Origin: Candidatus Moraniibacteriota bacterium
GTDB lineage: Bacteria; Patescibacteriota; Minisyncoccia; Moranbacterales; DUUL01
DNA length: 64,000 bases
Direction of reading: 5' to 3'
Assembly: GCA_027008775.1 (NCBI GenBank)
Contig: JALVDV010000004.1
Location: 24,544 to 88,543, forward strand
In this document: one piece after another, positions 1 to 64,000 of the stretch
Numbering within the stretch: position 1 is the stretch's first letter
Layout: each line of letters begins with the position of its first letter
Notes under the pieces: model-generated
Database searches by the model: none
Told to the model about the DNA's origin: nothing
Seen by the model: the letters and a program-made list of their open reading frames with translations, nothing else
Translations under genes and position numbers: made by a program

Positions 1-710
1 CTCCGATTTACATTCACGAATTTATGTATCCCTTGATGCAAGGCTATGACTCGGTGGCTCTGGATGTTGATGTGGAACTGTGCGGAACTGATCAAATATT
101 TAATGCTCTGGCGGGACGAACCCTTTTGCAAAAATTAAAAGGTAAGGAAAAATTTGTTATCGCCGCCAATTTGATTGCCGACGAAAAAACGGGACAACTG
201 ATGTCAAAATCAAACGGCACCGGCGTTTTCTTGGATTTAAAGCCGAAAGATTTGTTTGGGGCGATTATGGCTCAAACCGACGGAATGATCAGACCACTGG
301 CGCTTGGCTGTACCCGACTGAGCCTGGCTGAAATTAAAGAAATGGTTCAAATGGAAAATCCTCGGGACGCCAAATTAAAATTGGCCTTTGAAATTACCAA
401 AATTTTTCACGGAAAAGATGAGGCAAAAAAAGCGCAAGATTATTTTGTCAACACTTTTTCCAAAAAAGAAATTTCCGCCGAAAGTGTGGAAGAAATAAAG
501 GTGTCTGCCGGTGAACGCTTGATAGATGTTTTGGTTGAGAACAACCTGGCCGAAAGCAATGCCGACGCCAAACGAAAAATCAAACAGGGTGGGGTAAGTA
601 TTGACGGAGAAAAAATCATGGACATCCAAAAGGATGTTGATGAAACAATGGACGGAAAAATTTTAAAAGTTGGCAAGAAAAATTTCCGAAAATTAAAAGT
701 AATTCCCTAG
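1..710 (+). CDS. tyrS: tyrosyl-tRNA synthetase, C-terminal fragment (gene starts upstream of window)
   Basis: Frame is open from the window edge. KMSKS-type motif 'LMSKSNGTG'. The C-terminal S4-like RNA-binding domain ('[34 protein letters not shown]') is typical of bacterial TyrRS and not TrpRS. Confidence 0.8.
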
Positions 711-824
711 CTCTCGTGGATCTATTTTTCAACCTTTTTGCCAAAGATATTTGTTGATAAAAATAACAGTCTAACAACAAACCGAACAAGTAAAAAACAA
801 AACAAATAAAACATCGCAAAAACT

Positions 825-2561
825 ATGTCAAACAAAACACCAAAATTTGACCAGGCTCTGAAAGAAATTTTAGACAAACTGGAACCGCATCAGAGAGAAT
901 GCAAAGAGTGTGGTCAGAAGTTTGATATCTTGTCAGAAGATATTAAATTCTATAAAAGACTACAAGTCCCGCCACCGACTTTGTGTCCTGATTGTAGAGA
1001 ACAAAAAAGAGCTGGTTATAGAATAAATTATTTACCTATTTTCTATAAAAAATCTTGTTCCGTTCCCGGACATACTGAAAAAATTGTTTCTTTCTATGCC
1101 GAAAACAATCCGGTTAAAGTTTATGATGATAAATACTATTTTTCCGATCAATGGGAAGCCACTGAATTTGGCATTGACTACGATCCGGAGAAAAGTTTTT
1201 TTGAAGAATACAATAAATTTGTCCTAAAAGTTCCTCATCAATCTTTATTCAAGGATCCGCAGTCAGTTAATTCTGATTACGTAGTGGCGGGAATTCAAGC
1301 CAAAGATTGTTATTATGTAGCCTCCCCAATATTTTCAGAGAAAATATATTATGGTTGGTACCCAGAAAACTGTAAAGAATCCATTAATATTTGCGAAATC
1401 AAAAAAAGCGAATTATGTTTTGATTGTGTTTACACAAATGCCAGCTACAACTGTATTCATTGCGTTAGTGTTGATAATTGTTTAAATTCAAGTTTTCTTT
1501 ACGATTGTCACAATTGTCAAAATTGTTTTATGTCTGTCAATTTGAGAAATAAATCCTATGTTTTTCGCAACCAACAGCTAAGTAAAGAAGAATACCAAGA
1601 AAAAATGAAAGAAATTGAAATGGGAAAGAAAAGTGTTTATAAAAAATTACAAAAGGAATTTAATCAGTTGATTGAAGAAAAAGCAATTAAGAAGAATTTG
1701 GATAATGCCAAGACGGAAAATGTTTTTGGAGATAAATTAATTGAATGCAAAGATTGTTTTAAATCTTTTTCTCTTGTTAAATCAGAAAATATCAGGTATG
1801 GATTCGTAGCCAAAGAAATTAAAGATTGTATGGATTTTTGGGGAGGAACAAAAAATAGTCTGTTATATGAATCATCAGGAGTGGCCGATTCCAGTCAAGT
1901 AAAATTTTCTTTGATGATGAGAACTTGTTCAGAAGTAGAATATTCTTTTGAGTGTAGTAATTGCGAAAATTGTTTCGCCTGTTTTGGCTTAAAAAACAAA
2001 AAATATCATATCTTTAACAAACCCTATTCTAAAGAAGAGTATTACCAAAAAATAGATGAATTAAAAACGAAAATGTTGAAAAGAGGAGAATATGGAGAAT
2101 TTTTCCCTTTAAAAAATAGCCCTTTTCCTTATCAAGACTCTAACGCTCAGATAGAATTTCCTTTAACCGAAGAAGAAATAAAAGCTAAGGGTTGGCATTG
2201 GCAAGATGAAGTTCCTTCAGAAATTGATTTAACTAAAATTAAAACCATCAAAGCGGAAGATGTTCCCGATGATATCAAGGATATTACCGATGAAATACTA
2301 AAGACCCCGGTTATCTGTGCAAGAACCAAAAAACCATTTAAAGTAACTCCCTTTGAATTAGACTTTTATAGAAAAATGAGTGTTCCCTTACCAACTATTC
2401 ATCCCTCAGAAAGAGTAAAAGATTTGTTTAAATATAAAAGAGGCTATCATCTTTATTCAACAACTTGTACTAAATGCGGGAAGGAAATTCAGACGGTTCA
2501 TAATCCGGAAAAAACTGAGAATATTTATTGCGAGGAGTGTTACGCTAAAGAAGTGGTTTAG
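825..2561 (+). CDS. cysteine-rich protein P1 (578 aa, ~40 Cys). N- and C-terminal tandem zinc-ribbon-like modules and a twice-repeated central Cys-ladder module. Family not recognised.
   Basis: Long ORF. N-terminal 'CKECGQKFDILSEDIKFYKRLQVPPPTLCPDCREQKR...YKKSCS'. C-terminal '...FELDFYRKMSVPLPTIHP...CTKCGKEI...YCEECY'. Central '...NCFMSVNLRNKSYVFRNQQLSKEEY' and '...NCFACFGLKNKKYHIFNKPYSKEEY'. Clear paralog of the 3978..5747 ORF. Confidence 0.75.
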   Translation: MSNKTPKFDQALKEILDKLEPHQRECKECGQKFDILSEDIKFYKRLQVPPPTLCPDCREQKRAGYRINYLPIFYKKSCSVPGHTEKIVSFYAENNPVKVYDDKYYFSDQWEATEFGIDYDPEKSFFEEYNKFVLKVPHQSLFKDPQSVNSDYVVAGIQAKDCYYVASPIFSEKIYYGWYPENCKESINICEIKKSELCFDCVYTNASYNCIHCVSVDNCLNSSFLYDCHNCQNCFMSVNLRNKSYVFRNQQLSKEEYQEKMKEIEMGKKSVYKKLQKEFNQLIEEKAIKKNLDNAKTENVFGDKLIECKDCFKSFSLVKSENIRYGFVAKEIKDCMDFWGGTKNSLLYESSGVADSSQVKFSLMMRTCSEVEYSFECSNCENCFACFGLKNKKYHIFNKPYSKEEYYQKIDELKTKMLKRGEYGEFFPLKNSPFPYQDSNAQIEFPLTEEEIKAKGWHWQDEVPSEIDLTKIKTIKAEDVPDDIKDITDEILKTPVICARTKKPFKVTPFELDFYRKMSVPLPTIHPSERVKDLFKYKRGYHLYSTTCTKCGKEIQTVHNPEKTENIYCEECYAKEVV

Positions 2562-2597
2562 AATAGCAAGAACTCAACTTCTATGGGATTGCAAGTT

Positions 2598-2630
2598 GTG
2601 CAATTTTGCAATTGTATTGCAAAATTGCAC
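2598..2630. promoter_or_regulatory. perfect inverted repeat GTGCAATTTTGCAAT-tgt-ATTGCAAAATTGCAC (15-bp arms, 3-nt loop)
   Basis: Read directly in the 123-bp gap between P1 and the ATPase gene. No U-tract follows, so it is an operator-like or RNA-hairpin element rather than a canonical intrinsic terminator. Confidence 0.6.
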
Positions 2631-2683
2631 AAAGTTTGATAGGATTAGTTTGGTTATATCAAAACAATTAAGCATAAAAGATT

Positions 2684-3859
2684 ATGCGGAAATTTTACAA
2701 AAGAGACATAGATGAAAGGGTTCATAGGGTCTTAAAAGGGTTTCCCGTTATTTTTATTACCGGGCCGAGACAATCCGGCAAGACTACTTATATTAAGCAT
2801 CGTTTTAAGAATTATGAATATTTTAATCTGGAATCTTTTTCTGATTTTGAGTACATCTCCAATGATCCCGAATATTTTTTAAAAGAACATCCTCATAATA
2901 TTATTATTGATGAAGTGCAGAGAATGCCTGAACTCTTATCTTATATCCAAGTTCATGTTGATAAAGAACAAAGAATGGGATCTATTATTTTGTCCGGTTC
3001 CCAAAATTTATTAATATCGGAAAAAGTTAATCAGTCTTTAGCTGGCAGAGTGGCTTACTTGACCCTTTTGCCTTTTAGTTTAAATGAACTTAAGAAGGGA
3101 AAGATAATAGAAAAAAGTTCTTGGAAACAAGCATTAAAAGGCTTTTATCCGGCTTTATATAGTCGTCAAATTCCCATTGATGAATTTTATAATTCTTATT
3201 TGACTAGCTTTGTAGAACGAGATGTGCGACTAATTAAAAATATTGGTGATTTAACGCGGTTTAAAAAGTTTATGATATTGTTAGCAGGCAGAGCCGGACA
3301 GATTATGAACATATCCTCTTTGGCTGATGATACTGGAATTTCTCCAAATACGGCCGAGTCATGGCTGAGTATTTTAGAAGCCAGTTATATTATTTTTCGC
3401 TTGGTTCCATATTTTAAGAATAGCAGTAAAAGATTAATTCGTTCACCCAAAATATTTTTTTACGATACGGGCTTACTTTGTTTTTTATTGGGAATTGATT
3501 CAATAAAAGAATTGGATTCTCATTTTGCGCGAGGAAATATTTTTGAAAATTTAATTATTGCCGATATTAAAAAAGATAAAGAAGTGTTTGATATCTCTTC
3601 TCAACTCTATTTTTATAGAGATTCTAAACACAAGGAAATTGATTTGGTGATTGATTTAGGTGGAGACTTTTTGTTAATGGAAATAAAATCGGCCAGTGAG
3701 TTTAGTCAATCATTTTTAAAAAATATTGTTGAAATACAGGAGCAAGAATTTAAAAAGGGGAGAAATATAATTGTCTATAATGGCCAGAGAAAATTGAAAT
3801 TAAAGAAAGCGGAGGTGGTGCCATGGGATAAACTAGATAACGCTATGTGGGTAAAATAG
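2684..3859 (+). CDS. AAA+ superfamily ATPase, COG1373-like (AAA_14 N-terminal domain plus DUF4143-like C-terminal domain)
   Basis: Walker A 'ITGPRQSGKTT', Walker B-like 'IIIDEVQ'. Overall architecture matches the standalone archaeal/bacterial COG1373 ATPases. Confidence 0.8.
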   Translation: MRKFYKRDIDERVHRVLKGFPVIFITGPRQSGKTTYIKHRFKNYEYFNLESFSDFEYISNDPEYFLKEHPHNIIIDEVQRMPELLSYIQVHVDKEQRMGSIILSGSQNLLISEKVNQSLAGRVAYLTLLPFSLNELKKGKIIEKSSWKQALKGFYPALYSRQIPIDEFYNSYLTSFVERDVRLIKNIGDLTRFKKFMILLAGRAGQIMNISSLADDTGISPNTAESWLSILEASYIIFRLVPYFKNSSKRLIRSPKIFFYDTGLLCFLLGIDSIKELDSHFARGNIFENLIIADIKKDKEVFDISSQLYFYRDSKHKEIDLVIDLGGDFLLMEIKSASEFSQSFLKNIVEIQEQEFKKGRNIIVYNGQRKLKLKKAEVVPWDKLDNAMWVK

Positions 3860-3977
3860 TTTTCCCAACCAATCGCCAAAAAATGGAAAAAGAATTACTC
3901 TTGGTTTGATCTGGTTTCCTAAAAGAAGTTGTTATGCTTTGAATGCAAAAAATTTTTTTTAAACAACCGACATCAAT

Positions 3978-5747
3978 TTGAAAATTATGGGTCAAGATCA
4001 AAAATTAGAATCCAAAAAACTAGAAAAAAGAGTTTGTCAAAATTGTCAGAAAGAATTTACTATTGAGCCGGAGAATTTTGAGTTTTATGAAAAAATTAAA
4101 GTTCCAGCTCCGACCTGGTGTCCGGAGTGTCGCGGGCAAAGACGTATGAACTTCAACAACGTTAGCAGTCTCTACAAAAGAAAATGTGATTCTTGCGGGG
4201 AAAATATTATCGCCGTTTACCCGGAAGAAGTTGAATTTCCGGTTTATTGTCCAAAATGTTGGTGGTCGGACAAATGGGACGCCTCCGATTATGCTCGGGA
4301 CTATGACCTTAACAAACCGTTTTTTGAACAATTACGAGAGCTAAAAAATGAAGTGCCCCGAGTATCTCTGGAAGTTGATTATCAAAGAAATATTAACAGT
4401 CCTTATGCCAATCTCTGTGGTCCTTTAAAAAATTGTTATCTGACTTTTTTAACAGACACTGCTGAAGATTGTGCCTACATTTTTTCCGGTGATAATCTGA
4501 AAGATTGTTTTGATTGCACCAACGTGGCTTCGGCTGAGAATAGTTATGGTTTGTTCTATTCTGCCAAAATGTATCACTCATTTTTTTCGCGAGAGTGTGA
4601 AAATTGTTTGAATGTCTATTTCTGCAAAAATTTGAAAAATTGCCAAAACTGTTTCGGCTGTGTCAATCTCCGCAATAAATCCTATTGCATCTTTAACAAG
4701 CAATATTCCAAGGAAGACTATCAGAAACAACTCCAAGAATTACTGACCGGCTCACATCAAGCCCAAGAAACCATTAAACAAAAAGTTGAGGAATTTTTTC
4801 TGCGCTTCCCCAATAAATACATCCACGGAGAAAGCAATTTAAACGTTAGCGGTGATTATATTTATCACTGCAAAAATACACATAATTCCTACGGCATCAT
4901 TGAGGGTGAAAATGTAAAGTATTGCAAAATGTTGGAAATGGGACCAACCAAAGATTGTTACGATTACGACAGTTGGGGACAGAAAGCGGAAAAAGTTTAT
5001 GAAGCGGTGCATTGCGGGGACGGAATTAACAATATCAAATTCAGCAATGGCGCTTGGCAGTCTTACAATGTTGAATACTCCGACAACCCTTTATTTTCTC
5101 ACGATATTTTTGGCTGCGTTTTTACCAACAAAAAATCCTACTGCATCCTCAACAAACAATACTCCAAAGGAGAATACTTCCCAATGGTGGAAAAGATCAA
5201 AAAACATATGAATGAAATGCCTTACATTGACAAACAAGACCGAGTCTATAAATACGGAGAATTCTTTCCACCGGAACTGTCTCCTTTCGCTTACAACGAA
5301 ACCATCGCTCAAGAATACTTCCCTTTAACCAAAGAAGAAGCAAAAAAGAAAGGTTACAGATGGAAGGAAAGAGAAAAAAGAAACTATAACATAACTCTCA
5401 AAACAGAAGATATCCCTGATAATATTAAAGACGTAGATAATTCTATTCTCAAAGAGGTTATAGAATGCGCTACCAATAGTGAAGAAGAGAAAGCTAAAAA
5501 TAACTGTAGCGAAGCTTTTAAAATAATTCCTCAAGAATTAGAATTCTACAAAAAAATGAATCTTCCTCTTCCCAGATACTGTCCCAACTGTAGACATCAT
5601 CAAAGACTAAAAAACAGAAATCCTTTAAAACTCTACAAAAGAACTTGCATGAAAGAAGGTTGCAACAATACCTTTGAAACCACCTATGCTCCTAATAGAC
5701 CGGAGATAGTTTACTGCGAGGAGTGTTATAATCGGGAGGTGAATTAG
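3978..5747 (+). CDS. cysteine-rich protein P2 (589 aa), paralog of P1 with the same tripartite architecture
   Basis: N-terminal 'CQNCQKEFTIEPENFEFYEKIKVPAPTWCPECRGQRR...YKRKCDSCGENI...YCPKCWW'. C-terminal '...ELEFYKKMNLPLPRYCPNCRHHQR...YKRTCMKEGC...YCEECY'. Central repeats 'GCVNLRNKSYCIFNKQYSKEDY' and 'GCVFTNKKSYCILNKQYSKGEY'. Confidence 0.75.
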   Translation: MKIMGQDQKLESKKLEKRVCQNCQKEFTIEPENFEFYEKIKVPAPTWCPECRGQRRMNFNNVSSLYKRKCDSCGENIIAVYPEEVEFPVYCPKCWWSDKWDASDYARDYDLNKPFFEQLRELKNEVPRVSLEVDYQRNINSPYANLCGPLKNCYLTFLTDTAEDCAYIFSGDNLKDCFDCTNVASAENSYGLFYSAKMYHSFFSRECENCLNVYFCKNLKNCQNCFGCVNLRNKSYCIFNKQYSKEDYQKQLQELLTGSHQAQETIKQKVEEFFLRFPNKYIHGESNLNVSGDYIYHCKNTHNSYGIIEGENVKYCKMLEMGPTKDCYDYDSWGQKAEKVYEAVHCGDGINNIKFSNGAWQSYNVEYSDNPLFSHDIFGCVFTNKKSYCILNKQYSKGEYFPMVEKIKKHMNEMPYIDKQDRVYKYGEFFPPELSPFAYNETIAQEYFPLTKEEAKKKGYRWKEREKRNYNITLKTEDIPDNIKDVDNSILKEVIECATNSEEEKAKNNCSEAFKIIPQELEFYKKMNLPLPRYCPNCRHHQRLKNRNPLKLYKRTCMKEGCNNTFETTYAPNRPEIVYCEECYNREVN

Positions 5748-5863
5748 AAGGGGCAGAAGAGTGGAATGAAAAAATAAAAAGCGCCAGAAGCGATTGTTTT
5801 GGGTATAGAAATTTTTGATTGGCAGAGAAGTTGATATTTTTAAAGTTTGTGTTTTGGATGATT

Positions 5864-7378
5864 CTATAGTCCGTGGTCTCTTTTGTATTTTTGCCATTGC
5901 TTGCCGGACCAATCTTTGGGTTTTTTAGTAAAAGTTGGCTGGCTATTGTGGTGATAACTGGCGGCGTTGTGATAGAAACTCCAAAAACCATTTTTCTCTA
6001 TGACATTACCATTTTTGTCTTTGATGATTTGCCACCAGACATATTTGCGACCGCCATCGGGTGTTCTTTTTATCAGGGTCGGTCCCTCCGTTTCCACTTG
6101 GCGACCATTGGAATCGCCGAAAATGTCAAAGGTAAGAATCGTTCCGGAGAAATGTGGTTGGATTAGGATATAACCGGGGGTGTTGTTGATGAATTGGAGG
6201 TCCGGCTTGGGAATGTAAACGGTGGCGTCAGTTCCTTGAGGAGAATAGTACTGAACCGGGTAGGCGTGGTTGCGACGCTCGGTTATTTTTAGTCCGCTGT
6301 TAACGGCGGCGCGAAAAAGAGTGGTGGAAACTTGGCAAACTCCACCGCCAAACTCAGGGATGGTTTGGTGGTTTTTGATAACCAACTCCGGTTTGTAGCC
6401 AGTTTTGGCATTTACTTCCCCCAAAATCTTGATAAAAGAAAAAGTTGCTTGTGGAGGCACCAGTACCCCGTTGAATCTTTCGGTGGCGACGTGGATATTG
6501 TGAATTCTGTTTTTGGGAGATCCGCGGAAGTTTGATTGTCCGCTACCTATTTTCTCTTTAATGCCCATTTGACGGTAGTTGTCGGCGGTGATAATCGGTT
6601 TGACTATTTTAGTGGGGAGTTCAACCAGGCCTTTGGTGGATAAGGTGTCCATATATTTTTTAAGGTTTGCCATAGTTTTTTCCAAGTCAATTTCATAACC
6701 CCATTCCTCTTTTTCTTTAACGATGATTTTGTTGTTTTCGTTGGCACCAAGTTTGGCGTTGCGTGGTTCCTTTTTGGTGGAATGTTGCAGCTCTTTGAGG
6801 TATTTTTCCGCTTCTTCCAGATTAATTTGGAAATTTCTTTTTTTATTGATTTGTAGTTTGTTTGATAAGTTATGAGTGAGTTGACAAATGTTCCAAGGTT
6901 GGTCGTTGATTTCATTTTCGGCAAAACAGAGGTTGATGTTTTCAACAGTTGGTGTGTTGGCAAAAGAGGTGCTTGGTTGAAAGACAACAATTGTTTTTTC
7001 TCGAGAGAAAGAGGTTGGCTCAATGGGAACAATACGATTATAAATTTTGACAAAATATTCTTTTTCCCGGCTAAATTTTTCCGCAGAATTTGTTTCCGGT
7101 TCCGTCTCTTCAATGACTTTTTCCTTTTCTTTTTCTTTATTTTTATTGCTTTTGGAAAGAGAAGAATTGTTGTGAACTTGTTGAGAGGGAGAAGAATTTA
7201 GAAGCAGACTGTTGGAAATATTTGCCATATTTTGTTGTTGGCCAGTTTGGTTGGTGGCAATGGTGTTATTTGTTTTGGTGGTAGCCAGACTTGTTAGAGG
7301 ACACAAAAAAAACACTCCAACCAGATTTAGGCTAAAGACAAGAAAATATCTGACGATTAAACAGCGATTATTATTCAT
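5864..7378 (-). CDS. VanW-family protein (signal/TM anchor, long low-complexity linker, C-terminal VanW domain)
   Basis: 'GYKPELVIKNHQTIPEFGGGVCQVSTTLFRAAVNSGLKITERRNHAYPVQYY' is the VanW hallmark. Hydrophobic N-terminus. Confidence 0.7.
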   Translation of the reverse strand: MNNNRCLIVRYFLVFSLNLVGVFFLCPLTSLATTKTNNTIATNQTGQQQNMANISNSLLLNSSPSQQVHNNSSLSKSNKNKEKEKEKVIEETEPETNSAEKFSREKEYFVKIYNRIVPIEPTSFSREKTIVVFQPSTSFANTPTVENINLCFAENEINDQPWNICQLTHNLSNKLQINKKRNFQINLEEAEKYLKELQHSTKKEPRNAKLGANENNKIIVKEKEEWGYEIDLEKTMANLKKYMDTLSTKGLVELPTKIVKPIITADNYRQMGIKEKIGSGQSNFRGSPKNRIHNIHVATERFNGVLVPPQATFSFIKILGEVNAKTGYKPELVIKNHQTIPEFGGGVCQVSTTLFRAAVNSGLKITERRNHAYPVQYYSPQGTDATVYIPKPDLQFINNTPGYILIQPHFSGTILTFDIFGDSNGRQVETEGPTLIKRTPDGGRKYVWWQIIKDKNGNVIEKNGFWSFYHNAASYHHNSQPTFTKKPKDWSGKQWQKYKRDHGL

Positions 7379-7398
7379 TGGCGTTTCGTTGTTGTCAG

Positions 7399-7435
7399 TT
7401 GCAAAAAGCTACCGTTGAAAGGTAGCTTTTTGCAA
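7399..7435 (-). terminator. hairpin TTGCAAAAAGCTACC-gttgaaa-GGTAGCTTTTTGCAA downstream of the Hsp20 gene; likely a terminator acting in both directions
   Basis: Perfect 15-bp stem with A/T tracts in both arms. Lies between the Hsp20 3' end and the VanW 5' end. Confidence 0.55.
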
Positions 7436-7452
7436 CCGCGTTGTGCAGTTTT

Positions 7453-8103
7453 TTAAAAGCCCCTTACCTGGATCTTTCTGGTTTTGGTGGTATCGGCCTT
7501 GGGCAGTCTAAGGGTGAGAATCCCGTTTTTCATAGTGGCTTCCGCTTTGTCAGCGACAATTTCCACCGGCAGAATGACACTGCGAGAAAAAGCTCCCCAA
7601 TAACACTCTTGATAGTAATAGTTATCAGCAGAAACTTCTTCATCTTGTTTTCTTTCCCCTTTGATGGTGACCATATCGTTGTTAATGCTGACATCAAGAT
7701 CTTCCGGTTTTACGCCGGCGATAGTTGATTTGATGATAATGTCATCATCTGTTTGGTAAACATCAATGGTAAGTTGTCCCTCGGATTCATCATTGCTGAC
7801 TTCGGTGGCAGTGGTATCAGTTGGGGTGGTGACATTATCTTCCGGTTCATTTGTGGAAGAGGGAAAGGTGTTTTTGTTTTCTGTTTGTTTTTCGTAGGTG
7901 GGCGCGCTATTGGGAACCTCATAAGTATCATCGTTGATTTCAAAAGAGGCCGGCGAAAAAGCTTCACTGTTTGGGTGCTGGGGCGCGGGCTTGTTCTCCC
8001 GATTGATGACAAATTCTTCTTCATTACCGGAATAATTTCCCTCTTCATCAACTCTTTTAATACCGGTTAATTTTTCAAAAAAAGATCTTTTTTGCTGTGC
8101 CAT
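7453..8103 (-). CDS. Hsp20/alpha-crystallin family small heat-shock protein with a ~110-aa disordered N-terminal extension
   Basis: C-terminal ACD-like 'LTIDVYQTDDDIIIKSTIAGVKPEDLDVSINNDMVTIKGERK...NGILTLRLPK'. Confidence 0.8.
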   Translation of the reverse strand: MAQQKRSFFEKLTGIKRVDEEGNYSGNEEEFVINRENKPAPQHPNSEAFSPASFEINDDTYEVPNSAPTYEKQTENKNTFPSSTNEPEDNVTTPTDTTATEVSNDESEGQLTIDVYQTDDDIIIKSTIAGVKPEDLDVSINNDMVTIKGERKQDEEVSADNYYYQECYWGAFSRSVILPVEIVADKAEATMKNGILTLRLPKADTTKTRKIQVRGF

Positions 8104-8127
8104 TTTTTTGTTAATATATTAGTTTTA

Positions 8128-8607
8128 TTAAAACTTGTTTATTTGGTAAGCAACCAGATTATAGCATAAGTGGACAAAAAAAGCCAATAGAAAAAAAAGT
8201 GCTGTTTGGCCGGAAAATCCTCTTAATCTTTGTTTTTTGAGACCCTGCCAAAGAAAAAAGGTGGAGAGAAAATGGATGGTCAGAAGGAATAACGTTTGTG
8301 GCAAAAAAAGAGAAAAGTTTGTAAATGAGAGATTGGCAAGCAAATATTCCAAAAAAACGAAGCCGAGAGTGAAAAACGCCAAGTTAATAAAAGTGTTTTT
8401 AGGATTTTCAGATTTTATTGAAAGATTGTCCTGCAGGAATTTAAGACTGATAAATTTATTGGTTTCCTCAGTCAGGGTACTCAAGAAAATAAGATTGCCG
8501 GGGGAAATATTTTTGAAAAAAAGGAGGATGATTAGGGAAACAAGGGCGCTAAAAAGACCGGCTAAAAAGAAGCCGAATTTGTTAACTGATTTTTTCCAAA
8601 TATTCAT
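8128..8607 (-). CDS. hypothetical integral membrane protein; overlaps the valS 3' end by 26 nt (co-transcribed)
   Basis: Four or five hydrophobic segments. Start codon lies inside the valS stop region. Confidence 0.5.
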   Translation of the reverse strand: MNIWKKSVNKFGFFLAGLFSALVSLIILLFFKNISPGNLIFLSTLTEETNKFISLKFLQDNLSIKSENPKNTFINLAFFTLGFVFLEYLLANLSFTNFSLFLPQTLFLLTIHFLSTFFLWQGLKKQRLRGFSGQTALFFLLAFFVHLCYNLVAYQINKF

Positions 8608-11311
8608 TTAGATTTTTTAGTTTGTTTTTTTGACCGGCTAATTTTTCTTTTTCTTTGTTAACGACTTCAGCGGGGGCCTTTTGCAGAAAATTTTTATTTT
8701 TCAATTTTTTTTCCAGAGAGGCGATAAATTTTTTGGTGACAGATATTTCTTTTTTAGTTTTTTCCCTTTCTTTTCTCAGATTTATAATGTTTTGCAAAGG
8801 GATATAGATTTCGGCTCCATTGAGAGCAAGAAAGTGAGCCTGCTCTATTTTTGCTCCTTGACTTTTAATCACTAATTCTTCAACGCCGGTTTGGAGGTTT
8901 TTAAGAATATTTACCTGCTCTTTCAAAAGAGAATGTTTTTCGGGACTGTAGATGATAACTTTAATCTTTTGCTGAGGAGAAAGTTTATACTCGGTGCGTG
9001 CTTTTCTGATTCCACTGACAATTTCTTGAAGAAGTTGGAAGTCTTGAGAGATTTCCTTTTTTAGGTTTGTTTTTTTTGCTTTTGGCCAAGGGGAAATCAG
9101 TAACAGTCCGGAGTCGGGAAACAGTTCTTGCTGGATTTCTTCAGTAACAAAAGGAATGAAAGGATGCCAAAGTTTGAGAAGGTTGACGAGAATGATGTGT
9201 AGAATTTGTTGTTTTTCCGGGAGATTATTTTCCACTTTGCTTATTTCCAAATACCAGTCAGCCAAGTCATTCCAGGTAAAATCTTTTAATTCTTGTCCGG
9301 CTGGAGAAAAGTTGTAGTTTTTGATTTGTTTGGTGACGGAGATGATAAGAGTTTGCAATTTTTGCAAAATCCATTTGTCCGCCAAGGTAAGTTTTTTGTT
9401 TTGTAAAAGTTGTTCTAAATTTTTTTGTTCATTCCCGATTTCACTGATTTGGAATTTGATTTCCATATAACGAGCAATATTCCACAATTTGTTTACCAGG
9501 TTGCGCATACCGACAAATTTTTCCGGACTGATTTTGATATTGTTACCGGGAGTATTGCCGATTAGCAGGGACAGGCGCAGAGCGTCAGTGCCGTATTCAT
9601 TTATTACTTCCAGCGGATCAATTCCGTTCCCTTTGGATTTGCTCATTTTTTGTCCCTGAGCGTCAAGAACCATACCGTGAAGATAGACGTTTTCAAATGG
9701 GATTTCTTCCAAAGCGAAAAGACTCATCATAATCATTCGGGAAACCCAAAGGGTGAGAATTTCATAACCGGTTTCCAAAACTTGGGTGGGGTGAAATTTG
9801 GCCAGGTCGCCGGTTTTTTGTCCGTTTTTGAAATTGTCCGGCCAGCCCAGGGTGGAAAAGGTCCACATTCCCGAAGAAAACCAAGTATCTAGAACGTCCG
9901 GATCTTGTATCCAGTTTTCCACGTCTTTCGGCGGTTTGGTGTTTACATATATTTCATCGCCCTTGTACCAAACCGGCAAACGGTGACCGAACCAAATTTG
10001 GCGGGAAATACACCAATCGTGCAAATTTTCCATCCAATGCAGATATCTTTTTTTGAAACGATTTGGAATGAATGATATTTCTTCTTTCTGAGCAACTTCC
10101 AGAGCTTTTTCTTGCAGAGACTTGTTGCCCAGACGGGGAATTTTTTTATGGACGGAAACGAACCATTGTTTGGAGGGCAACGGTTCAATGGTTGTTTGAC
10201 AGCGGTAACAAGTGGAAAGAGCGTTGTCAATTTCTTCCACTTTTTCCAAAAGTCCATTTTTCTTTAACTCTTTGACGACTTCCCGTCCGGCCTCCGAGGC
10301 GCTCAAGCCACTAAATCGGCCAAAGCCGGCGCGAATTTTCCCGTCTTCGTCAATTACTTTTTTGATTTCCAGTCGGTTATTTTCAGCCATTTTCCAGTCG
10401 GTCATAGAATGAGCCGGAGTTACGCCGACGGCGCCGGTGCCGAAATTCATATCAACTTCTCGCTCGGCAATCACCTTGATTTTTAAAGGGATGTTGCAAA
10501 ACTCGCCCTTAAATTCTTGCCCAATATACTTTTGGTAGCGTTTATCTTTGGGATTGACGGCTACGGCCGTGTCACCAAGTTTTGTTTCCGGACGAGTGGT
10601 GGCGATGGGGATGGGGAATTCTTGCCAGTAGCGAAAAGTATAAAGATTGGTTTTTTGTTCCCGGTGCTCCACTTCGTCGTCGGCGAGAGTGGAATGGCAA
10701 CGGGGACACCAGTTAACAATTCTTTCGCCGCGATAAATCACACCTTGGTGGTACATATCAACAAACATTTGCGCTACCGCTTTTTGTCTTGGTTTGTCCA
10801 AAGTAAAGGCCAAGCGAGACCAGTCCAGAGATGCTCCCATTTTGCGGATTTGTTTCAGGATGGTGTTCTGGGTTTTTTCCAAGAATTTCCAAACTTCTTG
10901 CAAAAATTTCTCTCGGCCAAGGTCGTGTCTGGTCAGACCTTTTTCTTGGAATAATTTTTTTTCCACAACGTTTTGTGTGGCGATGGCGGCGTGATCGGTG
11001 CCGGGAAGCCAAAGAGTGCGATAACCATTCATACGGTGAAAACGGATGAGTAAATCTTCAATGGCTAACATAGAAGAGTGACCGAGGTGTAGCTTATCAG
11101 TGATGTTTGGCGGGGGGAGGATGATGGTGTAGCTTTTGGCGTTTTCAGGTAAAGGTAGGTTGTCCGGATTGAAGTAGCCGGATTTTTCCCATTTTTGGTA
11201 GATTTTTTCTTCGCAATCGGCCGGATTGTAGGATTTGGCCAGTTCTTTCATAAGTAAGCAATTAACAACTGTTAACAAGGGGATACTAGCATAATGTTGG
11301 GCAAATTTCAA
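8582..11311 (-). CDS. valS: valyl-tRNA synthetase
   Basis: HIGH-type 'HLGHSSMLAIEDLLIRFHRMNGYRTLWLPGTDHAAIATQ', 'KMSKSKGN', C-terminal coiled coil; 909 aa. Confidence 0.95.
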   Translation of the reverse strand: MKFAQHYASIPLLTVVNCLLMKELAKSYNPADCEEKIYQKWEKSGYFNPDNLPLPENAKSYTIILPPPNITDKLHLGHSSMLAIEDLLIRFHRMNGYRTLWLPGTDHAAIATQNVVEKKLFQEKGLTRHDLGREKFLQEVWKFLEKTQNTILKQIRKMGASLDWSRLAFTLDKPRQKAVAQMFVDMYHQGVIYRGERIVNWCPRCHSTLADDEVEHREQKTNLYTFRYWQEFPIPIATTRPETKLGDTAVAVNPKDKRYQKYIGQEFKGEFCNIPLKIKVIAEREVDMNFGTGAVGVTPAHSMTDWKMAENNRLEIKKVIDEDGKIRAGFGRFSGLSASEAGREVVKELKKNGLLEKVEEIDNALSTCYRCQTTIEPLPSKQWFVSVHKKIPRLGNKSLQEKALEVAQKEEISFIPNRFKKRYLHWMENLHDWCISRQIWFGHRLPVWYKGDEIYVNTKPPKDVENWIQDPDVLDTWFSSGMWTFSTLGWPDNFKNGQKTGDLAKFHPTQVLETGYEILTLWVSRMIMMSLFALEEIPFENVYLHGMVLDAQGQKMSKSKGNGIDPLEVINEYGTDALRLSLLIGNTPGNNIKISPEKFVGMRNLVNKLWNIARYMEIKFQISEIGNEQKNLEQLLQNKKLTLADKWILQKLQTLIISVTKQIKNYNFSPAGQELKDFTWNDLADWYLEISKVENNLPEKQQILHIILVNLLKLWHPFIPFVTEEIQQELFPDSGLLLISPWPKAKKTNLKKEISQDFQLLQEIVSGIRKARTEYKLSPQQKIKVIIYSPEKHSLLKEQVNILKNLQTGVEELVIKSQGAKIEQAHFLALNGAEIYIPLQNIINLRKEREKTKKEISVTKKFIASLEKKLKNKNFLQKAPAEVVNKEKEKLAGQKNKLKNLNEYLEKIS

Positions 11312-11393
11312 CTTGACCAGAAGGGATTTTTGAATTTTACGAAGTGGTAGGATTTAAAAAATTTGCTGGAAATAGAATAGAATGTTCGGAATT

Positions 11394-12821
11394 TTAAGAC
11401 AGTTCCCTGATTATTTTTCTGACTTTGATGATTAAGTAAGAAAAGTGATATTTACTTGAATCTTGTTTTTGCTCTTCCGGCAGACTGGTCAAAGCCAGAG
11501 CCAACCAAAAGATTTTTTGTCCCTGACTGATTGTCCAAAAATAATGATCAAGAAAGGCTGCCAGTAAAACAACAATGAAAAAGAGTTTTAGAGGATGTTT
11601 TTTGAGGGAAGCGAGGGAAAAATTGGGACGAAGATAGAAAATGATAGAAAGAATGAAAAGCGCTAGCCCCGGCCAGCCAAGCTCAGCGGTTATTAAGAGG
11701 TACAAATTATGAACCGGTTGAATACGCCAGGAGGAAACTTGTTCTTGAATGATTTGTTTTTCCGTGGTGATAAAATTTCCCAGGCCAACTCCGGTAAGAG
11801 GGTGTTCTTTGATGATTTCTTGGGCGCTGGCGCGATAAATTTTTCGGAAAAAGAGAGATTTATCGTGGGGGCATTGAAAACAAAGGCGGGGGGCGATGAG
11901 GTTGTAAATCAAAAAGAGACTGCCGAGGCCAAGGCTGATTGCCAGGGTCGTCCGGAGAAAAGCAGGTACTTTGATTTTTCGGCAAAATTTTTGGTAAGTT
12001 TGCCAGAGTCGGTTTTTTTCCTGATAAAGAAAAGGGATAATGATTAACAATGAAAGGCCTATGGCGGTGCGAGAATAGGTTAGAAGCAGGGCGATGAAAA
12101 TTGAGAGCAATTCTAAAAGAAAAAGGAATTTGTAGGGCCAGCGCAGTTGTTTGAAAAGATTTTTTTTACTGATAATCAAACTGAAACCACTGGCCAGGGA
12201 GAAGACCAAAAAAATCCCCAGAACATTGGGGTGGGGAAAAGTTCCGTAGGCTCTGATAAATTTTTCTCCACCAAACTCAAAACGAGCCAGGCCGAGAATT
12301 TGCGGGCCGAGATGACTTTCGCCCAACCAAAAGAGACCCAGTGATTTTTGTTGGATAAATTGCCAAATAGCCAGAAAGGATTGAAAAACACCGGCAGTGA
12401 AAATGATGAATTTAGTGTAGGTTAAAATCGTGTATTGCCGGAGAAAATACCTGCTTAAAACAAAGAAAAGAAAGAGTTCGGAAAAGCGAAATATTTTATA
12501 AAGATTAAAACGGGAAAAGAAATTGCTCGGGTCGGCCAAGAAAAGAGAGATGGTAATCCAGAGGAAAAAATAAAAAAGAGGATTTTGAGAAAGGTTTTTT
12601 ATCTTCTTTTTGGGCGCTGAAAATAAATGTTGATGTTCCGACCAGAGAAATCCGAGCAGGAAAAAGATAAAAATAATATCAAAAAGATTTAAAAAAATGA
12701 GGTATTGTTCTTTGAAAAGAGAAAGGTTTTTAGTGCTGTCAAAATTAAAAATATAACGGATGTTAAAAGGAATAAGAAAGACCAGACAGTATAAAAGAAA
12801 GGTGTTTATTTTTTTGAGCAT
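11394..12821 (-). CDS. polytopic membrane protein, O-antigen ligase/polymerase (Wzy_C)-like
   Basis: More than 10 TM segments; 'TYSRTAIGLSLL' resembles the Wzy_C core. Confidence 0.45.
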   Translation of the reverse strand: MLKKINTFLLYCLVFLIPFNIRYIFNFDSTKNLSLFKEQYLIFLNLFDIIFIFFLLGFLWSEHQHLFSAPKKKIKNLSQNPLFYFFLWITISLFLADPSNFFSRFNLYKIFRFSELFLFFVLSRYFLRQYTILTYTKFIIFTAGVFQSFLAIWQFIQQKSLGLFWLGESHLGPQILGLARFEFGGEKFIRAYGTFPHPNVLGIFLVFSLASGFSLIISKKNLFKQLRWPYKFLFLLELLSIFIALLLTYSRTAIGLSLLIIIPFLYQEKNRLWQTYQKFCRKIKVPAFLRTTLAISLGLGSLFLIYNLIAPRLCFQCPHDKSLFFRKIYRASAQEIIKEHPLTGVGLGNFITTEKQIIQEQVSSWRIQPVHNLYLLITAELGWPGLALFILSIIFYLRPNFSLASLKKHPLKLFFIVVLLAAFLDHYFWTISQGQKIFWLALALTSLPEEQKQDSSKYHFSYLIIKVRKIIRELS

Positions 12822-12851
12822 AGACGGGGGTTATTGATTTACAGACTGCTT

Positions 12852-13196
12852 TTAACTGTTGTCTTGATGAAGACCCATAAAAATTCCCATTATGATCAGG
12901 CTGGCAAAAATTGCCAAGACAATAGCTTTTGATAGGGGGAAGAAGTTTTTGAGATCGTATAAAGAGGCCACAAAGAGTACTGCCAGAGTGCCCAAGAAGA
13001 GGGAAAATATTTGGTAAATAGGAACGTACTTCATTTTTGCTTTGACGACAATCGGCCAACAGATAAGAAAAACAGCCAAATCAACAAATGACCAGAGGAC
13101 GAAAGAGAGTAGGCTGCCGAAAGCCAATTGTAGGACGGCGATTAAGGAAAAAAAGATAATAGGCAAGATGAAGAAGTATCTAACGGGAGAGTACAT
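12852..13196 (-). CDS. small hypothetical membrane protein
   Basis: Three TM helices; ORF only. Confidence 0.4.
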   Translation of the reverse strand: MYSPVRYFFILPIIFFSLIAVLQLAFGSLLSFVLWSFVDLAVFLICWPIVVKAKMKYVPIYQIFSLFLGTLAVLFVASLYDLKNFFPLSKAIVLAIFASLIIMGIFMGLHQDNS

Positions 13197-13361
13197 TTGT
13201 TATTGAGTAATAATATTTGTCTAAAGATTGTTACAATTCGTTTCTTTGTTTTGTTTGCGGGTTTTTCTTGTTGTTAAATTTAACATAGCCGGAAGTTTTT
13301 GTCTATAAAGAAGAAAAAGTTGTTTTGTGGATTTTTATGGGGACGGAAGAGTGTTTAATTT

Positions 13362-13390
13362 TTGGCGATTTTGAAAACTTGGGCTATAAT
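13362..13390 (+). promoter_or_regulatory. sigma70-like promoter TTGGCG-17-TATAAT
   Basis: Hexamers and spacing read directly; about 40 nt upstream of the 13432 ORF. Confidence 0.45.
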
Positions 13391-13431
13391 GAGTGAAAGT
13401 TTTCTTGAGATAAATTTTAAAAAGTACACAA

Positions 13432-14652
13432 ATGAAAAGCAATAAAATTTTGTGGGGGGCGGTGTTGGTTTTTTTATTGTCTCTGGGGGCTTTTGTTTTT
13501 GTTAACAGGAAATCCGCGCGCAAGGGAATGCCGATTGTGGTTGACAATACACAGAAAAAACAAGAGGAGAAAATAGAGCCTTTTGTTTTGAAAGAGGGAA
13601 TGAGTCCTATCAGCGGAGTGGAGTGCGAGAATTGGAAGAGACGACCGTTTGCCATAATGTATTCCGGTGATATGGATGCGCGCCGGAATTTTCGAGCCTT
13701 GTCGCAAGCGGATTTTGTCTTGGAAATGGATCATCGGCCGATGCATGGGCAACCACGAGTGATGGGTGTTTTCCAGTGCGCTACACCGACAGCGATGGGG
13801 CCGATGCGTTCCGGGCGAACTGATCATATTTCAGTGGCTGCTTCGTTGGATGCCATTTATGTTCCTTGGGGCGGTTCCAGTGTCGGGAAGAATTTGTTAA
13901 AAAAACATTTGGTTGATCATATTGACTGTAATGGTGAGGTGCCACCGATTGGTTATCCGCCGGCTTGTCGTAAAGATGCTTCTTTGTTGGTGGCGCCTTT
14001 GCGCAGCGCCGGTCCGGCTTTTTCTAACTTGGCGGAATTGATTAAAATTGCTAAGGCGAACAATTATCGTTTGGTTAATAAAGGAAAAGGCTTTCATCAT
14101 CAGGCTGATTTACCTCGGGAGAAAAGGCCGGCTTTTGGGCAGGTTAATGTTAAGGTGGTTTATCCTTATCGGGTGATGTATAAATATGATCCGGAAACAA
14201 ACTCTTACAAAAGATTTTTGATAAAGAAAGAAGGGGCGATACCAAAGCCTGATATTGACCAGGCCAACAAAAAGCAATATGCGCCTAAAAATATTATTAC
14301 CATTATCACCAAGAAGGAGGCGTGGAAAACCGATATAGATTACAAAGGACAAGGCTTAATGGATCCTTGGGAGGGGATTGACGAAGAGCATCGCCAGAGA
14401 GATAACGGACAGTATCCTAACTTTCAGTTGGGTGATCCTTGGTTTGACACCAAGTTTGAAGGACCGGCGCGATTTTTCTTTAATGGACAAGATGTGAAAG
14501 GGATTTGGAAAAAAGAGAAGGGCGCGGATAAACCTTTTAGATTTTATGACGACAAGGGTCAGCCGATTGAATTTGTTCCCGGTCAGATTTGGATGCATGT
14601 TTTGCCACAAGATCGCAGTGTCAGTTATTATGACGAACCAAGTTCCAAGTAG
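13432..14652 (+). CDS. hypothetical N-terminally membrane-anchored exported protein (possibly DUF3048-like)
   Basis: N-terminal TM 'ILWGAVLVFLLSLGAFVFV'. About 52% GC, against about 30% in neighbouring membrane-protein genes. Confidence 0.35.
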   Translation: MKSNKILWGAVLVFLLSLGAFVFVNRKSARKGMPIVVDNTQKKQEEKIEPFVLKEGMSPISGVECENWKRRPFAIMYSGDMDARRNFRALSQADFVLEMDHRPMHGQPRVMGVFQCATPTAMGPMRSGRTDHISVAASLDAIYVPWGGSSVGKNLLKKHLVDHIDCNGEVPPIGYPPACRKDASLLVAPLRSAGPAFSNLAELIKIAKANNYRLVNKGKGFHHQADLPREKRPAFGQVNVKVVYPYRVMYKYDPETNSYKRFLIKKEGAIPKPDIDQANKKQYAPKNIITIITKKEAWKTDIDYKGQGLMDPWEGIDEEHRQRDNGQYPNFQLGDPWFDTKFEGPARFFFNGQDVKGIWKKEKGADKPFRFYDDKGQPIEFVPGQIWMHVLPQDRSVSYYDEPSSK

Positions 14653-14715
14653 TTTTGCTTTTTACGGGTTGACTAAATTTTTTGTGATGTTGGGCTGTTA
14701 ATGAGCGGATTTTGC

Positions 14716-14744
14716 TTGCAATTTGTTTATTTTTGTGGTAGAGT
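14716..14744 (+). promoter_or_regulatory. promoter TTGCAA-17-TAGAGT
   Basis: Read directly; followed by SD AAAGGAGGG before the ATG at 14804. Confidence 0.45.
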
Positions 14745-14803
14745 ACTTTACTGACTAGTTCTTTTGAAATAGAATAAAAAATATTAATAAAGGAGGGTTG
14801 TAG

Positions 14804-15073
14804 ATGGAAGAGTTTATAGAAAAGATTCTGGCTGCTATGCTTGGGGGAGCTATTTTTGTCGTGGGATTGATTTTTTTTCTTATTGCTATCGTCGCTTGGT
14901 TCTTTGCGGCGACGATGAATACAGTTTACTTTTTTGCTCCTATTGCAGTAGTTGCAATGGGAGTGGGGGCTTTTTTATTTTTTGAAGGGATTTTTATTGA
15001 AAAGCTTTCCAGTTTTTCGCGGAAGCTCTTAAAAATAGTAGAGGGGATTATTGACTTCGTCCCTCATCGCTAA
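14804..15073 (+). CDS. small hypothetical membrane protein (89 aa, 2 TM)
   Basis: Strong SD and promoter upstream, strong terminator downstream. Confidence 0.5.
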   Translation: MEEFIEKILAAMLGGAIFVVGLIFFLIAIVAWFFAATMNTVYFFAPIAVVAMGVGAFLFFEGIFIEKLSSFSRKLLKIVEGIIDFVPHR

Positions 15074-15080
15074 GTTTTTT

Positions 15081-15124
15081 GACCCGTCGGCTCTAATCAG
15101 CCGGCGGGTCGTTTTTATTTTTTG
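15081..15124 (+). terminator. Rho-independent terminator GACCCGTCGGCT-ctaatc-AGCCGGCGGGTC followed by GTTTTTATTTTTT
   Basis: GC-rich 12-bp stem (one mismatch) plus U-tract. Confidence 0.85.
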
Positions 15125-15377
15125 GGTTTTATATTTTATGGCGGAGTGATAAGTTGGGGAAGTGAAGTAGTTTTGATTTAGGGAAGTCTCTATTTGTTGA
15201 TTGTGAAAGCGAGGTTTTTCTATTTTTTTCTTGCTTAGGGGGAATAAATAATTTACACTGAAGGAAAGAAATTTTTGTCTAGAACAGGCTTAGCAGTTTA
15301 AATCAGTTTAGTGTTATTTGGTGGCAGGATTTTAACGGTAAAAAAATTATTTTGAAAAATTTAATCAATGATAATTT

Positions 15378-16343
15378 ATGAAATTTTGGTACGGGGCGGA
15401 AAAGTTTTTAATTTGGTCTAATTTAATGGACCTGAAAAAAGAGTTTCAAATGGAAAATCCCAAGGGAGAGATAAAGGAGTTTGATTTTGAGGAAATATCG
15501 GCGAATGAGGTTGAAGAAAAGAATTTTCAGCAGAATGATTTGTTTGCGACTGAAAAATTATTGATTTTTCGCAATGTTTTAACTTTGCCGACGGGTGAGC
15601 AAAAAAAGATAAAAGAATTTTTGCAAAAAGAGCGATTATGTCGGCGAGAGGATTTGACGGTTGTCTTCGTGGAATTAAGTGAGAAGAAAAAAAGTGCTTT
15701 GAGTGGCATTCTGGCCAGATATTTAAAGCAACAAGGAGAATTTAAGGAATTTAAAAAACTGACTGAGGAGCAATTACGACAGTGGATCAATGCTGAATTT
15801 TTGAAGAGAAGCGAGAAAAAGGTGACAGTGGAGATAATAGCTATCAATGAGCTGATTAAAATTACTCAAGCCAATCTCTGGCAAATTTCCCAGGAGATAG
15901 ACAAGCTGATCGCTTTTTTGGAGAAAGGACAAGTTGATTTGGATTTGGTACAGAATTTGTGTTCGGGTAAGCTGGAGGCAAAAATTTTTGACTTGGTTAA
16001 TGCCATTGGAGAAAAAAATAAACAAAAGGCTCTGCTATTGAAAGAGCGTTTGTTGGAACAGGGGGAAAATGAATTTTATATTTTCACGATGATTGTTTTT
16101 CAGTTGAGAAATTTTTTGAAAGTGGCAGAATGTTTGCGAAAAGGATACAAGGAGCCGAGGGTTATCAAAGAAAAAACCGGATTGCATCCTTTTGTTTTGC
16201 AAAAGACTTTGCGAAATATGGGCGGCTTTCCTTTGAGGAGAATAAAAGCCATTTATCAGTTAGTGGCCAATTTGGACAAAAAGAGCAAACAAGGCAAGTT
16301 GAAAATGGAAGAGGCTTTGGATAATTTGATTTTGCGGATTTAG
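15378..16343 (+). CDS. holA: DNA polymerase III delta subunit-like (HolA); true start may be the internal ATG near 15426
   Basis: 'IFDLVNAIGEKNKQKALLL...LLEQGENEFYIFTMIVFQLRNFL' and 'TGLHPFVLQKTLRNMGGFPLRRIKAIYQL' match the HolA C-terminal domain pattern. Confidence 0.6.
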   Translation: MKFWYGAEKFLIWSNLMDLKKEFQMENPKGEIKEFDFEEISANEVEEKNFQQNDLFATEKLLIFRNVLTLPTGEQKKIKEFLQKERLCRREDLTVVFVELSEKKKSALSGILARYLKQQGEFKEFKKLTEEQLRQWINAEFLKRSEKKVTVEIIAINELIKITQANLWQISQEIDKLIAFLEKGQVDLDLVQNLCSGKLEAKIFDLVNAIGEKNKQKALLLKERLLEQGENEFYIFTMIVFQLRNFLKVAECLRKGYKEPRVIKEKTGLHPFVLQKTLRNMGGFPLRRIKAIYQLVANLDKKSKQGKLKMEEALDNLILRI

Positions 16344-16381
16344 TTTTAGAGTTCAATGGGAAAGAAAGGAGGAGGTTGTTT

Positions 16382-16410
16382 TTGACTTTTCTTTTTTTAG
16401 GGGTTAAACT
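16382..16410 (+). promoter_or_regulatory. promoter TTGACT-17-TAAACT upstream of gatC
   Basis: Read directly. Confidence 0.45.
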
Positions 16411-16452
16411 CTAGGATGTAATTGGAGAAGTTTTTAAAAGTAAAGCAAACGG

Positions 16453-16770
16453 ATGACGGAAAAAGTTATAACAATAAAAGACGTTGAATATACAGCTGAC
16501 CTGGCGCGGATAGAGATGACGGCCGAGGAGTTAAAAAAAATGACTGAAGATTTGAACGGAGTGTTGGCTTATTTTAAAGATTTGCAGGAGGCGGATACTT
16601 CAGCGGTAAAAAAAGTCAATCATTATGAAATGGTGGAAGGAGAGAGAAATCATTTTCGGGAGGATGAAGTGGAGCCGGCCAAGAAGGAGGTAGAAGGGAT
16701 TATTAAGGATAACTTTCCGGAAAGAAGTGGAGACTTTTTGGCGGTCAGATCGGTTTTGGATAAAAAATAA
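16453..16770 (+). CDS. gatC: aspartyl/glutamyl-tRNA(Asn/Gln) amidotransferase subunit C
   Basis: ~100 aa, 'EVEYTADLARIEMTAEELKKMTEDLNGVLAYFKDLQEADTSAVK'; immediately precedes gatA. Confidence 0.85.
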   Translation: MTEKVITIKDVEYTADLARIEMTAEELKKMTEDLNGVLAYFKDLQEADTSAVKKVNHYEMVEGERNHFREDEVEPAKKEVEGIIKDNFPERSGDFLAVRSVLDKK

Positions 16771-16821
16771 TTGTTACGGCGGGCTTTTGGTCTAGTCCTT
16801 ATTAAAAGAAAACAGGTTAGT

Positions 16822-18270
16822 ATGATAAAAAAATTACACCAAAAAATTCAAAAAGGCGAAGTTTCCAGCGAGGAAATTTGTGGGAGCTATTTGGCAAATG
16901 TTGCCGATAAAGATAGAGAGATAAACGCTTTTTTAGATGTTTTTGATAAGGAGGAAATACTTGAACAGGCCAGGCAAGTTGATGAGAAAGTCAAACAGGG
17001 GAAAGAGATAAGTTTGCTGGAGGGAATCCCTTGCGCAATCAAGGATGTGATAAATATCCAAGGAAAAAAGACTACCGCCGCTTCCAAGATGATGGAAAAT
17101 TATGTTGCGCCCAATGATGCCGGAGTGATAGAAAGGTTGAAAAAGGAAGGCGCGATTTTTTTGGGCAAAACAAATTTGGATGAGTTTGCCATGGGTGCTT
17201 CCACAGAAAATTCCGCTTTTGGCATTACGAAAAATCCTTATGATTTGGAAAGAGTTTCCGGTGGAAGTTCTGGCGGTTCGGCGGCGGCGGTGGCGGCAGA
17301 AATGGCTCCTTGGGCTTTGGGAACAGACACGGGTGGCTCCATTAGGCAACCGTCAGCTTTTTGTGGGGTGGTCGGTTTCAAGGGTACCTACGGTCAAGTT
17401 TCTCGTTGGGGGGTGTTTCCGATGGCGACCAGTTATGATCAGGTTGGACCAATTGCTCAGTCAGTGGAAGATGCGGCCATTATTTTTAAAACGATTGCCG
17501 GAAAGGATGAACGAGATAATACAACCATTGAAAAAAGCGGGCAGGTGGGCGAGTTGGAAGAGTTGAGAGGTGATTTAACAGGACGACGCATCGGTTATGT
17601 TAAAGAATTTTTTGAGAAAGAAGGTCTGGATAAGGATGTTAAGGAAATTGTGGAGCGGAGAATTAAAGAAGCGGAAAAAGCCGGCGCCAAAGTGGTGGAA
17701 ATTGAGTTGCCAAACTTTAAATATTCTTTGGCTACTTATTACCTGATGATTACTTCTGAAGTCAGTTCCAATATGGCCAGAATTGATGGAATAAGGTTTG
17801 GTTTAAATGAAGGGCTGTTGCCCGATTCGGAGAGCAAGAGCTTACTGGATATTTACAAAAAGTCGCGAGCTCTGGGCTTGGGAGCGGAAGTAAAAAGGCG
17901 GATTATTTTGGGAACTTACGCTTTGTCGGCCGGTTATTATGATGCTTATTACAAAAAGGCGCAGGCGGTGCGAGAGTTGATTAAGAACGATTTAAAAAAG
18001 GCTTTTGTGGAAGTTGATTGTATTATTGCGCCCACCTCGCCGACACCGGCTTTTAAGATAGGCGATAAAATCGAGAATCCCTTGGCGATGTATTTGGCGG
18101 ATATTTATACGGTGACAGCCAATGTTGGTATGATACCGGCTATTTCCATTCCGGCCGGTTGGGCGGAAAGGGATGGAAAAAAATTGCCGGTGGGAATGCA
18201 GTTGTTGGGTAGATGGTGGGATGACTGGAAATTATTGGATATAGCCAAAGGAATGGAATTGGGTGAGTAG
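16822..18270 (+). CDS. gatA: aspartyl/glutamyl-tRNA amidotransferase subunit A
   Basis: Amidase signature 'GGSSGGSAAAVAAEM', 'GTDTGGSIRQP'. Start taken at ATG 16822; the ORF is open from 16771 (TTG). No gatB adjacent. Confidence 0.93.
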   Translation: MIKKLHQKIQKGEVSSEEICGSYLANVADKDREINAFLDVFDKEEILEQARQVDEKVKQGKEISLLEGIPCAIKDVINIQGKKTTAASKMMENYVAPNDAGVIERLKKEGAIFLGKTNLDEFAMGASTENSAFGITKNPYDLERVSGGSSGGSAAAVAAEMAPWALGTDTGGSIRQPSAFCGVVGFKGTYGQVSRWGVFPMATSYDQVGPIAQSVEDAAIIFKTIAGKDERDNTTIEKSGQVGELEELRGDLTGRRIGYVKEFFEKEGLDKDVKEIVERRIKEAEKAGAKVVEIELPNFKYSLATYYLMITSEVSSNMARIDGIRFGLNEGLLPDSESKSLLDIYKKSRALGLGAEVKRRIILGTYALSAGYYDAYYKKAQAVRELIKNDLKKAFVEVDCIIAPTSPTPAFKIGDKIENPLAMYLADIYTVTANVGMIPAISIPAGWAERDGKKLPVGMQLLGRWWDDWKLLDIAKGMELGE

Positions 18271-18299
18271 TTAAGATGTGAGAATTTTTCAACAAAAAA

Positions 18300-18327
18300 A
18301 CGAGCTCGGTCGAGCCCGTTTTTTTAT
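18300..18327. terminator. bidirectional terminator (A-tract, imperfect CGAGCTC/GAGCCCG hairpin, T-tract) between convergent gatA and the excalibur gene
   Basis: AAAAAAACGAGCTCGGTCGAGCCCGTTTTTTT read directly. Confidence 0.6.
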
Positions 18328-18338
18328 TAGTTGAAGAT

Positions 18339-18803
18339 CTATTTAGTTTGGTGTTTGAGCCAATTTTGGCGGGAAGGTAGATTTTGACAGGCGACACCGT
18401 TTTTGTCTCTGTCTAGGCCGTGAACGTCAAGGCCGTTTTTAGCGCATTTTTCGTAAACCGCCTGAGCTTCTTCTTGGTACTTGAAGTCGGAGCAGTTGTA
18501 GTTGTAAGTTTGTTTGGGGTCGCACATAGCTCCCATAATTAGGTTGCCGTTTTCATCACGAGCAACTTTTGATTCGGACCAAGAATGAGTTTTGGCGAAT
18601 TTACCCAGGTCAATATCGTTATTTCCGGCTTCCAAACCCAAGGCTACCAACAAAAGCAAAATAAGTCCGGCTATAAACAGGCGTCCTTTTTTCCAAAACC
18701 AAAAAAGAAAGCCGGCAATGATTAACAAGGCGACAATTAAAAAGAGACGGAACTTTTTATTGCGCCTGAGGCCGCTAACCTGGCGGGAATTTTTTTTGTT
18801 CAT
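18339..18803 (-). CDS. membrane-anchored excalibur (extracellular calcium-binding) domain protein
   Basis: '[39 protein letters not shown]' matches the excalibur consensus DxDxDGxxCE. N-terminal TM. Confidence 0.7.
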
Positions 18804-18919
18804 TTTTTTGCTTTAATTTTTTTTCATTGTAACATTTTCTTTTCTGTGTTACAATGGCTGACCAGGCGTGTTTATTGGGGAGCCGATTAAAAGCAATTTG
18901 TTTAAATGTTTTTGGGAAT

Positions 18920-19354
18920 ATGGAAAAATGTAATTGGCAGAGTCATTTTGCCGAGAATGGTAAGTTCAGGAAGGAGGGCGTTGGCGACCTGGGAGAAAAG
19001 GTAGCGGCCAATTATTTGTTGGCGCAGGGTTATAAATTGTTGGCAGCCAATTTTTCCAATAAACGAGGTTACCTGGTAGGTGAAATAGACTTGGTAGTGA
19101 AAAATGAGAAAGAGCAGATTATTTTTGTGGAAGTGAAAACACGCAGAAACTTTAAGAGTGAGAGCAATCACGGAATTTTTCCGGAAAATGCCATAACTCC
19201 CGCCAAAATTAGAAAATTGGAGCGGGCGGCCGGAGTTTTTTTAAAACAGAATGGTTACAAGGATGTTCATTGGCGAATAGATGCAGTGGCGGTTATTTTT
19301 AATTTTGTCAGTCGGAAAATTTCCTTGCGACATATTAAATATATCAGAAGGTAG
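18920..19354 (+). CDS. YraN-family (UPF0102) predicted endonuclease
   Basis: 'GEKVAANYLLAQGYKLLAANF...GEIDLVVKNEKEQIIFVEVKTRRN'. The ORF is open from 18854, but 18920 gives the typical length. Confidence 0.6.
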   Translation: MEKCNWQSHFAENGKFRKEGVGDLGEKVAANYLLAQGYKLLAANFSNKRGYLVGEIDLVVKNEKEQIIFVEVKTRRNFKSESNHGIFPENAITPAKIRKLERAAGVFLKQNGYKDVHWRIDAVAVIFNFVSRKISLRHIKYIRR

Positions 19355-19511
19355 GATTCTTATGGTTGAAGAATTTTTGCAAAGTTTTCAGTTGGTGATC
19401 GGTTTTAATTTGACGGGAAATTTTCAGGAGCGAGATCAAAGCGGTTTATTTGATAGATGTTTTTTTTAGTGTTAAGATGCAGATGGCTATTTGAGTGTTT
19501 AATTTAGTAAG

Positions 19512-20129
19512 ATGGCAAAAATGAAAAACAGTTTAGAAGAATTGTTTGGGTCCAAGGAACGTTGGCGTTTGATTAAACTTTTTATTTTGAATGGTGAAAA
19601 TAAATATACAGTGGCGGAAATAGTAAGGAGAAATAAAATGGATGGGCGTAAGGTTCGTTCCATTATTAACCAGTTTGTCAGGGCCGGTTTTTTAAAAGAG
19701 AGAACGATGAAAAAAATAAAATATTATCAAGTAAATGTTGCTTTTCCATTTTTTGACGGATTGAAGCAACTGGTTATTCGTTCCAATTTGTATCCGGAAT
19801 GCGCTAGCTTGAAAAAAATAGAAAACTTGGGCAATGTTAAGCTCGGTTTAGTCTCGGGAATTTTTTTTGATAACAGCATTTCTAAAGCAGATTTGTTAAT
19901 TGTGGGCGATCATATTTCCAATGCCAAAATGAAGCATTTATTGGAGGATTTGGAGATTGAATTGGGGCGAGAGGTGAATTATTCCTTGATGACTCTGGAG
20001 GAATTTAAATATCGCATCAATATGTTTGATAAGTTTATTTTGGAATTTTTTGAAGGTCCCCATGAGATTATTGTCAATAAAGTTCCGAATGAAATCAGGC
20101 AATTGAAGAGGGCTAAAAAAATATCATAA
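19512..20129 (+). CDS. hypothetical protein with an N-terminal winged-helix-like domain
   Basis: ORF only. 'YTVAEIVRRNKMDGRKVRSIINQFVRAGFL' is wHTH-like. Confidence 0.35.
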   Translation: MAKMKNSLEELFGSKERWRLIKLFILNGENKYTVAEIVRRNKMDGRKVRSIINQFVRAGFLKERTMKKIKYYQVNVAFPFFDGLKQLVIRSNLYPECASLKKIENLGNVKLGLVSGIFFDNSISKADLLIVGDHISNAKMKHLLEDLEIELGREVNYSLMTLEEFKYRINMFDKFILEFFEGPHEIIVNKVPNEIRQLKRAKKIS

Positions 20130-20602
20130 TGAATAAAATTCAGCCGAAAACTTTTGTTAGAAAGAATTTGGAAGTTCTTGAGGTTTTGTTTTGGAAGAAC
20201 AAAGTTTTGGTTTTTCTGGTTTATAGTTCTTTGTTTTTAAATCTGTTGATCTGGGGGGTTCTTTTTTGGTTTTTTAAAAATGCTGGGGAGTATAATTTAA
20301 TTATTCACTATAATGTTTACTTGGGTGTTGATGGGATTTTGATAAATGATGAACCTCAGAGTTGGTTTAATTTGTTTTTGCCGGCGGCCGGAGGATTTTT
20401 ATTTTGGCTGATTAGTGTTTGGTTAAGTGTTTTTTTAATTTTTCAACTGGATAGGTTTGATAATAACAAGAGCGCTTTGAGTTCTTTTATCAGTAACAGG
20501 TCAATTAGTTTTGTCAGCGTGAGAATTTTATTGATTAGCGCTTGGATGTTGCAACTTGTTTTGTTGGTGTATATAATTTCTCTTTGGGTAATAAATTACT
20601 AG
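20129..20602 (+). CDS. hypothetical membrane protein (4 TM)
   Basis: Start overlaps the previous stop (ATGA). Confidence 0.45.
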   Translation: MNKIQPKTFVRKNLEVLEVLFWKNKVLVFLVYSSLFLNLLIWGVLFWFFKNAGEYNLIIHYNVYLGVDGILINDEPQSWFNLFLPAAGGFLFWLISVWLSVFLIFQLDRFDNNKSALSSFISNRSISFVSVRILLISAWMLQLVLLVYIISLWVINY

Positions 20603-20603
20603 A

Positions 20604-22325
20604 ATGGTAACTAAAAAAAATTGGTCTTATCCTGACCCGAAAACCACTGATCCGGTGGAGCATCGTATTCAAAGGTTCTGGGAAATATTGCCCGGCTTTT
20701 TGACTTGGTTAACTTTACTGGGGATGTTCTTTTTTGCCTGGTGGAAGCCGGTATGGGCGGCGGTTTTTATTATTTCTTATGATCTTTACTGGTTGTACAA
20801 GACGATTTATATTGCCAGTTATTCCATTATGTCTTACCGAAAGATGCGTCGCTGGGAAAAAATTGATTGGCTTCATCGTCTGAAGGCCATTTTCAAAGGG
20901 AAAAAAATATTGAAGGAGTTGGATGAAGAAATTGCCAGACTGGAGAAAAGGATTAAAGAGGCTCCTTTGTTTAGCAAGAAAAGACGAGAATTGAAACAGC
21001 AACTAGTAGAGAGAAAGAATTTTAGGAAAAGAGCGGAAAAAGATTTGCGTCATCGTGACAAATTTTTGGACTGGCGGAAGGTTTACCATGTTATTTTATT
21101 GCCCAATGCTATAGAGACAGCAGAAAATATTAGACCGGCCATTCAAGCGGTTTTAGATTCCAATTATCCGAAAGACAAAATAATTATTGTCTTGGCGATG
21201 GAAGAGAGGGAGCCGGAGGAGAAGCGGAAAAAGAAAGAGAGAATATTGAGGCGAGAATTTGGCGATAAATTTTTTGATTTTATTGTTACCGTTCATAAGG
21301 TGAAGGGTAAGGAAATGAAGTGTAAGGCCTCCAATACAACTTACGCTGCCAAAAAAATTAAGAAATATTTGGAGGAGAAAAATATTCCTTTGGAAAATGT
21401 TATCTTATCCAATCTTGATTGTGAGTCCAGAATTCACCCGCAGTACTTGGCGGCTTTGACTTACGCTTATGTGACAGAACCAAAACGTTTGCAATACGCT
21501 TACCAACCCTTGCCGATGTATCATAACAATCTTTGGGACACAATTGCACCGGTGCGAATAATTGTAACAGGATCGTCTTTTTGGCACATGGTGGAGGCAA
21601 TGCGTCCGGAGCATATGGTGACCTTCTCTTCGCACAGTGAACCATTTAAAACTATTGTTGATATCGGTTATTGGCCGGTTAATGTTATTTCCGAGGATTC
21701 TTTGGTATTTTGGAACGCCTATAATTATTTTGATGGTGATTATGAAGTGAAGCCGATTTATTTGCCGGTTTCCATGGATGCGGTTTTGGGTAATAATTAT
21801 TGGCACACCATTAAAAATCAATACAAGCAAAATCACCGCTGGGCTTACGGGATTGAAAATTTACCCTTGCTTTATCGGGCGATGCGCAAAAACAAAAAAA
21901 TTCCTTTTTGGACCAAGGTAAGACACCTTTTTACCATGTTGGAAGGTCATCATAGTTGGGCCACTTCTTCTTTTATTTTAGCTTTGCTGGGCTGGTTGCC
22001 GTTGATTTTGGGGGGCAACAAATTTAATGAATCAATTTTGGCGCACAACTTGCCTTTTGTTACTCGTTATTTGATGACGATTGCTTTAGTTGGCTTGTTT
22101 GTTTCTATGATTTTGAGTTTGTTTTTAATGCCGGCTAGACCAAGAGGACATTCTCGTAAAAAATATTTGGTGATGATTTTACAGTGGGTAATAGCGCCGA
22201 TTATTGCTCCTTTTTTAGGAGCGGCGCCGGCGGTACATGCTCAAACAAGGTTGATGTTGAAGCGTTATATGGGAGAGTTTTGGGTAACGGAAAAAATTAT
22301 CAAAAAACCGAAAAGCTCTAGATAG
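20604..22325 (+). CDS. processive family-2 glycosyltransferase (cellulose/chitin-synthase-like) with N- and C-terminal TM domains
   Basis: 'QNHRWAYG' = Q(x2)RW motif; GT-A-like central domain; TM helices on both sides. Confidence 0.6.
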   Translation: MVTKKNWSYPDPKTTDPVEHRIQRFWEILPGFLTWLTLLGMFFFAWWKPVWAAVFIISYDLYWLYKTIYIASYSIMSYRKMRRWEKIDWLHRLKAIFKGKKILKELDEEIARLEKRIKEAPLFSKKRRELKQQLVERKNFRKRAEKDLRHRDKFLDWRKVYHVILLPNAIETAENIRPAIQAVLDSNYPKDKIIIVLAMEEREPEEKRKKKERILRREFGDKFFDFIVTVHKVKGKEMKCKASNTTYAAKKIKKYLEEKNIPLENVILSNLDCESRIHPQYLAALTYAYVTEPKRLQYAYQPLPMYHNNLWDTIAPVRIIVTGSSFWHMVEAMRPEHMVTFSSHSEPFKTIVDIGYWPVNVISEDSLVFWNAYNYFDGDYEVKPIYLPVSMDAVLGNNYWHTIKNQYKQNHRWAYGIENLPLLYRAMRKNKKIPFWTKVRHLFTMLEGHHSWATSSFILALLGWLPLILGGNKFNESILAHNLPFVTRYLMTIALVGLFVSMILSLFLMPARPRGHSRKKYLVMILQWVIAPIIAPFLGAAPAVHAQTRLMLKRYMGEFWVTEKIIKKPKSSR

Positions 22326-22406
22326 AGGTTGGTCCGGTTTGATCTGAGCGGAAATTACTTCTAATATTTATTCAGGTAGTTCTTGGGGTTGGTTCGTTAT
22401 TAATAC

Positions 22407-23390
22407 TTGCTTATGCTTTGGATTTTTTTTCAGTCTCTTTTATTAAGCGCTTTTTTGTTTTTAGTGTTGAGAAAGTGGTTGCCGATTGAAAAGAAAAGAT
22501 GGGGCGGGGCGGTGATGATATTTGTTTTTATTTGCTTAACGTTATGGCATTCAGAGTTGGAGTTGAGTAGGCAATTGGTTGGTTTGCTGTTAGGGAGCGG
22601 GGCGATTTTGCTATTCGGACTAGTTGACGACAAGAAAAATTTTTCTTGGGTTAGTCAGTTAGTTTTTCAATTTTTTTTGGCGTTGGCGTTATTTTTTTTC
22701 GGTTTTCAAATTGACTTTTTTAAATTGGGACCGGAACAAATTGTTAGATTGGATCAGATTGTTTTTTGGGGCATTGCCTGGCCGAGTATTTTTTTTGTTT
22801 TGGTCTGGTTTCTTGTTTCGGTCAATGCCGTTAATTGGTTTGATGGTTCCGATTCGGCGCTGGCCGGTTTAGCCTTGGTGGCCGGCTTGGGCTTACTCTA
22901 TGTCAGTTTTTTGCCGGAAGTGAATCAACCGGCTATAGGTATTTTGAGCGCTATTTTACTGGGAGCGGTGACGGCTTTTTTGTTTTTTAATTTGCCACCG
23001 GCCAAGTTGGAAGCCGGGACTTCCGGGAGTTATTTTATAGCTTTTGTTTTGGCCGGTTTGGCGATTATGGCCGGCAGTAAGATTTTGACTTTGATGATTG
23101 TTTTGATTTTGCCCCTACTTGATTTTTTTTGGGTGTTAGTTGGCCGTTGGCGAAGAGGACAGTCAATTTTTCAGAGAGATAAAAGTCATTTACACCATCG
23201 TTTGCAAAAAATAGGTTGGCAAGACAGGGATATATTTCTTTTGTATATGTCTTTTTTGACAGTTGTTTTGATTATTTATTCTTTGCTGACAGACCGTTGG
23301 GCGCGTTTGGGTTTGCTTTTCTCGGAAGCTCTGATTATTCTATTGTTTTTTTCTTTTGTACAGTTTAGACTAAAAAAAATTAAAAGTTAA
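22407..23390 (+). CDS. polyprenyl-phosphate sugar-1-phosphate transferase (MraY/WecA family)
   Basis: 'VNAVNWFDGSDSALAG' = N-x2-N-x2-DG-x-D-x-LAG motif; about 10 TM. Confidence 0.65.
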   Translation: MLMLWIFFQSLLLSAFLFLVLRKWLPIEKKRWGGAVMIFVFICLTLWHSELELSRQLVGLLLGSGAILLFGLVDDKKNFSWVSQLVFQFFLALALFFFGFQIDFFKLGPEQIVRLDQIVFWGIAWPSIFFVLVWFLVSVNAVNWFDGSDSALAGLALVAGLGLLYVSFLPEVNQPAIGILSAILLGAVTAFLFFNLPPAKLEAGTSGSYFIAFVLAGLAIMAGSKILTLMIVLILPLLDFFWVLVGRWRRGQSIFQRDKSHLHHRLQKIGWQDRDIFLLYMSFLTVVLIIYSLLTDRWARLGLLFSEALIILLFFSFVQFRLKKIKS

Positions 23391-23398
23391 TTTTAAAA

Positions 23399-23863
23399 AT
23401 GAATTCTATTGGAAGAGAAAAAATGCTTTGGATATTTGGTCTGCTGATTTTATTGGTTTTGTTTTTCCTGTTGATTTGGAATTTAAGCGCTCGTTTTTTT
23501 GCGAACAAGGATTTGGTGTTTTTGGAAGTAAATGGCGAAGTGATTAAAGTTTGGTTGGCCGATGATGACCAAGAACGTTTTCGGGGCTTGAGTGACAGAG
23601 TTGATTTAGGTCCGGCTGAAGGGATGTTATTTTTATACGACCGGTCGGAATATCACGCTCATGTGATGAGAAGGATGCTTTTTCCTTTGGATTTTTTGTT
23701 TGTTGATGGTGATCAGGTGGTTGACTTGGTGAAGGGCATTCCTCAAAATTTTCCTGGTTTAATAAAGGGTCGGAAGCAGTATGACAAGGTTTTGGAGTTG
23801 CCGGCCGGTTGGATAAATAAACATAAGATACAAGTGGGAGACAAAATTAAGTTTTTGTTTTGA
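23399..23863 (+). CDS. DUF192 (COG1430) domain protein, N-terminal TM
   Basis: 'GLSDRVDLGPAEGMLFLYDRSEYHAHVMRRMLFPLDFLFVD'. Confidence 0.65.
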   Translation: MNSIGREKMLWIFGLLILLVLFFLLIWNLSARFFANKDLVFLEVNGEVIKVWLADDDQERFRGLSDRVDLGPAEGMLFLYDRSEYHAHVMRRMLFPLDFLFVDGDQVVDLVKGIPQNFPGLIKGRKQYDKVLELPAGWINKHKIQVGDKIKFLF

Positions 23864-24219
23864 CAGAGATGTTGACGATGAATTTCAAAAATGACCGCAA
23901 ATATTTTTGGACTATGCATGCGCGTCGGAAAATCAGGCAATATAATTTGTCGCCGGGTTTAGTTAAAAGGATTTTACGAAATCCGGACAGAGTGGAAGAG
24001 GGAATTGCGCAGAAAACAATTGCGGCGATGAAAGACAAATCCACTAAATCACAAGAAAAAGAAGTTTGGGTAATGTATCAACTGCTTAAAAGTCAACGTA
24101 AAAAAATCATTTCCGCTTGGATCTATCCGGGCAAAACAAAACCGGGTAAGGAAATTTTTATTCCGGATGAAGTGTTGTTGGAATTGGAGAAGATACGGAA
24201 GGGAAACAAAGATGAATAA
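23860..24219 (+). CDS. DUF4258-like small protein
   Basis: 'WTMHARRKIRQYNLSPGLVKRILRNPDRVEEG...KEVWVMYQ...IISAWIYP'; overlaps the previous stop (ATGA). Confidence 0.4.
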   Translation: MTEMLTMNFKNDRKYFWTMHARRKIRQYNLSPGLVKRILRNPDRVEEGIAQKTIAAMKDKSTKSQEKEVWVMYQLLKSQRKKIISAWIYPGKTKPGKEIFIPDEVLLELEKIRKGNKDE

Positions 24220-24222
24220 AGT

Positions 24223-25266
24223 TTATTTCTCTGAAGAAGCTCTTGTTACTTTGGGTTGTTTTTGGGAAGAGAGAAAGTTGTTAACCAGAGAGAGAATTTT
24301 GTTGAAATCGTTTTCCCAGATTATTCTTTGATCTCGCCGGAACCAAGTTCTTTGTCGTTTGGCGTAATTTTTTTCCGCCAAGAAAATTTTTTCCAGAAGA
24401 TCTTGTTTGTTTAGTGGTGGTTTATCGGAATTGTTTTTTGCTGATAGAGATTCCTTTTTCTGAAGATAAAGAGGAATCCAGTAATAGGCTAGGCCGAATT
24501 TTTGAATATCTTCCCAAGTCATTTGGTATTTCTTTTTGATGTTTTTTACTTCTTCAATCATTCCCTCTGTCCAGCGACTTTGTAGTCGTTTTTTGATTTT
24601 TTGGGCCAGTTTTTCTCTGGGCCAGTCAAGGCCTATTTGTAGAAAATCTAGGTGGCGAGGAGGTTTTTTTCTGGGCGCGGGCATTTTTCCCAGGGTGTTG
24701 ATTATTTCCAGAGCTCTGATGAGGCGTTGTCTATTGTGCGAATCAATTTTTCGGGCGTAGCAAGCATCTTTATTTTTTAAGAGGACAAAAAGTTCTTCCG
24801 TTGTTTTTTGGGAGAGTTGTTGACGAAAATTTTGGTTTGGTTTGATGGCCGGAAAGATTGGTTGGTCAATAAGAGCTTGGATCCAGAAACCGGTACCTCC
24901 GCAAACAATGGGGATTTTTTGGCGAGCCGATATTTGTTTAATCAGGCGTAAAGCGTCTTTTTGAAAATTGCTGACATTATAACGATTTTCGTCTTGCAAA
25001 TGTCGGCGAGGGTCTTCAAAGTCAAGTAGGTGGTGAGGAATTTCGCGATAGAAATAAATTTCTTGGTCTTTGTTTTTTTGCCAATACCCGGGAACTTTGC
25101 CGGTGCCCAGATTTAGGTCACAGTAAATTTGTCGGGAATCAGCGGAGATTATTTCTCCGTTTATTTTTTGCGCCAAATCCACGGCCAGGTCCGATTTGCC
25201 GGAAGAAGTCGGTCCGAGGATGACAATAACTTTGGTGTTTTCTGTCTGGCTTTTGTTCTTGTTCAT
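24223..25266 (-). CDS. miaA: tRNA dimethylallyltransferase
   Basis: P-loop 'VIVILGPTSSGKSDLAVDLA', 'ISADSRQIY'. Start set at internal Met (MNKNKSQ); the ORF extends to 25335. Confidence 0.88.
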   Translation of the reverse strand: MNKNKSQTENTKVIVILGPTSSGKSDLAVDLAQKINGEIISADSRQIYCDLNLGTGKVPGYWQKNKDQEIYFYREIPHHLLDFEDPRRHLQDENRYNVSNFQKDALRLIKQISARQKIPIVCGGTGFWIQALIDQPIFPAIKPNQNFRQQLSQKTTEELFVLLKNKDACYARKIDSHNRQRLIRALEIINTLGKMPAPRKKPPRHLDFLQIGLDWPREKLAQKIKKRLQSRWTEGMIEEVKNIKKKYQMTWEDIQKFGLAYYWIPLYLQKKESLSAKNNSDKPPLNKQDLLEKIFLAEKNYAKRQRTWFRRDQRIIWENDFNKILSLVNNFLSSQKQPKVTRASSEK

Positions 25267-25436
25267 AAACAGTTTTATTGGTGACCGAAAATTATTTATT
25301 GTTTTTTGGATGGCTTCTTGTTTGTTGTATAGCATACAACATTTGTTGGAAAAGAAAAGGCTTGGCTTGATGGTTTTGTTCCTATTTTTCCAAAAAATAG
25401 GGGGTTATTTTGATAAATCAGAGAGCCAATGTTTGG

Positions 25437-25465
25437 TTGACAAATTTATTAAAATGTGCTAGACT
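25437..25465 (+). promoter_or_regulatory. promoter TTGACA-17-TAGACT (TGn-extended)
   Basis: Read directly; about 160-nt leader before the 3D-domain gene. Confidence 0.5.
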
Positions 25466-25624
25466 GCTACGGTCAGCCGATTGAGGTTGATTTTTTATTT
25501 GCTCGGGCTAAAACAAGGTTTTTGTCCAAAATTAAGCAAATAAATATGCCCAGTAAGTCAATGCTAGTCCCATTTGATTTGTGGGCATTCCCGTTTTAGC
25601 GGGAATAATCAATTAAATTGTTTA

Positions 25625-26173
25625 ATGAGTAAAATCATTAAATTAATTTTGTTGCTGTTGTTGGTTTTGTTGCCGATGACAGCTTTGGCCGGAGATTTTC
25701 GGAAAGGGGAGGGAAATAAAATTTATCTTTCCTCGGCTTCCGGTAAGGTTAATGTTCAAACAAAACTTGAAGAAAAATTGTCGCCGGATGTTTTCCAATT
25801 TAAAACCAGGCTGGAGGAAAACATGGAAAGACGAAATAAATTGGTTTTGGAAAAGTACAAAAACAAATTAAACAAAAGTAACTTCAAAACGGGTAAAAAG
25901 CAGATTTTGGTGACCGGTTATTCATCTACGCCGGATCAATGTTCGGGAGACCCTTTCCGGACAGCCAGTGGAACGAGAGTTCACAAGGGCACGATGGCTT
26001 GTCCGCCACAATATCCTTTCGGGACCAAGATTGTGATTGAAAATGTGGGAACTTTTGTTTGCGAGGATCGTGGGGGAGCGATTAAGGGAAATCATTTTGA
26101 TATGTGGTTTTCTTCCCGAAGCCAGGCTTTGGCTTGGGGAAAGAGAGTGGTAATGGCGGAAATTGTTAATTAA
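25625..26173 (+). CDS. secreted 3D-domain (MltA-like double-psi beta-barrel) protein
   Basis: Signal peptide 'MSKIIKLILLLLLVLLPMTALA'; 'ILVTGYSSTPDQCSGDPFRTASGTRVHKGTMACPP...GTKIVIENVGTFVCEDRGGAIKGNHFDMWF'. Confidence 0.75.
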   Translation: MSKIIKLILLLLLVLLPMTALAGDFRKGEGNKIYLSSASGKVNVQTKLEEKLSPDVFQFKTRLEENMERRNKLVLEKYKNKLNKSNFKTGKKQILVTGYSSTPDQCSGDPFRTASGTRVHKGTMACPPQYPFGTKIVIENVGTFVCEDRGGAIKGNHFDMWFSSRSQALAWGKRVVMAEIVN

Positions 26174-26238
26174 AAAGTGATTTTCGAAGTTAACAAGAGG
26201 ATTGAAATTGAAAATAAGCAAAATTGTTTAAACAAGAA

Positions 26239-26264
26239 GCGGGCTGCCCCCGCTTTTTGTTTTT
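26239..26264 (+). terminator. terminator GCGGG-ctgc-CCCGC followed by TTTTTGTTTTT
   Basis: Read directly. Confidence 0.7.
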
Positions 26265-26443
26265 GGAGTAATAAAGAATTTTTTAGTTTTGATTTTTCAG
26301 GAGAAGGTCGATTGTTTTTTTAGTTGCACAAAGGGATATCTCTCCGGTTTTGTCAGTTTTACTTGACTGTATCTTTGTTTTCTTTATAATTGACCGTGTT
26401 GGTGTGAGTTCATTTTCTTAGAAAAATAGAAGGAGGAAACAAA

Positions 26444-26644
26444 ATGAAACTGGACAAACAGAAATTCAGGCCACTAGAAGAGGTGGAGATGCCGGACTCA
26501 CAACGCGATTTTCTTCGTTCTTGTGGGGTAGGGTATGCTTACAAATATGGTGACAGGTGGTATGCGGAAAGACGAATTTGTGGTGTAGCGCTCTATTTCT
26601 ATGGTCGCGGAGATAAGGCTGATAGCTGGGAGAGAGTTTTTTAA
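26444..26644 (+). CDS. small standalone protein (66 aa), Trp/Tyr/Arg-rich, no homology recognised
   Basis: Own promoter (TTGACT-16-TATAAT), perfect SD GAAGGAGG, and own terminator. Confidence 0.5.
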   Translation: MKLDKQKFRPLEEVEMPDSQRDFLRSCGVGYAYKYGDRWYAERRICGVALYFYGRGDKADSWERVF

Positions 26645-26652
26645 CGTGTTTA

Positions 26653-26702
26653 GGGCAGATATTAAAAATGAGGTATCTGCCCCCTTTTTTTATAAATGCT
26701 TG
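26653..26702 (+). terminator. terminator GGGCAGATA-loop-TATCTGCCC followed by CCTTTTTTTT
   Basis: Read directly. Confidence 0.8.
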
Positions 26703-26737
26703 CCTTCACAAAAACTCAATTTTTCCGTTTTCATTAA

Positions 26738-27145
26738 TTAATCAATAAAACCAAAATGTTTTAGGGTGGGGATGATGTTGGGCGCCAGGTTTTCTTTTTC
26801 CAAGTCGGATAGATTGAGCCAAGCCCAATCTTTGATAAAATCGGCCGGTTTGACGGGAGTTAGTCTTTCAGCCAAATAGTGTACCAAGATGACATCAAGT
26901 TTTTCTTGGCCAACATTTTTTTGGGTATAAAGCAGAAATGGTTGGTCGGACAAAATTTTGATCTCAATGCCGAGTTCTTCGCGGGAGCGGATGATGGCTG
27001 TTTCTTGCAAGTTTTTTCCGGGTTTGATTTGTCCGCCACAAAATTTCCAGAAGTCGGAATCACCGTGTTTGTCCAATAAGACCTTGTTGTTTTCCACGAT
27101 TACCGGTCCAGAGGCGATGATGATTTTATTTGTTGTTTCAACCAT
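26738..27145 (-). CDS. NUDIX hydrolase
   Basis: Nudix box 'GGQIKPGKNLQETAIIRSREELGIE'. Confidence 0.8.
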   Translation of the reverse strand: MVETTNKIIIASGPVIVENNKVLLDKHGDSDFWKFCGGQIKPGKNLQETAIIRSREELGIEIKILSDQPFLLYTQKNVGQEKLDVILVHYLAERLTPVKPADFIKDWAWLNLSDLEKENLAPNIIPTLKHFGFID

Positions 27146-27190
27146 GGTCTGTATTAATTCTTTATAAGAAATTGAAAAAAGTGTTTTTGA

Positions 27191-27790
27191 TTACTTATTT
27201 TGGTCTAACTTTTTGTAGGTCATTTTCTTAAGATTTTTCCACCAGTTAGTGGAAGAGGTTTTTTCCATTTCGGTCAGGAGTTTTTTGGCTGATTCGGTTT
27301 CAACCGCTTTGGAAACATTGTCAATCCAGTTTTGGGTGGAAGAATATCCTTGTTCTTTATATTCCTTGGCTTGAAAAGCCATTTCCAGCCAATCGGCGTC
27401 TCTGGCTACAATGCCTTCTTTGGTGTTTCTGTCTGTAAATTCTTGAAAGTATTTTTGCCATTTTTCTTCAACTGTTGTTCCCAAGTTTTCTATTTGTTCC
27501 CGGAAGGCTTGACGAGAAGGTTCTTTGTTGGAGTAGTAACGGGCGGCAACTTTATGTTGGTCGCCAATTCTGGCTTCGGCGATGTCATGAATAATAAGCA
27601 TAGAAGCGACTTTTTCCGGGTTGACATTTTCCATAACGGCCAGAATGTAGCCAATTTGGGCGGCGCGTAAAGTGTGTTCGGCGATGGAAGCGGAGCCGGC
27701 CGCCGGCAGGCCGGCCAACGACCAACCACTGGTTTTTCTTTTTAATTGACTCATCTCAAAGATGAAGTTGACGATTTTCTTGATGTCCAT
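27191..27790 (-). CDS. HD-domain phosphohydrolase (YfbR-like)
   Basis: 'MLIIHDIAEARIGD' H...HD...D motif. Confidence 0.7.
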   Translation of the reverse strand: MDIKKIVNFIFEMSQLKRKTSGWSLAGLPAAGSASIAEHTLRAAQIGYILAVMENVNPEKVASMLIIHDIAEARIGDQHKVAARYYSNKEPSRQAFREQIENLGTTVEEKWQKYFQEFTDRNTKEGIVARDADWLEMAFQAKEYKEQGYSSTQNWIDNVSKAVETESAKKLLTEMEKTSSTNWWKNLKKMTYKKLDQNK

Positions 27791-27872
27791 TATTTTGCTT
27801 GTTTACTTTTTATTTTTGCTTATTTTTCATTTTTATTGTAAATGAATTATAGTTGTTTGACAATTCTGATAT

Positions 27873-29504
27873 TTAATGGCGATGTAATTTTTTGACCAAA
27901 TAAGTTTCTCGCAAACGATAGCCGTGACGACGGTAATAATGACGAACGCCAACGCCGGAAATAACGACTATTTTTTGTTGTTGGGCGGGAATGCCCAGTT
28001 TGCCTAATTCTTGCCGACTGATTTTTTCCGCCAGTTGCAGAAGCTTTTTGCCCAGACCGTGGTGTTGGGGCGAATGTTTGCTTTTTTGTTTAAGGGAAGT
28101 TAATTGGCCGTAGGTGTGCAATTCTCTGATAACGGCGGAATTTTTGAGGACTTTTGGCAGGTCAGTGGCGTCGGGGCGATTAATTCTTAGGCGGAGTAAA
28201 GAATAAAGTTTGTTGTTTTGGTCAATAAATTGCAAAAAAATCTCCTTGCCTTGAGAAGCGGGATAGTCAATTCTTTGCAATTTGATTTTCCCTTTGGTTG
28301 GTAATTGATTTTTAATCTCTCGGCAACGGATACATTGGCAGTTGGTTTTGGGCGCGATTATTTGACGTAGATTGGAAATGTTGGGTCCGGCTTCTATGGC
28401 CGGCAGAGGGACATCGCGGACGAGTCTTTGAATGCGAACGTATGGAGGAATGATTTCGTTTTTCACTTTGATTATCAGTTTTTCAAAATCTTTGTTGCTG
28501 AGGGGTTGATACTGGTCTTTTTTCCACCAACGATAAAGAAGAGAGTTTTTGATGACTAAGGTGGGGTAAATTTTTAACATATCCGGTTGGAAATCCGGGT
28601 TGCGAAATATTTCTTTGAACATTTCTAGATCTTTCTGCGGGCTGGAACCGGGTAGGCCGGGCATTAAATGGTAGTTGATTTTAAAACCGGCTTGTTTAAG
28701 CAGGCGAGTGGCTTGGATGGTGACAGCGGTGGAGTGACCACGTTTATTTTTTTTAAGAACATCATCAAAAATTGATTGCACACCCAGTTCCACGCGGGTG
28801 CAACCCAATTCTCTAAAATTTGTTATTTCTTCTTGGTCAATCCAATCAGGTCTGGTTTCCAAAGTAAGGCCGACAATTCTGACAGAGGCGCTCTCGTTTC
28901 TTTTTTGTTCGGCGTTAAGGGAGAAGTTGGTTTTTTTTGACTTCTTTCTTTTTTCCGTTTGAAAAGTTGAAGGAGAAAATTCATTGCAAGCGCGAAAACA
29001 TTCTTTGATAAACCAACGTTGGTATTTTTTGGGAAAGTAAGAAAAAGTTCCGCCCATAACAATCAATTCTATTTTATCTATGGGGTGTCCGTTGATGAGT
29101 AGTGAGTAAAGGCGATTTTGAACTTGTTGGTAGGGATGAAATTTGTTGAGAATGGCGCGCATAACGGCCGGTTCGTTGGAGAGATAACTTTTGGGCATAT
29201 TTTTTTCATTGGGACAAAAAGCGCACTGACCGGGACAGGGGTATGGTTTGGTAAGAACGGCCACAACCGCCACGCCGGATTGGGTACGGACGGCGCGAGC
29301 TTGCATTGCTTTTTCCAACGTTTTCTTCCTTTTTATTTTCTTTTGTGATACCATTTTTTCGTATTCCTCTCTCAAATCAGCGTTGGTCGGTTGGGCTAAT
29401 TGTCGTTCGGAATAGAATTGTTTTTTCAGTTTGAGGAAACGTTTGTTGGAGGTTATTTTTTGCTGGAGAGCAAATTTGATAAATTGTTGATCTAGAGAAG
29501 TCAT
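27873..29504 (-). CDS. elp3: Elp3-family radical-SAM + GNAT acetyltransferase (bacterial elongator Elp3 homolog, putative tRNA U34 cm5 synthase)
   Basis: 'YPCPGQCAFCPN...LIVMGGTFS' radical-SAM/Elp3 core; C-terminal GNAT 'QHHGLGKKLLQLAEKI...VISGVGVRHYYRRHGYRL'. Start set at ATG 29504; the ORF extends to 29816. Confidence 0.82.
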   Translation of the reverse strand: MTSLDQQFIKFALQQKITSNKRFLKLKKQFYSERQLAQPTNADLREEYEKMVSQKKIKRKKTLEKAMQARAVRTQSGVAVVAVLTKPYPCPGQCAFCPNEKNMPKSYLSNEPAVMRAILNKFHPYQQVQNRLYSLLINGHPIDKIELIVMGGTFSYFPKKYQRWFIKECFRACNEFSPSTFQTEKRKKSKKTNFSLNAEQKRNESASVRIVGLTLETRPDWIDQEEITNFRELGCTRVELGVQSIFDDVLKKNKRGHSTAVTIQATRLLKQAGFKINYHLMPGLPGSSPQKDLEMFKEIFRNPDFQPDMLKIYPTLVIKNSLLYRWWKKDQYQPLSNKDFEKLIIKVKNEIIPPYVRIQRLVRDVPLPAIEAGPNISNLRQIIAPKTNCQCIRCREIKNQLPTKGKIKLQRIDYPASQGKEIFLQFIDQNNKLYSLLRLRINRPDATDLPKVLKNSAVIRELHTYGQLTSLKQKSKHSPQHHGLGKKLLQLAEKISRQELGKLGIPAQQQKIVVISGVGVRHYYRRHGYRLRETYLVKKLHRH

Positions 29505-29537
29505 ATTGGTGAAAGTTCTGTTGATGATAATAATTAT

Positions 29538-30242
29538 TTGTTGTTGATGCGTGATTCTGTCAGTGAAAAAATCAGAAGAGAAACGGAAAGTGGTTACAAT
29601 CAGATAGCGAAAAAGTTTTCCGAGACCAGGAAATATTTTTGGTCTGACTTGCTTTGGTTGGCGGACTTGGTGAAGGACGGGGATATAGTTCTGGATTTTG
29701 GTTGCGGTAACGGTCGTTTGCGAAATTTGCTGGTGGACAAGGAAATAGAATATGTGGGAGTTGACATTTCTGACGAATTGCTGAAAGAAGCCCGAAAAAA
29801 GATAGTTTTTACACAAGAGAACTTTAAGAAAATTTCCGCCGGTGAAACCAGCCTAGCATTTAGCGGAGAAAATTTCAATGTTATTTTCAGTATTGCCACT
29901 TTTCATCATTTACCGGGGAAAAAGTATCGTCAGCAAATAGCTGCAGAGCTCTACAGAGTTTTGCGGAAGGAAGGAAGGTTGGTGGTGACTGTTTGGAACT
30001 TGCGACAAAGGAAATATTTAAAATATTTGTGGCGTAATTGGTGGAGGAAATTGAAAGGAAAAAGTCAATTAGATTGGAGTGATTGTTATATTCCTTTCAA
30101 AGATAATGAAGGAAATGTTTTTTGGCGTTATCACCATGCTTTTTCTCAAAGAAGTTTGAAAAAGTTGTTTGAAGAAGTCGGTTTTAGAAAAATTTCCGTT
30201 CGGAAGGTTGGCGGAAACTTGGTTTTGGTTGGTAAAAAATAG
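29538..30242 (+). CDS. class I SAM-dependent methyltransferase (type 11)
   Basis: Motif I 'VLDFGCGNGRL'; divergent from elp3 with a 33-bp gap. Confidence 0.75.
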   Translation: MLLMRDSVSEKIRRETESGYNQIAKKFSETRKYFWSDLLWLADLVKDGDIVLDFGCGNGRLRNLLVDKEIEYVGVDISDELLKEARKKIVFTQENFKKISAGETSLAFSGENFNVIFSIATFHHLPGKKYRQQIAAELYRVLRKEGRLVVTVWNLRQRKYLKYLWRNWWRKLKGKSQLDWSDCYIPFKDNEGNVFWRYHHAFSQRSLKKLFEEVGFRKISVRKVGGNLVLVGKK

Positions 30243-30322
30243 ACAAGGAAGGGAAAATGTTGTTTGACTTTGGGTTGGCTAGTTGTTATTATAGTGCATA
30301 GTTTTTGCCGTTCTTTGGTAAT

Positions 30323-30394
30323 GGTCGCGTGGCCGAGTGGTTTAGGCAAGGGTCTGCAAAACCCTGTACCCCGGTTCAATTCCGGGCGCGACCT
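30323..30394 (+). tRNA. tRNA-Cys (GCA)
   Basis: Cloverleaf: acceptor GGTCGCG/CGCGACC, anticodon arm AGGGT-ctGCAaa-ACCCT, T-arm CCGGTTCAATTCCGG; no encoded CCA. Confidence 0.85.
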
Positions 30395-30424
30395 CATTTA
30401 TTTTTTAGTGAAATTTTTTAACAA

Positions 30425-30511
30425 GCCCGGGTGGTGGAACCGGTAGACACGCAGGACTTAAAATCCTGTGGAGTAAAATCCGTGCGGGTTCAAGTCCCGC
30501 CCCGGGCACCA
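30425..30511 (+). tRNA. tRNA-Leu (TAA) with long variable arm, CCA encoded
   Basis: Acceptor GCCCGGG/CCCGGGC, anticodon arm CAGGA-ctTAAaa-TCCTG, variable arm, T-arm GCGGGTTCAAGTCCCGC, 3' ACCA. Confidence 0.85.
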
Positions 30512-30523
30512 GAATTTGACTTG

Positions 30524-30546
30524 TCGGCCAAAGGCCGATTTTTTTG
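30524..30546 (+). terminator. terminator TCGGCC-aaa-GGCCGA followed by TTTTTTT
   Basis: Read directly, after the tRNA pair. Confidence 0.75.
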
Positions 30547-30694
30547 TTGGCGAGAGTGAAAGAAAGGTGGTGTTGGAGGTGGTGGGGCGTAGGAATGTTT
30601 TGATGAAAAATGTCGCTGGAAGTGTTTTATGGGAAGACGGGGCTTGGTGTTTGTGAGAGTAATCTGATAAATGTTTGAATGGGGCGGATATTGA

Positions 30695-30723
30695 TTTGCA
30701 TATATCAAAATATATTGATATAA
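30695..30723 (+). promoter_or_regulatory. promoter TTGCAT-17-TATAAT overlapped by inverted repeat ATATCAA-N6-TTGATAT (candidate ArsR operator)
   Basis: Read directly; immediately upstream of the ArsR-family gene. Confidence 0.5.
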
Positions 30724-30733
30724 TATTTTTGCT

Positions 30734-31048
30734 ATGGTGAAGAATAATTGTGTCAGTAAGAAAAAGAAAAAGGATTTGGAGGGAGTCATTGATTTTTTGA
30801 AGGCGCTTTCGGACGGGACGCGTTTGCAAATTCTTTGTTTATTGAGAAAGGAAGAGAAGTGTGTTTGTGAGATTATTGGTTTTTTGAATTTGCCGCAAAA
30901 CCTTGTGTCGCATCATTTAAAAGTCTTGCGTGACGCCGGGTTGGTAGAGGCGCGCAAAAGCGGGGTGCAAGTTTTTTATAAGATAAAAGATGCGGACGTG
31001 CAAAAGCATATCAATCATTTGCAAAAGTTAATTACAAAATCTGAATAA
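30734..31048 (+). CDS. ArsR/SmtB-family metalloregulator
   Basis: 'LKALSDGTRLQILCLLRKEEKCVCEIIGFLNLPQNLVSHHLKVLRDAGLV'. Confidence 0.85.
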   Translation: MVKNNCVSKKKKKDLEGVIDFLKALSDGTRLQILCLLRKEEKCVCEIIGFLNLPQNLVSHHLKVLRDAGLVEARKSGVQVFYKIKDADVQKHINHLQKLITKSE

Positions 31049-31054
31049 AGACGT

Positions 31055-31372
31055 ATGAACAAAATAAAACTCGGAATATTGCTTGGAATCGTCGTCGGGA
31101 TTATTGATGTTATCCCAATGGTATTTGTGGGTTTAACTTGGGATGCAAATTTATCCGCGTTTTTTCATTGGGTTGTTGTCGGTTTTTTGATAGCGACGGT
31201 TGATATAAAAATGAGAGGTGTTTTGAAGGGAATATTTATATCCGTTATTACTCTTGTTCCGTTGGCATTTTTGGTGTGGTGGAAAGATGGATCAAGTATA
31301 ATACCGATGACTGCGTCAACTATTGTTTATGGAGTGATATTGGGATTTTTTATAGACAAATATGGTAAATAA
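31055..31372 (+). CDS. small hypothetical membrane protein (3 TM)
   Basis: ORF only. Confidence 0.45.
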   Translation: MNKIKLGILLGIVVGIIDVIPMVFVGLTWDANLSAFFHWVVVGFLIATVDIKMRGVLKGIFISVITLVPLAFLVWWKDGSSIIPMTASTIVYGVILGFFIDKYGK

Positions 31373-31391
31373 TTTTTTAAATAGCAAAAAT

Positions 31392-31649
31392 ATGCAAAAG
31401 ATAAAAATCCAGGTCTTTGGTTCGGGATGTCCAACTTGTGAGATGCTTTATAATCGTGTTTCCAAGGTGGCAAAGGAGATCAGTCCGGAATTGGAGGTTG
31501 ATTATATTACCAATATCAGAAAGATGGTAGAGCTGGGAGCGATGAGTTCCCCGGTTTTCGCCATTGATAAGCGAATAATTACTGCCGGGCAGTTGCCGGA
31601 GGAAGAAGAAATCAAAAAAGCTATTGAGGCGAGATTAGCTGATAAATAG
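31392..31649 (+). CDS. thioredoxin-fold 'redox-active disulfide protein 2'-like small protein (CPTC)
   Basis: 'KIQVFGSGCPTCEMLYNRV'; typical ars/metal-operon companion. Confidence 0.7.
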   Translation: MQKIKIQVFGSGCPTCEMLYNRVSKVAKEISPELEVDYITNIRKMVELGAMSSPVFAIDKRIITAGQLPEEEEIKKAIEARLADK

Positions 31650-31688
31650 AGAGTATTAATTATTAAGAATTAACATTAACAAAAAGAT

Positions 31689-32480
31689 ATGTTGGAAAAT
31701 ATTTTATTGACCAGTTTAATTGTAGGCGTGGTTACGGCCGGTCTGAAGATTCGCTTTGATCGGTTTTTCACAATTTTGTTGCTCTTGTTTATTTTTGGCC
31801 TAAACATTAGGGAGGCGGTGAATGTTTTTCTGTGGGTTATTATGTTGGGAGCTTTGGTAATTATTTTTCAAAACAGAAAGAAGATTACTCAGCTACCAAA
31901 GGTAATGAAAAAGAAGCTATTTGTTGTAATTCCGATTTTTACTTTAATTGCTTCTTGGGTGGGAACGTTATTGTTTGAAAATGTTAGTGATACAGTTCTG
32001 ATTGTGACTTTGGGTGTTTTGGCGATTCTTTATGGCCTGCGTTTAATATTTGTGCATTTCCAAGAGTATGAACTGGAATTTAAAGAGGGGCATCCGACGA
32101 TTAGCAAAGCGTGTGGATTGTTGGGGCCTTGGATTAGCGGATTTTTCATTGGTTTTATTGGTACCTCACTTAAACCTTTAAAAATTCCTTTTGCCGTTAA
32201 AATTGGCAAGATGAATGTTAAACAAGTTTATCTGGGAAATGTGATTGTGGCATTTTTCGCTTCGGTATTTGCTGTGGTATGGCATCATCTTTTAGCTAAA
32301 CAAGTATTGGCTGACTGGTGGGAAGAAGCGGTTCTAGGTATTATCTTGTGGTTTGGTATTCATTTTATTTATGAAGCGACTGACAAAGTTTTTCCGCCGA
32401 AGTGGCGAAAGGTTTTCCAGGTTTTGGTTGGAATTATTCTTCTTTTGGTTTCTGTAAAGATTTTTATGTTGGTTAAATAA
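31689..32480 (+). CDS. hypothetical polytopic membrane protein (7-8 TM; TauE/SafE-like fold possible)
   Basis: ORF only. Confidence 0.35.
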   Translation: MLENILLTSLIVGVVTAGLKIRFDRFFTILLLLFIFGLNIREAVNVFLWVIMLGALVIIFQNRKKITQLPKVMKKKLFVVIPIFTLIASWVGTLLFENVSDTVLIVTLGVLAILYGLRLIFVHFQEYELEFKEGHPTISKACGLLGPWISGFFIGFIGTSLKPLKIPFAVKIGKMNVKQVYLGNVIVAFFASVFAVVWHHLLAKQVLADWWEEAVLGIILWFGIHFIYEATDKVFPPKWRKVFQVLVGIILLLVSVKIFMLVK

Positions 32481-32493
32481 CCATTAAAACGAT

Positions 32494-33384
32494 ATGTCAC
32501 ATAATCACGCGCATAAAGCTCCAAAGACAATTTCCGGTTTAATGGTCGCTATCGGCATAAATATTGTGATTACGGTTTTTGAGATTGTTTTGGGAATTGT
32601 GGCGAACAGTTTGGCTTTAATATCCGATGCCGCTCACAATTTAACGGATATCGGTTCAATGGTTTTGGGTTATGTAACTGAAAAGATGGTTGCTCGTCCG
32701 GCCAATGATAAAAGGACCTATGGTTATAGAAAGATGGAATTCGTAACCGCCTTTGTCAATGGGCTTATTCTATTATTGGTAACCGGCTATATTTTATACG
32801 AAGGTATCATTAGATTATTTACGGCTCCGGAAGTGATAAGTGGGGTAATGTTCTATGTTGGACTGATTGCCTTATTGGGGAATACAATAGCTACTTGGAT
32901 TTTAACAAAAAGTTCCAAGAATAATACTAATATGCAGGCAGTGTGGTTGCATTCTTTACAAGATGCCCTTTCTTCTCTGGGAGTTGTTATGGGAGCCGTT
33001 ATTATTAAATTTACCGGTTGGAATATTGTTGACCCGGTCATCTCTATTTTAATTGCCGTTTTTTTAATTAAAAGTATTTATCATTTGATTAAAAGAACTG
33101 TGGATGCTTTACTGGATTCTGTGCCGGAAGGAATTGACTACGAAGAGGTGAAGCGAGATTTATTGCAAATCAAGGGAGTGACTAAGCTTAACGATTTGCA
33201 TATTTGGTTGGAGAGTTCTCGTTTGCCGATGTTGTCAGTGCATTTACAAATTGAAGACTTGAATGATTTGGAGCAGATTTTTCAAGAAGCAAAAAAGCTT
33301 TTGTTTGATAAATATCATATTGAGCACACAACGATTCAGATTATTCCGGTGGATTTTGAAATGAAGTCTGAGTATTGCAATTAA
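32494..33384 (+). CDS. cation diffusion facilitator (CDF) family divalent-metal efflux transporter
   Basis: 'NSLALISDAAHNLTDIGSMV' CDF signature, six TM, C-terminal cytoplasmic domain. Confidence 0.85.
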   Translation: MSHNHAHKAPKTISGLMVAIGINIVITVFEIVLGIVANSLALISDAAHNLTDIGSMVLGYVTEKMVARPANDKRTYGYRKMEFVTAFVNGLILLLVTGYILYEGIIRLFTAPEVISGVMFYVGLIALLGNTIATWILTKSSKNNTNMQAVWLHSLQDALSSLGVVMGAVIIKFTGWNIVDPVISILIAVFLIKSIYHLIKRTVDALLDSVPEGIDYEEVKRDLLQIKGVTKLNDLHIWLESSRLPMLSVHLQIEDLNDLEQIFQEAKKLLFDKYHIEHTTIQIIPVDFEMKSEYCN

Positions 33385-33397
33385 CTCATAAATTTTT

Positions 33398-34369
33398 ATG
33401 GACATTTTTTATCCTTTTGAGTGGTTGGCTGATTATATTACTTTTGTTGTTTTTCATTTACAAGCTGATACTCGTTTGGCGGAGGCTTGTCATTTTTTTA
33501 TTTATGACTCTCTGAAAATTTTGGTGTTGATTTTATTGATTACTCATTTAATGAGTTTGTTGCGGTATTATTTACCGGTGGAGAAGTTGCGTGATTTTCT
33601 CAAAAGTCGCAATTTTTATGGACTGGATTATTTTTTGGCGACGATTTTTGGAGCGGTGACACCGTTTTGTTCTTGTTCATCTATTCCGCTTTTTATCGGC
33701 TTCGTGGAGGCGGGAATTCCTTTGGGTGTTACTTTTGCTTTTTTGATTGCCTCACCGCTTATCAACGAGGTAGCGCTGGCTCTTTTTATCGGAATGTTCG
33801 GTTTGAAAATTACCGCTCTTTATGTTGGGGCGGGGATTGCCATTGGAATTGTTGGTGGATTTATTATTGAGCATTTACATCTGGAGAGGTTTGTGGAGGA
33901 CTTTGTTTGGCAAGTAAAAAGTCAGCCTCGGCAGATTGAGAGAAAAAAAGCTTCCTGGAAAGAAGTTGTCAGAAATGTTTCCAGAGAAGCTTTGGGTATT
34001 ACAAAGAAAATTGTTTGGTATGTATTGGCCGGAGTTGGAATTGGCGCTTTAATTCACGGATACGTTCCGCAAGGATTTTTTGCCGCATATTTACAAAAAG
34101 CCGGCTGGTGGGGTGTGCCGTTGGCGGTGATTTTGGCAGTTCCACTTTACTCCAATGCCAGTGGAGTGATTCCGATTATGCAATCTTTGGTGGAAAAGGG
34201 GGTGCCCTTGGGTACGGCCCTGGCTTTGATGATGGCGATTGTCGGTGTTTCTTTGCCCGAGGCCTTAATTCTGAAGAAAGTGATTAAATGGCCATTGCTG
34301 ACTATCTTTTTCGGTATTGTCACCTTAGGGATTATTTTGATTGGCTATTTGTTTAATGTGATTTTGTAA
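33398..34369 (+). CDS. DUF318/ArsP-like permease (organoarsenical efflux permease family)
   Basis: Hallmark 'TPFCSCSSIP' motif in TM region; about 8 TM. Confidence 0.7.
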   Translation: MDIFYPFEWLADYITFVVFHLQADTRLAEACHFFIYDSLKILVLILLITHLMSLLRYYLPVEKLRDFLKSRNFYGLDYFLATIFGAVTPFCSCSSIPLFIGFVEAGIPLGVTFAFLIASPLINEVALALFIGMFGLKITALYVGAGIAIGIVGGFIIEHLHLERFVEDFVWQVKSQPRQIERKKASWKEVVRNVSREALGITKKIVWYVLAGVGIGALIHGYVPQGFFAAYLQKAGWWGVPLAVILAVPLYSNASGVIPIMQSLVEKGVPLGTALALMMAIVGVSLPEALILKKVIKWPLLTIFFGIVTLGIILIGYLFNVIL

Positions 34370-34472
34370 GTAGCCAGAAAGCAAGCAAAAGTTTATTTGT
34401 AAGGCAGGGTTAGCTTTCAATAATGTTTATTGCTTAGTTGATAGGAATTGATTTGGTTGATTTTAATTGTAC

Positions 34473-35468
34473 TTATTCTATCAGTAGGCCGTTTTTGGTG
34501 GCTTTGATTTTTCCTTCTATTTCAAAGCCGCTGGCCAATTTGTGGCCCCCGCCGTTGAACATCTGAGCGATTTTGGCGACGTCAACTTTTTTGTAAACTT
34601 CGGAGCGAAGAGAGGCCTTGATTTTGTTTCCTTCTCTTTCGGTCAGCATCAAGGAAAATTTGGTGTCAGCAATAGTGTTAAGCAATTCGGAAAGTTTGGA
34701 AGAGTCCAGTTCTTGGACGGAAACATTGTATTTCTCCAAATCTTTTTTGGTGAGATAGGAAACGGCCATGCCGGTTTTCTTGTTGATACGAACTCTTTCA
34801 ATGGCCAGTCCCCACAGTTTAAGAACATTGACCGATTTGTCGGCGGAAAGGGCGCGGTAAACTTTGCCGATGGAAGCGCCTTTGCGTACCAATTGGCCGG
34901 CTATTTCCAAAACTTCCGGACTGGTATTGTTGTGCTTGAAGCCGCCGGTGTCAAACCAAATTCCGTTGAGAAGATATTGGGCTATTTCCGGATCAAGAGG
35001 AAAATCAATTTTTTCCAGGAAACGGAAAATGATTTCGGAAGTGGAAGAAGCGGAAACAGCCCTGATGTTGAGAGCTTCTTTAATGTTTGTTTGGGGATGA
35101 TGGTCAATGTTGACTATTTTCGGCGGTTGAGTAAGTTGCTTAATTTTTTCCGGGAAACCTAACTTTTCATAGACATCTCCGCGGTCTAGAAAAATAATAA
35201 CTTCTTTATTAGACAGGTTTAAATCGGTGGATATTTTTTTGAGATTGAAGAGGCTTTTCAGATTTTCGCTTGGTTCGTTGACACTGTAAATCTCAGTTTT
35301 TTTGGGAGTTTTTTTGTCGGCAAGAGAAGCAATGTATTTTTGTAAAGCAAAAGCCGAGCCGAGGGCGTCGGCATCCGGAGAAGGGTGGACTACCAAAAGA
35401 AAATTATTTTTTTGTCTGAGCAGGGAGTCCAATTTTAAAAATTTCTCTTGGAGAAGATTTGGTTTCAT
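34473..35468 (-). CDS. nrnA: DHH/DHHA1 phosphoesterase (NrnA-like oligoribonuclease/pAp phosphatase)
   Basis: 'LLVVHPSPDADALGSAFAL', DHH 'IDHH', DHHA1 'GGGHKLASG'. Confidence 0.78.
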   Translation of the reverse strand: MKPNLLQEKFLKLDSLLRQKNNFLLVVHPSPDADALGSAFALQKYIASLADKKTPKKTEIYSVNEPSENLKSLFNLKKISTDLNLSNKEVIIFLDRGDVYEKLGFPEKIKQLTQPPKIVNIDHHPQTNIKEALNIRAVSASSTSEIIFRFLEKIDFPLDPEIAQYLLNGIWFDTGGFKHNNTSPEVLEIAGQLVRKGASIGKVYRALSADKSVNVLKLWGLAIERVRINKKTGMAVSYLTKKDLEKYNVSVQELDSSKLSELLNTIADTKFSLMLTEREGNKIKASLRSEVYKKVDVAKIAQMFNGGGHKLASGFEIEGKIKATKNGLLIE

Positions 35469-35551
35469 AAAAACAAATTCTTTGCTGAATTCTAAAATTC
35501 TAAAAATAGAAGAGAAAAGGATTATTTGATTTATATCGGACAAGTGTCCAA

Positions 35552-35911
35552 TTATTTCTCTTTCTCTTTCTCTTTCTCTTTCTTAATTTTTTGGAAAAGT
35601 TCTTCCAGCTCAGTGACTTTTTCGCCGGTTCGGTCTACAACAAATCTAAGACGAGGAAAAGTGCGAGCGGAAAATTTTTGATTAAACTTTTTTTGGATTC
35701 GGTAGATTTCCTTTTGGAGAGTTTTGAGGGCATAATCGGTTTCCTCCGAAGGGAAAATGCTAACGAATATTTTAGTGTAGTTTAAATCTTTGGATGTGTC
35801 AACCTTGGTGATGGAAACAAAAACTCCTTTTTTCAAGGAGAGATTTTTTTTGATAATTGAGGAAACGTGTTCTTTAATAAAATCGTTTACTTTTCTGATT
35901 CGCTTGGACAT
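35552..35911 (-). CDS. rbfA: ribosome-binding factor A with a (KE)n C-terminal tail
   Basis: 'KRIRKVNDFIKEHVSSIIKK...VSITKVDTSKDLNYTKIFVS'; directly downstream of infB, the conserved arrangement. Confidence 0.85.
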   Translation of the reverse strand: MSKRIRKVNDFIKEHVSSIIKKNLSLKKGVFVSITKVDTSKDLNYTKIFVSIFPSEETDYALKTLQKEIYRIQKKFNQKFSARTFPRLRFVVDRTGEKVTELEELFQKIKKEKEKEKEK

Positions 35912-35936
35912 AGGCTTAAAAAACAAAAGGGGAGGA

Positions 35937-37709
35937 TTAAATTTTTCTTTTTATTTGTTCTTCTTGGAAGCAAATCAAGGTGTCGCCCACTTGGATCTTA
36001 TCAGTTCCGCTAAAAGTTAGACCACATTCAAAGTTCTCTTTAACTTCTTGAACGTCTTCTTTATTGTGTTGTAGTTGAGTAAGTTCTCCTTGGCCAACGG
36101 GAGTTTTGTCACGAATAATTTCCAACCGTTTTCCTTTAACCATTTTGCCGTTAGTGACTTTGCCACCGACAATCATACTCTTTTTAGTTGTTTTGAAAAT
36201 AGCCAATACTTTTAGTCGTCCCAAATCGGTTCTTTTAATTTCCGGTTCCAAACGTTCAGACATTTCTTCTTTAACATCCTCTATCAGCTCGTAGATAATT
36301 TGAAAATTCTTGATGGAGACGCCGGTTTTTTGCGCCAGTTGTTTAGCCGATTCGGTGGGATAAATGTTGAATCCATAAATGGTGGCTTGGTCGGTTTGAG
36401 CGATTTGAACATCTTTTTCCGTAATTGGTCCAACTTCTGAACTGATGATTTTGAGAGCGATTTCGTCCGATTGAATGGTCTTTAGAACTTGCTCCAGCGC
36501 TTCCAGGGTGCCGTGAGTGTCCGCTTTGAGAATGATGAAATATTTTTTCATTAAAGCGGCGTTGATGTTGTTGATGATAGTGGAAGAGTCCAGTGGCTGG
36601 TTTTGCTTTTCTTCTTGTTTATTTTTTTCTTTTTTGCGTATTTCCTCTTGGCTGGCTAGGCGAAGAACTTCGTTGTTGGCGGGAATTTGGGTGAGACCGT
36701 AGATGGTAATGGGCATGGAAGGAGTGGCTTCTTCAATGCTTTGTCCCAGGTAGTTTTCTATTTTGCGAATACGACTGATGTGACCATTGATAATGACATT
36801 TTGTCCCACCTTCAGAGTGCCGGTTTTAATTATGACATTGGCCAGAATTCCTTTGCGGGGATCTTTTTTGCTTTCCAGAATAACGCCGACGGCATCTCGG
36901 TTGTAATCGGCTTTTAATTCGTGAATATCGGCCAGAAGCAAAATCGTGTCCAAAAGGGAGTCAAGATTTATGTTCTTCTTGGCGGAAATCTCCACTACGG
37001 GAACATCGCCACCATAGCCTTCAACTAGGATTCCTCGCTCGGCCAATTCTTGTTTGACACGGTTAACATCGGCATTTGGTTTGTCTATTTTGTTGATGGC
37101 CACAACCAAAGGGGTTTGATGTTCTTTGACAAAATTGATAACTTCTTCCGTTTGGGGTTTAACGCCGTCGTCGGCAGCGATTACCAGAACGGCGATATCA
37201 GCCAGGCTGGCGCCTCTTTCGCGCATGGCTTGAAAAGCTTCGTGGCCGGGAGTATCAATAAAAGTGATTAAACGATCTTTTTCTTTCACTTGATAGGAAC
37301 TGATGTGCTGAGTGATTCCACCGGCTTCCTTGTCGGCGATTTTTGTTTGTTTAAGTGTGTCCAAAAGGGTGGTTTTACCGTGGTCAACGTGTCCTAGGAC
37401 AGTGACGATGGGAGGGCGATTTTTGAGATTTTTTTTCTTCTTATCCTCTGCCAGTAATTCTTCCAATTCATCCAAACTATTCTTATTGTTTTCTTTAGAA
37501 TCGCCGTTTTCTTTTATCAAGCTCGTTTTTCTACCCAATTCTTCGCTGATGATGGCGGCTATTTCGTAATCCAAGAGTTCATTAACAGTGGCCATGACAC
37601 CGTTGGACATCATGGTTTTAATTAAATCGGTGACGGGAATATTCAATTTTTCAGCCAAATCGCCCACTTTGATTTTAGCGGGCAATTTAACCACTTCTTT
37701 TTCCGGCAT
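35937..37709 (-). CDS. infB: translation initiation factor IF-2
   Basis: G-domain '[16 protein letters not shown]', 'DTPGHEAF', 'NKIDK'. Confidence 0.95.
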
Positions 37710-37825
37710 TTGGTTGTTTTAAAGTGGATTTTTTAAACTTTCTTAACCCCTGGATTTTAGCTTTTTTTGGCGGAAAAGTCAAATTTTGTTTGAAGCTAGT
37801 CAGGCAAATTGAGATTCGGGTAAAA

Positions 37826-38311
37826 TTATCTTTGCATGGCTATTTGAATGGCTTGTTTTTCCTCCTCAGTTAAAGGAAATTCTTTGGGAGATTGGCCGTT
37901 TTGAATTGTTTTGGCATAGAGTCGGGAGTTATCGCTGGAGTAGAGGGAGGAGATGACCAGGCCGTTGTTGTAGTCATTTAAAAAGGCAATGGAGAAGCTT
38001 TGGTTGCCACCCAGGTTTTTAAAGGGATTAAATCTGATCATACCCACTTTGCTGAGTCCAACTTTGGCCAGTTGGTCCAGTTGGTTATGCAATTCAAAAA
38101 GCCTTTTGACTTTTTTGGTAAGAAGGGCGATTTCTTTTTCTTCTTGCAGGATAATTTCTTCCAAGTCTTTAGCTTTTTTGCCACGGAAGAGTTCGCTTTG
38201 TTTCTTTTTGACTTTTGTTAAGGAGATCTGCAAAAGAATTAACCAAAGAAACAAAAGGAGGTTTGTTCCCAGAGAAAGATAAATCAAGTTATTGCTGGAA
38301 AGGATGTTCAT
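37826..38311 (-). CDS. hypothetical membrane-anchored protein (DUF4446-like)
   Basis: N-terminal TM, coiled-coil middle, conserved-looking C-terminus; ORF only. Confidence 0.4.
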   Translation of the reverse strand: MNILSSNNLIYLSLGTNLLLFLWLILLQISLTKVKKKQSELFRGKKAKDLEEIILQEEKEIALLTKKVKRLFELHNQLDQLAKVGLSKVGMIRFNPFKNLGGNQSFSIAFLNDYNNGLVISSLYSSDNSRLYAKTIQNGQSPKEFPLTEEEKQAIQIAMQR

Positions 38312-38370
38312 ATTTTCGTTTTTTACTTTTTAGGTTTTAAGTTTACTTTTTCCGGTTTGCTTGTGGTGGA

Positions 38371-38895
38371 TTAATCCAATAGATTATTGTCTTTTAATTT
38401 TTTGATAATTTGTTTTAACAGACGTCGCTTGCCTTTTTGTTTGGTTGAGTTGGCTATCTTTAGAGCTTGTCGGTAGTCGGCCCAATGATAGCCGGCAAAT
38501 TCTCGTGGTTGAGGCAGGTGGCCAGTGGCGCTGGGAATAACAATGAAAAAATATTTCTTGCCAAGCATAAAAATTTTTCGTCCAGAGTCGGTTTGTAGGG
38601 GACGTGTTCCTTGTGTTTGTTGGGGAAATATTATTTTGTCAGCGCCGATTATTTTCATTCTATCAATTTGTAAGTTTTTTGCAAAATCTTTACCCAGTTC
38701 CTCTGTCATTTCTCGGCGAACGGTTTGCCGGATATTTTCTTGATTATCTATACCTCCCTGGGGCAGTTGCCAGAGTTGAAACTTTGGTTGATAAACGAAA
38801 AGCAGTTTACGTTGGTGTAAAATACAAGCCACTATTTGAGGGCGGAGTTGTTTTTTTCTGATGTCGTCAATTTCTTTAAGAGTCGGTTCTTTCAT
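38371..38895 (-). CDS. NUDIX hydrolase (RppH-like)
   Basis: 'GGIDNQENIRQTVRREMTEELG' Nudix box. Confidence 0.75.
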   Translation of the reverse strand: MKEPTLKEIDDIRKKQLRPQIVACILHQRKLLFVYQPKFQLWQLPQGGIDNQENIRQTVRREMTEELGKDFAKNLQIDRMKIIGADKIIFPQQTQGTRPLQTDSGRKIFMLGKKYFFIVIPSATGHLPQPREFAGYHWADYRQALKIANSTKQKGKRRLLKQIIKKLKDNNLLD

Positions 38896-38899
38896 TGTT

Positions 38900-39835
38900 T
38901 TAATTTTTCTTGTTTTCTTCTTTTTCTTTCCTGTGTCCGTGAAATTTCTGATGGACTTTTTTTAGGTTGGCGTCGGTGACGTGGGTATAGATTTGCGTAG
39001 TGTTGATAGAACTGTGGCCGAGGAGAGCTTGAACACTGCGAATGTCAGCGCCATTTTGCAAAAGATTGGTGGCGAAACTGTGACGAAGAACATGAGGTGT
39101 TACTTTTTTAATAATTCCGGCGCGCAAAGCGCATTTCTTGATTATTCTTTGCACGCTGCGGACGGAGAGACGCAGATCGTTTTTTTTGTTTTTTTGTCGG
39201 CCGAGGCGAATGAAGAGAGCCAGGTCGGTGTCGGTGCGTTTGCGCAGGTAACGTTCCAGACTGTCACGGGCGGAGTCGGAAATGAAAACTATTCTGACTT
39301 TGTTACCCTTGCCTTTGACGGAAAACTCTTGTTTTTCCAGGTTGAGGGAGTCGCGATTAAGAGCGATGAGTTCGGAAATTCTTAAGCCGGCGGAAAAAAG
39401 AAGTTTTAAAATAGCTTGATCACGCAATCGTTGCAAAGAATTTCCCGAACAGGCTTTTAATAATTCTTCAATTTCTTTGAGTTCTAAGAAATCAACCTTT
39501 CTTTGCTCGGCTTTTCCCAATTCCACTTTGTCGGCGGAAAGAGTCTTGAAATTGTGACGAGCCAGAAATTTCAGAAACCCTCTGATAGCAATGGCATAGT
39601 AGTTTTGGGTGGTTCGGCTGAGGTTTTTTTCTTTGATCTTTTTTTGGCTGAGATGGACTCTGAACTTGTGGACGATGTCTTCGTTTATCTCGTTGACTTT
39701 TTTAATTTTGCTGAAACGAATAAATTCCTTGAGATAACGACGGTAATTTTCCACCGTTTTGGGAGAACGTTGTCTATCTACCAGAAGATACTCCAGATAG
39801 TTATTTATTTGTTTTTTAATTTCATTGTTTGCCAT
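38900..39835 (-). CDS. xerC: Xer-type tyrosine site-specific recombinase
   Basis: C-terminal catalytic 'LRHSFATNLLQNGADIRSVQALLGHSSINTTQIYTHV' (R..HxxR..Y); N-terminal SAM-like core-binding domain. Confidence 0.9.
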   Translation of the reverse strand: MANNEIKKQINNYLEYLLVDRQRSPKTVENYRRYLKEFIRFSKIKKVNEINEDIVHKFRVHLSQKKIKEKNLSRTTQNYYAIAIRGFLKFLARHNFKTLSADKVELGKAEQRKVDFLELKEIEELLKACSGNSLQRLRDQAILKLLFSAGLRISELIALNRDSLNLEKQEFSVKGKGNKVRIVFISDSARDSLERYLRKRTDTDLALFIRLGRQKNKKNDLRLSVRSVQRIIKKCALRAGIIKKVTPHVLRHSFATNLLQNGADIRSVQALLGHSSINTTQIYTHVTDANLKKVHQKFHGHRKEKEENKKN

Positions 39836-40047
39836 TGATTTATTTTTTGAAAAATCGGTTTTATTTCAGTCGGAAGAAGTGTTTTTGGGCAAGATGAGAC
39901 TTCTTGGTTGTTTGTTGTAAATGATAGCTTATTGGTGGCATTTGACAAGTTTTCTGATTTTGTTTTGGAGTATTTTTTGAGAAGCTGAGAGGGAAAACGG
40001 TCTGCTTTTATCAGGTTTGGCGACAAGCGAAAGTTTAGCAGTAATAT

Positions 40048-40158
40048 ATTATAATATTATCAATAATTTCATAATGTAGCAGAGAAGGTTATTATGATAT
40101 TATTGATAATATCATAATGGTAAAAAGGGTGTCGTGATGCTATTGATAATATCATAAT
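40048..40158. repeat. array of three 28-bp palindromic elements at 40-43-bp spacing: degenerate copy (40048-40075), perfect ATTATGATATT-ATTGAT-AATATCATAAT (40091-40118), half-degenerate copy (40131-40158). Dif-like 11+6+11 architecture.
   Basis: Read directly. The same perfect 28-mer recurs at 60016-60043, with a degenerate partner at 60061-60088. Confidence 0.8.
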
Positions 40159-40782
40159 ATAGTATATCCCAATGTGTGTTTCGGCATGGAGGGAGATGGT
40201 CGTGAAAGTATAAAGGTAAAAGCGGGGCCGGGAGTAAGAACAAAATAAAGTGAAAGCGATAACAAGAATAATAAGGAGAAGAGGAAAAAACTTGAATGAA
40301 AATAACAAGGGGGAGCAAGATGTTCAAATAGCTATATTTTGAAGATTGGAAAATTTTTTAGCAGGGTGATAGATATAGACAAATTAACAGATTTAGAAAT
40401 ACTGGAAATTGAGGATAAATTAGACAACCGACCAGGAAATAATAATGATTGTTTGAGTTCCGGTAAAGCTATGGCTGTAGGACTAAAAAAGAGGCTTTTT
40501 GCTTCTGAATTTGGAATTTAATGTATTCTATTGACAGGAATTCTATTTTTAATATACTGTTTCTGCTGCGATTGTTGTGATTTAAAAGTGGATAATTGGT
40601 TTAAAAAGGTTGGAAATTGATGGAAATTTAAGGGAAGGAATGTTGTTGGGAATGTTTCCTATAGATTTTCAACTGCTAAAGGATTAAATTCCATTAAACT
40701 TTTTAAATTTAAGGAGGAAAATCTAGTAGATGAAGGGAAAAAGCCGAAGAAAAGGGTAATACGGCCAGCGAAGAGTTTTTAT

Positions 40783-41991
40783 TTGTTTGCTAGTCGGTTG
40801 GGCGGACTGATGAGAAATTTGGGAAGCGGTCTAAAAGTGTTCTGGCGGAGAGTGTTGTTTTATTTTAAAGGAGTAGCTAGAAAATTGGTTAATTCCGATT
40901 ACTGGCCGTCTTTGACTGACTTTTTTAGAGAATTTTCAACTTTTAGCACGGTGGTTTTAATTGCCGGCTTGATTATAATCGGTAATTTAAGCCAGCGAGA
41001 GAGTGGAGATTTTTCCTTTGGTTTTAAAAAGGAAAAACGAAAGAGTCTGGAAGAAAAAGTTCAGGAGCGAGTAAAAAATTATTCTTATGGTGGCTCCGGT
41101 TTGACCAGCGCTCCTTTGGCTATAGCTTCTTCGGCGAAGGATATTCAGAAAAGAACTTTACAGGGAGAAAAATTAAAACAGAATGAGATTCAATATCAAG
41201 TCTTAACTGCTACCGAACCGAACGCAGAGGAACTGTTGAAAAGCGGGTCGGATGTGGCTGTTTACGAGGTGAAAGAGGGTGATACGGTCAGTGAAATTGC
41301 CAAGAAATTCGGAATCACGGTAAATACCATTTTGTGGGCAAATGATATCAGTGACGTTTCTAAGATTAAGCCGGGGGACAAGATTTTTATTTTGCCGGTA
41401 ACCGGAGTAAAACACAAGGTAGCGGCTTCCGACACTATTGAGAAGATAGCCAAACGGTATAAGGCCGATCCGCAAAAGATTATCGCTTTTAACGGATTGC
41501 CAGCAGATGGAAAATTAAAAGTTGGCGAGGAAATTATTATTCCGGATGGGCAGAAAACCACTACTCGTCGTTTGACGCCAGAGACGGTCTTACGCAGAAG
41601 GAGTTACTATGCTTTGGACAACTCTTCTGTGGGTAAGAGCACCAAAAGAAAACCTTCAATTATTGACAGGAGTCCTCATTCCAAAGGGCGACATAGATTT
41701 CCTTACGGACAGTGTACTTGGTATGTAGCTCAGCATAAGTATGTTCCTTGGGGCGGTAATGCCGGTACATGGTTGTATCACGCTCGGGCCTACGGAGCCA
41801 AAACCGGTAAAACCCCAAAAGTGGGAGCTATTGTAGTGACGTCGGAAAGTTGGTATGGGCACGTGGCTATTGTGACAAAAGTTACTAGAAAGACTATTCG
41901 GGTGAAGGAGATGAATTACAAGGGCTGGGCCAAGGTGAGTAGCAGAACGATTCCAAGAAACAGCCGGGTTATTAAGGGTTATATTTATTAG
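40783..41991 (+). CDS. membrane-anchored peptidoglycan hydrolase: two LysM domains plus C-terminal CHAP domain
   Basis: LysM 'VKEGDTVSEIAKKFGITVNTILWANDI' (x2); CHAP 'GQCTWYVAQHKY...GHVAIVTKV'. TTG start. Confidence 0.8.
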   Translation: MFASRLGGLMRNLGSGLKVFWRRVLFYFKGVARKLVNSDYWPSLTDFFREFSTFSTVVLIAGLIIIGNLSQRESGDFSFGFKKEKRKSLEEKVQERVKNYSYGGSGLTSAPLAIASSAKDIQKRTLQGEKLKQNEIQYQVLTATEPNAEELLKSGSDVAVYEVKEGDTVSEIAKKFGITVNTILWANDISDVSKIKPGDKIFILPVTGVKHKVAASDTIEKIAKRYKADPQKIIAFNGLPADGKLKVGEEIIIPDGQKTTTRRLTPETVLRRRSYYALDNSSVGKSTKRKPSIIDRSPHSKGRHRFPYGQCTWYVAQHKYVPWGGNAGTWLYHARAYGAKTGKTPKVGAIVVTSESWYGHVAIVTKVTRKTIRVKEMNYKGWAKVSSRTIPRNSRVIKGYIY

Positions 41992-42017
41992 TTGGTTTTA
42001 GATGGCTGTATTTGTTG

Positions 42018-42060
42018 GGGCCCAACCTTCGCCGGCCGGCGAAGGTTGGGCCCTTTCATT
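42018..42060 (+). terminator. terminator: 18-bp-arm perfect palindrome GGGCCCAACCTTCGCCGG|CCGGCGAAGGTTGGGCCC followed by TTTCATTTT
   Basis: Read directly. Confidence 0.8.
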
Positions 42061-42196
42061 TTGTTTTTGATTTGGAGGAGGGGTCTATTTGCTGTATAAT
42101 ATTGAGGTGTTATTGGGATATTTAAAATTTTAGTTGTTTACTCCAGAGGTGCTTGCTTACAGGTGATTTATCTTTTGTTTTAGGTCACTGTTTTAC

Positions 42197-43828
42197 TTGG
42201 ATGAAGCATGTAAGAATGAGTGTGGGGAAACAAAAATAAAAGTGGAAAAAATGGGAAATAATAAAACCGCGCGTTTGATTAAAGAAACGGTAAAAGACAA
42301 AGTGCGAGAGCAGATTTATTCGCAGTGGTTGTTGCTAAGGAAAAAGTTGCTAGCAATTTTTCTTTTTTTAGCTCTCTTGTCGCTGGGAATTATTTGGTGG
42401 ATTGGCCCGGAATCTTTTTTGTTAACTCAGCTAATTGGCAGTGGTTACGAACGTGTAACCAAGCCAACCATGGATTTTATGAAAGAGAAAGGGTGTGTTT
42501 ATGATGGTTTGTTGACGCCGAGATATAATACCAATTTATCGGTGAGCGCGGAATTGGTAAGAAATACCGGCTGCCGTTACATTCATCGTGCTGTGGAAAC
42601 TTGGAACATTCCGCCGGATTTTGCTGAAATAAAAAGGCGAATGGATTTTATTAATCGGCGGGCGGGTAAAAAAATTCGTTACGGAATGTTTTTGGCCGAA
42701 TCTGTTGATACAAATAGAAGTTATTATGATCCTTATTCCAAAAGGCGCTTTTATTTTGCCAAGATGTGTTTGTCGGGAAGTCAGGGAGTTTGGGGTGAAG
42801 GAACTTGCAAGCCATCTTTTGCGCAAAAGGAATACAGAGACTATTTGCGGGCGGTGACTAGACGGGCTATTGATTTGGGGATTGAAGATTTTACTTTCGG
42901 GCAGATTTACTATCAGGATCCGACTTGGCGCAGATCCAGCGCTTTGGCCAGGAGTATCATCGCAGAAATCAAAAGGTATGGGAAATTCAAAGGTAAAGAT
43001 ATCTCGGTGGGGGCGCAAACCAATGATATTGACAGAGAGGAGTATTTGCGCAGTTTTGATTACATTACCGGTGGTATTGGTCAGGATTTGCGAGGCAACA
43101 TTCAAAAGGAGGGAGGTTGTTGGAACTATTATTTGAAAAGAAACGGTTATTGTTGGGCGATGTTGTGGGATAAAAAATATTTTGAACGCTCCAATGATGT
43201 TTTGGTTTATCTGGATTGGAACAATAGTTTTAGTGACGATATCCATCGTTTTACCAGGATGGACAGGCAGAAACGGGCCAAGTTTTTGGGGCGAGCTTAC
43301 GATTTTTTTCTTTGGCGGAAAGTCGGTTTTCTTAGCCCTTTAGGAGAGGTTTTGGGCAATGTTCCGGCCGGCTGTTACGGTCCAACCCCGGAATTTTATT
43401 CGGCCAGCAATCGTTATTCTTGTAGGGATGAAGATGCCATTAAGAATATTTTGTCCGGGGGAAATTTATTGCCGGGACATAGCCGATTTTTGGGACAACA
43501 GGTACCTTTATTGATGAGAGTCGGGGAAAAATATCAAGTGAGAATAAGAATGCAAAATACCGGCTACGGTATTTGGAAAAGGGGAAATGGTTACAGATTG
43601 AGAGATAGAAATTTGCTAAACTCTCCTTCAGCACATTGGGGAAGGGAAGAAGTTTTATTGAGTGAAAATGATGCAATCAAACATAATCAATTCAAAGATT
43701 TTGTTTTTACGGTGAAAGCACCGGAGGTGGCAGGCGATTATGTTTTTGTTTGGCAAATGTTTTCGGACAGTGATGGCTTTTTTGGCGCTCCGAGTGACAC
43801 CCTAACTATCAGGGTGGTGAATAAATAG
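42197..43828 (+). CDS. hypothetical membrane-anchored exported protein with a C-terminal Ig-like (NBR1-like) beta-sandwich
   Basis: TM at residues about 50-70; C-terminus 'YQVRIRMQNTGYGIWKRGNGYRL...GDYVFVWQMFSDSDGFFGAPSDTLTIRV'. Confidence 0.4.
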   Translation: MDEACKNECGETKIKVEKMGNNKTARLIKETVKDKVREQIYSQWLLLRKKLLAIFLFLALLSLGIIWWIGPESFLLTQLIGSGYERVTKPTMDFMKEKGCVYDGLLTPRYNTNLSVSAELVRNTGCRYIHRAVETWNIPPDFAEIKRRMDFINRRAGKKIRYGMFLAESVDTNRSYYDPYSKRRFYFAKMCLSGSQGVWGEGTCKPSFAQKEYRDYLRAVTRRAIDLGIEDFTFGQIYYQDPTWRRSSALARSIIAEIKRYGKFKGKDISVGAQTNDIDREEYLRSFDYITGGIGQDLRGNIQKEGGCWNYYLKRNGYCWAMLWDKKYFERSNDVLVYLDWNNSFSDDIHRFTRMDRQKRAKFLGRAYDFFLWRKVGFLSPLGEVLGNVPAGCYGPTPEFYSASNRYSCRDEDAIKNILSGGNLLPGHSRFLGQQVPLLMRVGEKYQVRIRMQNTGYGIWKRGNGYRLRDRNLLNSPSAHWGREEVLLSENDAIKHNQFKDFVFTVKAPEVAGDYVFVWQMFSDSDGFFGAPSDTLTIRVVNK

Positions 43829-43924
43829 AAAGACTTGGCTATAACCAAGTTACAATCTTTGAGCAAAATCTAACAACGGAAATTTTTTGTTTTTTTCCGT
43901 TATTTTATTTTTTTAGTCGGTTTT

Positions 43925-45454
43925 TTAGATTTCTTCTTTGAAGCGGTATTGAATGGCTTCAGCCAGGTGTTTGGTTTGGATGTCTTGGCTGTTGTCCAAG
44001 TCGGCGATGGTACGGGCGACTTTGAGAAGGCGGTGATAAGCGCGAGGGGAGAGATTGAATTGCTTGATAGCTTGTTTAAGAAGATTTTTGCCGGTGTTGT
44101 CAATTTGACAATGTTTTTCTATTTGTTGGCTGGACATTTCCGAGTTGGTAATTTCCTTTTTGTCTCGGAACCGGTTGGCTTGAATTTGGCGGGCTTTGAC
44201 TACTCGTTTTTTGATGTCAGCGCTTTTTTCTGCCGGTTGCCGGGAAGAGAGTTTTTCAAATTTTAGACGGGGAACTTCAATGTGTAAATCTATCCTGTCC
44301 ATAATCGGTCCGGAAAGTTTTTGACGGTAGCGACTGAGTTGGTGGGGAGTGCAGGTGCAGGCTTTTTCCGGATCACCGGCGTGGCCACAGGGACAAGGAT
44401 TCATGGCAGCGACCAGGATAAAGTTGGCCGGAAATTTGACACTACCGGTGGCACGAGAAATAAAGACCTCGCCTTCTTCCAAGGGTTGGCGAAGATTTTC
44501 TATAACTTCGCGAGAGAATTCGGGGAATTCATCCAAGAATAGAATGCCGCGATTGGCCAGAGAAATTTCTCCGGGACGAGGAAAACTTCCACCGCCAACC
44601 AAGGAGACGGCTGAAGCGCTGTGATGAGGAGAGCGAAAGGGCGGTTGAGTGATGACCGGATTTTTACTGTCAGTTAAACCGACAATGGAATAAAGTTTGG
44701 TGACTTCAAAAATTTCCTTGGTGGTTAAAGTGGGCATAATGGAAGGCAGGGCTTTAGCCAACATGGTCTTTCCACTCCCGGGTGGTCCGCTCAAAAGCAC
44801 GTTGTGCCCACCGGCGATGGCAATTTCCAGGGCTCGTTTGGCGTGTTCTTGGCCTTTGATGTGGGCAAAATCGTGCTCGTGTTTGTCTGGTCGGATGTTT
44901 TCCAGGAAGTTTGCTTGTTTAGAAAGAGGTTTAATTGGTTTAATTCCTTGAAGGTGTTCTACAATTTCTTGTAGGGTTTTAACGGGATAGACGGTAATTT
45001 TTTCGGCGATGTTGGCTTCTTGGGCCACTTCCGCCGGCAGAAATATTTTTTTAAATCCTTTTTCCTGGACAGAGAGGGCGATGGGTAGAGCGCCTTTTAT
45101 TTTACGCAAGCGTCCGTCCAGAGCCAATTCTCCCAGAAAAATAGAATCTTCCGGCAAGCTGTTTATTTGCTTGGAAACTTTGAGAATTCCCAAAGCAATA
45201 GGGAGATCAAAAGAGGGTCCTTCTTTTTTGAGACTGGCCGGCGCCAGGTTGACAGTAATCCGACCAAAGAAGTGGGGCGGGTCATAGCCGGAATTTTTAA
45301 TGGCGCTGGAAACTCTTTCTTTCGCTTCTTTGACAGCAGTATCCGGCAGGCCAACGGTAGTGAAGACCGCCTGGCCGGGAAAAGTGTCCACTTCTATTTC
45401 AATGATTTTTCCCTCCATTCCGTAGGTGGTTGCGGAAAAGATTTTTGAAGCCAC
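43925..45454 (-). CDS. comM: Mg-chelatase-like AAA+ ATPase YifB/ComM
   Basis: 'GGHNVLLSGPPGSGKTMLAKALPSIMP'; Lon-like N-terminal domain. Confidence 0.9.
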   Translation of the reverse strand: MASKIFSATTYGMEGKIIEIEVDTFPGQAVFTTVGLPDTAVKEAKERVSSAIKNSGYDPPHFFGRITVNLAPASLKKEGPSFDLPIALGILKVSKQINSLPEDSIFLGELALDGRLRKIKGALPIALSVQEKGFKKIFLPAEVAQEANIAEKITVYPVKTLQEIVEHLQGIKPIKPLSKQANFLENIRPDKHEHDFAHIKGQEHAKRALEIAIAGGHNVLLSGPPGSGKTMLAKALPSIMPTLTTKEIFEVTKLYSIVGLTDSKNPVITQPPFRSPHHSASAVSLVGGGSFPRPGEISLANRGILFLDEFPEFSREVIENLRQPLEEGEVFISRATGSVKFPANFILVAAMNPCPCGHAGDPEKACTCTPHQLSRYRQKLSGPIMDRIDLHIEVPRLKFEKLSSRQPAEKSADIKKRVVKARQIQANRFRDKKEITNSEMSSQQIEKHCQIDNTGKNLLKQAIKQFNLSPRAYHRLLKVARTIADLDNSQDIQTKHLAEAIQYRFKEEI

Positions 45455-45694
45455 TTGTTATGTTTTTAATGATTGGTGTCCTGTTTTACTAAGGAAGTGA
45501 AAGCATAAAAGCATTCGAATCCCAGGCGTTTGATTCTAATCCAAGAATGATTAAAAAGCAAGTTTTGGAAAGAATAGAAGTTATACTATTGTTGAATAGA
45601 GTTTATCAAGTAATAGTTATTGCAATAGGACAGCTAATCTGTTTCACTGATAGCTATAACTTTTAAATCAATATTTCTTGTCTATCAACTCAGC

Positions 45695-45727
45695 AAAAAC
45701 CCCGCGCTTGGAAAGGCGGGGTTTTTT
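45695..45727. terminator. bidirectional terminator AAAAA-CCCCGC-loop-GCGGGG-TTTTTT
   Basis: Read directly; 3' of the minus-strand S74 gene. Confidence 0.75.
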
Positions 45728-45746
45728 GCTGTTGCGACTTTTGGAG

Positions 45747-46604
45747 TTAGTTGTTCTGTAAATTTTTGATGATCGTTCTTAGTTCGTTTATCTGTTTTTG
45801 CTGGTTGTCTATTTGTTTTTGTTGACTTTCTATCATCTTTTGTTGCTCTTTAATAGCTTCTATAAAAACGCCGGAAAAACCATCGTAGTCAACCATCTTG
45901 TAACCGTTTGGTCCTTGGCTGACTAGGGTGGGAAAGCTTTTTTCAATTTCTTGGGCAATTACACCAATACCTGGCTTGTCATTGTCTTTTAATTTGTATT
46001 CTACTCCTCTGATGTTGATTAGGCGTGTCAAGGCATTTTTGACTGTTTTAATATCTTTTTTTAATCTTTTATCTGACGCTCTTCTGAAACCGGCTGCCCA
46101 AACATTGGTAAACCTACCTTTCCCTCTTCCCACTATTAAACTGGCATCTCTACCTCTGGAACCATCTACCCTAATTCCAACAGATCCGGCAAAACTGGGG
46201 GCATCTGGTGAAGACCCAAAGGCGTATATCCAAGGGCCACGTCGATTATCTACTCTCCTGTAGTCACTTCTGCTATAAACTGTTCCGATATCCATCGTGT
46301 AGTTTGCGTGAACCCCTTCCGCTACCGTTAAAATACCTCTGTCAACTATGCCGTAATTAACTATTAATCCTACCGGGAAACCATGATTTGCATTAAGCAA
46401 CAAAGCTCCGCCCTTTCTTTGTAAACTATTGCTAGTATTAAGGGGTGCCCCCAGGTTACTGCCGGGAGGGTTGGATGGTGGATTGGTCCAAGCTGCTTGA
46501 GCTGAGTTTACTGACACAGTTACCGCTGAGACGGCTACTGCTATTAATGTCATTAATGCCCAGTAGATAGTGTGATTAGTTGTTGATTCCTTTTTGTTTT
46601 TCAT
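45747..46604 (-). CDS. secreted phage-tail-fibre-like protein with a C-terminal peptidase-S74 intramolecular chaperone domain
   Basis: Signal peptide; 'ASDKRLKKDIKTVKNALTRLINIRGVEYKLKDNDKPGIGVIAQEIEKSFPTLV...GYKMVDYDGFSGVFIEAIKEQQKMI' matches the endosialidase/tail-spike chaperone domain (SD[KR]RLK...GVIAQE...). Confidence 0.6.
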   Translation of the reverse strand: MKNKKESTTNHTIYWALMTLIAVAVSAVTVSVNSAQAAWTNPPSNPPGSNLGAPLNTSNSLQRKGGALLLNANHGFPVGLIVNYGIVDRGILTVAEGVHANYTMDIGTVYSRSDYRRVDNRRGPWIYAFGSSPDAPSFAGSVGIRVDGSRGRDASLIVGRGKGRFTNVWAAGFRRASDKRLKKDIKTVKNALTRLINIRGVEYKLKDNDKPGIGVIAQEIEKSFPTLVSQGPNGYKMVDYDGFSGVFIEAIKEQQKMIESQQKQIDNQQKQINELRTIIKNLQNN

Positions 46605-46641
46605 ACTTTTTTGCTTTATTATTTTTTATTATTTTGAAAAA

Positions 46642-47058
46642 TTAATAGTTGTACCGATCACTGGATTTTATTTCCTCTATTATTTTCTTTAATTCTTCGC
46701 CAGACAAATTGTCGCCCTGATTGTAGTTATATTTTTTACTAGACCTTATTTCCTCTATTATTTTACGTACCTCTTCGTCGGACAAATTATTTCCTTGGTT
46801 GTAATTATATTTTTTATCAGATTTTATTTCTTCTATTATTTTATCCAATTCTTTGCCAGATAGTATATCAGAGTTCCCTGTTTTTTGTGTCGTTTTTTTA
46901 AGATGAAAATATTCATTAAAAATATCCAGGCTACCGTATTTGATTGTTAGCGCTAAGGCCGTTAGGCTGGCTATAAGTATTATTCCGGCAACGATTAGTA
47001 ATACTTTTTTCTTTTTTCCGGAGAAGAATTTTTTGTGATTAATATTCTGTTGTTCCAT
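46642..47058 (-). CDS. membrane-anchored small protein with three tandem 23-aa repeats (LS.EE..KIIEEI.S...YNYNQG)
   Basis: Repeats visible at both protein and DNA level (about 69-bp units, 46660-46870). Confidence 0.5.
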   Translation of the reverse strand: MEQQNINHKKFFSGKKKKVLLIVAGIILIASLTALALTIKYGSLDIFNEYFHLKKTTQKTGNSDILSGKELDKIIEEIKSDKKYNYNQGNNLSDEEVRKIIEEIRSSKKYNYNQGDNLSGEELKKIIEEIKSSDRYNY

Positions 47059-47123
47059 ACTATTTTGTTCTATGTTTATTTATACTAGACTTTTAAATAT
47101 TTTACTAGCGACAACCTATTTTT

Positions 47124-48332
47124 TTAAAGCGTTGTTTCTTTCCATGTCTTGGAATCACATTTGTTGATGGTACACGAATTACTGCAAGTTGCAGGGCATT
47201 GTCCATTGTTTCCACCGTTATCACATTCTTCGCTTCCCTCTTTAATACCGTCACCACAAACAGGAACGATGACAACTCTTACATCACTGTTTGCACTGAG
47301 TCCGGAATAGCTTCCAGCAACATTAGTTCTGCCGGCGTTGACGCCTGTAACAAGACCTTTGTTGGTTGTATTATTGACTGATGCAATACTTGTATTGGCA
47401 CTGCTCCAGTTTGTGCTAGTTGTTACATCAGTAGCGCCCGCGTGATTATTGCAATCTATACTTCTACCGACAGCGTAGTAGGCACGGAGTTGTTTGGTGC
47501 CTCTCTTATTTACCAGGAGTTGACTGGGGCAGACGATTAAAACAGGTCTGGGGGAAGTGACTGTCGCACTACTGGTTGCGTTGAGACCAGAGTAGCTTCC
47601 GGTTATATTGGTTCCACCAACATTAACTCCTGTAACAAGACCTTTGTTGGTTGTATTATTGACTGATGCAATACTTGTATTGGCACTGCTCCAGTTTGTG
47701 CTAGTTGTTACATCAGTAGCGCTCGCGTGATTATTGCAATCTATACTTCTACCGACAGCGTAGTAGGCGCGAAGTTGTTGGGTGCGTCCTTTTTCTACAG
47801 AGAACAGATTAGGGCAGACAATCAAGGTGCTGGCTGGGATTCTGGCGTTAAAACTGATCCAGCCTAGCTCATTAGACCAAGCATAACCATTTATTTGACC
47901 AGAGGAGGGATTAACAATTACTCTGTGATTGGCCCCGCTCATTTTAATCCAGCCTTGCCAACCGCCGGAGTTTCCTCTAGCACTTTCTTGAGCTATGCCT
48001 ACAATCCTGGCCCAGCCGATCAAATTATTACCAACTCGTCTAACGCTGCTGTTGGGCCCCTCTGGATAAGGTCCACTGGGGTTGAAATTGATCCACCCAA
48101 TATTGCTACTCCAAGCATAACCTGTAACGTTACCGTCGCCGTTGGGAACATTGATTCCATAATTAACACTTCCTCCCCCGGTGAGATTATTGGTGCTAAT
48201 CCATCCAAGGTTGGTATTGCTTCCTCCCCATAGCCAACCAGTAACATTTTCGTTGTTACCAGCTTTCGCTTGAATGTTTGTGGCCAAAAAAGCGATGGCT
48301 ATGAAGAGTGCAACCAGTATTTTTTTGAGCAT
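47124..48332 (-). CDS. secreted multi-domain protein: GW-containing repeats, two near-identical Big_2 Ig-like domains, C-terminal Myxococcus-type cysteine-rich repeat
   Basis: Signal peptide; repeated 'GWIS/GWIN' motifs; duplicated 'LRAYYAVGRSIDCNNHA.ATDVTTSTNWSSANTSIASV'; C-terminal 'CGDGIKEGSEECDNGGNNGQC'. Confidence 0.55.
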   Translation of the reverse strand: MLKKILVALFIAIAFLATNIQAKAGNNENVTGWLWGGSNTNLGWISTNNLTGGGSVNYGINVPNGDGNVTGYAWSSNIGWINFNPSGPYPEGPNSSVRRVGNNLIGWARIVGIAQESARGNSGGWQGWIKMSGANHRVIVNPSSGQINGYAWSNELGWISFNARIPASTLIVCPNLFSVEKGRTQQLRAYYAVGRSIDCNNHASATDVTTSTNWSSANTSIASVNNTTNKGLVTGVNVGGTNITGSYSGLNATSSATVTSPRPVLIVCPSQLLVNKRGTKQLRAYYAVGRSIDCNNHAGATDVTTSTNWSSANTSIASVNNTTNKGLVTGVNAGRTNVAGSYSGLSANSDVRVVIVPVCGDGIKEGSEECDNGGNNGQCPATCSNSCTINKCDSKTWKETTL

Positions 48333-48535
48333 ATTGTTTTTATTTTCTTTTTTTAAAGACTGTTAATCTCTTTCGCTTCATCTTTATTCTAGGGTATTTG
48401 TTTTTAAAAGTCAACCCTGCGCAACTTGACTTTTTTGGTAAAATGTGTTATTATGCGGAGTTGATTTGTTCTTTGAAAATTAAATAAAAAATATTAGGCC
48501 TATTTCCTGTGGGAATGGGCGAAGGAGGAAAAAAG

Positions 48536-49489
48536 ATGAAAAAATTTTCTATTTTTGTCATTATCATTATTTTTATTTTTATTTTTGGTAGGAGTACGCA
48601 GGCTACTACATGCCTGCAGGACGTCCCGTACAAAAATCAGGCTTGGGTTAAGCCTGATTTTTCAGAAAAGAAGTTCTTGGGGGTTGATATTTATTTGCCC
48701 CCCAATTTTTCGTTTTTTTCTGATGACCACTATCCTGTGGTCATTTACCTCCACTCCGGTGGAGGTTTCATGGGTAGCAAGGAGCTACCCAACTTCCCCG
48801 CCGAGAAAAAGGCGGTGGAATACTTGGCAGAGACGGGGCACGTAGTGTTGTGCCCTGATTATTCCCTGAATTTGAAAGCGGGTAAAACCGCTTTTGACGC
48901 TATCCAGGATATCAGGGATTTAATTTCCTGGATGGTAACTCGGCCGCTGGCGATGTTTGCCAGTCCGGCTGAAAATTTCCATATGGATACCTCTCGCGTG
49001 TCCATGGTAGGTACGTCCTATGGGGCGTACCTTGCCTTGATGATTACCCGGGAGGAGACCGCTGTGCCAATCACACGATTGGTGTTAAACAGCGGTATAT
49101 ACGACCTGAGGCAATTTTTTCCGGAAGAGACAGCCTTTCCGGGTGAGACTGCCATCATGATAGCTAATATTGTTGGCTATCATGGTCCAGATTACTGGAC
49201 ACAGGTCAAAAAAGAGGGGACCATTTTTGTTCCAGAGGAGGAGAGTTTAGCTCTCCAAAACTGGGACAGCCCTCTCTTCATGAAGAAGAGGGGGGAATTT
49301 TCCCTTGAATTTTCTGGGACGACGGTGAAGACCGTCGTTATTATTCACGGAGAGGATGATGAAGTGATCCCCTTCTCTCAAGCGTTACTGGGAGTAGAGG
49401 GACTGAATGCCACCCTCGTTTCCTTTGAGGGTGGGCATGGACTAAACTTCCCGGTCTTCCGGGAAGTTTGGGAAGCAGCACTTTTTTAA
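48536..49489 (+). CDS. secreted alpha/beta-hydrolase (esterase/lipase-like)
   Basis: Signal peptide; oxyanion 'HSGGGF', nucleophile elbow 'GTSYGAY'; SD GAAGGAGG. Codon usage atypical for this window. Confidence 0.7.
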   Translation: MKKFSIFVIIIIFIFIFGRSTQATTCLQDVPYKNQAWVKPDFSEKKFLGVDIYLPPNFSFFSDDHYPVVIYLHSGGGFMGSKELPNFPAEKKAVEYLAETGHVVLCPDYSLNLKAGKTAFDAIQDIRDLISWMVTRPLAMFASPAENFHMDTSRVSMVGTSYGAYLALMITREETAVPITRLVLNSGIYDLRQFFPEETAFPGETAIMIANIVGYHGPDYWTQVKKEGTIFVPEEESLALQNWDSPLFMKKRGEFSLEFSGTTVKTVVIIHGEDDEVIPFSQALLGVEGLNATLVSFEGGHGLNFPVFREVWEAALF

Positions 49490-49496
49490 AAGAGCA

Positions 49497-49521
49497 AGCC
49501 TGCCCCTGTGGCAGGCTTTTT
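49497..49521 (+). terminator. terminator AGCCTGCC-cctgt-GGCAGGCT followed by TTTTT
   Basis: Read directly. Confidence 0.8.
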
Positions 49522-49563
49522 AAATACAAGAAGTAAGTATTGATAAGATAATTAATAGAGAAA

Positions 49564-49989
49564 TCACTGCCTTATTTTTTTTATTTTTTTGTTGATTGCT
49601 GAGTGATTGGTATTTTGTTTAATGAATTTTTGCCAAAAAAATACTAAAAAGCCGACAGTGATGAAAATATCGGCCAAGTTAAAAGTTGGAAATTTTCCCA
49701 AGGAAATAAAATCAACGACGCAACGGTGTTGCAAGCGATCTAGGAGATTGCCGAAAGCGCCACTCAGGATAAAAAGCAGGGAATAGGGAAGGCGGGATTT
49801 GTAGGTGTAATAGATTAAGAATATTAAGGAGAAAATGACAACTAGCCAAAGAATGTTTTGATTAAGATTGATTCCCCAAGAGATCCCGGGGTTACAAATT
49901 TTTTTTAAAGTGAAGCATTTGGAAAATTGATCAAGAGATACCAAGAGTATTGTAAAGAGAGCTTTCTTGATTAATTCTTTTTGACTCAT
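49564..49989 (-). CDS. lspA: lipoprotein signal peptidase (signal peptidase II)
   Basis: 'VVDFISLGKFPTFNLADIFITVG'; four TM. Confidence 0.8.
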   Translation of the reverse strand: MSQKELIKKALFTILLVSLDQFSKCFTLKKICNPGISWGINLNQNILWLVVIFSLIFLIYYTYKSRLPYSLLFILSGAFGNLLDRLQHRCVVDFISLGKFPTFNLADIFITVGFLVFFWQKFIKQNTNHSAINKKIKKIRQ

Positions 49990-50022
49990 TGTATTGGTGA
50001 GATGGTGAGAGAAACAGTTCTT

Positions 50023-50388
50023 TTAAAGAGCGTTCTCTCTGTGGGCGCAAGCGGAACAAGTTCTGGCTTCGGGAAAAGCCAATAGTCTTTCTTGAGAAAT
50101 TTCCTTGCCGCAAATTTCACAGCGACCGTAGGTGCCGTCAGCAATTTTTTGCAAAGCTGCTTCCACATTTTTCAAATCTTTAACCAAAACCTCAACAACA
50201 CTGCTTTCGTTAAGCCAATCTTCAACTTCATTGGCATTGGTTTCCGGATCTCTTTCTTCGTCAATATATTTGGCTTCCCAGGTTCCGTCTTCGTTTTTTC
50301 TGGCAACCTTGGTTAGCTTTTGTTCCAGTTTTTCTTTTTTTATTTCCAGTTCTTTTTTGATTTTTTCTAAAGTTTTTTTGTCTAACAT
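50023..50388 (-). CDS. DksA/TraR-family C4 zinc-finger protein
   Basis: 'CEICGKEISQERLLAFPEARTCSAC' plus N-terminal coiled coil. Confidence 0.8.
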   Translation of the reverse strand: MLDKKTLEKIKKELEIKKEKLEQKLTKVARKNEDGTWEAKYIDEERDPETNANEVEDWLNESSVVEVLVKDLKNVEAALQKIADGTYGRCEICGKEISQERLLAFPEARTCSACAHRENAL

Positions 50389-50829
50389 GTTTTTTGATTG
50401 GTTAGATTTATTAGTTAGAGCTTTTTTGTCTTTTTGTGGGATTTTATTTGTTGTTTAAATGAAATATGAATCAAACCAAGCTTAACATTGATTACTTGTT
50501 TTGTAAATAAAAATTAATTAGGGGAAAGGAGCAGTTGGCAAATATCAATATAAAAACGGTGGAAATTTTTTCGCAAGCAACAGGTTGTAAATTGTAAAAA
50601 TAAGTTATATGTTTTGAGTGGGTTGAAAACTATTGGCTAACCTAAATTAAAGAGAAGCCTGGAGAATTGACTTTTTGTCGGGTGAGGCTATAATTTTGAC
50701 AAAGGGTGGGGTATGAAGAAGTGGGATTGGTAATGTTGGAATGTTTTTTGGCGGATTGTGATTGTTTGTAATTAGTCTGTTAAAATTGTGATTGACATTT
50801 TTATTAATTAATGCTAGTATTTTGTTGTT

Positions 50830-51120
50830 ATGATAAACGGTTTAGGGACCAAAACAAGTTGTCCGGTTTGCAAGAAACAGAGAAATTTGCAAATGGACAG
50901 GGTTGTTTCCGATAGGGGTGGCGCTTTTGTTGTTTACAACAGATGTCCTCATTGCCAGAGCGCTTTTTTGGCAACTATTTCTGAAAGTAGAGAAAGAGGA
51001 CTTTTGGTGGTAGAGACTTTGACAGATTTGAGTTACCAAGAAGCTTTAGCAGTTCTGGGAAAAAGACCTTTGGTGGCCGATGCCCTTTTGGAGATTTACG
51101 AAACTTTGTATAAAAGTTAG
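50830..51120 (+). CDS. small hypothetical zinc-ribbon protein (CPVC...CPHC)
   Basis: ORF with promoter TTGACA-17-TAGTAT upstream. Confidence 0.4.
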   Translation: MINGLGTKTSCPVCKKQRNLQMDRVVSDRGGAFVVYNRCPHCQSAFLATISESRERGLLVVETLTDLSYQEALAVLGKRPLVADALLEIYETLYKS

Positions 51121-51155
51121 ATTTAAAAGTTTATTTAATTCAGGAGGAAATTTGG

Positions 51156-51884
51156 TTGAAATTGTTTTGGCCGAATTTCGCAAGCAGAGAGATTATGACA
51201 AAAGAAGTTTTAAAAGCAGAAAAAAGAGAGAAAAAAGAGAAAAGGGAGGGATCTATTCCAGCTATTCTTTATGGCAAAGGAGTGGAAAATCAAATGCTTT
51301 GGTTAAATGAGAAAGAGTTTGGGAAAGTTTTTGCTGAGACAGGAGAGAGCACTTTGCTGGATTTGGAGATTGCCGGAGAGAAAAATAAACGAGCTGTTTT
51401 GATTCATGATTTTCAAAGACATCCATTAACGGAGAAATATATCCACGTTGATTTGTTCCAAGTTGATATGAAAGAGAAGATTGAAACGGAAATTGAGCTT
51501 GTCTTTACCGGGGTGGCGCCGGCTGTTAAGGAATTGGGGGGAACTTTGGTGGAGAATATAGACAAGTTGCCGGTCAGGTGTTTACCGGGTGATTTGGTCT
51601 CCAGTATTGAAGTTAATGTTTCAGCATTGAAAACTTTTGAAGATCATATTTATGTTAAGGACTTGAATATTCCGGAAGGAATGGAGGTTTTGGTGGAAGA
51701 TGATTTAGTGGTGGCTTTGGTTACTCCACCGCGAACGGCGGCGGAAATGGAGGCGCTAAATGAAGAACCGGAAGCCGATATTTCTCAAGTAGAGGGAATG
51801 GAAGAAGAGGCGGAGAAGGAAGAGTCTTCGGAGACGGGTGGAGAGAAGTCTTCCGGAGAAGAGAAGCAGGAAGAAAGCAAGTAG
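51156..51884 (+). CDS. rplY: ribosomal protein bL25 (general stress protein Ctc form) with acidic C-terminal tail
   Basis: 'GSIPAILYGKG', 'HDFQRHPL...IHVDLFQV'. TTG start at 51156 is preceded by SD AGGAGG. The internal ATG 51195 (MTKEVLKAEKRE) matches the canonical N-terminus better. Confidence 0.8.
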   Translation: MKLFWPNFASREIMTKEVLKAEKREKKEKREGSIPAILYGKGVENQMLWLNEKEFGKVFAETGESTLLDLEIAGEKNKRAVLIHDFQRHPLTEKYIHVDLFQVDMKEKIETEIELVFTGVAPAVKELGGTLVENIDKLPVRCLPGDLVSSIEVNVSALKTFEDHIYVKDLNIPEGMEVLVEDDLVVALVTPPRTAAEMEALNEEPEADISQVEGMEEEAEKEESSETGGEKSSGEEKQEESK

Positions 51885-51958
51885 TTTATTGAGGCCTGAA
51901 GGGTTGAGGTGTTTGCTGTTTATTTGTTTTGCCGACCGGATAATTTGCTTCTAGTTAA

Positions 51959-53239
51959 ATGAAACAAAAAAAGAAAACAAAATTAAATTATTATTTCTTT
52001 GAGTCAGAGAGCGGAAAAAGGATGGTTTTAGTCCTGCTTCTGCTTTTTGTTTTTTTATTGCCCCTGTTCCAAGCGCGAGCCGGTGATGACAGTGAGGATA
52101 AAATTGATGACACAAAGAGCGCTATAAAAAAATTGGAGAAAAAAAAGAAGAAAAAGGAAGCCATTAAACAAAAATATGTGCAAGAGGCCAAGGCGGTGCG
52201 CAGTCACATTAACAGATTGTCGGTAAGTATCTACAGTTTAAATAAACAGGTAAGTAGATTAGAGGAGGAGTTGAATCAGTGTCAGGAAAATATAAATAGA
52301 ACCGAGGCTGAGATTCAAAAGAAGAAACAAAGACTGGCCGGGCTTTTGCGAGAGTTGTCTGCCTATCAAAAAGAGATGAGCTTAATTGTGTTGGATAAAA
52401 GAAAGGGGTTGAATACCTACATTAGATTGCGCCGGGAAGTGGAGAGATTGCAAAGTGAACTTATAGACAGTTTAAATGAATTGAAAGCAGAAAAAGAGGA
52501 TTTGCAAAGAGAAAAAGAAAATAAAGAGGCTCTAAAGGAGCAGTTGTTGGAGAAGAAAAGTAGTTTGGAAGGAGAAAAGCGTCAGAAAACTTTGGTTTTA
52601 CAGTCGGCCAATCAAAAAATTGCCGATCAAGATAAAGAAATAAAGGCAATTGAAAGAAAAATAAATCATTTGCGGGCCACCTTGTCCAGTTTTTTGGGAA
52701 AATCTTTTGATGCCAAGGATATTGTGGAAGCGGTGCGTTTTGCCAGCAAGAAGACGGGTGTCAGGAAAGAATTTCTAATGGCCATGTTGGATAAAGAAAG
52801 CGATTTGGGCAGATTTACCGGGGGTTGTACTTACAAGAATACGAAAATGAAATCGTCGGAGAAGGATCTTTTTAAAAAGATCTGTAAAGAACTGGGTTAT
52901 AACTACAAAAAAAAGAAAATCTCTTGCGCTTTGAGTTATGGCTACGGCGGAGCAATGGGAGTGGCCCAATTTATGCCTTCAACCTGGATGGGTTATAAAT
53001 CAATCATTGCTCGCCACACCGGGCATAATCCACCGGATCCTTGGGATTTGACGGACGGAGTGATGGCTATGGCGGAAAAATTAAAGAGGGCAGGCGCAGA
53101 CAGAAAAAAAGGTGAGCATTATGCGGCTAAAATTTATTATTGTGGATCGCCGCGTAGCAAATATTGGAATACCCACTGTGAAGCTTATGCCGATACGGTG
53201 GTTAGTTGGGCCAAGGGTGGATACGATGAGTATTTCTAG
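51959..53239 (+). CDS. membrane-anchored coiled-coil protein with a C-terminal lytic-transglycosylase (SLT-like) domain
   Basis: EnvC-like coiled coil; 'ESDLGRF...GYGGAMGVAQFMPSTW'. Confidence 0.55.
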   Translation: MKQKKKTKLNYYFFESESGKRMVLVLLLLFVFLLPLFQARAGDDSEDKIDDTKSAIKKLEKKKKKKEAIKQKYVQEAKAVRSHINRLSVSIYSLNKQVSRLEEELNQCQENINRTEAEIQKKKQRLAGLLRELSAYQKEMSLIVLDKRKGLNTYIRLRREVERLQSELIDSLNELKAEKEDLQREKENKEALKEQLLEKKSSLEGEKRQKTLVLQSANQKIADQDKEIKAIERKINHLRATLSSFLGKSFDAKDIVEAVRFASKKTGVRKEFLMAMLDKESDLGRFTGGCTYKNTKMKSSEKDLFKKICKELGYNYKKKKISCALSYGYGGAMGVAQFMPSTWMGYKSIIARHTGHNPPDPWDLTDGVMAMAEKLKRAGADRKKGEHYAAKIYYCGSPRSKYWNTHCEAYADTVVSWAKGGYDEYF

Positions 53240-53268
53240 AAATTTTAGGGGATAAGTTTTTCCACTAC

Positions 53269-53298
53269 AAAACTCCGCTAAATTGTGGCGGAGTTTTT
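53269..53298. terminator. bidirectional terminator AAAACTCCGC-loop-GCGGAGTTTT
   Basis: Read directly between convergent genes. Confidence 0.75.
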
Positions 53299-53361
53299 AA
53301 AATGAAGATTTTTTCTTTGTGGATGGTTGGCTGGCGTTTTAGATATTTCAGGCTGTTTGTA

Positions 53362-53823
53362 CTAGCCGAATATTTTTAAAAAGGTGGCAGTTAAAATAGC
53401 GCCATAAATCAAGCCGACGATTACTTCCGATTTGTGGTGACCAATTCTTTCTTTGAGCCGAGGAAAATCTTTTTTTTCCAACTTAGTTTCCTCTACCAAA
53501 TTCTTGACCAACATATTGAGATAGCGTCCCTGATCGCCTAAGTACATCCGTAAACGAAGGGCGTCATCTAAAATTAAAAAACCTAAAGCGGTGGCCACTA
53601 CAAAGGAACCGCTGTTTACACCGTCAACGTAGATGGTGGTCATTAAAACGGAGATAGCGAAAGCGCTGTGGGCGGAGGGCATATGACCATGAGTGAGAAG
53701 ATAGTTCCATTTAATTCCGTGTTTGAAAGAAAAGAGAACGAATTTTGTTAGCTGGGTAATGACGCCAACAAAAATAGGGATGAAGACCACCGGGGAGAGG
53801 GAGTGAAGGGGTAAAATTGTCAT
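53362..53823 (-). CDS. DUF212 / divergent PAP2-family membrane protein
   Basis: 'GMPSAHSA' PAP2-like motif; four TM. Confidence 0.6.
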   Translation of the reverse strand: MTILPLHSLSPVVFIPIFVGVITQLTKFVLFSFKHGIKWNYLLTHGHMPSAHSAFAISVLMTTIYVDGVNSGSFVVATALGFLILDDALRLRMYLGDQGRYLNMLVKNLVEETKLEKKDFPRLKERIGHHKSEVIVGLIYGAILTATFLKIFG

Positions 53824-54027
53824 TTTTTTATGAAAAAATTGTTAGAAGATCAATGTTTGTTTTGCTTGGAGGTGTGTTGGAAAAAGTATTGATTGACGGG
53901 GGATGATTTTGAAGGATTTTTCTATTCTGATTATCCTACATTTGGGCTATTCTGGCAATAGACGGTTCCCCAGACGGTTTCCCACTTAGCCAAGGCTTCG
54001 GGGGGCAGGGACAGTTCACGGTTTGCT

Positions 54028-54076
54028 GCTCACTGCTCACTGCTCACTGCTCACTGCTCACTGTTCATTGTTCACT
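54028..54076. repeat. heptanucleotide tandem repeat (GCTCACT)x5 plus two degenerate units, in a divergent promoter region
   Basis: Read directly: gctcactgctcactgctcactgctcactgctcactgttcattgttcact. Confidence 0.85.
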
Positions 54077-54210
54077 GTCATTATTATTTGGCAATAATTT
54101 CAAAGTGGTATATAATATCCTCAGCCTGTTTTTGGGCGGTGTGGTTTGTGGTTTTTGTTGATTGCGAATCTTAACTGTAGAATAAAATAATTAAGTTATG
54201 TAAAGAAAAA

Positions 54211-56877
54211 ATGGATAGCGAAAACAAAAAAAGTAGTTTCACTAATTTTATGAAACAGAAGACAGAAAGAGAGGGAGCAGCATCTGTAGAGAAAAAAAAT
54301 GCTTCTGAGGCGGTTGCTGCAAGAGGGCGTGTTTTTTCTGCCGGGGCTCATTCATCAGCAGAACCAAGCAAGAACAAGCCTGTTACCAAAAGAGACATAT
54401 CCACTTTAGTGGTCAAGATTTTGTTGTGGTTAGTTATTTTTTTGCTACCTTTGTTTTTCTTACCTTTGACGCCGAGTGTGCTTGCTTTGAGCAAGCAACT
54501 TTTGTTGGTTGTGCTGGTCGGTTTGGCTTTTTTGGTCTGGGTAGGGAAGATGGCTATCAAAAGTCAGATAAAGTTTAGAGCAAATTTTGTTTTTGTACCG
54601 GTCTTGCTTTTTTTGATAGTGATGGGTTTGAGTACCATTTTTGCCACTTATCCGGCTAGAAGTCTTTGGGGATTTTTTGGTGGAGAAAATCGCTCTTTTA
54701 TTACTTTGGCTTTTTTGGTGGCTTTCTTCATTTTATTTGTTAATGTAATCAGAAGCAAGAAAGATATTTTTATCAGCCTGGGTGTTTTGCTTGCCAGTGG
54801 TTTTTTAGCCGGTCTTTTTGGCGGTCTGCAATTGTGGGGAAAGTTTATTTTGCCAATTCCTCTGATAAAAAATCCTTATTTTAATACGATTGGTTCTGTT
54901 TATTTGTTCGGGGTTTATGTAACCGCTTTGTTTTTGTTATCTTTAAATTTGTTAGTTTATGTTAAAAATCTTGTTTGGCGAATTGTTTTGTTTTTGTTGA
55001 CGGTATTTTTCTTTGCTTTGGCGGTGGTGGTGAACTTAAAAATAGTCTGGGTAGTTTTGATTGTGGCCATTGCTTTTATTTTGGGACGCTTGATTATTGG
55101 CGCCGGTGGCCAGAAAGGTGGTTCTTTGGGAACAACTCTTTTGATGGTCTTTTTGGTACTTTCCGTTTTGTTGGTTTTGCAGAAGCGTCCTCTTATCAAT
55201 AAGCAGTTGCCTTTGGAGGTAACCCTGAACTATAAGACATCTGCGCAGATTTCTTGGCAAGCTTTGAAGCACAATTTTCTTTTGGGAACCGGACCTGCTT
55301 CCTTTATTGATGTTTACCGGAAATTCAGACCGGCCGGTAACTTGGGTGATTTTTGGGCCACCAATTTCAACGTTTCCGCCAGTTATTTCTTGACTTTGTT
55401 GTCAACGGTTGGTTTCTTGGGAACGGCTTCATTTTTGTTTGTAGTAGTGGTTGGGTTAATTTATCTTTTTCGAGGTGTCTTGTCTAAGGATGAAGAAGTG
55501 AGTGTGTTAGCTTCTGTGGTTGGTAGTGCTTGGTTGTTTTTGACTTTGTTGTTGTTTTTCTATGTGGCCAGTTTGAGTGTTTTGTTTTTATGGTGGTTGC
55601 TTTTCGCTGTTTTAGTGGTAATTCTCAGTTTCAATAAAACCACCGAATTAAGAGAATTTTCTACCGGCAGTGGTTCAGAGAAGCCGTCTTTGTTGTTCTC
55701 CTTCATTTTTGTCTTGGTTATTATTGGAGCGGCAATCGCTTTGTATTCGGAAAGTCAAAAATATTTGGCGGCGGTGCATTTTAAAAATGCTTTGGATGCT
55801 GATGTGAAAAAGGAGGATATAAATAAAATTCTTGATGAGTTGAACAAAGCAGTGTTGATGGATCCCAACAGAGATTTGTATTATCGTAACCGGTCCTTAG
55901 CTTATTTTGCCAAGGCTAATAAGAGAATAGCGGATAAAGAAAAGAATTTCAGTCCGGATGATGCCGCTTTTGTCAGTGAGGCGATTAGAAGAGCTTTGGC
56001 CGACGCTGCGCAAGCAAAAGAGTTAAATCCTTACGACGTTGATAATTATTTATCTTTGATCAGGATTTATGAAAGCTTATTGCCGACAATGGAAGGAGCC
56101 GGCGACAAAGCGTTGGAGTTGGCTAACAAAGCGGTTGAGTTAGACCCCAACAATCCTTTGATTTATCAAAAATTGGCCAACATTTATGTAGCTTTGGCTG
56201 ATTTGGAAGTTCGTAAAAATCCACCAAAAGATCCAAAGGAATTACCGGAAAAAGCCAAAGAGTATTTGGTTTCTGCGGAAAAGAATATTAAGAAAGCCAT
56301 TGAGTTACAACCGGCCTTGGTTGGCTTGAGGTTGAACTTGGTGGGAATTTATGACAGGCAAGGAAAAACCGATGAAGCTATCAAGGCGATGATTGAAAGC
56401 AGGAAGGTAGCCCCAACAAATCCAAACTTAGCTTTTCAACTTGGCTTATTATATCTTCGTCAAGATAAGTTAGACGAGGCTGGTTTGCAGTTTATCCAAG
56501 CAATTCGTTTGGATAAAAATTATGCTAACGCGCATTATTTTCTTGGTATAGTTCTGGACAAGAAGGGCAAGAAAGATCTGGCTATCAAGGAATTTGAGAA
56601 AGTTTTGAAATTAAATCCGGGCAACAAATTGGTGATGAAGATTCTTGATAATCTTAAAGCCGACAAGGACGCCCTGGACGGTTTGACCGGTAGAACCGTG
56701 CAGAGAAACACTAATACTGTAAGCGAAGGCGAGAATGCCCAGCCCACCATTAAGCCGGAAATCAAGGAGGACAAACCGGTACCGGCTGAAGCTACGGAAA
56801 AAATTCAATCAGAAGGGAACAATGAGAAGCCCAAGGAAGAGACTTCTAATGCTGGCGGTGAAAATAAGAAAGAATAA
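54211..56877 (+). CDS. large membrane protein: O-antigen-ligase-like (Wzy_C) polytopic N-terminal domain plus C-terminal TPR-repeat domain
   Basis: More than 10 TM; multiple TPR-like repeats ('AIELQPALVGLRLNLVGIYDRQGKTDEAI...', 'NAHYFLGIVLDKKGKKDLAIKEFEKVLKLNP'). Confidence 0.55.
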   Translation: MDSENKKSSFTNFMKQKTEREGAASVEKKNASEAVAARGRVFSAGAHSSAEPSKNKPVTKRDISTLVVKILLWLVIFLLPLFFLPLTPSVLALSKQLLLVVLVGLAFLVWVGKMAIKSQIKFRANFVFVPVLLFLIVMGLSTIFATYPARSLWGFFGGENRSFITLAFLVAFFILFVNVIRSKKDIFISLGVLLASGFLAGLFGGLQLWGKFILPIPLIKNPYFNTIGSVYLFGVYVTALFLLSLNLLVYVKNLVWRIVLFLLTVFFFALAVVVNLKIVWVVLIVAIAFILGRLIIGAGGQKGGSLGTTLLMVFLVLSVLLVLQKRPLINKQLPLEVTLNYKTSAQISWQALKHNFLLGTGPASFIDVYRKFRPAGNLGDFWATNFNVSASYFLTLLSTVGFLGTASFLFVVVVGLIYLFRGVLSKDEEVSVLASVVGSAWLFLTLLLFFYVASLSVLFLWWLLFAVLVVILSFNKTTELREFSTGSGSEKPSLLFSFIFVLVIIGAAIALYSESQKYLAAVHFKNALDADVKKEDINKILDELNKAVLMDPNRDLYYRNRSLAYFAKANKRIADKEKNFSPDDAAFVSEAIRRALADAAQAKELNPYDVDNYLSLIRIYESLLPTMEGAGDKALELANKAVELDPNNPLIYQKLANIYVALADLEVRKNPPKDPKELPEKAKEYLVSAEKNIKKAIELQPALVGLRLNLVGIYDRQGKTDEAIKAMIESRKVAPTNPNLAFQLGLLYLRQDKLDEAGLQFIQAIRLDKNYANAHYFLGIVLDKKGKKDLAIKEFEKVLKLNPGNKLVMKILDNLKADKDALDGLTGRTVQRNTNTVSEGENAQPTIKPEIKEDKPVPAEATEKIQSEGNNEKPKEETSNAGGENKKE

Positions 56878-56883
56878 TTTTTC

Positions 56884-57159
56884 TTGATAGAGATCCCCGT
56901 TCTGAGAGCGGGGATGTCTTTTATTAAAACAATGTTAAAAGAGTATTTAACAGCTCCACAAAAAAATCACTATGAGGATTCAATTATTCCCGATTATTTA
57001 ACGGAAGAATTGCAAGAATTATTTAATGAGGCAATTCCCAGAATTGTGGAAAGGGTTAGGGAGGAAGGAGTAACCCATTTGCTTTTAACGGAAAGGACGG
57101 CTCGCTTGTTTAAGTTTGGCTTTAGGAAAATTTTGACTTGTATGATTTGGACGATGTGA
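56884..57159 (+). CDS. hypothetical protein, probable 5' part of a frameshifted gene
   Basis: Overlaps the next ORF by 22 nt in a different frame. Confidence 0.35.
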   Translation: MIEIPVLRAGMSFIKTMLKEYLTAPQKNHYEDSIIPDYLTEELQELFNEAIPRIVERVREEGVTHLLLTERTARLFKFGFRKILTCMIWTM

Positions 57160-57590
57160 AGATCGGTAGTATCGCCCCCGATTATTTTTTGTCGGAAAAT
57201 GAGAATGAGGTATCACAGGAACAAAGAAAGAGGAAATTGGATTTTATAAGAAATGATTTGAAGAGTGGGCATTTGGAAAAAATAATGGTATTGGATGAAT
57301 ATACTGAGAGCGGAGACAGTTTGGAAGCTGTTCGGGAAGGATTGGAAAAGTTGTTTGGCTTACGCGATGATCAAGTGCTTATTGATTATATCCAGAAAGC
57401 CGGTTCGGGTGATGAGGTGATGGTGGAAGCGATTTATGATAATGTGGATGATATTTTTACGAATGAGGTAAATCATGCGCAGTTGAAAGATGAGAAAGTT
57501 AAAGAAAAATATAAGGACACGGTTCGGCAGATTACCGATATGATGGAAGCGGCAATGGATAATTATGAAGCCGAACATTCGTTTTACTAA
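57138..57590 (+). CDS. hypothetical acidic protein, probable 3' part of the same gene
   Basis: ORF only. Confidence 0.35.
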   Translation: MYDLDDVKIGSIAPDYFLSENENEVSQEQRKRKLDFIRNDLKSGHLEKIMVLDEYTESGDSLEAVREGLEKLFGLRDDQVLIDYIQKAGSGDEVMVEAIYDNVDDIFTNEVNHAQLKDEKVKEKYKDTVRQITDMMEAAMDNYEAEHSFY

Positions 57591-57602
57591 CAGTGTAAAC
57601 TG

Positions 57603-58712
57603 ATGAAGGACATAACGGAAATTGATTTTAATAACGAGGTGATTTACAAGGAGAAGGTCTGGGGTAATAGCGAGGAAATTGCTAAATTTATGGCCATTGT
57701 TCCAGAGAAGTTTGGCAAGAAAAGGGTTGGAGAAGTATTCTTGGTCTCCACTCATCCGGATGGTTTGAGTAAATTCACAAACGGTCGGCGCTTGGTGGAT
57801 GAAATTCATAACGAGGAATCGGTTTTCGGAAAAACGATTGGCCCAAAAGGTGACTTTCCTATCCTATTTAAACTTCTGTCAGCGAAAGAATATTTATCAA
57901 TTCAAACTCATTACAAGAATAAAGTTGAGGCCTGGCACACTTTGTCTGAGGGTGAGATGTTGTACGGTTTGACTTCGGAGGGTGAAAAAAGTTTGCGAAC
58001 GGAAAAAGGGAGAAAGGAGTTGATTGAATTGTTGAAGGTGGCTGACAGAGTGGAGCAAGTGGGTAAATATTTTAATCATGTGAAATTTAAACCGGGAGAG
58101 ACTTACTTGATTCATTCCGGCTTACCTCATTCTTTATTGCGAGGGACGATTTTGGAACCGCAGAAGAATAGCAATTTGACTGTTAGGGGTGGTGATTGGG
58201 GAAGGAATGATCCCAACAGGCCTTTACAAGTTGAAGATTTTTTTGCTTCAATTTATCCCTACGCGGTGAAGCCGGAGCCGATTGAACCGAAGGTTAAGGC
58301 TTACCGAACAGAGAAGGATGTCCCTGTTAATTCTGAGCATTTGTGCTTAGTAGCTACAGAAAATTTTGCTTTGGACAAGATTGTTTTGCGGGATGGTTGG
58401 CGAATGTTGGAAACTTTTCCGGATAGATTTTTTATTGCTTTGGTAATGGAGGGCGAAGTCGATTTGACCAACGGTGTAGTTAATAAAAAATTGCGGAAAG
58501 GCCAAGTATTTATCTTGGGAGCAACGGCCAATGAGTGGACTTTTAAAGGACAAGGAGAGATAATGTTGGTTTATGTTCCGCATTTGAAAAAAGGGATTAT
58601 CAGTCCTCTGCGGAACAGTGGTTATTCTTATGGGGAAATTGCTCAGATTGGCGGGCCGACTTTAAGGGAGAACGATGTTTATATAGAAATGAAAGAATTA
58701 GGGTTGATGTGA
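57603..58712 (+). CDS. manA: type I phosphomannose isomerase-like cupin
   Basis: 'YLSIQTHY' (cf. LS[VI]QVHP) and 'YLIHSGLPHS' PMI-like motifs. Moderate confidence. Confidence 0.5.
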   Translation: MKDITEIDFNNEVIYKEKVWGNSEEIAKFMAIVPEKFGKKRVGEVFLVSTHPDGLSKFTNGRRLVDEIHNEESVFGKTIGPKGDFPILFKLLSAKEYLSIQTHYKNKVEAWHTLSEGEMLYGLTSEGEKSLRTEKGRKELIELLKVADRVEQVGKYFNHVKFKPGETYLIHSGLPHSLLRGTILEPQKNSNLTVRGGDWGRNDPNRPLQVEDFFASIYPYAVKPEPIEPKVKAYRTEKDVPVNSEHLCLVATENFALDKIVLRDGWRMLETFPDRFFIALVMEGEVDLTNGVVNKKLRKGQVFILGATANEWTFKGQGEIMLVYVPHLKKGIISPLRNSGYSYGEIAQIGGPTLRENDVYIEMKELGLM

Positions 58713-58753
58713 ATTAAATTTCAGATTGATTTAGTTTCAGCTCAAATGGCACA

Positions 58754-58791
58754 AAAAGAGCCCTCGCCTGTGTAGGCGGGCTCTTTTTGTT
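58754..58791. terminator. bidirectional terminator AAAAAGAGCCC..GCC-tgtgt-AGGCGGGCTCTTTTT
   Basis: Read directly between convergent manA-like and ZIP genes. Confidence 0.75.
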
Positions 58792-58856
58792 TATTTGCCG
58801 ATAAGATAATTATTTAGATATTTATTTGACCGGAGTTGTAAATTTTTAGTTTAAAA

Positions 58857-59681
58857 TTATTTATGGTTACTAATGATTTTTTCTTGATGGGAATGATTGT
58901 GGTTTTGATGCTCGTCCGAATGGGAATGAGGGAGAATTTTAGCGGTAGAAAACATTAAGAGGGCGCCTAGGAGAAAAACGAGAAAATGTTTTCGGTAAGT
59001 TGAATGTTGATGAGCGTCTTTTAGAGAGTGAGGAAGCAAATCTCTAAATAAAACGTAAAGAAAGCCACCGGCTGCTATTCCTGTTAACAGTGAAGCTAAA
59101 ACTGCAAATTTGGCAGAGATTAAAGCTAAGCTGATTCCGATTAAAATTGAAGCGGAAGAAAGAAAATTTAAAAGAAGAGCTTTTTTGACTGACCAGCCGG
59201 CTTCTTGATAGATGAAAAACTCGGAAATCTCCTGTACGACTTCGTGTAAAAGAATTCCCAGACTGGCTCCCAGGCCAATTTGCGGACTGATAAGGTAGGA
59301 AGTGGCCAAAAGAATACCGTCACCAGCATTGTGAAAAGTGTCGCTAATCATAACACGGCGAGCATCCAAATCAGAGTGTTTTGGCTTGCAGTCTGAAGGG
59401 ACAGAGTGGTGGTGATGTTTGCCGGGGATAAAATGAGTTATTATTTTGATTATGATGATGCCTGCGATGATATACCCTAGGGAAAGAAAAATATTTTGAC
59501 CGGAATGGAAAATTTCTTCTAAGAGATGGTAGGTTAAGACGAGAAAAACCCCGCCAGCGAAAGTCACTAAGTAATTGGTGTTTTTTTGCAAAAGATTGCC
59601 AAATTTTTTCCAGGTAAGCAACTTTCCACTAAAGGAAGCCAACATGATAAGAAAAGCAGAAAGAAAAATATTTGTTATCAT
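58857..59681 (-). CDS. ZIP-family divalent-metal transporter with His-rich loops
   Basis: 'GILLHEVVQEISEF' (HExxE ZIP motif), 'GKHHHHSVP', C-terminal 'HSHSDEHQNHNHSHQ'; eight TM. Confidence 0.55.
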   Translation of the reverse strand: MITNIFLSAFLIMLASFSGKLLTWKKFGNLLQKNTNYLVTFAGGVFLVLTYHLLEEIFHSGQNIFLSLGYIIAGIIIIKIITHFIPGKHHHHSVPSDCKPKHSDLDARRVMISDTFHNAGDGILLATSYLISPQIGLGASLGILLHEVVQEISEFFIYQEAGWSVKKALLLNFLSSASILIGISLALISAKFAVLASLLTGIAAGGFLYVLFRDLLPHSLKDAHQHSTYRKHFLVFLLGALLMFSTAKILPHSHSDEHQNHNHSHQEKIISNHK

Positions 59682-60015
59682 TGTTTTAGTTTTTTTATTC
59701 TTTTAATCTTTTTTATATTAAGCTTTTTATTTGATTTGTCAATTTTTTGTATTAGATGACCACTTCTTGGATATTTTGGTATATTTTTAGATAAGCTTTG
59801 TCGGCAACAGGTGAACTAAGATTTGGTGGGGTTCGGAAAGGTTGTATTTTAAAGGTAAATTATCAATTAGCTTGGCAAGTTCTGTTTTAAATGACAATCT
59901 AATATTTTTAAAAGTACTAAAATTTTTTATTCAGGTATTGGGATTTAAAAAGCAAGAAAACAAAGAGAAAGGGAAAATAATTTTTTTATTTTTCCATTTA
60001 GTGTTGTTGAGGTAT

Positions 60016-60088
60016 ATTATGATATTATTGATAATATCATAATACTTTTCTTTGTCAGTTATTATAAAATTATCAATAATATCATAAT
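60016..60088. repeat. second locus of the 28-bp palindrome: perfect copy ATTATGATATTATTGATAATATCATAAT (60016-60043) plus degenerate copy (60061-60088)
   Basis: Identical to 40091-40118. The degenerate partner resembles 40048-40075 with 2 mismatches. Confidence 0.8.
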
Positions 60089-60423
60089 ATACTGTCGTTG
60101 AGGTTGAAGAAATTAGATAATTTTTTCAAAAAGAAAGAATTTTAAATTAGAAATTCTTCTTGTCGGCGTCAGCATGACGCTGAATAATTTAATTTTTAGT
60201 CGAATTTTTAGGGATAAAGAGTCGGAAATTCTGGTTGTCCTTTCTGAAAAATGTGTTTGTTCTTAGATTGGGGGCTACTAAACAGCGTTTTTTCATTTAG
60301 CCTTTTGTTTGTTTGAAATACTTTCACTTTTCTGTTTCTCTATTTGAGATTTGGGGATATCCAAACAGGACCTAGAGATGTCTAAAGTGTGTTTTAACTT
60401 TTGTGTTTACCGGTTTTATTGAG

Positions 60424-60450
60424 TTAGCACTCTCCTGTAGAGAGTGCTTG
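60424..60450 (+). promoter_or_regulatory. CIRCE operator (HrcA site) TTAGCACTC-N9-GAGTGCTTG overlapping the -35 TTGACA of the groEL promoter
   Basis: Matches CIRCE consensus TTAGCACTC-N9-GAGTGCTAA at 16 of 18 positions; about 100 nt upstream of groEL. Confidence 0.85.
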
Positions 60451-60542
60451 ACATTTTGAAAGAAACAATTAAAATGGAAGTTGACAAATGGGTGAGTTGT
60501 TGTTCGCCCGAAGATAGAACTAAATCATAAAAATTAATTTAA

Positions 60543-62219
<1,677 letters not shown>

Positions 62220-62240
62220 GCCACTGATGATAGTGAGAGA

Positions 62241-62272
62241 GAGGCGACTTTTTGTTTGTCGCCTCTTTTTTT
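62241..62272 (+). terminator. terminator GAGGCGAC-loop-GTCGCCTC followed by TTTTTTT
   Basis: Read directly. Confidence 0.85.
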
Positions 62273-62364
62273 ATGACAGAGATATTGTTGGAAAAGAAGG
62301 GAAAATGTTATACTGGGTTTGTTGTCGCTTTGTTCAAAGGATAAATTGATTGAGATAATTTTGG

Positions 62365-63363
62365 TTGTTCCCAAGTTGCATTTGGGCGGTGTTAAATTTA
62401 GGTTTTACAAAAATGCTTGAACTAAATAAGGATGAGGAAAATATTGTATATACTTTGGCTTATTATAATGCTTTGGATTATTTTCCGACCAGGTTTTTTT
62501 TGTGGAGAAATTTAATTGATGTGGAGCAGGTGAAGAGAGGGAAGAGTTTTTTGGAAACGGAGAAGTTGTTGGATTCTTTGATAGAGAGAGGGTTGATTTT
62601 GGAAAAGAATGGATTTTTATTGTTGAGATCGGCGGTTAAGGAGAGAGAGTTTCCAGTAAAACTCTATAGAGCCAGAATTTGGAAAAATAAAATCTCGGCG
62701 GAGAAAATAAAAATGGTGAGGGGTTGGTCAAGAGTTTTGATAAAAGTGCCTTATTTGCGAGAGATGTTGTTGGTGGGAACGCTGATGTTAAAAAATTCTG
62801 ATAAAAAAAGTGATTGGGATGTCATTTCCATTATGGGACGAAATAGAATTTGGTTGGGAAGATTTTTTTTATCTTTATGGTTGCAACTTCTGGGTAAAAG
62901 AAGGACTGATGAGAAAGTTGAGGATAGATTTTGCTTAAATCAATTTTTGGTAGATGGTAGCCTAGTTTCTTTGGAGAGAAGTCAATTTATGGCCAATGAA
63001 TTATTATTGGCTATTCCTTTGTTATCGGGAAGTTCGGTTAAGGATAAAATAATAAAAAGTAATATGTTTTGGTTGCAAAAAATTAAACCAAACTTTAAAT
63101 ATTATTTTGGTTTACCTGCTGTTGATGATAAGATAAGCAGAGGGGGGATTAGCTGGTTTGAATTGATTTTGGAAAAACTTGGTTTGGCCGGTTTGATGAA
63201 CAATTGGTTGAAAAAGATTATGATTAAGAGAATTTTAAGTAATCCCAAAACTTATTTGAGGGAGGCTGATATTCGTTTCGGTGACTTTTATTTGATTTTT
63301 TTGCCGGAGCCAAGACGAAATAAGTTGGAAATTAAGGCCAGGGCTTTGACAAAAAGGTTGTAA
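62365..63363 (+). CDS. hypothetical protein (start possibly at the internal ATG near 62413)
   Basis: ORF only; basic, no recognisable motif. Confidence 0.4.
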   Translation: MFPSCIWAVLNLGFTKMLELNKDEENIVYTLAYYNALDYFPTRFFLWRNLIDVEQVKRGKSFLETEKLLDSLIERGLILEKNGFLLLRSAVKEREFPVKLYRARIWKNKISAEKIKMVRGWSRVLIKVPYLREMLLVGTLMLKNSDKKSDWDVISIMGRNRIWLGRFFLSLWLQLLGKRRTDEKVEDRFCLNQFLVDGSLVSLERSQFMANELLLAIPLLSGSSVKDKIIKSNMFWLQKIKPNFKYYFGLPAVDDKISRGGISWFELILEKLGLAGLMNNWLKKIMIKRILSNPKTYLREADIRFGDFYLIFLPEPRRNKLEIKARALTKRL

Positions 63364-63449
63364 AGGTGTATAATGGTTGGTGTGGTAGGGTAATGAAAGG
63401 GTGATTCTTTTAAGAATCGCCCTATTTTTATTATAAAGATTTGCTGATT

Positions 63450-64000
63450 ATGCAACAAAACAAAAGGAGATTTCAGTGGAGATCGTTAAGTGCCAAAGAA
63501 TTGGCGGTTTTTGCTTTATTTTCACTCCTTCTTTGGGGAGGGGCAGTTTTTCTTTTTGGCAAAATGACGGTGTTTGCGGAAGAGAAAGATAAAACAGGTT
63601 TGTCTGAGCAACAGCCATACCAAGGAATGATTGAGGCTTTAGTGAGTAAACTAAATCAGGAGAGGGAGAAGATCGGTTTACAACCGTTGGAGATTGATCG
63701 GAGGTTGGAACGAATGGCGGAATATAAATTGCAAAATATGGCAGAAGACGGATACTTTGCGCATATTTCTCCCTCCGGTCAAACAGCCTGGGATATTTTT
63801 GATAAATTTGGTTATGAGTATAATTTTGCCGGAGAAAATTTAGCAACAAATTTTGTTGATGCGGATGATTTACATCGCGCTTGGATGCGCAGTCCGGAAC
63901 ATCGGAAGAATATTTTGTTTCCCGAGTATACCAAGGTTGGCTTGGCGATAGGTGAATCCAGAACAGGAGCTTTGTTGGCGGTGGAGTATTTTGCGAAACC
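63450..64000 (+). CDS. secreted/membrane-anchored CAP (SCP/PR-1-like) domain protein, 3'-truncated by window end
   Basis: My own translation: 'MQQNKRRFQWRSLSAKELAVFALFSLLLWGGAVFLF...YFAHISPSGQTAWDIFDKFGYEYNFAGENLATNF...AWMRSPEHRKNIL...YTKVGLA'. 'GENLA...H..N' CAP motifs. Absent from the ORF track because no stop lies inside the window. Confidence 0.65.
   Translation, partial: MQQNKRRFQWRSLSAKELAVFALFSLLLWGGAVFLFGKMTVFAEEKDKTGLSEQQPYQGMIEALVSKLNQEREKIGLQPLEIDRRLERMAEYKLQNMAEDGYFAHISPSGQTAWDIFDKFGYEYNFAGENLATNFVDADDLHRAWMRSPEHRKNILFPEYTKVGLAIGESRTGALLAVEYFAK

Follow-up and report, generated by a model that had tools for sequence, protein, structure and literature searches.

Two cysteine-rich proteins, P1 and P2, are encoded in a 64,000-nucleotide stretch of DNA (hereafter the window) from a Candidatus Moraniibacteriota contig (JALVDV010000004.1), and both contain a periodic ladder of cysteines in their central parts. 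The question raised by this locus is what such a ladder is for in a bacterial protein. The original prediction had compared it with the β-helical repeats of insect antifreeze proteins and had favored metal coordination over disulfides. The explanation that best fits the whole of the present analysis, and that is considered rather probable, is that each protein contains thin solenoids built of 12-residue turns, packed internally by thiols; a scaffold role is a much more tentative part of it.

Gene and Domain Organization

P1 and P2 were identified as paralogs by their 35% identity over the full length (E = 5e-101), and cysteine makes up 5–6% of their residues. The database copy of P2 (P0121) begins at an ATG start at position 3987 and comprises 586 aa. 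A third paralog was looked for within the 64-kb window and was not found. The homologs of P1 number 1,902, nearly all of them ~578 aa long and from Patescibacteria in every case, and those of P2 number at least 8,000. The genes and their parts outside the repeat modules are as follows.

825..2561, + strand: P1 gene, open reading frame of 578 aa
882..1124, + strand: P1 N-terminal zinc-finger region (aa 20–100), zf_Tbcl-type CxxC...CPxC followed by a degenerate second finger
1611..1718, + strand: P1 basic helical linker between the modules (aa 263–298)
2310..2558, + strand: P1 C-terminal zinc-finger pair (aa 496–578), degenerate zf_Tbcl plus a CxxC-x17-CxxC finger
3978..5747, + strand: P2 gene, open reading frame of 589 aa from a TTG start
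4029..4262, + strand: P2 N-terminal zinc-finger pair (aa 18–95), zf_Tbcl plus CxxC-x17-CxxC
5430..5729, + strand: P2 C-terminal zinc-finger pair (aa 485–584), internal match to the N-terminal pair with E = 8e-12

The order of parts along P1 is zinc-finger region, solenoid A, helix, solenoid B, acidic linker and zinc-finger pair. The full-length AF2 model of P1 (pLDDT 84.6, pTM 0.88) places the helix of the inter-module linker at residues 269–286; this linker has a mean net charge of +3.5 and is the most variable segment of the whole protein. No signal peptide or transmembrane segment was found in P1 or P2, from which both are predicted to be cytoplasmic.

Full-protein sequence searches of the PDB, Pfam and NCBIfam returned matches to the terminal zinc fingers only, and no Pfam or NCBIfam model was found to cover the solenoid module. 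In the Pfam search, residues 25–63 of P1 matched PF13451 (zf_Tbcl) with an E-value of 0.0015, and the N-terminal finger of P2 matched the same model with an E-value of 0.014. Among homologs, C26, C54 and C57 of the P1 N-terminal finger are invariant, with C29 and C78 conserved at 98%. The C-terminal domain of P1 scored 28.7 bits against PF23477 (zf_Tbcl_2), above the curated cut-off of 27, and 26.8 bits against TIGR04272 (CxxC-x17-CxxC), below the cut-off of 36; PF23477 was matched by 36 of 48 homologs, and C548, C551, C569 and C572 are invariant. This C-terminal pair is homologous to the N-terminal pair. The zinc-finger ends are basic (+5 each), with a mean net charge of +5.3 for the N-terminal region of P1. 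For the CxxC-x17-CxxC domain, zinc binding has been shown by ICP-MS in small proteins of M. mazei (PMC12704099). A match to LIM was rejected as an overlap with the C-terminal finger, and matches to bS21m, FlhDC and Hsp33 were rejected as noise.

Module Duplication and the 12-Residue Repeat

The five sequence strings on which an internal duplication had been proposed are all present, in P1 at aa 233–260 (nt 1521–1604), aa 382–409 (nt 1968–2051) and aa 198–234 (nt 1416–1526) and in P2 at aa 227–251 (nt 4656–4730) and aa 379–403 (nt 5112–5186). The interval given for the duplication (1280–2010) does lie within P1, but it leaves out P2 and stops short of position 2051, where the second P1 motif ends. 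The duplication itself, described as a ~30-residue module occurring twice in each paralog, was found to be far beyond chance, but the true module is much longer, at ~110 residues. In Smith-Waterman comparisons, in which the observed score was reached by none of 300 shuffles, the first and second modules aligned with z = 18 over 109 residues in P1 and with z = 14 in P2, and module A of P2 aligned to module B of P1 with z = 24. Profiles of modules A and B built from 236 family members were aligned by hhalign with a probability of 99.9% and an E-value of 4.6e-36 over 109 gapless columns. P1 and P2 each hold two homologous domains of ~110 residues, located as follows.

1272..1610, + strand: P1 solenoid module A (aa 150–262), ~8 turns of 12 residues (aa 150–245), then the cap ...YVFRNQQLSKEEY and the start of the helix
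1719..2057, + strand: P1 solenoid module B (aa 299–411), homologous to module A
4398..4736, + strand: P2 solenoid module A (aa 141–253), aligned to P1 module A
4842..5192, + strand: P2 solenoid module B (aa 289–405), with small insertions

Each module is made of a strict repeat of 12 residues (4 × 3) that runs for ~8 turns, with Cys, Ser or a small aliphatic residue at every third position, and of a conserved cap (FGCxNLRNKxYCIFNKQYSKEEY). The repeat has four sides of three residues, with the consensus C-[YF]-x-[SCV]-x-[ND]-[CLV]-x-N-[SC]-[KE]-[ND]. The units of 8–10 residues of the form [ND]-C-x-x-[ND/S]-C that were originally described had been misjudged, since autocorrelation gives a true period of 3 nested in 12. 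The autocorrelation of Cys/Ser frequency peaks at lags 3, 6, 9, 12 and onward, with its maximum at lags 3 and 12 in module A and at lag 12 in module B. No pentapeptide (5-residue) period was detected in the modules by autocorrelation, and there was no match to the Pfam Pentapeptide model.

The cysteines follow this register closely: 10 of 11 are in phase in P1 module A (P = 3.9e-4), all 8 in P1 module B (P = 4.6e-4) and all 12 in P2 module A (P = 5.6e-6). Per-position residue spectra and register were obtained from the 236 homologs, and family-wide module A carries 11.4 Cys on its 33 in-phase positions against 0.2 on the other 64. In P2 module B, the Cys ladder is mostly replaced by Ser, Gly, Leu and Ile. 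One face of the coil (repeat positions 10–3) is conserved and displays ladders of K/E, Asn/Asp and Tyr/Phe, and the opposite face (repeat positions 5, 6, 8 and 9) is free to vary.

Predicted Fold of the Modules

When the module profile was compared with 177,635 PDB sequences, the only one approached was 1EZG (E = 0.2, 61 gapless columns). This match is not significant, but the earlier comparison with β-helices is supported by the period, by the register shared with 1EZG, by the AF2 model and by Foldseek. P1 module A modeled alone was all-β with a solenoid organization (pLDDT 84.8, core blocks 89–97), and its strands begin every 10–12 residues (5, 15, 26, 38, 49, 61, 73 and 85). In the full-length model, the modules reached a pLDDT of only 65–75, with almost no DSSP strands. 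All of the top 50 Foldseek matches of the isolated module were β-solenoids, including AlbG (E = 9.8e-4), MfpA, Qnr, SV2, TBCC, CAP and tailspikes, at TM-scores of only 0.13–0.31, so that no solved structure matches the geometry of the module. The full-length model gave nothing below E = 2.5 against the PDB, the solenoid matches coming from the isolated module only.

The assignment of each domain as a very thin β-solenoid of the Tenebrio antifreeze-protein type is strongly supported. Every third residue would then point into a narrow interior with room for Cys, Ser, Ala, Gly and small aliphatic residues only. Modules A and B are predicted to pack against each other through their conserved aromatic faces, and this face-to-face packing may replace the disulfides that stabilize the insect protein.

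Role of the Ladder Cysteines

In homologs, most of the ladder cysteines are exchanged for Ser, Val, Ile or Leu, for example at positions 201, 207, 213, 216, 237, 380 and 383, and their partners across the coil are Pro, Val and Leu, not Cys. This exchange, together with the aliphatic partners, points to the ladder cysteines as interior packing residues, and the ladder probably represents steric packing by reduced thiols rather than a chain of metal sites or a set of disulfides. The Cys conservation anticipated across homologs was confirmed for C231 and C234 (99%) and for C228 (invariant in the P1 subfamily), but not for most ladder positions, which vary. These three cysteines, as well as the exchange between Cys, His and Tyr seen at positions 246 and 395, are conserved beyond the need of packing alone.

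For the ladder taken in full, metal coordination, as originally favored, found no support: most of the cysteines are exchangeable, module B of the P2 type is depleted of them and ligands do not compensate for one another. A multi-metal array, with CxxC knuckles holding Zn or CxxCxxC motifs holding an Fe-S cluster, would suit predicted cytoplasmic proteins with so much cysteine, the CxxCxxC(xxC) motifs at 228–237 and 377–386 with their near-invariant C231, C234 and C228, the exchange of Cys for His at 246 and 395, and the presence of at least four Cys/His among the six positions of the last turn of module A in 96% of sequences. It is nevertheless improbable, given that most ladder positions accept Ser, Val, Ile or Leu, that position 246 holds Tyr as often as Cys and that AF2 built a regular β-solenoid without metal. 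In addition, the motif is lost in module B of the P2 subfamily, where most Cys are gone (the typical pattern is C-S-L-C-C), and the last turns of module B hold fewer than four Cys/His in 80 of the 236 sequences. When a shuffle test was used to ask whether ligands in the last turns of these 236 sequences make up for one another, module A gave a marginal result and module B a negative one, with no compensation beyond that of independent columns (9 observed against 14.7 expected, with the variance as expected).

A single structural Zn or Fe site confined to the last turn of module A, capping an otherwise metal-free solenoid, is less improbable than the array but still doubtful. C219, C228, C231, C234 and C237 are the only ladder cysteines conserved enough for one metal site and the only near-invariant ones across both subfamilies; moreover, a Leu at 228 is always accompanied by Cys at 237, and Ser or Gly at 237 goes with Cys at 228. 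This reciprocal pattern, however, tracks subfamily membership and may thus reflect a single historical event; furthermore, the shuffle test was only marginal and the equivalent turn in module B is dispensable. Most Patescibacteria live anaerobically and have a reducing cytoplasm, which counts against a solenoid stapled by disulfides, as in the beetle antifreeze protein. The same 12-residue period and inward register in that protein would speak for such stapling, but it is highly improbable here because the cysteines face Pro, Val or Leu across the coil instead of Cys and no signal peptide or membrane segment is present. Packing by reduced thiols is the reading retained for the ladder.

Distribution, Neighboring ATPases and Possible Function

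The zinc-finger/solenoid family was found in Patescibacteria only, where clustering at 50% identity gives at least 3,599 clusters; it is among the larger families specific to this group, yet it has no Pfam or NCBIfam entry. Tandem arrays hold up to 11 paralogs, with 11 copies in 21 kb of genomes of roughly 1 Mb, and are often bracketed by soluble VirD4/TrwB-like ATPases in the recurring order ATPase-(1 to 7 paralogs)-ATPase. The bracketing ATPases match TrwB_AAD_bind, TraG-D_C and T4SS-DNA_transf and, judged from sequence, do not have an N-terminal membrane segment; two of them carry the same zinc finger as the family. A TrwB/DUF87 ATPase is present at 23 of 79 species-level family loci; of 34 such genes, 33 point the same way as the family gene closest to them, many at a distance of 12–150 nt; the other 56 loci have no TrwB-like ATPase inside 10 kb, and none was found in the 64-kb window. 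The AAA_14/DUF4143 ATPase encoded between P1 and P2 was rejected as a partner, being a family neighbor at only 1 of the 79 other loci.

In Patescibacteria, 5,713 T4CP homologs have been counted in 2,918 genomes, only 148 of them near virB4, and exaptation has been suggested (PMC12102498). The orphan VirD4-like T4CP homologs of that study resemble the ATPases that bracket the family arrays; the zinc-finger/solenoid family is not mentioned in it and the word 'zinc' does not occur. A literature search on the domain, on bacterial 12-residue helices and on CPR TrwB with zinc found no description of the family.

The best guess for the function of P1 and P2 is that of a rigid scaffold with a basic zinc-finger pair on either side. 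A tentative proposal, possible but on balance not favored, is that the paired solenoids form this rigid spacer and that the protein acts together with the VirD4/TrwB-like ATPases. The two zinc-finger pairs at the chain ends would bind nucleic acid or a partner, and the protein would be a substrate, adaptor or regulator of the ATPases that bracket arrays in other Patescibacteria. A broader proposal, held with somewhat greater doubt, is that the double solenoid is an undescribed, disulfide- and metal-free, pair-stabilized version of the thinnest known β-helix and the signature of a Patescibacteria-specific system of paralogs and VirD4-like ATPases. In such a system, two exapted soluble ATPases would handle a set of 1 to 11 diverged paralogs, in each of which the core is conserved and one face varies, and the paralogs might be exchangeable modules that recognize substrates or targets when DNA or protein is moved between epibiont and host. 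If true, this would explain the approximately two 'orphan' T4CP genes per genome, and the ATPase linkage makes the role of orphan VirD4-like ATPases testable through a defined partner protein. Until now, the 12-residue β-helix has mostly been seen in beetle antifreeze proteins, whose coils are held by disulfides; a cytoplasmic, bacterial and disulfide-free version would show another stabilization of a minimal solenoid and would offer protein designers a new scaffold.

It might also be supposed that the paired solenoids mimic DNA in the manner of MfpA, Qnr and AlbG and target a DNA-handling enzyme, for example the neighboring ATPases. The best Foldseek matches are these very proteins, the modules are mildly acidic and the family is linked to ATPases of the DNA-translocase type. 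However, the net charge amounts to only −1 to −3 per module, the TM-scores are 0.2–0.3, the pentapeptide period is lacking and the coil, with 12 residues and not 20, is much thinner than DNA. Being thin and weakly charged, the coil leaves DNA mimicry as a weak rival that is very unlikely to be correct, and the scaffold role is preferred.

Comparison with Known Proteins

The terminal domains of P1 and P2 resemble zf_Tbcl (PF13451), zf_Tbcl_2 (PF23477) and the CxxC-x17-CxxC domain (TIGR04272), but these models describe the protein ends only and leave aa 100–495, including both solenoid modules, uncovered. The modules share the β-solenoid class with the pentapeptide-repeat proteins AlbG (2XT2), MfpA (2BM6) and Qnr, with TBCC (5CYA) and with CAP (2B0R), which gave the best Foldseek E-values (9.8e-4 to 3e-2); the Pfam TBCC model was matched weakly by 2 of 48 members. 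The coils of pentapeptide-repeat and right-handed β-helix proteins, however, have 20 or ~18 residues compared with 12 in the modules, and these proteins superimposed on the module with TM-scores of 0.13–0.31 and an rmsd of ~10 Å. The tandem A(D/N)LXX repeats of the pentapeptide-repeat proteins, with 20 residues per coil, differ from the 3/12 period of the modules (TM-score 0.24).

The closest likeness is to TmAFP, the Tenebrio molitor thermal hysteresis protein YL-1 (1EZG, PF02420), with which the modules have in common a 12-residue coil with every third residue inward. The inward residues Cys2, Ser5, Cys8 and Ala11 of its motif TCTxSxxCxxAx fall exactly on the four inward positions of the module, a likeness that is not statistically significant (E = 0.2 for 1EZG; E = 3.8 for PF02420, in 1 of 32 modules). 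The Thr-Cys-Thr ice-binding face of TmAFP is absent from the modules, where the equivalent positions (6–8) are the most variable, and the disulfide that closes each turn of the insect coil (Cys2–Cys8) has no counterpart in modules that do not place Cys opposite Cys. TmAFP is a secreted insect protein, whereas the modules are bacterial, predicted to be cytoplasmic and present in two copies inside a 578-aa zinc-finger protein.

Duplicated domains in P1 and P2

P1 and P2, two neighbouring paralogous zinc-finger proteins, were found to be 35% identical across their full length (E 5e-101).

Genes, modules and zinc-finger regions of P1 and P2 (window positions unless marked aa)
825-2561, +: P1, 578 aa
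2684-3859, +: AAA_14/DUF4143 ATPase gene, between P1 and P2
3978-5747, +: P2, 589 aa from a TTG start, 1.4 kb downstream of P1
P1 aa 150-262: module A
P1 aa 299-411: module B
P2 aa 141-253: module A
P2 aa 289-405: module B
882-1124 and 2310-2558: N- and C-terminal zinc-finger regions of P1, compared with each other
4029-4262 and 5430-5729: N- and C-terminal zinc-finger pairs of P2, compared with each other

Read mechanically, the ORF of P2 begins with TTG at 3978; a public copy, P0121 (586 aa), begins at 3987, with an ATG three codons further on. Since an AAA_14/DUF4143 gene lies beside a family member in only one of 79 other loci, it is not a conserved neighbour of the P1/P2 family and looks like an unrelated insertion between the two genes. 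P1 and P2 are the only paralogs of the family in the 64,000 nt of the window, where no TrwB/VirD4-like ATPase is present; a 573-aa ORF of similar length (20604-22325, +) lacks any Pfam match, and tblastn did not relate it to P1 and P2 as a paralog. The window also carries the 3' end of tyrS, valS, a gatA-type amidase gene and holA. GC skew is above zero in 31 of the 32 two-kb bins, reaching +0.40 independently of gene orientation, and G+C content is only 32-44%, as would fit one replication arm in a small, AT-rich genome.

The original prediction assigned to each protein a module of about 30 residues, present twice. The strings that it quoted were all found in place and the duplication proved to be real, but not the length of the unit. 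The first and second halves of the central region aligned locally in P1 with z=18 over 109 residues and in P2 with z=14, module A of P2 aligned with module B of P1 with z=24, and these scores were reached by none of 300 shuffles. Comparison of the profiles of the two module regions (236 aligned homologs) gave a probability of 99.9% and an E of 4.6e-36 over 109 gapless columns. The repeated unit is thus a domain of about 110 residues, and the 30-residue string represents only its C-terminal cap, the best-conserved part of the module (consensus FGCxNLRNKxYCIFNKQYSKEEY). All of the 150 best of at least 3,599 cluster representatives contained at least two matched stretches, exactly two in 139.

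A second, independent duplication relates the C-terminal zinc-finger pair to the N-terminal one (residues 485-584 vs 1-95 of P2, E 8e-12), so that the proteins contain two separate internal duplications in the mirror order fingers-solenoid-solenoid-fingers. Along the chain, a finger pair is followed by solenoid A, a basic helix, solenoid B, an acidic linker and a finger pair; the terminal finger pairs are basic (+5 each) and the modules mildly acidic. In the inner fingers of P1, cysteines have been lost.

Twelve-residue repeat and fold

The Cys units of 8-10 residues proposed earlier were replaced, upon autocorrelation, by a period of 3 nested in one of 12. Frequencies of Cys and of Cys plus Ser along the alignment were autocorrelated at all multiples of 3 and negatively elsewhere, with lag 12 giving the maximum in module B and, together with lag 3, the highest values in module A. 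In 12-residue rows, about eight per module, the family consensus reads C-[YF]-x-[SCV]-x-[ND]-[CLV]-x-N-[SC]-[KE]-[ND]. Module A presented 11.4 Cys on 33 every-third positions vs 0.2 on the other 64, and module B 7.4-8.0 vs 0.2-0.4. In the proteins of the window, 10/11 (P1 module A, P=4e-4), 8/8 (P1 module B, P=5e-4) and 12/12 (P2 module A, P=6e-6) cysteines were in one phase. The sole out-of-phase Cys of the P1 modules, Cys190 (window 1392-1394), is P1-specific, with 4% Cys in homologs and mostly Leu, Asn or Phe instead.

AlphaFold2, applied to module A with the A2 alignment, returned an all-beta model (pLDDT 84.8, pTM 0.79; core 10-residue blocks 89-97) with strands starting at model residues 5, 15, 26, 38, 49, 61, 73 and 85. 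Foldseek of this model against the PDB retrieved only beta-solenoids among the top 50, AlbG (9.8e-4) as well as MfpA, Qnr, SV2 luminal domains, TBCC, CAP, tailspikes and autotransporters, with TM-scores of 0.13-0.31. The module is predicted to be of the beta-solenoid class, with no close geometric match in the PDB, as would be expected if its coil were smaller. The full-length P1 model (pLDDT 84.6, pTM 0.88) was weaker in the modules (pLDDT 65-75, few DSSP strands) and had no match in the PDB.

Role of the cysteines

Metal coordination by the ladder, the inward every-third positions rich in Cys, had been favoured and was not supported. Most ladder positions (in P1 numbering 186, 201, 207, 210, 213, 216, 237, 308, 380 and 383) exchange Cys for Ser, Val, Ile, Leu or Thr, in 48 and then in 236 homologs, and the P2 subfamily, to which P2 itself belongs, has lost most ladder Cys of module B to other residues. 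Module B also failed the ligand-set test outright, with 80 of 236 sequences deficient in last-turn Cys/His, and a metal array along the ladder was considered improbable on these grounds. Disulfides like those of the Tenebrio molitor antifreeze protein (TmAFP) are disfavoured, since across the coil (162/168, 186/192, 198/204 and 234/240) Cys is opposite Pro, Val or Leu and not another Cys, and neither signal peptide nor membrane segment was found in P1 or P2, which are predicted to be cytoplasmic. These patterns are what would be expected of ladder residues selected by bulk to fill a tightly confined interior rather than to serve as ligands.

The exceptions are C219, C228, C231, C234 and C237, which all fall in the final turn or two of module A. 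C231 and C234 are 99% conserved, C219 87% and C237 79%, and C228 is invariant in the P1 subfamily and usually Leu in the P2 subfamily; Cys, His and Tyr alternate at positions 246 and 395. Such exceptional conservation would suit a single metal site capping module A, as would the presence of at least four Cys/His at six last-turn positions in 96% of sequences, but the column-shuffle test gave no more than a marginal excess (9 deficient sequences observed vs 14.7 expected), and the capping site is retained as an unlikely candidate. Packing by size is preferred for the ladder.

Family distribution and linkage to ATPases

Residues 100-495, which include both modules, are covered by no Pfam or NCBIfam model. 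The terminal domains match zf_Tbcl and zf_Tbcl_2/CxxC-x17-CxxC, and zinc binding by the latter was demonstrated by ICP-MS (PMC12704099). P1 had 1,902 homologs and P2 at least 8,000, nearly all of 560-600 aa, and those with a named source were all from Patescibacteria. In GTDB species genomes, at least 490 relatives were confirmed, nearly all from Paceibacteria-type lineages among the matches listed; the few in MAGs labelled as other lineages may reflect mis-binning.

Tandem co-directional arrays of 5-8 family copies were found in loci L001, L003, L005, L006, L008 and L009 of other Patescibacteria, with adjacent family genes overlapping by 4 nt in L008 (1-14966) and a maximum of 11 copies in one locus of about 20 kb. 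The expansion is old, as copies within one genome are merely 32-60% identical. Of 79 species-level loci, 23 have a soluble ATPase (TrwB_AAD_bind, TraG-D_C and DUF87 matches) no more than 10 kb away, as do 12 of the 36 that are 18 kb or longer; these TrwB/VirD4-like genes share the strand of the nearest family member in 33 of 34 cases, often 12-150 nt apart. Two ATPase subtypes recur, often flanking both sides of one to seven family genes (ATP-P1type-ATP in L014, L049, L082 and L087; ATP2-7 paralogs-ATP1 in L040), and one bears the same CxxC-x17-CxxC finger as the P1/P2 family. Bracketing of this kind was seen for arrays of 1-11 paralogs, the one in L008 among them. A 2025 survey of 2,918 Patescibacteria genomes counted 5,713 VirD4-like T4CP homologs, of which only 148 were near virB4, and proposed exaptation (PMC12102498); the P1/P2 family is not mentioned in it. 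The ATPases bracketing the arrays may be these "orphan T4CPs", and the P1/P2 family belongs to an abundant, uncharacterised gene system of Patescibacteria.

In two unrelated genomes, the first 2 kb of the locus (L001 and L009) hold a Sigma70_r4 + HARE-HTH gene and then a gene of about 470 aa (DUF8128 match in L009, no Pfam match in L001), ahead of the paralog/ATPase arrays. CutA1 genes recur within arrays (L001 and L005), and toxin-antitoxin and defence-type genes (AbiEii, Fic, zeta toxin, PIN and NYN) are interspersed.

Coil faces and proposed role

Conservation is high along coil positions 10-3 (entropy 0.7-1.9 bits), the strand [SC]-[KE]-[ND]-C-[YF]-x, where Lys alternates with Glu and where Asn/Asp and Tyr/Phe each line up in a ladder; at positions 5, 6, 8 and 9 the residues vary (2.2-2.9 bits). 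A solvent-exposed and strongly conserved aromatic ladder suggests an interface, for which the other module would be the simplest candidate partner, and such pairing would account for the domain always being paired.

The proteins combine twin homologous 12-residue-repeat modules, mildly acidic, with basic terminal finger pairs and linkage to T4CP-like ATPases. Each module would be a thin beta-solenoid with a core of reduced Cys/Ser and small aliphatics, and the two, paired via the conserved aromatic face of each, would make up a rigid body displaying the variable faces and spacing the finger pairs. More speculatively, the fingers might bind nucleic acid or the ATPases, and the protein could be an adaptor, substrate or regulator of the latter.

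Comparison with the insect antifreeze protein

The module represents a domain family not described before, its fold being of a known type in an unusual minimal form. The suggested analogy with the beta-helix of insect antifreeze proteins was supported by the 12-residue register, the AlphaFold2 solenoid model and the class of the Foldseek matches. In TmAFP (PDB 1EZG), the repeat is 12 residues long and every third residue, four per coil, points inward (TCTxSxxCxxAx). When profile A2, made of 32 stacked modules, was searched against all PDB sequences with E up to 10, 1EZG was the sole match, with a non-significant E of 0.2 over 61 gapless residues. Its register coincides exactly with that of the module, with the Cys of 1EZG on coil positions 1 and 7 and Ser/Ala on positions 4 and 10.

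Follow-up and report, generated by a model that had tools for sequence, protein, structure and literature searches.

A divergent Elp3–methyltransferase gene pair in Patescibacteria and its predicted role in wobble-uridine modification

The nucleoside mcm5U is regarded as typical of eukaryotes and, lately, of some archaea (PMC6144793, PMC2584109). Trm9, the methyltransferase that forms it, needs Trm112 in eukaryotes (PMC4678810) and likewise in Haloferax, for which mcm5U is the demonstrated product of Trm9 (PMC6144793), and in Sulfolobus solfataricus the Elp3 and Trm9 genes are clustered (PMC2584109). Bacterial Elp3 figures in the literature as a Dehalococcoides curiosity and xcm5U nucleosides in bacteria are without evidence; a 2020 review presents Dehalococcoides as the only clade of bacteria to have Elp3, without reference to a Trm9 partner (PMC7663514). 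Our literature search on Elp3 in the candidate phyla radiation/Patescibacteria returned nothing relevant, and no paper on an Elp3–methyltransferase pair. Here we describe such a pair in a 64-kb stretch of DNA from a Candidatus Moraniibacteriota bacterium (the window, meaning the whole stretch that was analysed) and in related genomes. The Elp3–Trm9 pathway as such is known from archaea and eukaryotes; what is new, and supported by the comparisons below, is a predicted bacterial (Patescibacteria) member.

The divergent locus and its Elp3 homologue

The locus comprises the two divergent genes and their spacer, together with a NUDIX gene and a tRNA gene to either side:

26738..27145, minus strand: small MutT-like NUDIX hydrolase (Pfam NUDIX), downstream of Elp3
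27873..29504, minus strand: Elp3 homologue, 543 aa, radical-SAM plus KAT/GNAT; predicted tRNA U34 cm5U synthase
29505..29546, no strand: divergent spacer of 42 bp between the ATG codons of Elp3 and the methyltransferase
29547..30242, plus strand: Trm9-like class-I SAM methyltransferase (MTase), 231 aa; predicted carboxyl methyl-esterase converting cm5U34 to mcm5U34
30425..30511, plus strand: tRNA-Leu(UAA), a U34 tRNA (ARAGORN and Rfam), 183 bp downstream of MTase

Both genes are present where the earlier note had placed them, head to head, as a full-length Elp3 and a class-I SAM methyltransferase. Based on alignment with 22 homologues, we assign the MTase start to the ATG at 29547 and not to the TTG at 29538, so that the two genes are separated by 42 bp rather than by the 33 bp given previously, a figure that presupposed the upstream TTG and is corrected here. 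A spacer of 42 bp leaves no room for two separate promoters. A promoter scan was uninformative: it returned 8 sites where shuffled sequence predicts 7.5, none of them inside the spacer. The corresponding spacers in related Elp3–MTase loci have a median of ~31 bp, with the starts often back to back or overlapping by 2 bp, and so short a shared spacer suggests that Elp3 and MTase are co-regulated.

The Elp3 homologue (27873–29504) scores 546.6 bits against the NCBIfam model TIGR01211 (ELP3), for which the curated cutoff is 350, and covers model positions 6–522 of 522. It matches the solved structures MinElp3 (6ia8) and DmcElp3 (5l7j) from residue 58 to residue 539/540 with E about 1e-115 (for DmcElp3, PDB 5L7J, 388 bits and E about 6e-115). 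Three features of the protein are needed for what follows:

29280..29504, minus strand: basic N-terminal extension, 19 K/R in 75 residues
29214..29237, minus strand: radical-SAM [4Fe-4S] Cys triad CPGQCAFC (C90, C94, C97), aligned to MinElp3 CPHGKCIFC
28050..28067, minus strand: KAT-domain motif QHHGLG for acetyl-CoA binding (residues 480–485), aligned to MinElp3 QHMGYG

The triad is spaced CX3CX2C, as against CX4CX2C in archaeal Elp3, through a one-residue deletion relative to MinElp3. Pfam reports only Radical_SAM and Radical_SAM_C on this protein, and no GNAT domain; the MinElp3 alignment nevertheless spans the KAT domain, up to residue 539. The complete Elp3 architecture claimed for this reading frame is confirmed by the TIGR01211 score, the Cys triad, the acetyl-CoA motif and the reach of the KAT alignment. 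The linker (Zn-site) cysteines C389, C391 and C394, in the segment CQCIRC (389–394), align to CRCIRC of MinElp3, and the three linker Cys are kept in bacterial and archaeal Elp3 and missing in eukaryotic Elp3 (PMC6367351). In archaeal MinElp3 the basic N-terminus is extended and matters for substrate recognition (PMC6367351); that of DmcElp3 is much shorter, and this enzyme binds tRNA weakly, with lowered affinity, and has very weak activity (PMC7663514).

A methyltransferase with Trm9-type active-site residues

MTase is a class-I enzyme (Pfam Methyltransf_11, E 4e-18; motif I VLDFGCGNGRL) whose top phmmer match among solved proteins is Trm9 from Yarrowia lipolytica (YlTrm9), present in the Trm9–Trm112 complex as 5cm2_Z (E 6.5e-11); by structural and profile alignment the two proteins are about 24–27% identical. 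Foldseek with the AF2 model of MTase (pLDDT 90.4) likewise placed 5cm2_Z on top (E 2.6e-14, target-normalised TM-score 0.82), the margins of Trm9 over other class-I methyltransferases being small. Alignment of MTase with 5cm2_Z by hhalign gave a probability of 98.8%, and in the PDB search 5cm2_Z was the sole full-length match to the MTase profile (profile positions 26–231). Total scores in the search with this profile are near-tied at 62.0 bits for 3sm3, 61.4 for 5cm2_Z and 60.9 for 1ve3; 3sm3 and 1ve3 are uncharacterised archaeal methyltransferases in whose alignments the HH and W residues are missing. Since these profile scores fail to single out Trm9, we used residue-level signatures instead. 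No cmo5U methyltransferase appeared by name among the 60 PDB sequence matches or the 50 fold matches listed. PDB 6F5Z was considered as Haloferax Trm9 and rejected, as the paper shows it to be Hvo_0019–Trm112; its weak score is thus uninformative on archaeal Trm9.

Family names are of mixed specificity. The Pfam and NCBIfam matches of MTase are generic class-I ones (UbiE, CpaM, ArsM-like), all under the curated family cutoffs. The family is large, with 683 clusters at E ≤ 1e-30 in a representative-library search, and its public names are mostly 'UbiE' or 'class I SAM-dependent methyltransferase'; ten distant members examined by cluster look-up carry 'UbiE' labels only, and many members are named TRM9 or ALKBH8 in the KO-based annotation of JGI.

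The residues and segments that we compared with Trm9 of yeast (ScTrm9) and Y. lipolytica are the following, all on the plus strand, with conservation counted across 267 MTase family members:

29622..29642, plus strand: ETRKYFW; R31 corresponds to ScTrm9 R29 and YlTrm9 R40 (5cm2_Z alignment); R in 265/267
29688..29720, plus strand: SAM motif I VLDFGCGNGRL, followed at VGVD by D76 (ScTrm9 D72), the acidic SAM ligand
29901..29915, plus strand: FHHLP; H123/H124 correspond to ScTrm9 H115/H116 (H116 essential); H124 in 262/267
29991..30008, plus strand: VWNLRQ; W153 corresponds to ScTrm9 W145 (essential; proposed U34 stacking); W in 265/267
30123..30143, plus strand: WRYHHAF; R197 corresponds to ScTrm9 R241 (essential), with H199 at the Y243 position; R in 258/267
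30210..30233, plus strand: GGNLVLVG; N227 corresponds to ScTrm9 N271 (essential; proposed reader of uracil O2/N3); N in 255/267

Mutagenesis has identified eight essential residues in ScTrm9, R29, D72, H116, W145, W168, R241, Y243 and N271 (PMC4678810). Seven of them are identical in MTase (R31, D76, H124, W153, W180, R197 and N227), and Y243 is replaced by His199. The essential positions are at least 95% conserved across the 267 members, D76 being invariant (267/267), with the exception of W180, which alternates between W and F (148 and 57 members at the position of ScTrm9 W168), and of position 199, which is His in 138 members and Tyr in 56. H123, next to the essential H124, is kept in 255/267. 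In ScTrm9, R29 is the proposed carboxylate-positioning Arg, and ~5% of activity is left in R29A and ~10% in the Y243 mutant (PMC4678810). R31 and H124 of MTase align to R40 and H127 of YlTrm9, the carboxylate-positioning dyad formed in ScTrm9 by R29 and H116, and the counterparts of the ScTrm9 uracil/anticodon-loop contacts H115, W145, W168, R241 and N271 are all present. A grouping of MTase with small-molecule or rRNA methyltransferases, which the earlier note had named among the outcomes that would count against its proposal, was not seen in these searches: YlTrm9 is the top match by both phmmer and Foldseek, and the active-site residues are those of Trm9.

Gene linkage and neighbouring genes

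We determined gene linkage in 80 species-level genomes that encode MTase, all of them Patescibacteria and mostly Moranbacteria, 78 of which could be assessed. Elp3 lies divergently upstream of MTase in 74 of the 80 loci (74/78 assessable), at a distance of ≤281 bp in 69; among the six loci without a linked Elp3, two have no upstream sequence and four are without an adjacent Elp3. The pair recurred in all eight look-ups of other Patescibacteria lineages (Buchanan-, Berkel-, Nealson- and Pacebacteria, Minisyncoccales and further Patescibacteria), where MTase is 30–39% and Elp3 44–50% identical and the flanks are unrelated. With the exception of the NUDIX gene that follows Elp3, the other neighbours in the window each recur in at most one of the 80 related loci, which argues that the adjacency of Elp3 and MTase is not due to chance. 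The reverse test, starting from Elp3 in a metagenome scan, yielded nine loci, only one of which has a divergent MTase (L094); L092 and L093, whose Elp3 is 53% identical, and the more distant L095–L098 have no adjacent MTase, so the pairing is not universal as seen from Elp3. Conservation of the divergent pair, proposed beforehand as a check, is thus evident from the MTase side (74/78, and 8/8 in other lineages) but not from the Elp3 side (1/9). The description of Elp3 as a rarity among bacteria does not fit Patescibacteria, given its occurrence in 74 species-level genomes and in several other groups of this radiation.

The NUDIX gene is found on the strand of Elp3 and downstream of it in 41 of the 62 loci with room for it, directly adjacent in 31, and also in a Buchananbacteria locus (L082); the PDB relatives of its product are generic MutT and Ap4A hydrolases. 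A neighbouring HD protein has generic HDDC2/AF1432-like relatives only. On the other side, tRNA-Cys and tRNA-Leu(UAA) come after MTase in the window. We rejected tRNA adjacency as a conserved feature, related loci having different tRNAs or none at this place; tRNA-Leu(UAA) has U34 and is for that reason a candidate substrate.

Neither the annotated ORFs of the window, for which Pfam annotation is partial, nor a scan of the window and of related loci totalling 1.16 Mb yielded a Trm112-like reading frame; the scan used a crude motif modelled on E. coli YcaR, and the result is a weak negative. MnmE and MnmG are likewise absent from the annotated ORFs of the window, although 64 kb cannot show genome-wide absence.

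Proposed pathway and relation to known systems

From these sequence comparisons we consider it likely that Elp3 makes cm5U34 and that MTase esterifies it to mcm5U34, in a two-enzyme wobble-U pathway of the archaeal/eukaryotic type. The compact Elp3 plus Trm9-like pathway that the earlier note had suggested from adjacency gains computational support from the Trm9 signature (7/8) and the pairing (74/78). In the first step, predicted from family membership, the basic N-terminus of Elp3 would bind U34 tRNAs and its [4Fe-4S] cluster would cleave SAM to a 5'-deoxyadenosyl radical, which would abstract H from the acetyl group of KAT-held acetyl-CoA; the resulting radical would add to C5 of U34 to yield cm5U34. 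In the second step, to which the active-site signature and the linkage point, MTase would bind SAM, use R31 and H124 to position the carboxylate of cm5U, recognise uracil through N227, H123 and W153, and methyl-esterify cm5U34 to mcm5U34. We infer both chemistries, as well as the substrate tRNAs and an activity free of Trm112.

The substitution of His for Y243, found in the MTase of the window and in roughly half of the family members, would also fit a pathway in which MTase acts on Elp3-modified tRNA and the product is not simply mcm5U, be it that another derivative or atom is concerned, that a Patescibacteria-specific xcm5U is formed or that a further partner is needed. The crude motif scan, in which neither the window nor the 1.16 Mb of related loci gave a Trm112, points the same way, as do the co-conserved NUDIX gene, with its generic relatives only, and the finding that the cm5U intermediate of Haloferax is quickly turned into other products (PMC6144793). 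However, MTase keeps the R/H dyad proposed to position the carboxylate, along with the Asn, His and Trp that would read the uracil, so that the substrate and chemistry of Trm9 are expected for MTase, and we judge a different product to be unlikely.

The generic Pfam/NCBIfam matches under curated cutoffs, a total similarity to Trm9 that is no greater than that to uncharacterised methyltransferases, and public names that are mostly 'UbiE' or 'class I SAM-dependent methyltransferase' could be taken to mean that MTase has a non-tRNA substrate (a small molecule, protein or rRNA) and is kept beside Elp3 merely via a shared bidirectional promoter region. We regard this as very improbable, as the pair persists down to 30% identity across Patescibacteria lineages while all flanking genes change, and seven of the eight functional residues of Trm9 are conserved. 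A role in ubiquinone or menaquinone synthesis is unlikely because Patescibacteria, to our knowledge, are generally without quinone biosynthesis. It is scarcely credible that Elp3 has a non-tRNA role here, for example in protein acetylation, with MTase serving the same role: Elp3 was once put forward as a histone/lysine acetyltransferase, a name still found in PDB entries, but acetyl-CoA hydrolysis by bacterial, archaeal and eukaryotic Elp3 needs tRNA as the trigger and responds to neither peptides nor other nucleic acids (PMC6367351), and the homologue described here has the basic N-terminus that binds tRNA as well as every cofactor motif.

Returning to the mcm5U34 pathway, a broader version, in which Patescibacteria as a group would make mcm5U34 by a minimal two-gene module that needs neither Trm112 nor the other Elongator subunits and replaces MnmE/MnmG, with the NUDIX protein maybe as a third component, is one that we offer tentatively and consider doubtful. 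A conserved Elp3–Trm9 pair in Patescibacteria would extend the pathway to a large bacterial radiation and give studies of the Elongator mechanism a naturally minimal system, made up of two small soluble proteins and possibly Trm112-free; it would also bear on split-codon-box decoding in reduced-genome symbionts and on how Patescibacteria and archaea exchange genes.

Among known systems, the predicted pathway resembles yeast Trm9–Trm112 and the MTase domain of human ALKBH8 with TRMT112, which convert cm5U34 to mcm5U34, in the class-I fold and the coupling to Elp3, and MTase shares with Trm9 the functional residues R29, D72, H115/H116, W145, W168, R241 and N271 (ScTrm9 numbering). Unlike the eukaryotic enzymes, it has His in place of Y243, has its gene head to head with that of Elp3 and comes with no Trm112 detected in the window and related loci; at 231 aa it is short, without the insertions of yeast Trm9 or the AlkB and RRM domains of ALKBH8. 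The archaeal Elp3 and Trm9 of Haloferax volcanii (HVO_2888/HVO_1032) and Sulfolobus solfataricus offer a parallel in the stand-alone Elp3, with no Elp1/2/4/5/6, and in the clustering of the genes, archaeal Trm9 being likened here by published description; the present Elp3, with its Zn-binding Cys and basic N-terminus, belongs to the archaeal/bacterial type. What sets the archaeal systems apart is the host, which is bacterial here, and the need of Haloferax Trm9 for Trm112. DmcElp3 of Dehalococcoides mccartyi, the reference bacterial Elp3, is also bacterial and stand-alone but lacks the 75-residue basic N-terminus that the present protein has in common with archaeal Elp3. CmoM, the cmo5U methyl-esterase, likewise belongs to class I and methyl-esterifies the carboxylate of a wobble uridine. 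With the bacterial MnmE/MnmG to MnmC route the predicted pathway would share its target, C5 of wobble U34, and presumably its purpose, to restrict or tune decoding at the wobble position, whereas the chemistry would differ, GTPase/FAD/folate enzymes acting in MnmE/MnmG and radical SAM with acetyl-CoA in the pathway proposed here.

The Elp3 gene and its divergent partner

The gene at 27873-29504 (-) encodes a protein of 543 aa counted from its ATG, a longer TTG-initiated version having been rejected as an artefact of the ORF caller. The protein scores 546.6 bits against the NCBIfam model TIGR01211 (ELP3; curated cutoff 350) over model positions 6-522 of 522, and matches the solved structures of Elp3 from Methanocaldococcus infernus (6ia8) and Dehalococcoides mccartyi (5l7j) with E ~1e-115 and eukaryotic Elp3 with E ~1e-93. 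This full-length match, together with the intact radical-SAM triad and acetyl-CoA motif, bears out the Elp3 call of the earlier note. The three linker cysteines are a shared feature of bacterial and archaeal Elp3 (PMC6367351). With 19 Lys/Arg within residues 1-75, the N-terminus resembles the basic N-terminus of archaeal Elp3, which D. mccartyi Elp3 largely lacks.

Motifs of the window Elp3
Radical-SAM triad: C90-x3-C94-x2-C97, intact
Linker cysteines: C389, C391 and C394, all three intact
Acetyl-CoA motif: QHHGLG, intact

The opposite-strand ORF encodes a class-I SAM methyltransferase (Methyltransf_11, E 4e-18). Alignment with 22 homologues puts its start at ATG 29547 and not at TTG 29538, and the divergent start codons therefore lie 42 bp apart; the head-to-head arrangement described previously stands, with the gap corrected from 33 bp. 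The shared spacer suggests co-regulation of the two genes; a promoter scan was uninformative. In five loci from other Patescibacteria lineages (L083, L084, L089, L090 and L091) the divergent 5' ends of the two called genes share 2 bp, so that each promoter must sit in the coding sequence of the partner gene.

Trm9-like features of the methyltransferase

No curated bacterial family matches the methyltransferase above cutoff, the best NCBIfam matches (CpaM, UbiE and ArsM-like) falling far short. Its top single-sequence match among solved structures is 5cm2_Z (E 6.5e-11), the Trm9 subunit of the Yarrowia lipolytica Trm9-Trm112 complex, and the same chain ranks first in a Foldseek search (E 2.6e-14, target-normalised TM-score 0.82) with the AlphaFold2 model (mean pLDDT 90.4, pTM 0.89), with a small lead over other class-I enzymes. 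The hhalign probability for Trm9 is 98.8%. The family profile gives a near tie between 3sm3 (62.0 bits), Trm9 (61.4 bits) and 1ve3 (60.9 bits), 3sm3 and 1ve3 being uncharacterised archaeal methyltransferases; only for Trm9 does the alignment span the entire protein (profile positions 26-231). Because of this tie and the small Foldseek margin, fold and total score are suggestive of Trm9 and do not discriminate. As an independent indication, many family members carry the KO-based JGI names 'tRNA (uracil-5-)-methyltransferase TRM9' or 'alkB family protein 8'.

The discriminating evidence for the predicted Trm9 likeness is the residue-level signature. In yeast Trm9 (ScTrm9), alanine substitution of any of eight residues (R29, D72, H116, W145, W168, R241, Y243 or N271) confers zymocin resistance and lowers activity at least ten-fold; R29 and H116 are proposed to position the cm5U carboxylate, N271 and H115 to read the uracil and W145 to stack on it (Létoquart et al., PMC4678810). 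We matched residues by pairwise and profile alignments to 5cm2_Z and by a MAFFT alignment of 267 family members plus the 5cm2_Z sequence, checking the chain numbering offset at H126/H127, W156, Q160, R192 and N222.

Essential ScTrm9 residues, their window counterparts and occurrence among 267 family members
R29: R31; R in 265
D72: D76; D in 267
H116: H124; H in 262
W145: W153; W in 265
W168: W180; W in 148, F in 57
R241: R197; R in 258
Y243: H199; H in 138, Y in 56
N271: N227; N in 255

The window protein shares seven of these eight residues, the exception being Y243, replaced by H199. ScTrm9 H115 and Q149 are matched by H123 and Q157, and an invariant Y20 lies 11 residues N-terminal to R31, the spacing of Y29 and R40 in Yarrowia Trm9. 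Neither 3sm3 nor 1ve3 has the HH pair or the Trp in the profile alignments. The residue signature, more than the structural matches to 5cm2_Z, supports the Trm9 comparison.

Conservation and surroundings of the pair

Scanning one genome per GTDB species, we found 215 genomes with a relative of the methyltransferase and analysed the best 80 of these loci (43-55% identity), all from Patescibacteria and mostly Moranbacteria. By tblastn with the window proteins, Elp3 lies divergently upstream of the methyltransferase in 74 of the 80, or 74 of 78 assessable, as two of the six Elp3-less loci have <220 bp of upstream sequence. The extrapolated starts are at most 281 bp apart in 69 of the 74 (median ~31 bp), many genes standing back to back. 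As a control for plain synteny, we searched the same 80 loci for all other window ORFs within 8 kb on each side; apart from a NUDIX gene, each (MiaA and the ArsR, thioredoxin, TauE, CDF and ArsP genes among them) recurs in 0 or 1 locus. Many MAG records titled 'uncultured Bdellovibrionales bacterium' (L001, L002, L004, L008, L012, L022, L023 and others) have the locus at 43-55% identity; they are interleaved with Moranbacteria records, and their taxonomic label looks wrong.

For outer lineages, we searched from a distant family representative (P0251) and looked up eight proteins, from Buchananbacteria, Berkelbacteria, Nealsonbacteria, Pacebacteria, Minisyncoccales and unnamed Patescibacteria. 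All eight have a Radical_SAM + Radical_SAM_C gene (520-562 aa) divergently upstream, directly adjoining in seven, where the start codons often share 2 bp; the Buchananbacteria copy (L082) sits ~2 kb away, beyond two inserted genes. By tblastn these neighbours are Elp3 (44-50% identity), the methyltransferases being 30-39% identical and the flanks unrelated. The divergent pair is conserved at both depths. Seen from the Elp3 side, the linkage is weaker: a metagenome scan seeded with Elp3 gave nine loci, with a divergent methyltransferase in one (L094) and none at L092 and L093 (both with Elp3 at 53% identity) or at four more distant loci.

Features around the pair
24223-25335 (-): MiaA (tRNA i6A37 isopentenyltransferase), 2.5 kb from Elp3
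26738-27145 (-): small, MutT-like NUDIX hydrolase
27191-27790 (-): HD_3/YfbR-like HD-domain phosphohydrolase, between Elp3 and the NUDIX gene
30264-30292: promoter-like site flanking the tRNA pair
30323-30511 (+): tRNA-Cys(GCA) and tRNA-Leu(UAA), directly 3' of the methyltransferase
30523-30539: terminator-like hairpin flanking the tRNA pair
30734-34369 (+): same-strand run of ArsR-family regulator, small membrane protein, thioredoxin_3, TauE/SafE exporter, cation-efflux (CDF) transporter and ArsP-type permease
38371-39835 (-): region with a second NUDIX gene, adjoining a XerC/XerD-type tyrosine recombinase
45747-48332: genes with Peptidase_S74 (endosialidase chaperone) and Big_2 domains

Of the 62 loci with enough sequence beyond Elp3, 41 (among L004-L080) have the NUDIX gene downstream of Elp3 and on its strand; the gene also co-occurs with Elp3 at L082. 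No specific substrate could be inferred for it; since Elp3 turns over acetyl-CoA, a CoA-related role may be worth testing. The HD-domain protein, closest in the PDB to AF1432 and human HDDC2, intervenes in just one of the 80 loci (L062); at L082 an HD-domain gene (6783-7391) follows the methyltransferase. A U34 tRNA adjoining U34-modification genes is suggestive; the tRNA-Leu(UAA) adjacency is not kept, related loci having other tRNAs (often Ala-Ile, or a Leu-Val-Ile-Phe-Met-Gly array) or none. MiaA likewise modifies the anticodon loop, and its absence from all 80 loci makes its closeness to Elp3 look incidental.

Elsewhere, Nealsonbacteria-, Pacebacteria- and Minisyncoccales-like loci (L085/L086, L087, L089/L090) repeatedly have DUF763 and a NIF3-like protein upstream of Elp3, some also with RtcB (one copy intein-bearing), and L084, L087, L089 and L090 share an LDcluster4 gene downstream of the methyltransferase. 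At L092, a SpoU-family (TrmH/TrmL-like) 2'-O-methyltransferase (7476-7943, -) lies 1.7 kb downstream of the Elp3 relative that has no Trm9-like neighbour, with a NUDIX gene beyond. The 30734-34369 run looks like a metal/redox-responsive export operon unrelated to the pair, and the Peptidase_S74/Big_2 genes may derive from a phage tail fibre. The window (G+C ~40%) holds genes typical of Patescibacteria (CPR): aminoacyl-tRNA synthetases, IF-2, MiaA, a VanW-domain gene and numerous small hypotheticals. GC skew is positive in nearly all 2-kb bins of 1-64000, and the near-monotonic rise of cumulative skew (one dip, 46-48 kb) places the window probably within a single replichore.

Proposed pathway and known systems

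The best-supported reading of the pair is the archaeal/eukaryotic xcm5U route. Elp3 would use acetyl-CoA and radical-SAM chemistry to form cm5U34 in U34 tRNAs, as established for archaeal and eukaryotic Elp3 (PMC6367351, PMC7663514), and the Trm9-like enzyme would then methyl-esterify it to mcm5U34. The two-enzyme pathway, earlier proposed from adjacency alone, gains computational support from the residue signature and the conserved pairing, and we consider an mcm5U function likely. Eukaryotic Trm9 (PMC4678810) and Haloferax Trm9 (PMC6144793) need Trm112; a crude search (a motif scan and partial Pfam annotation) of the window and 1.16 Mb of related loci found no Trm112-like ORF, and given that crudeness, Trm112-independent activity is a possibility.

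A 2020 review places bacterial Elp3 in one clade, Dehalococcoides, and describes xcm5U derivatives in bacteria as without direct evidence (PMC7663514); our literature search found no study on Elp3 in 'candidate phyla radiation' or 'Patescibacteria'. Automated annotation is already partly right (TIGR01211 for Elp3, KO TRM9 for some of the methyltransferases), and since both proteins are thus labelled in part, what is new is the recognition of a conserved, Patescibacteria-wide bacterial module and not a new type of system, the pathway itself being known. The pair could provide a minimal, clearly testable model for Elongator/Trm9 chemistry. Its closest known counterparts are yeast Trm9-Trm112, human ALKBH8 and the archaeal Elp3 and Trm9, whose genes cluster in Sulfolobus (PMC2584109) and whose Haloferax Trm9-Trm112 has been shown to make mcm5U (PMC6144793).
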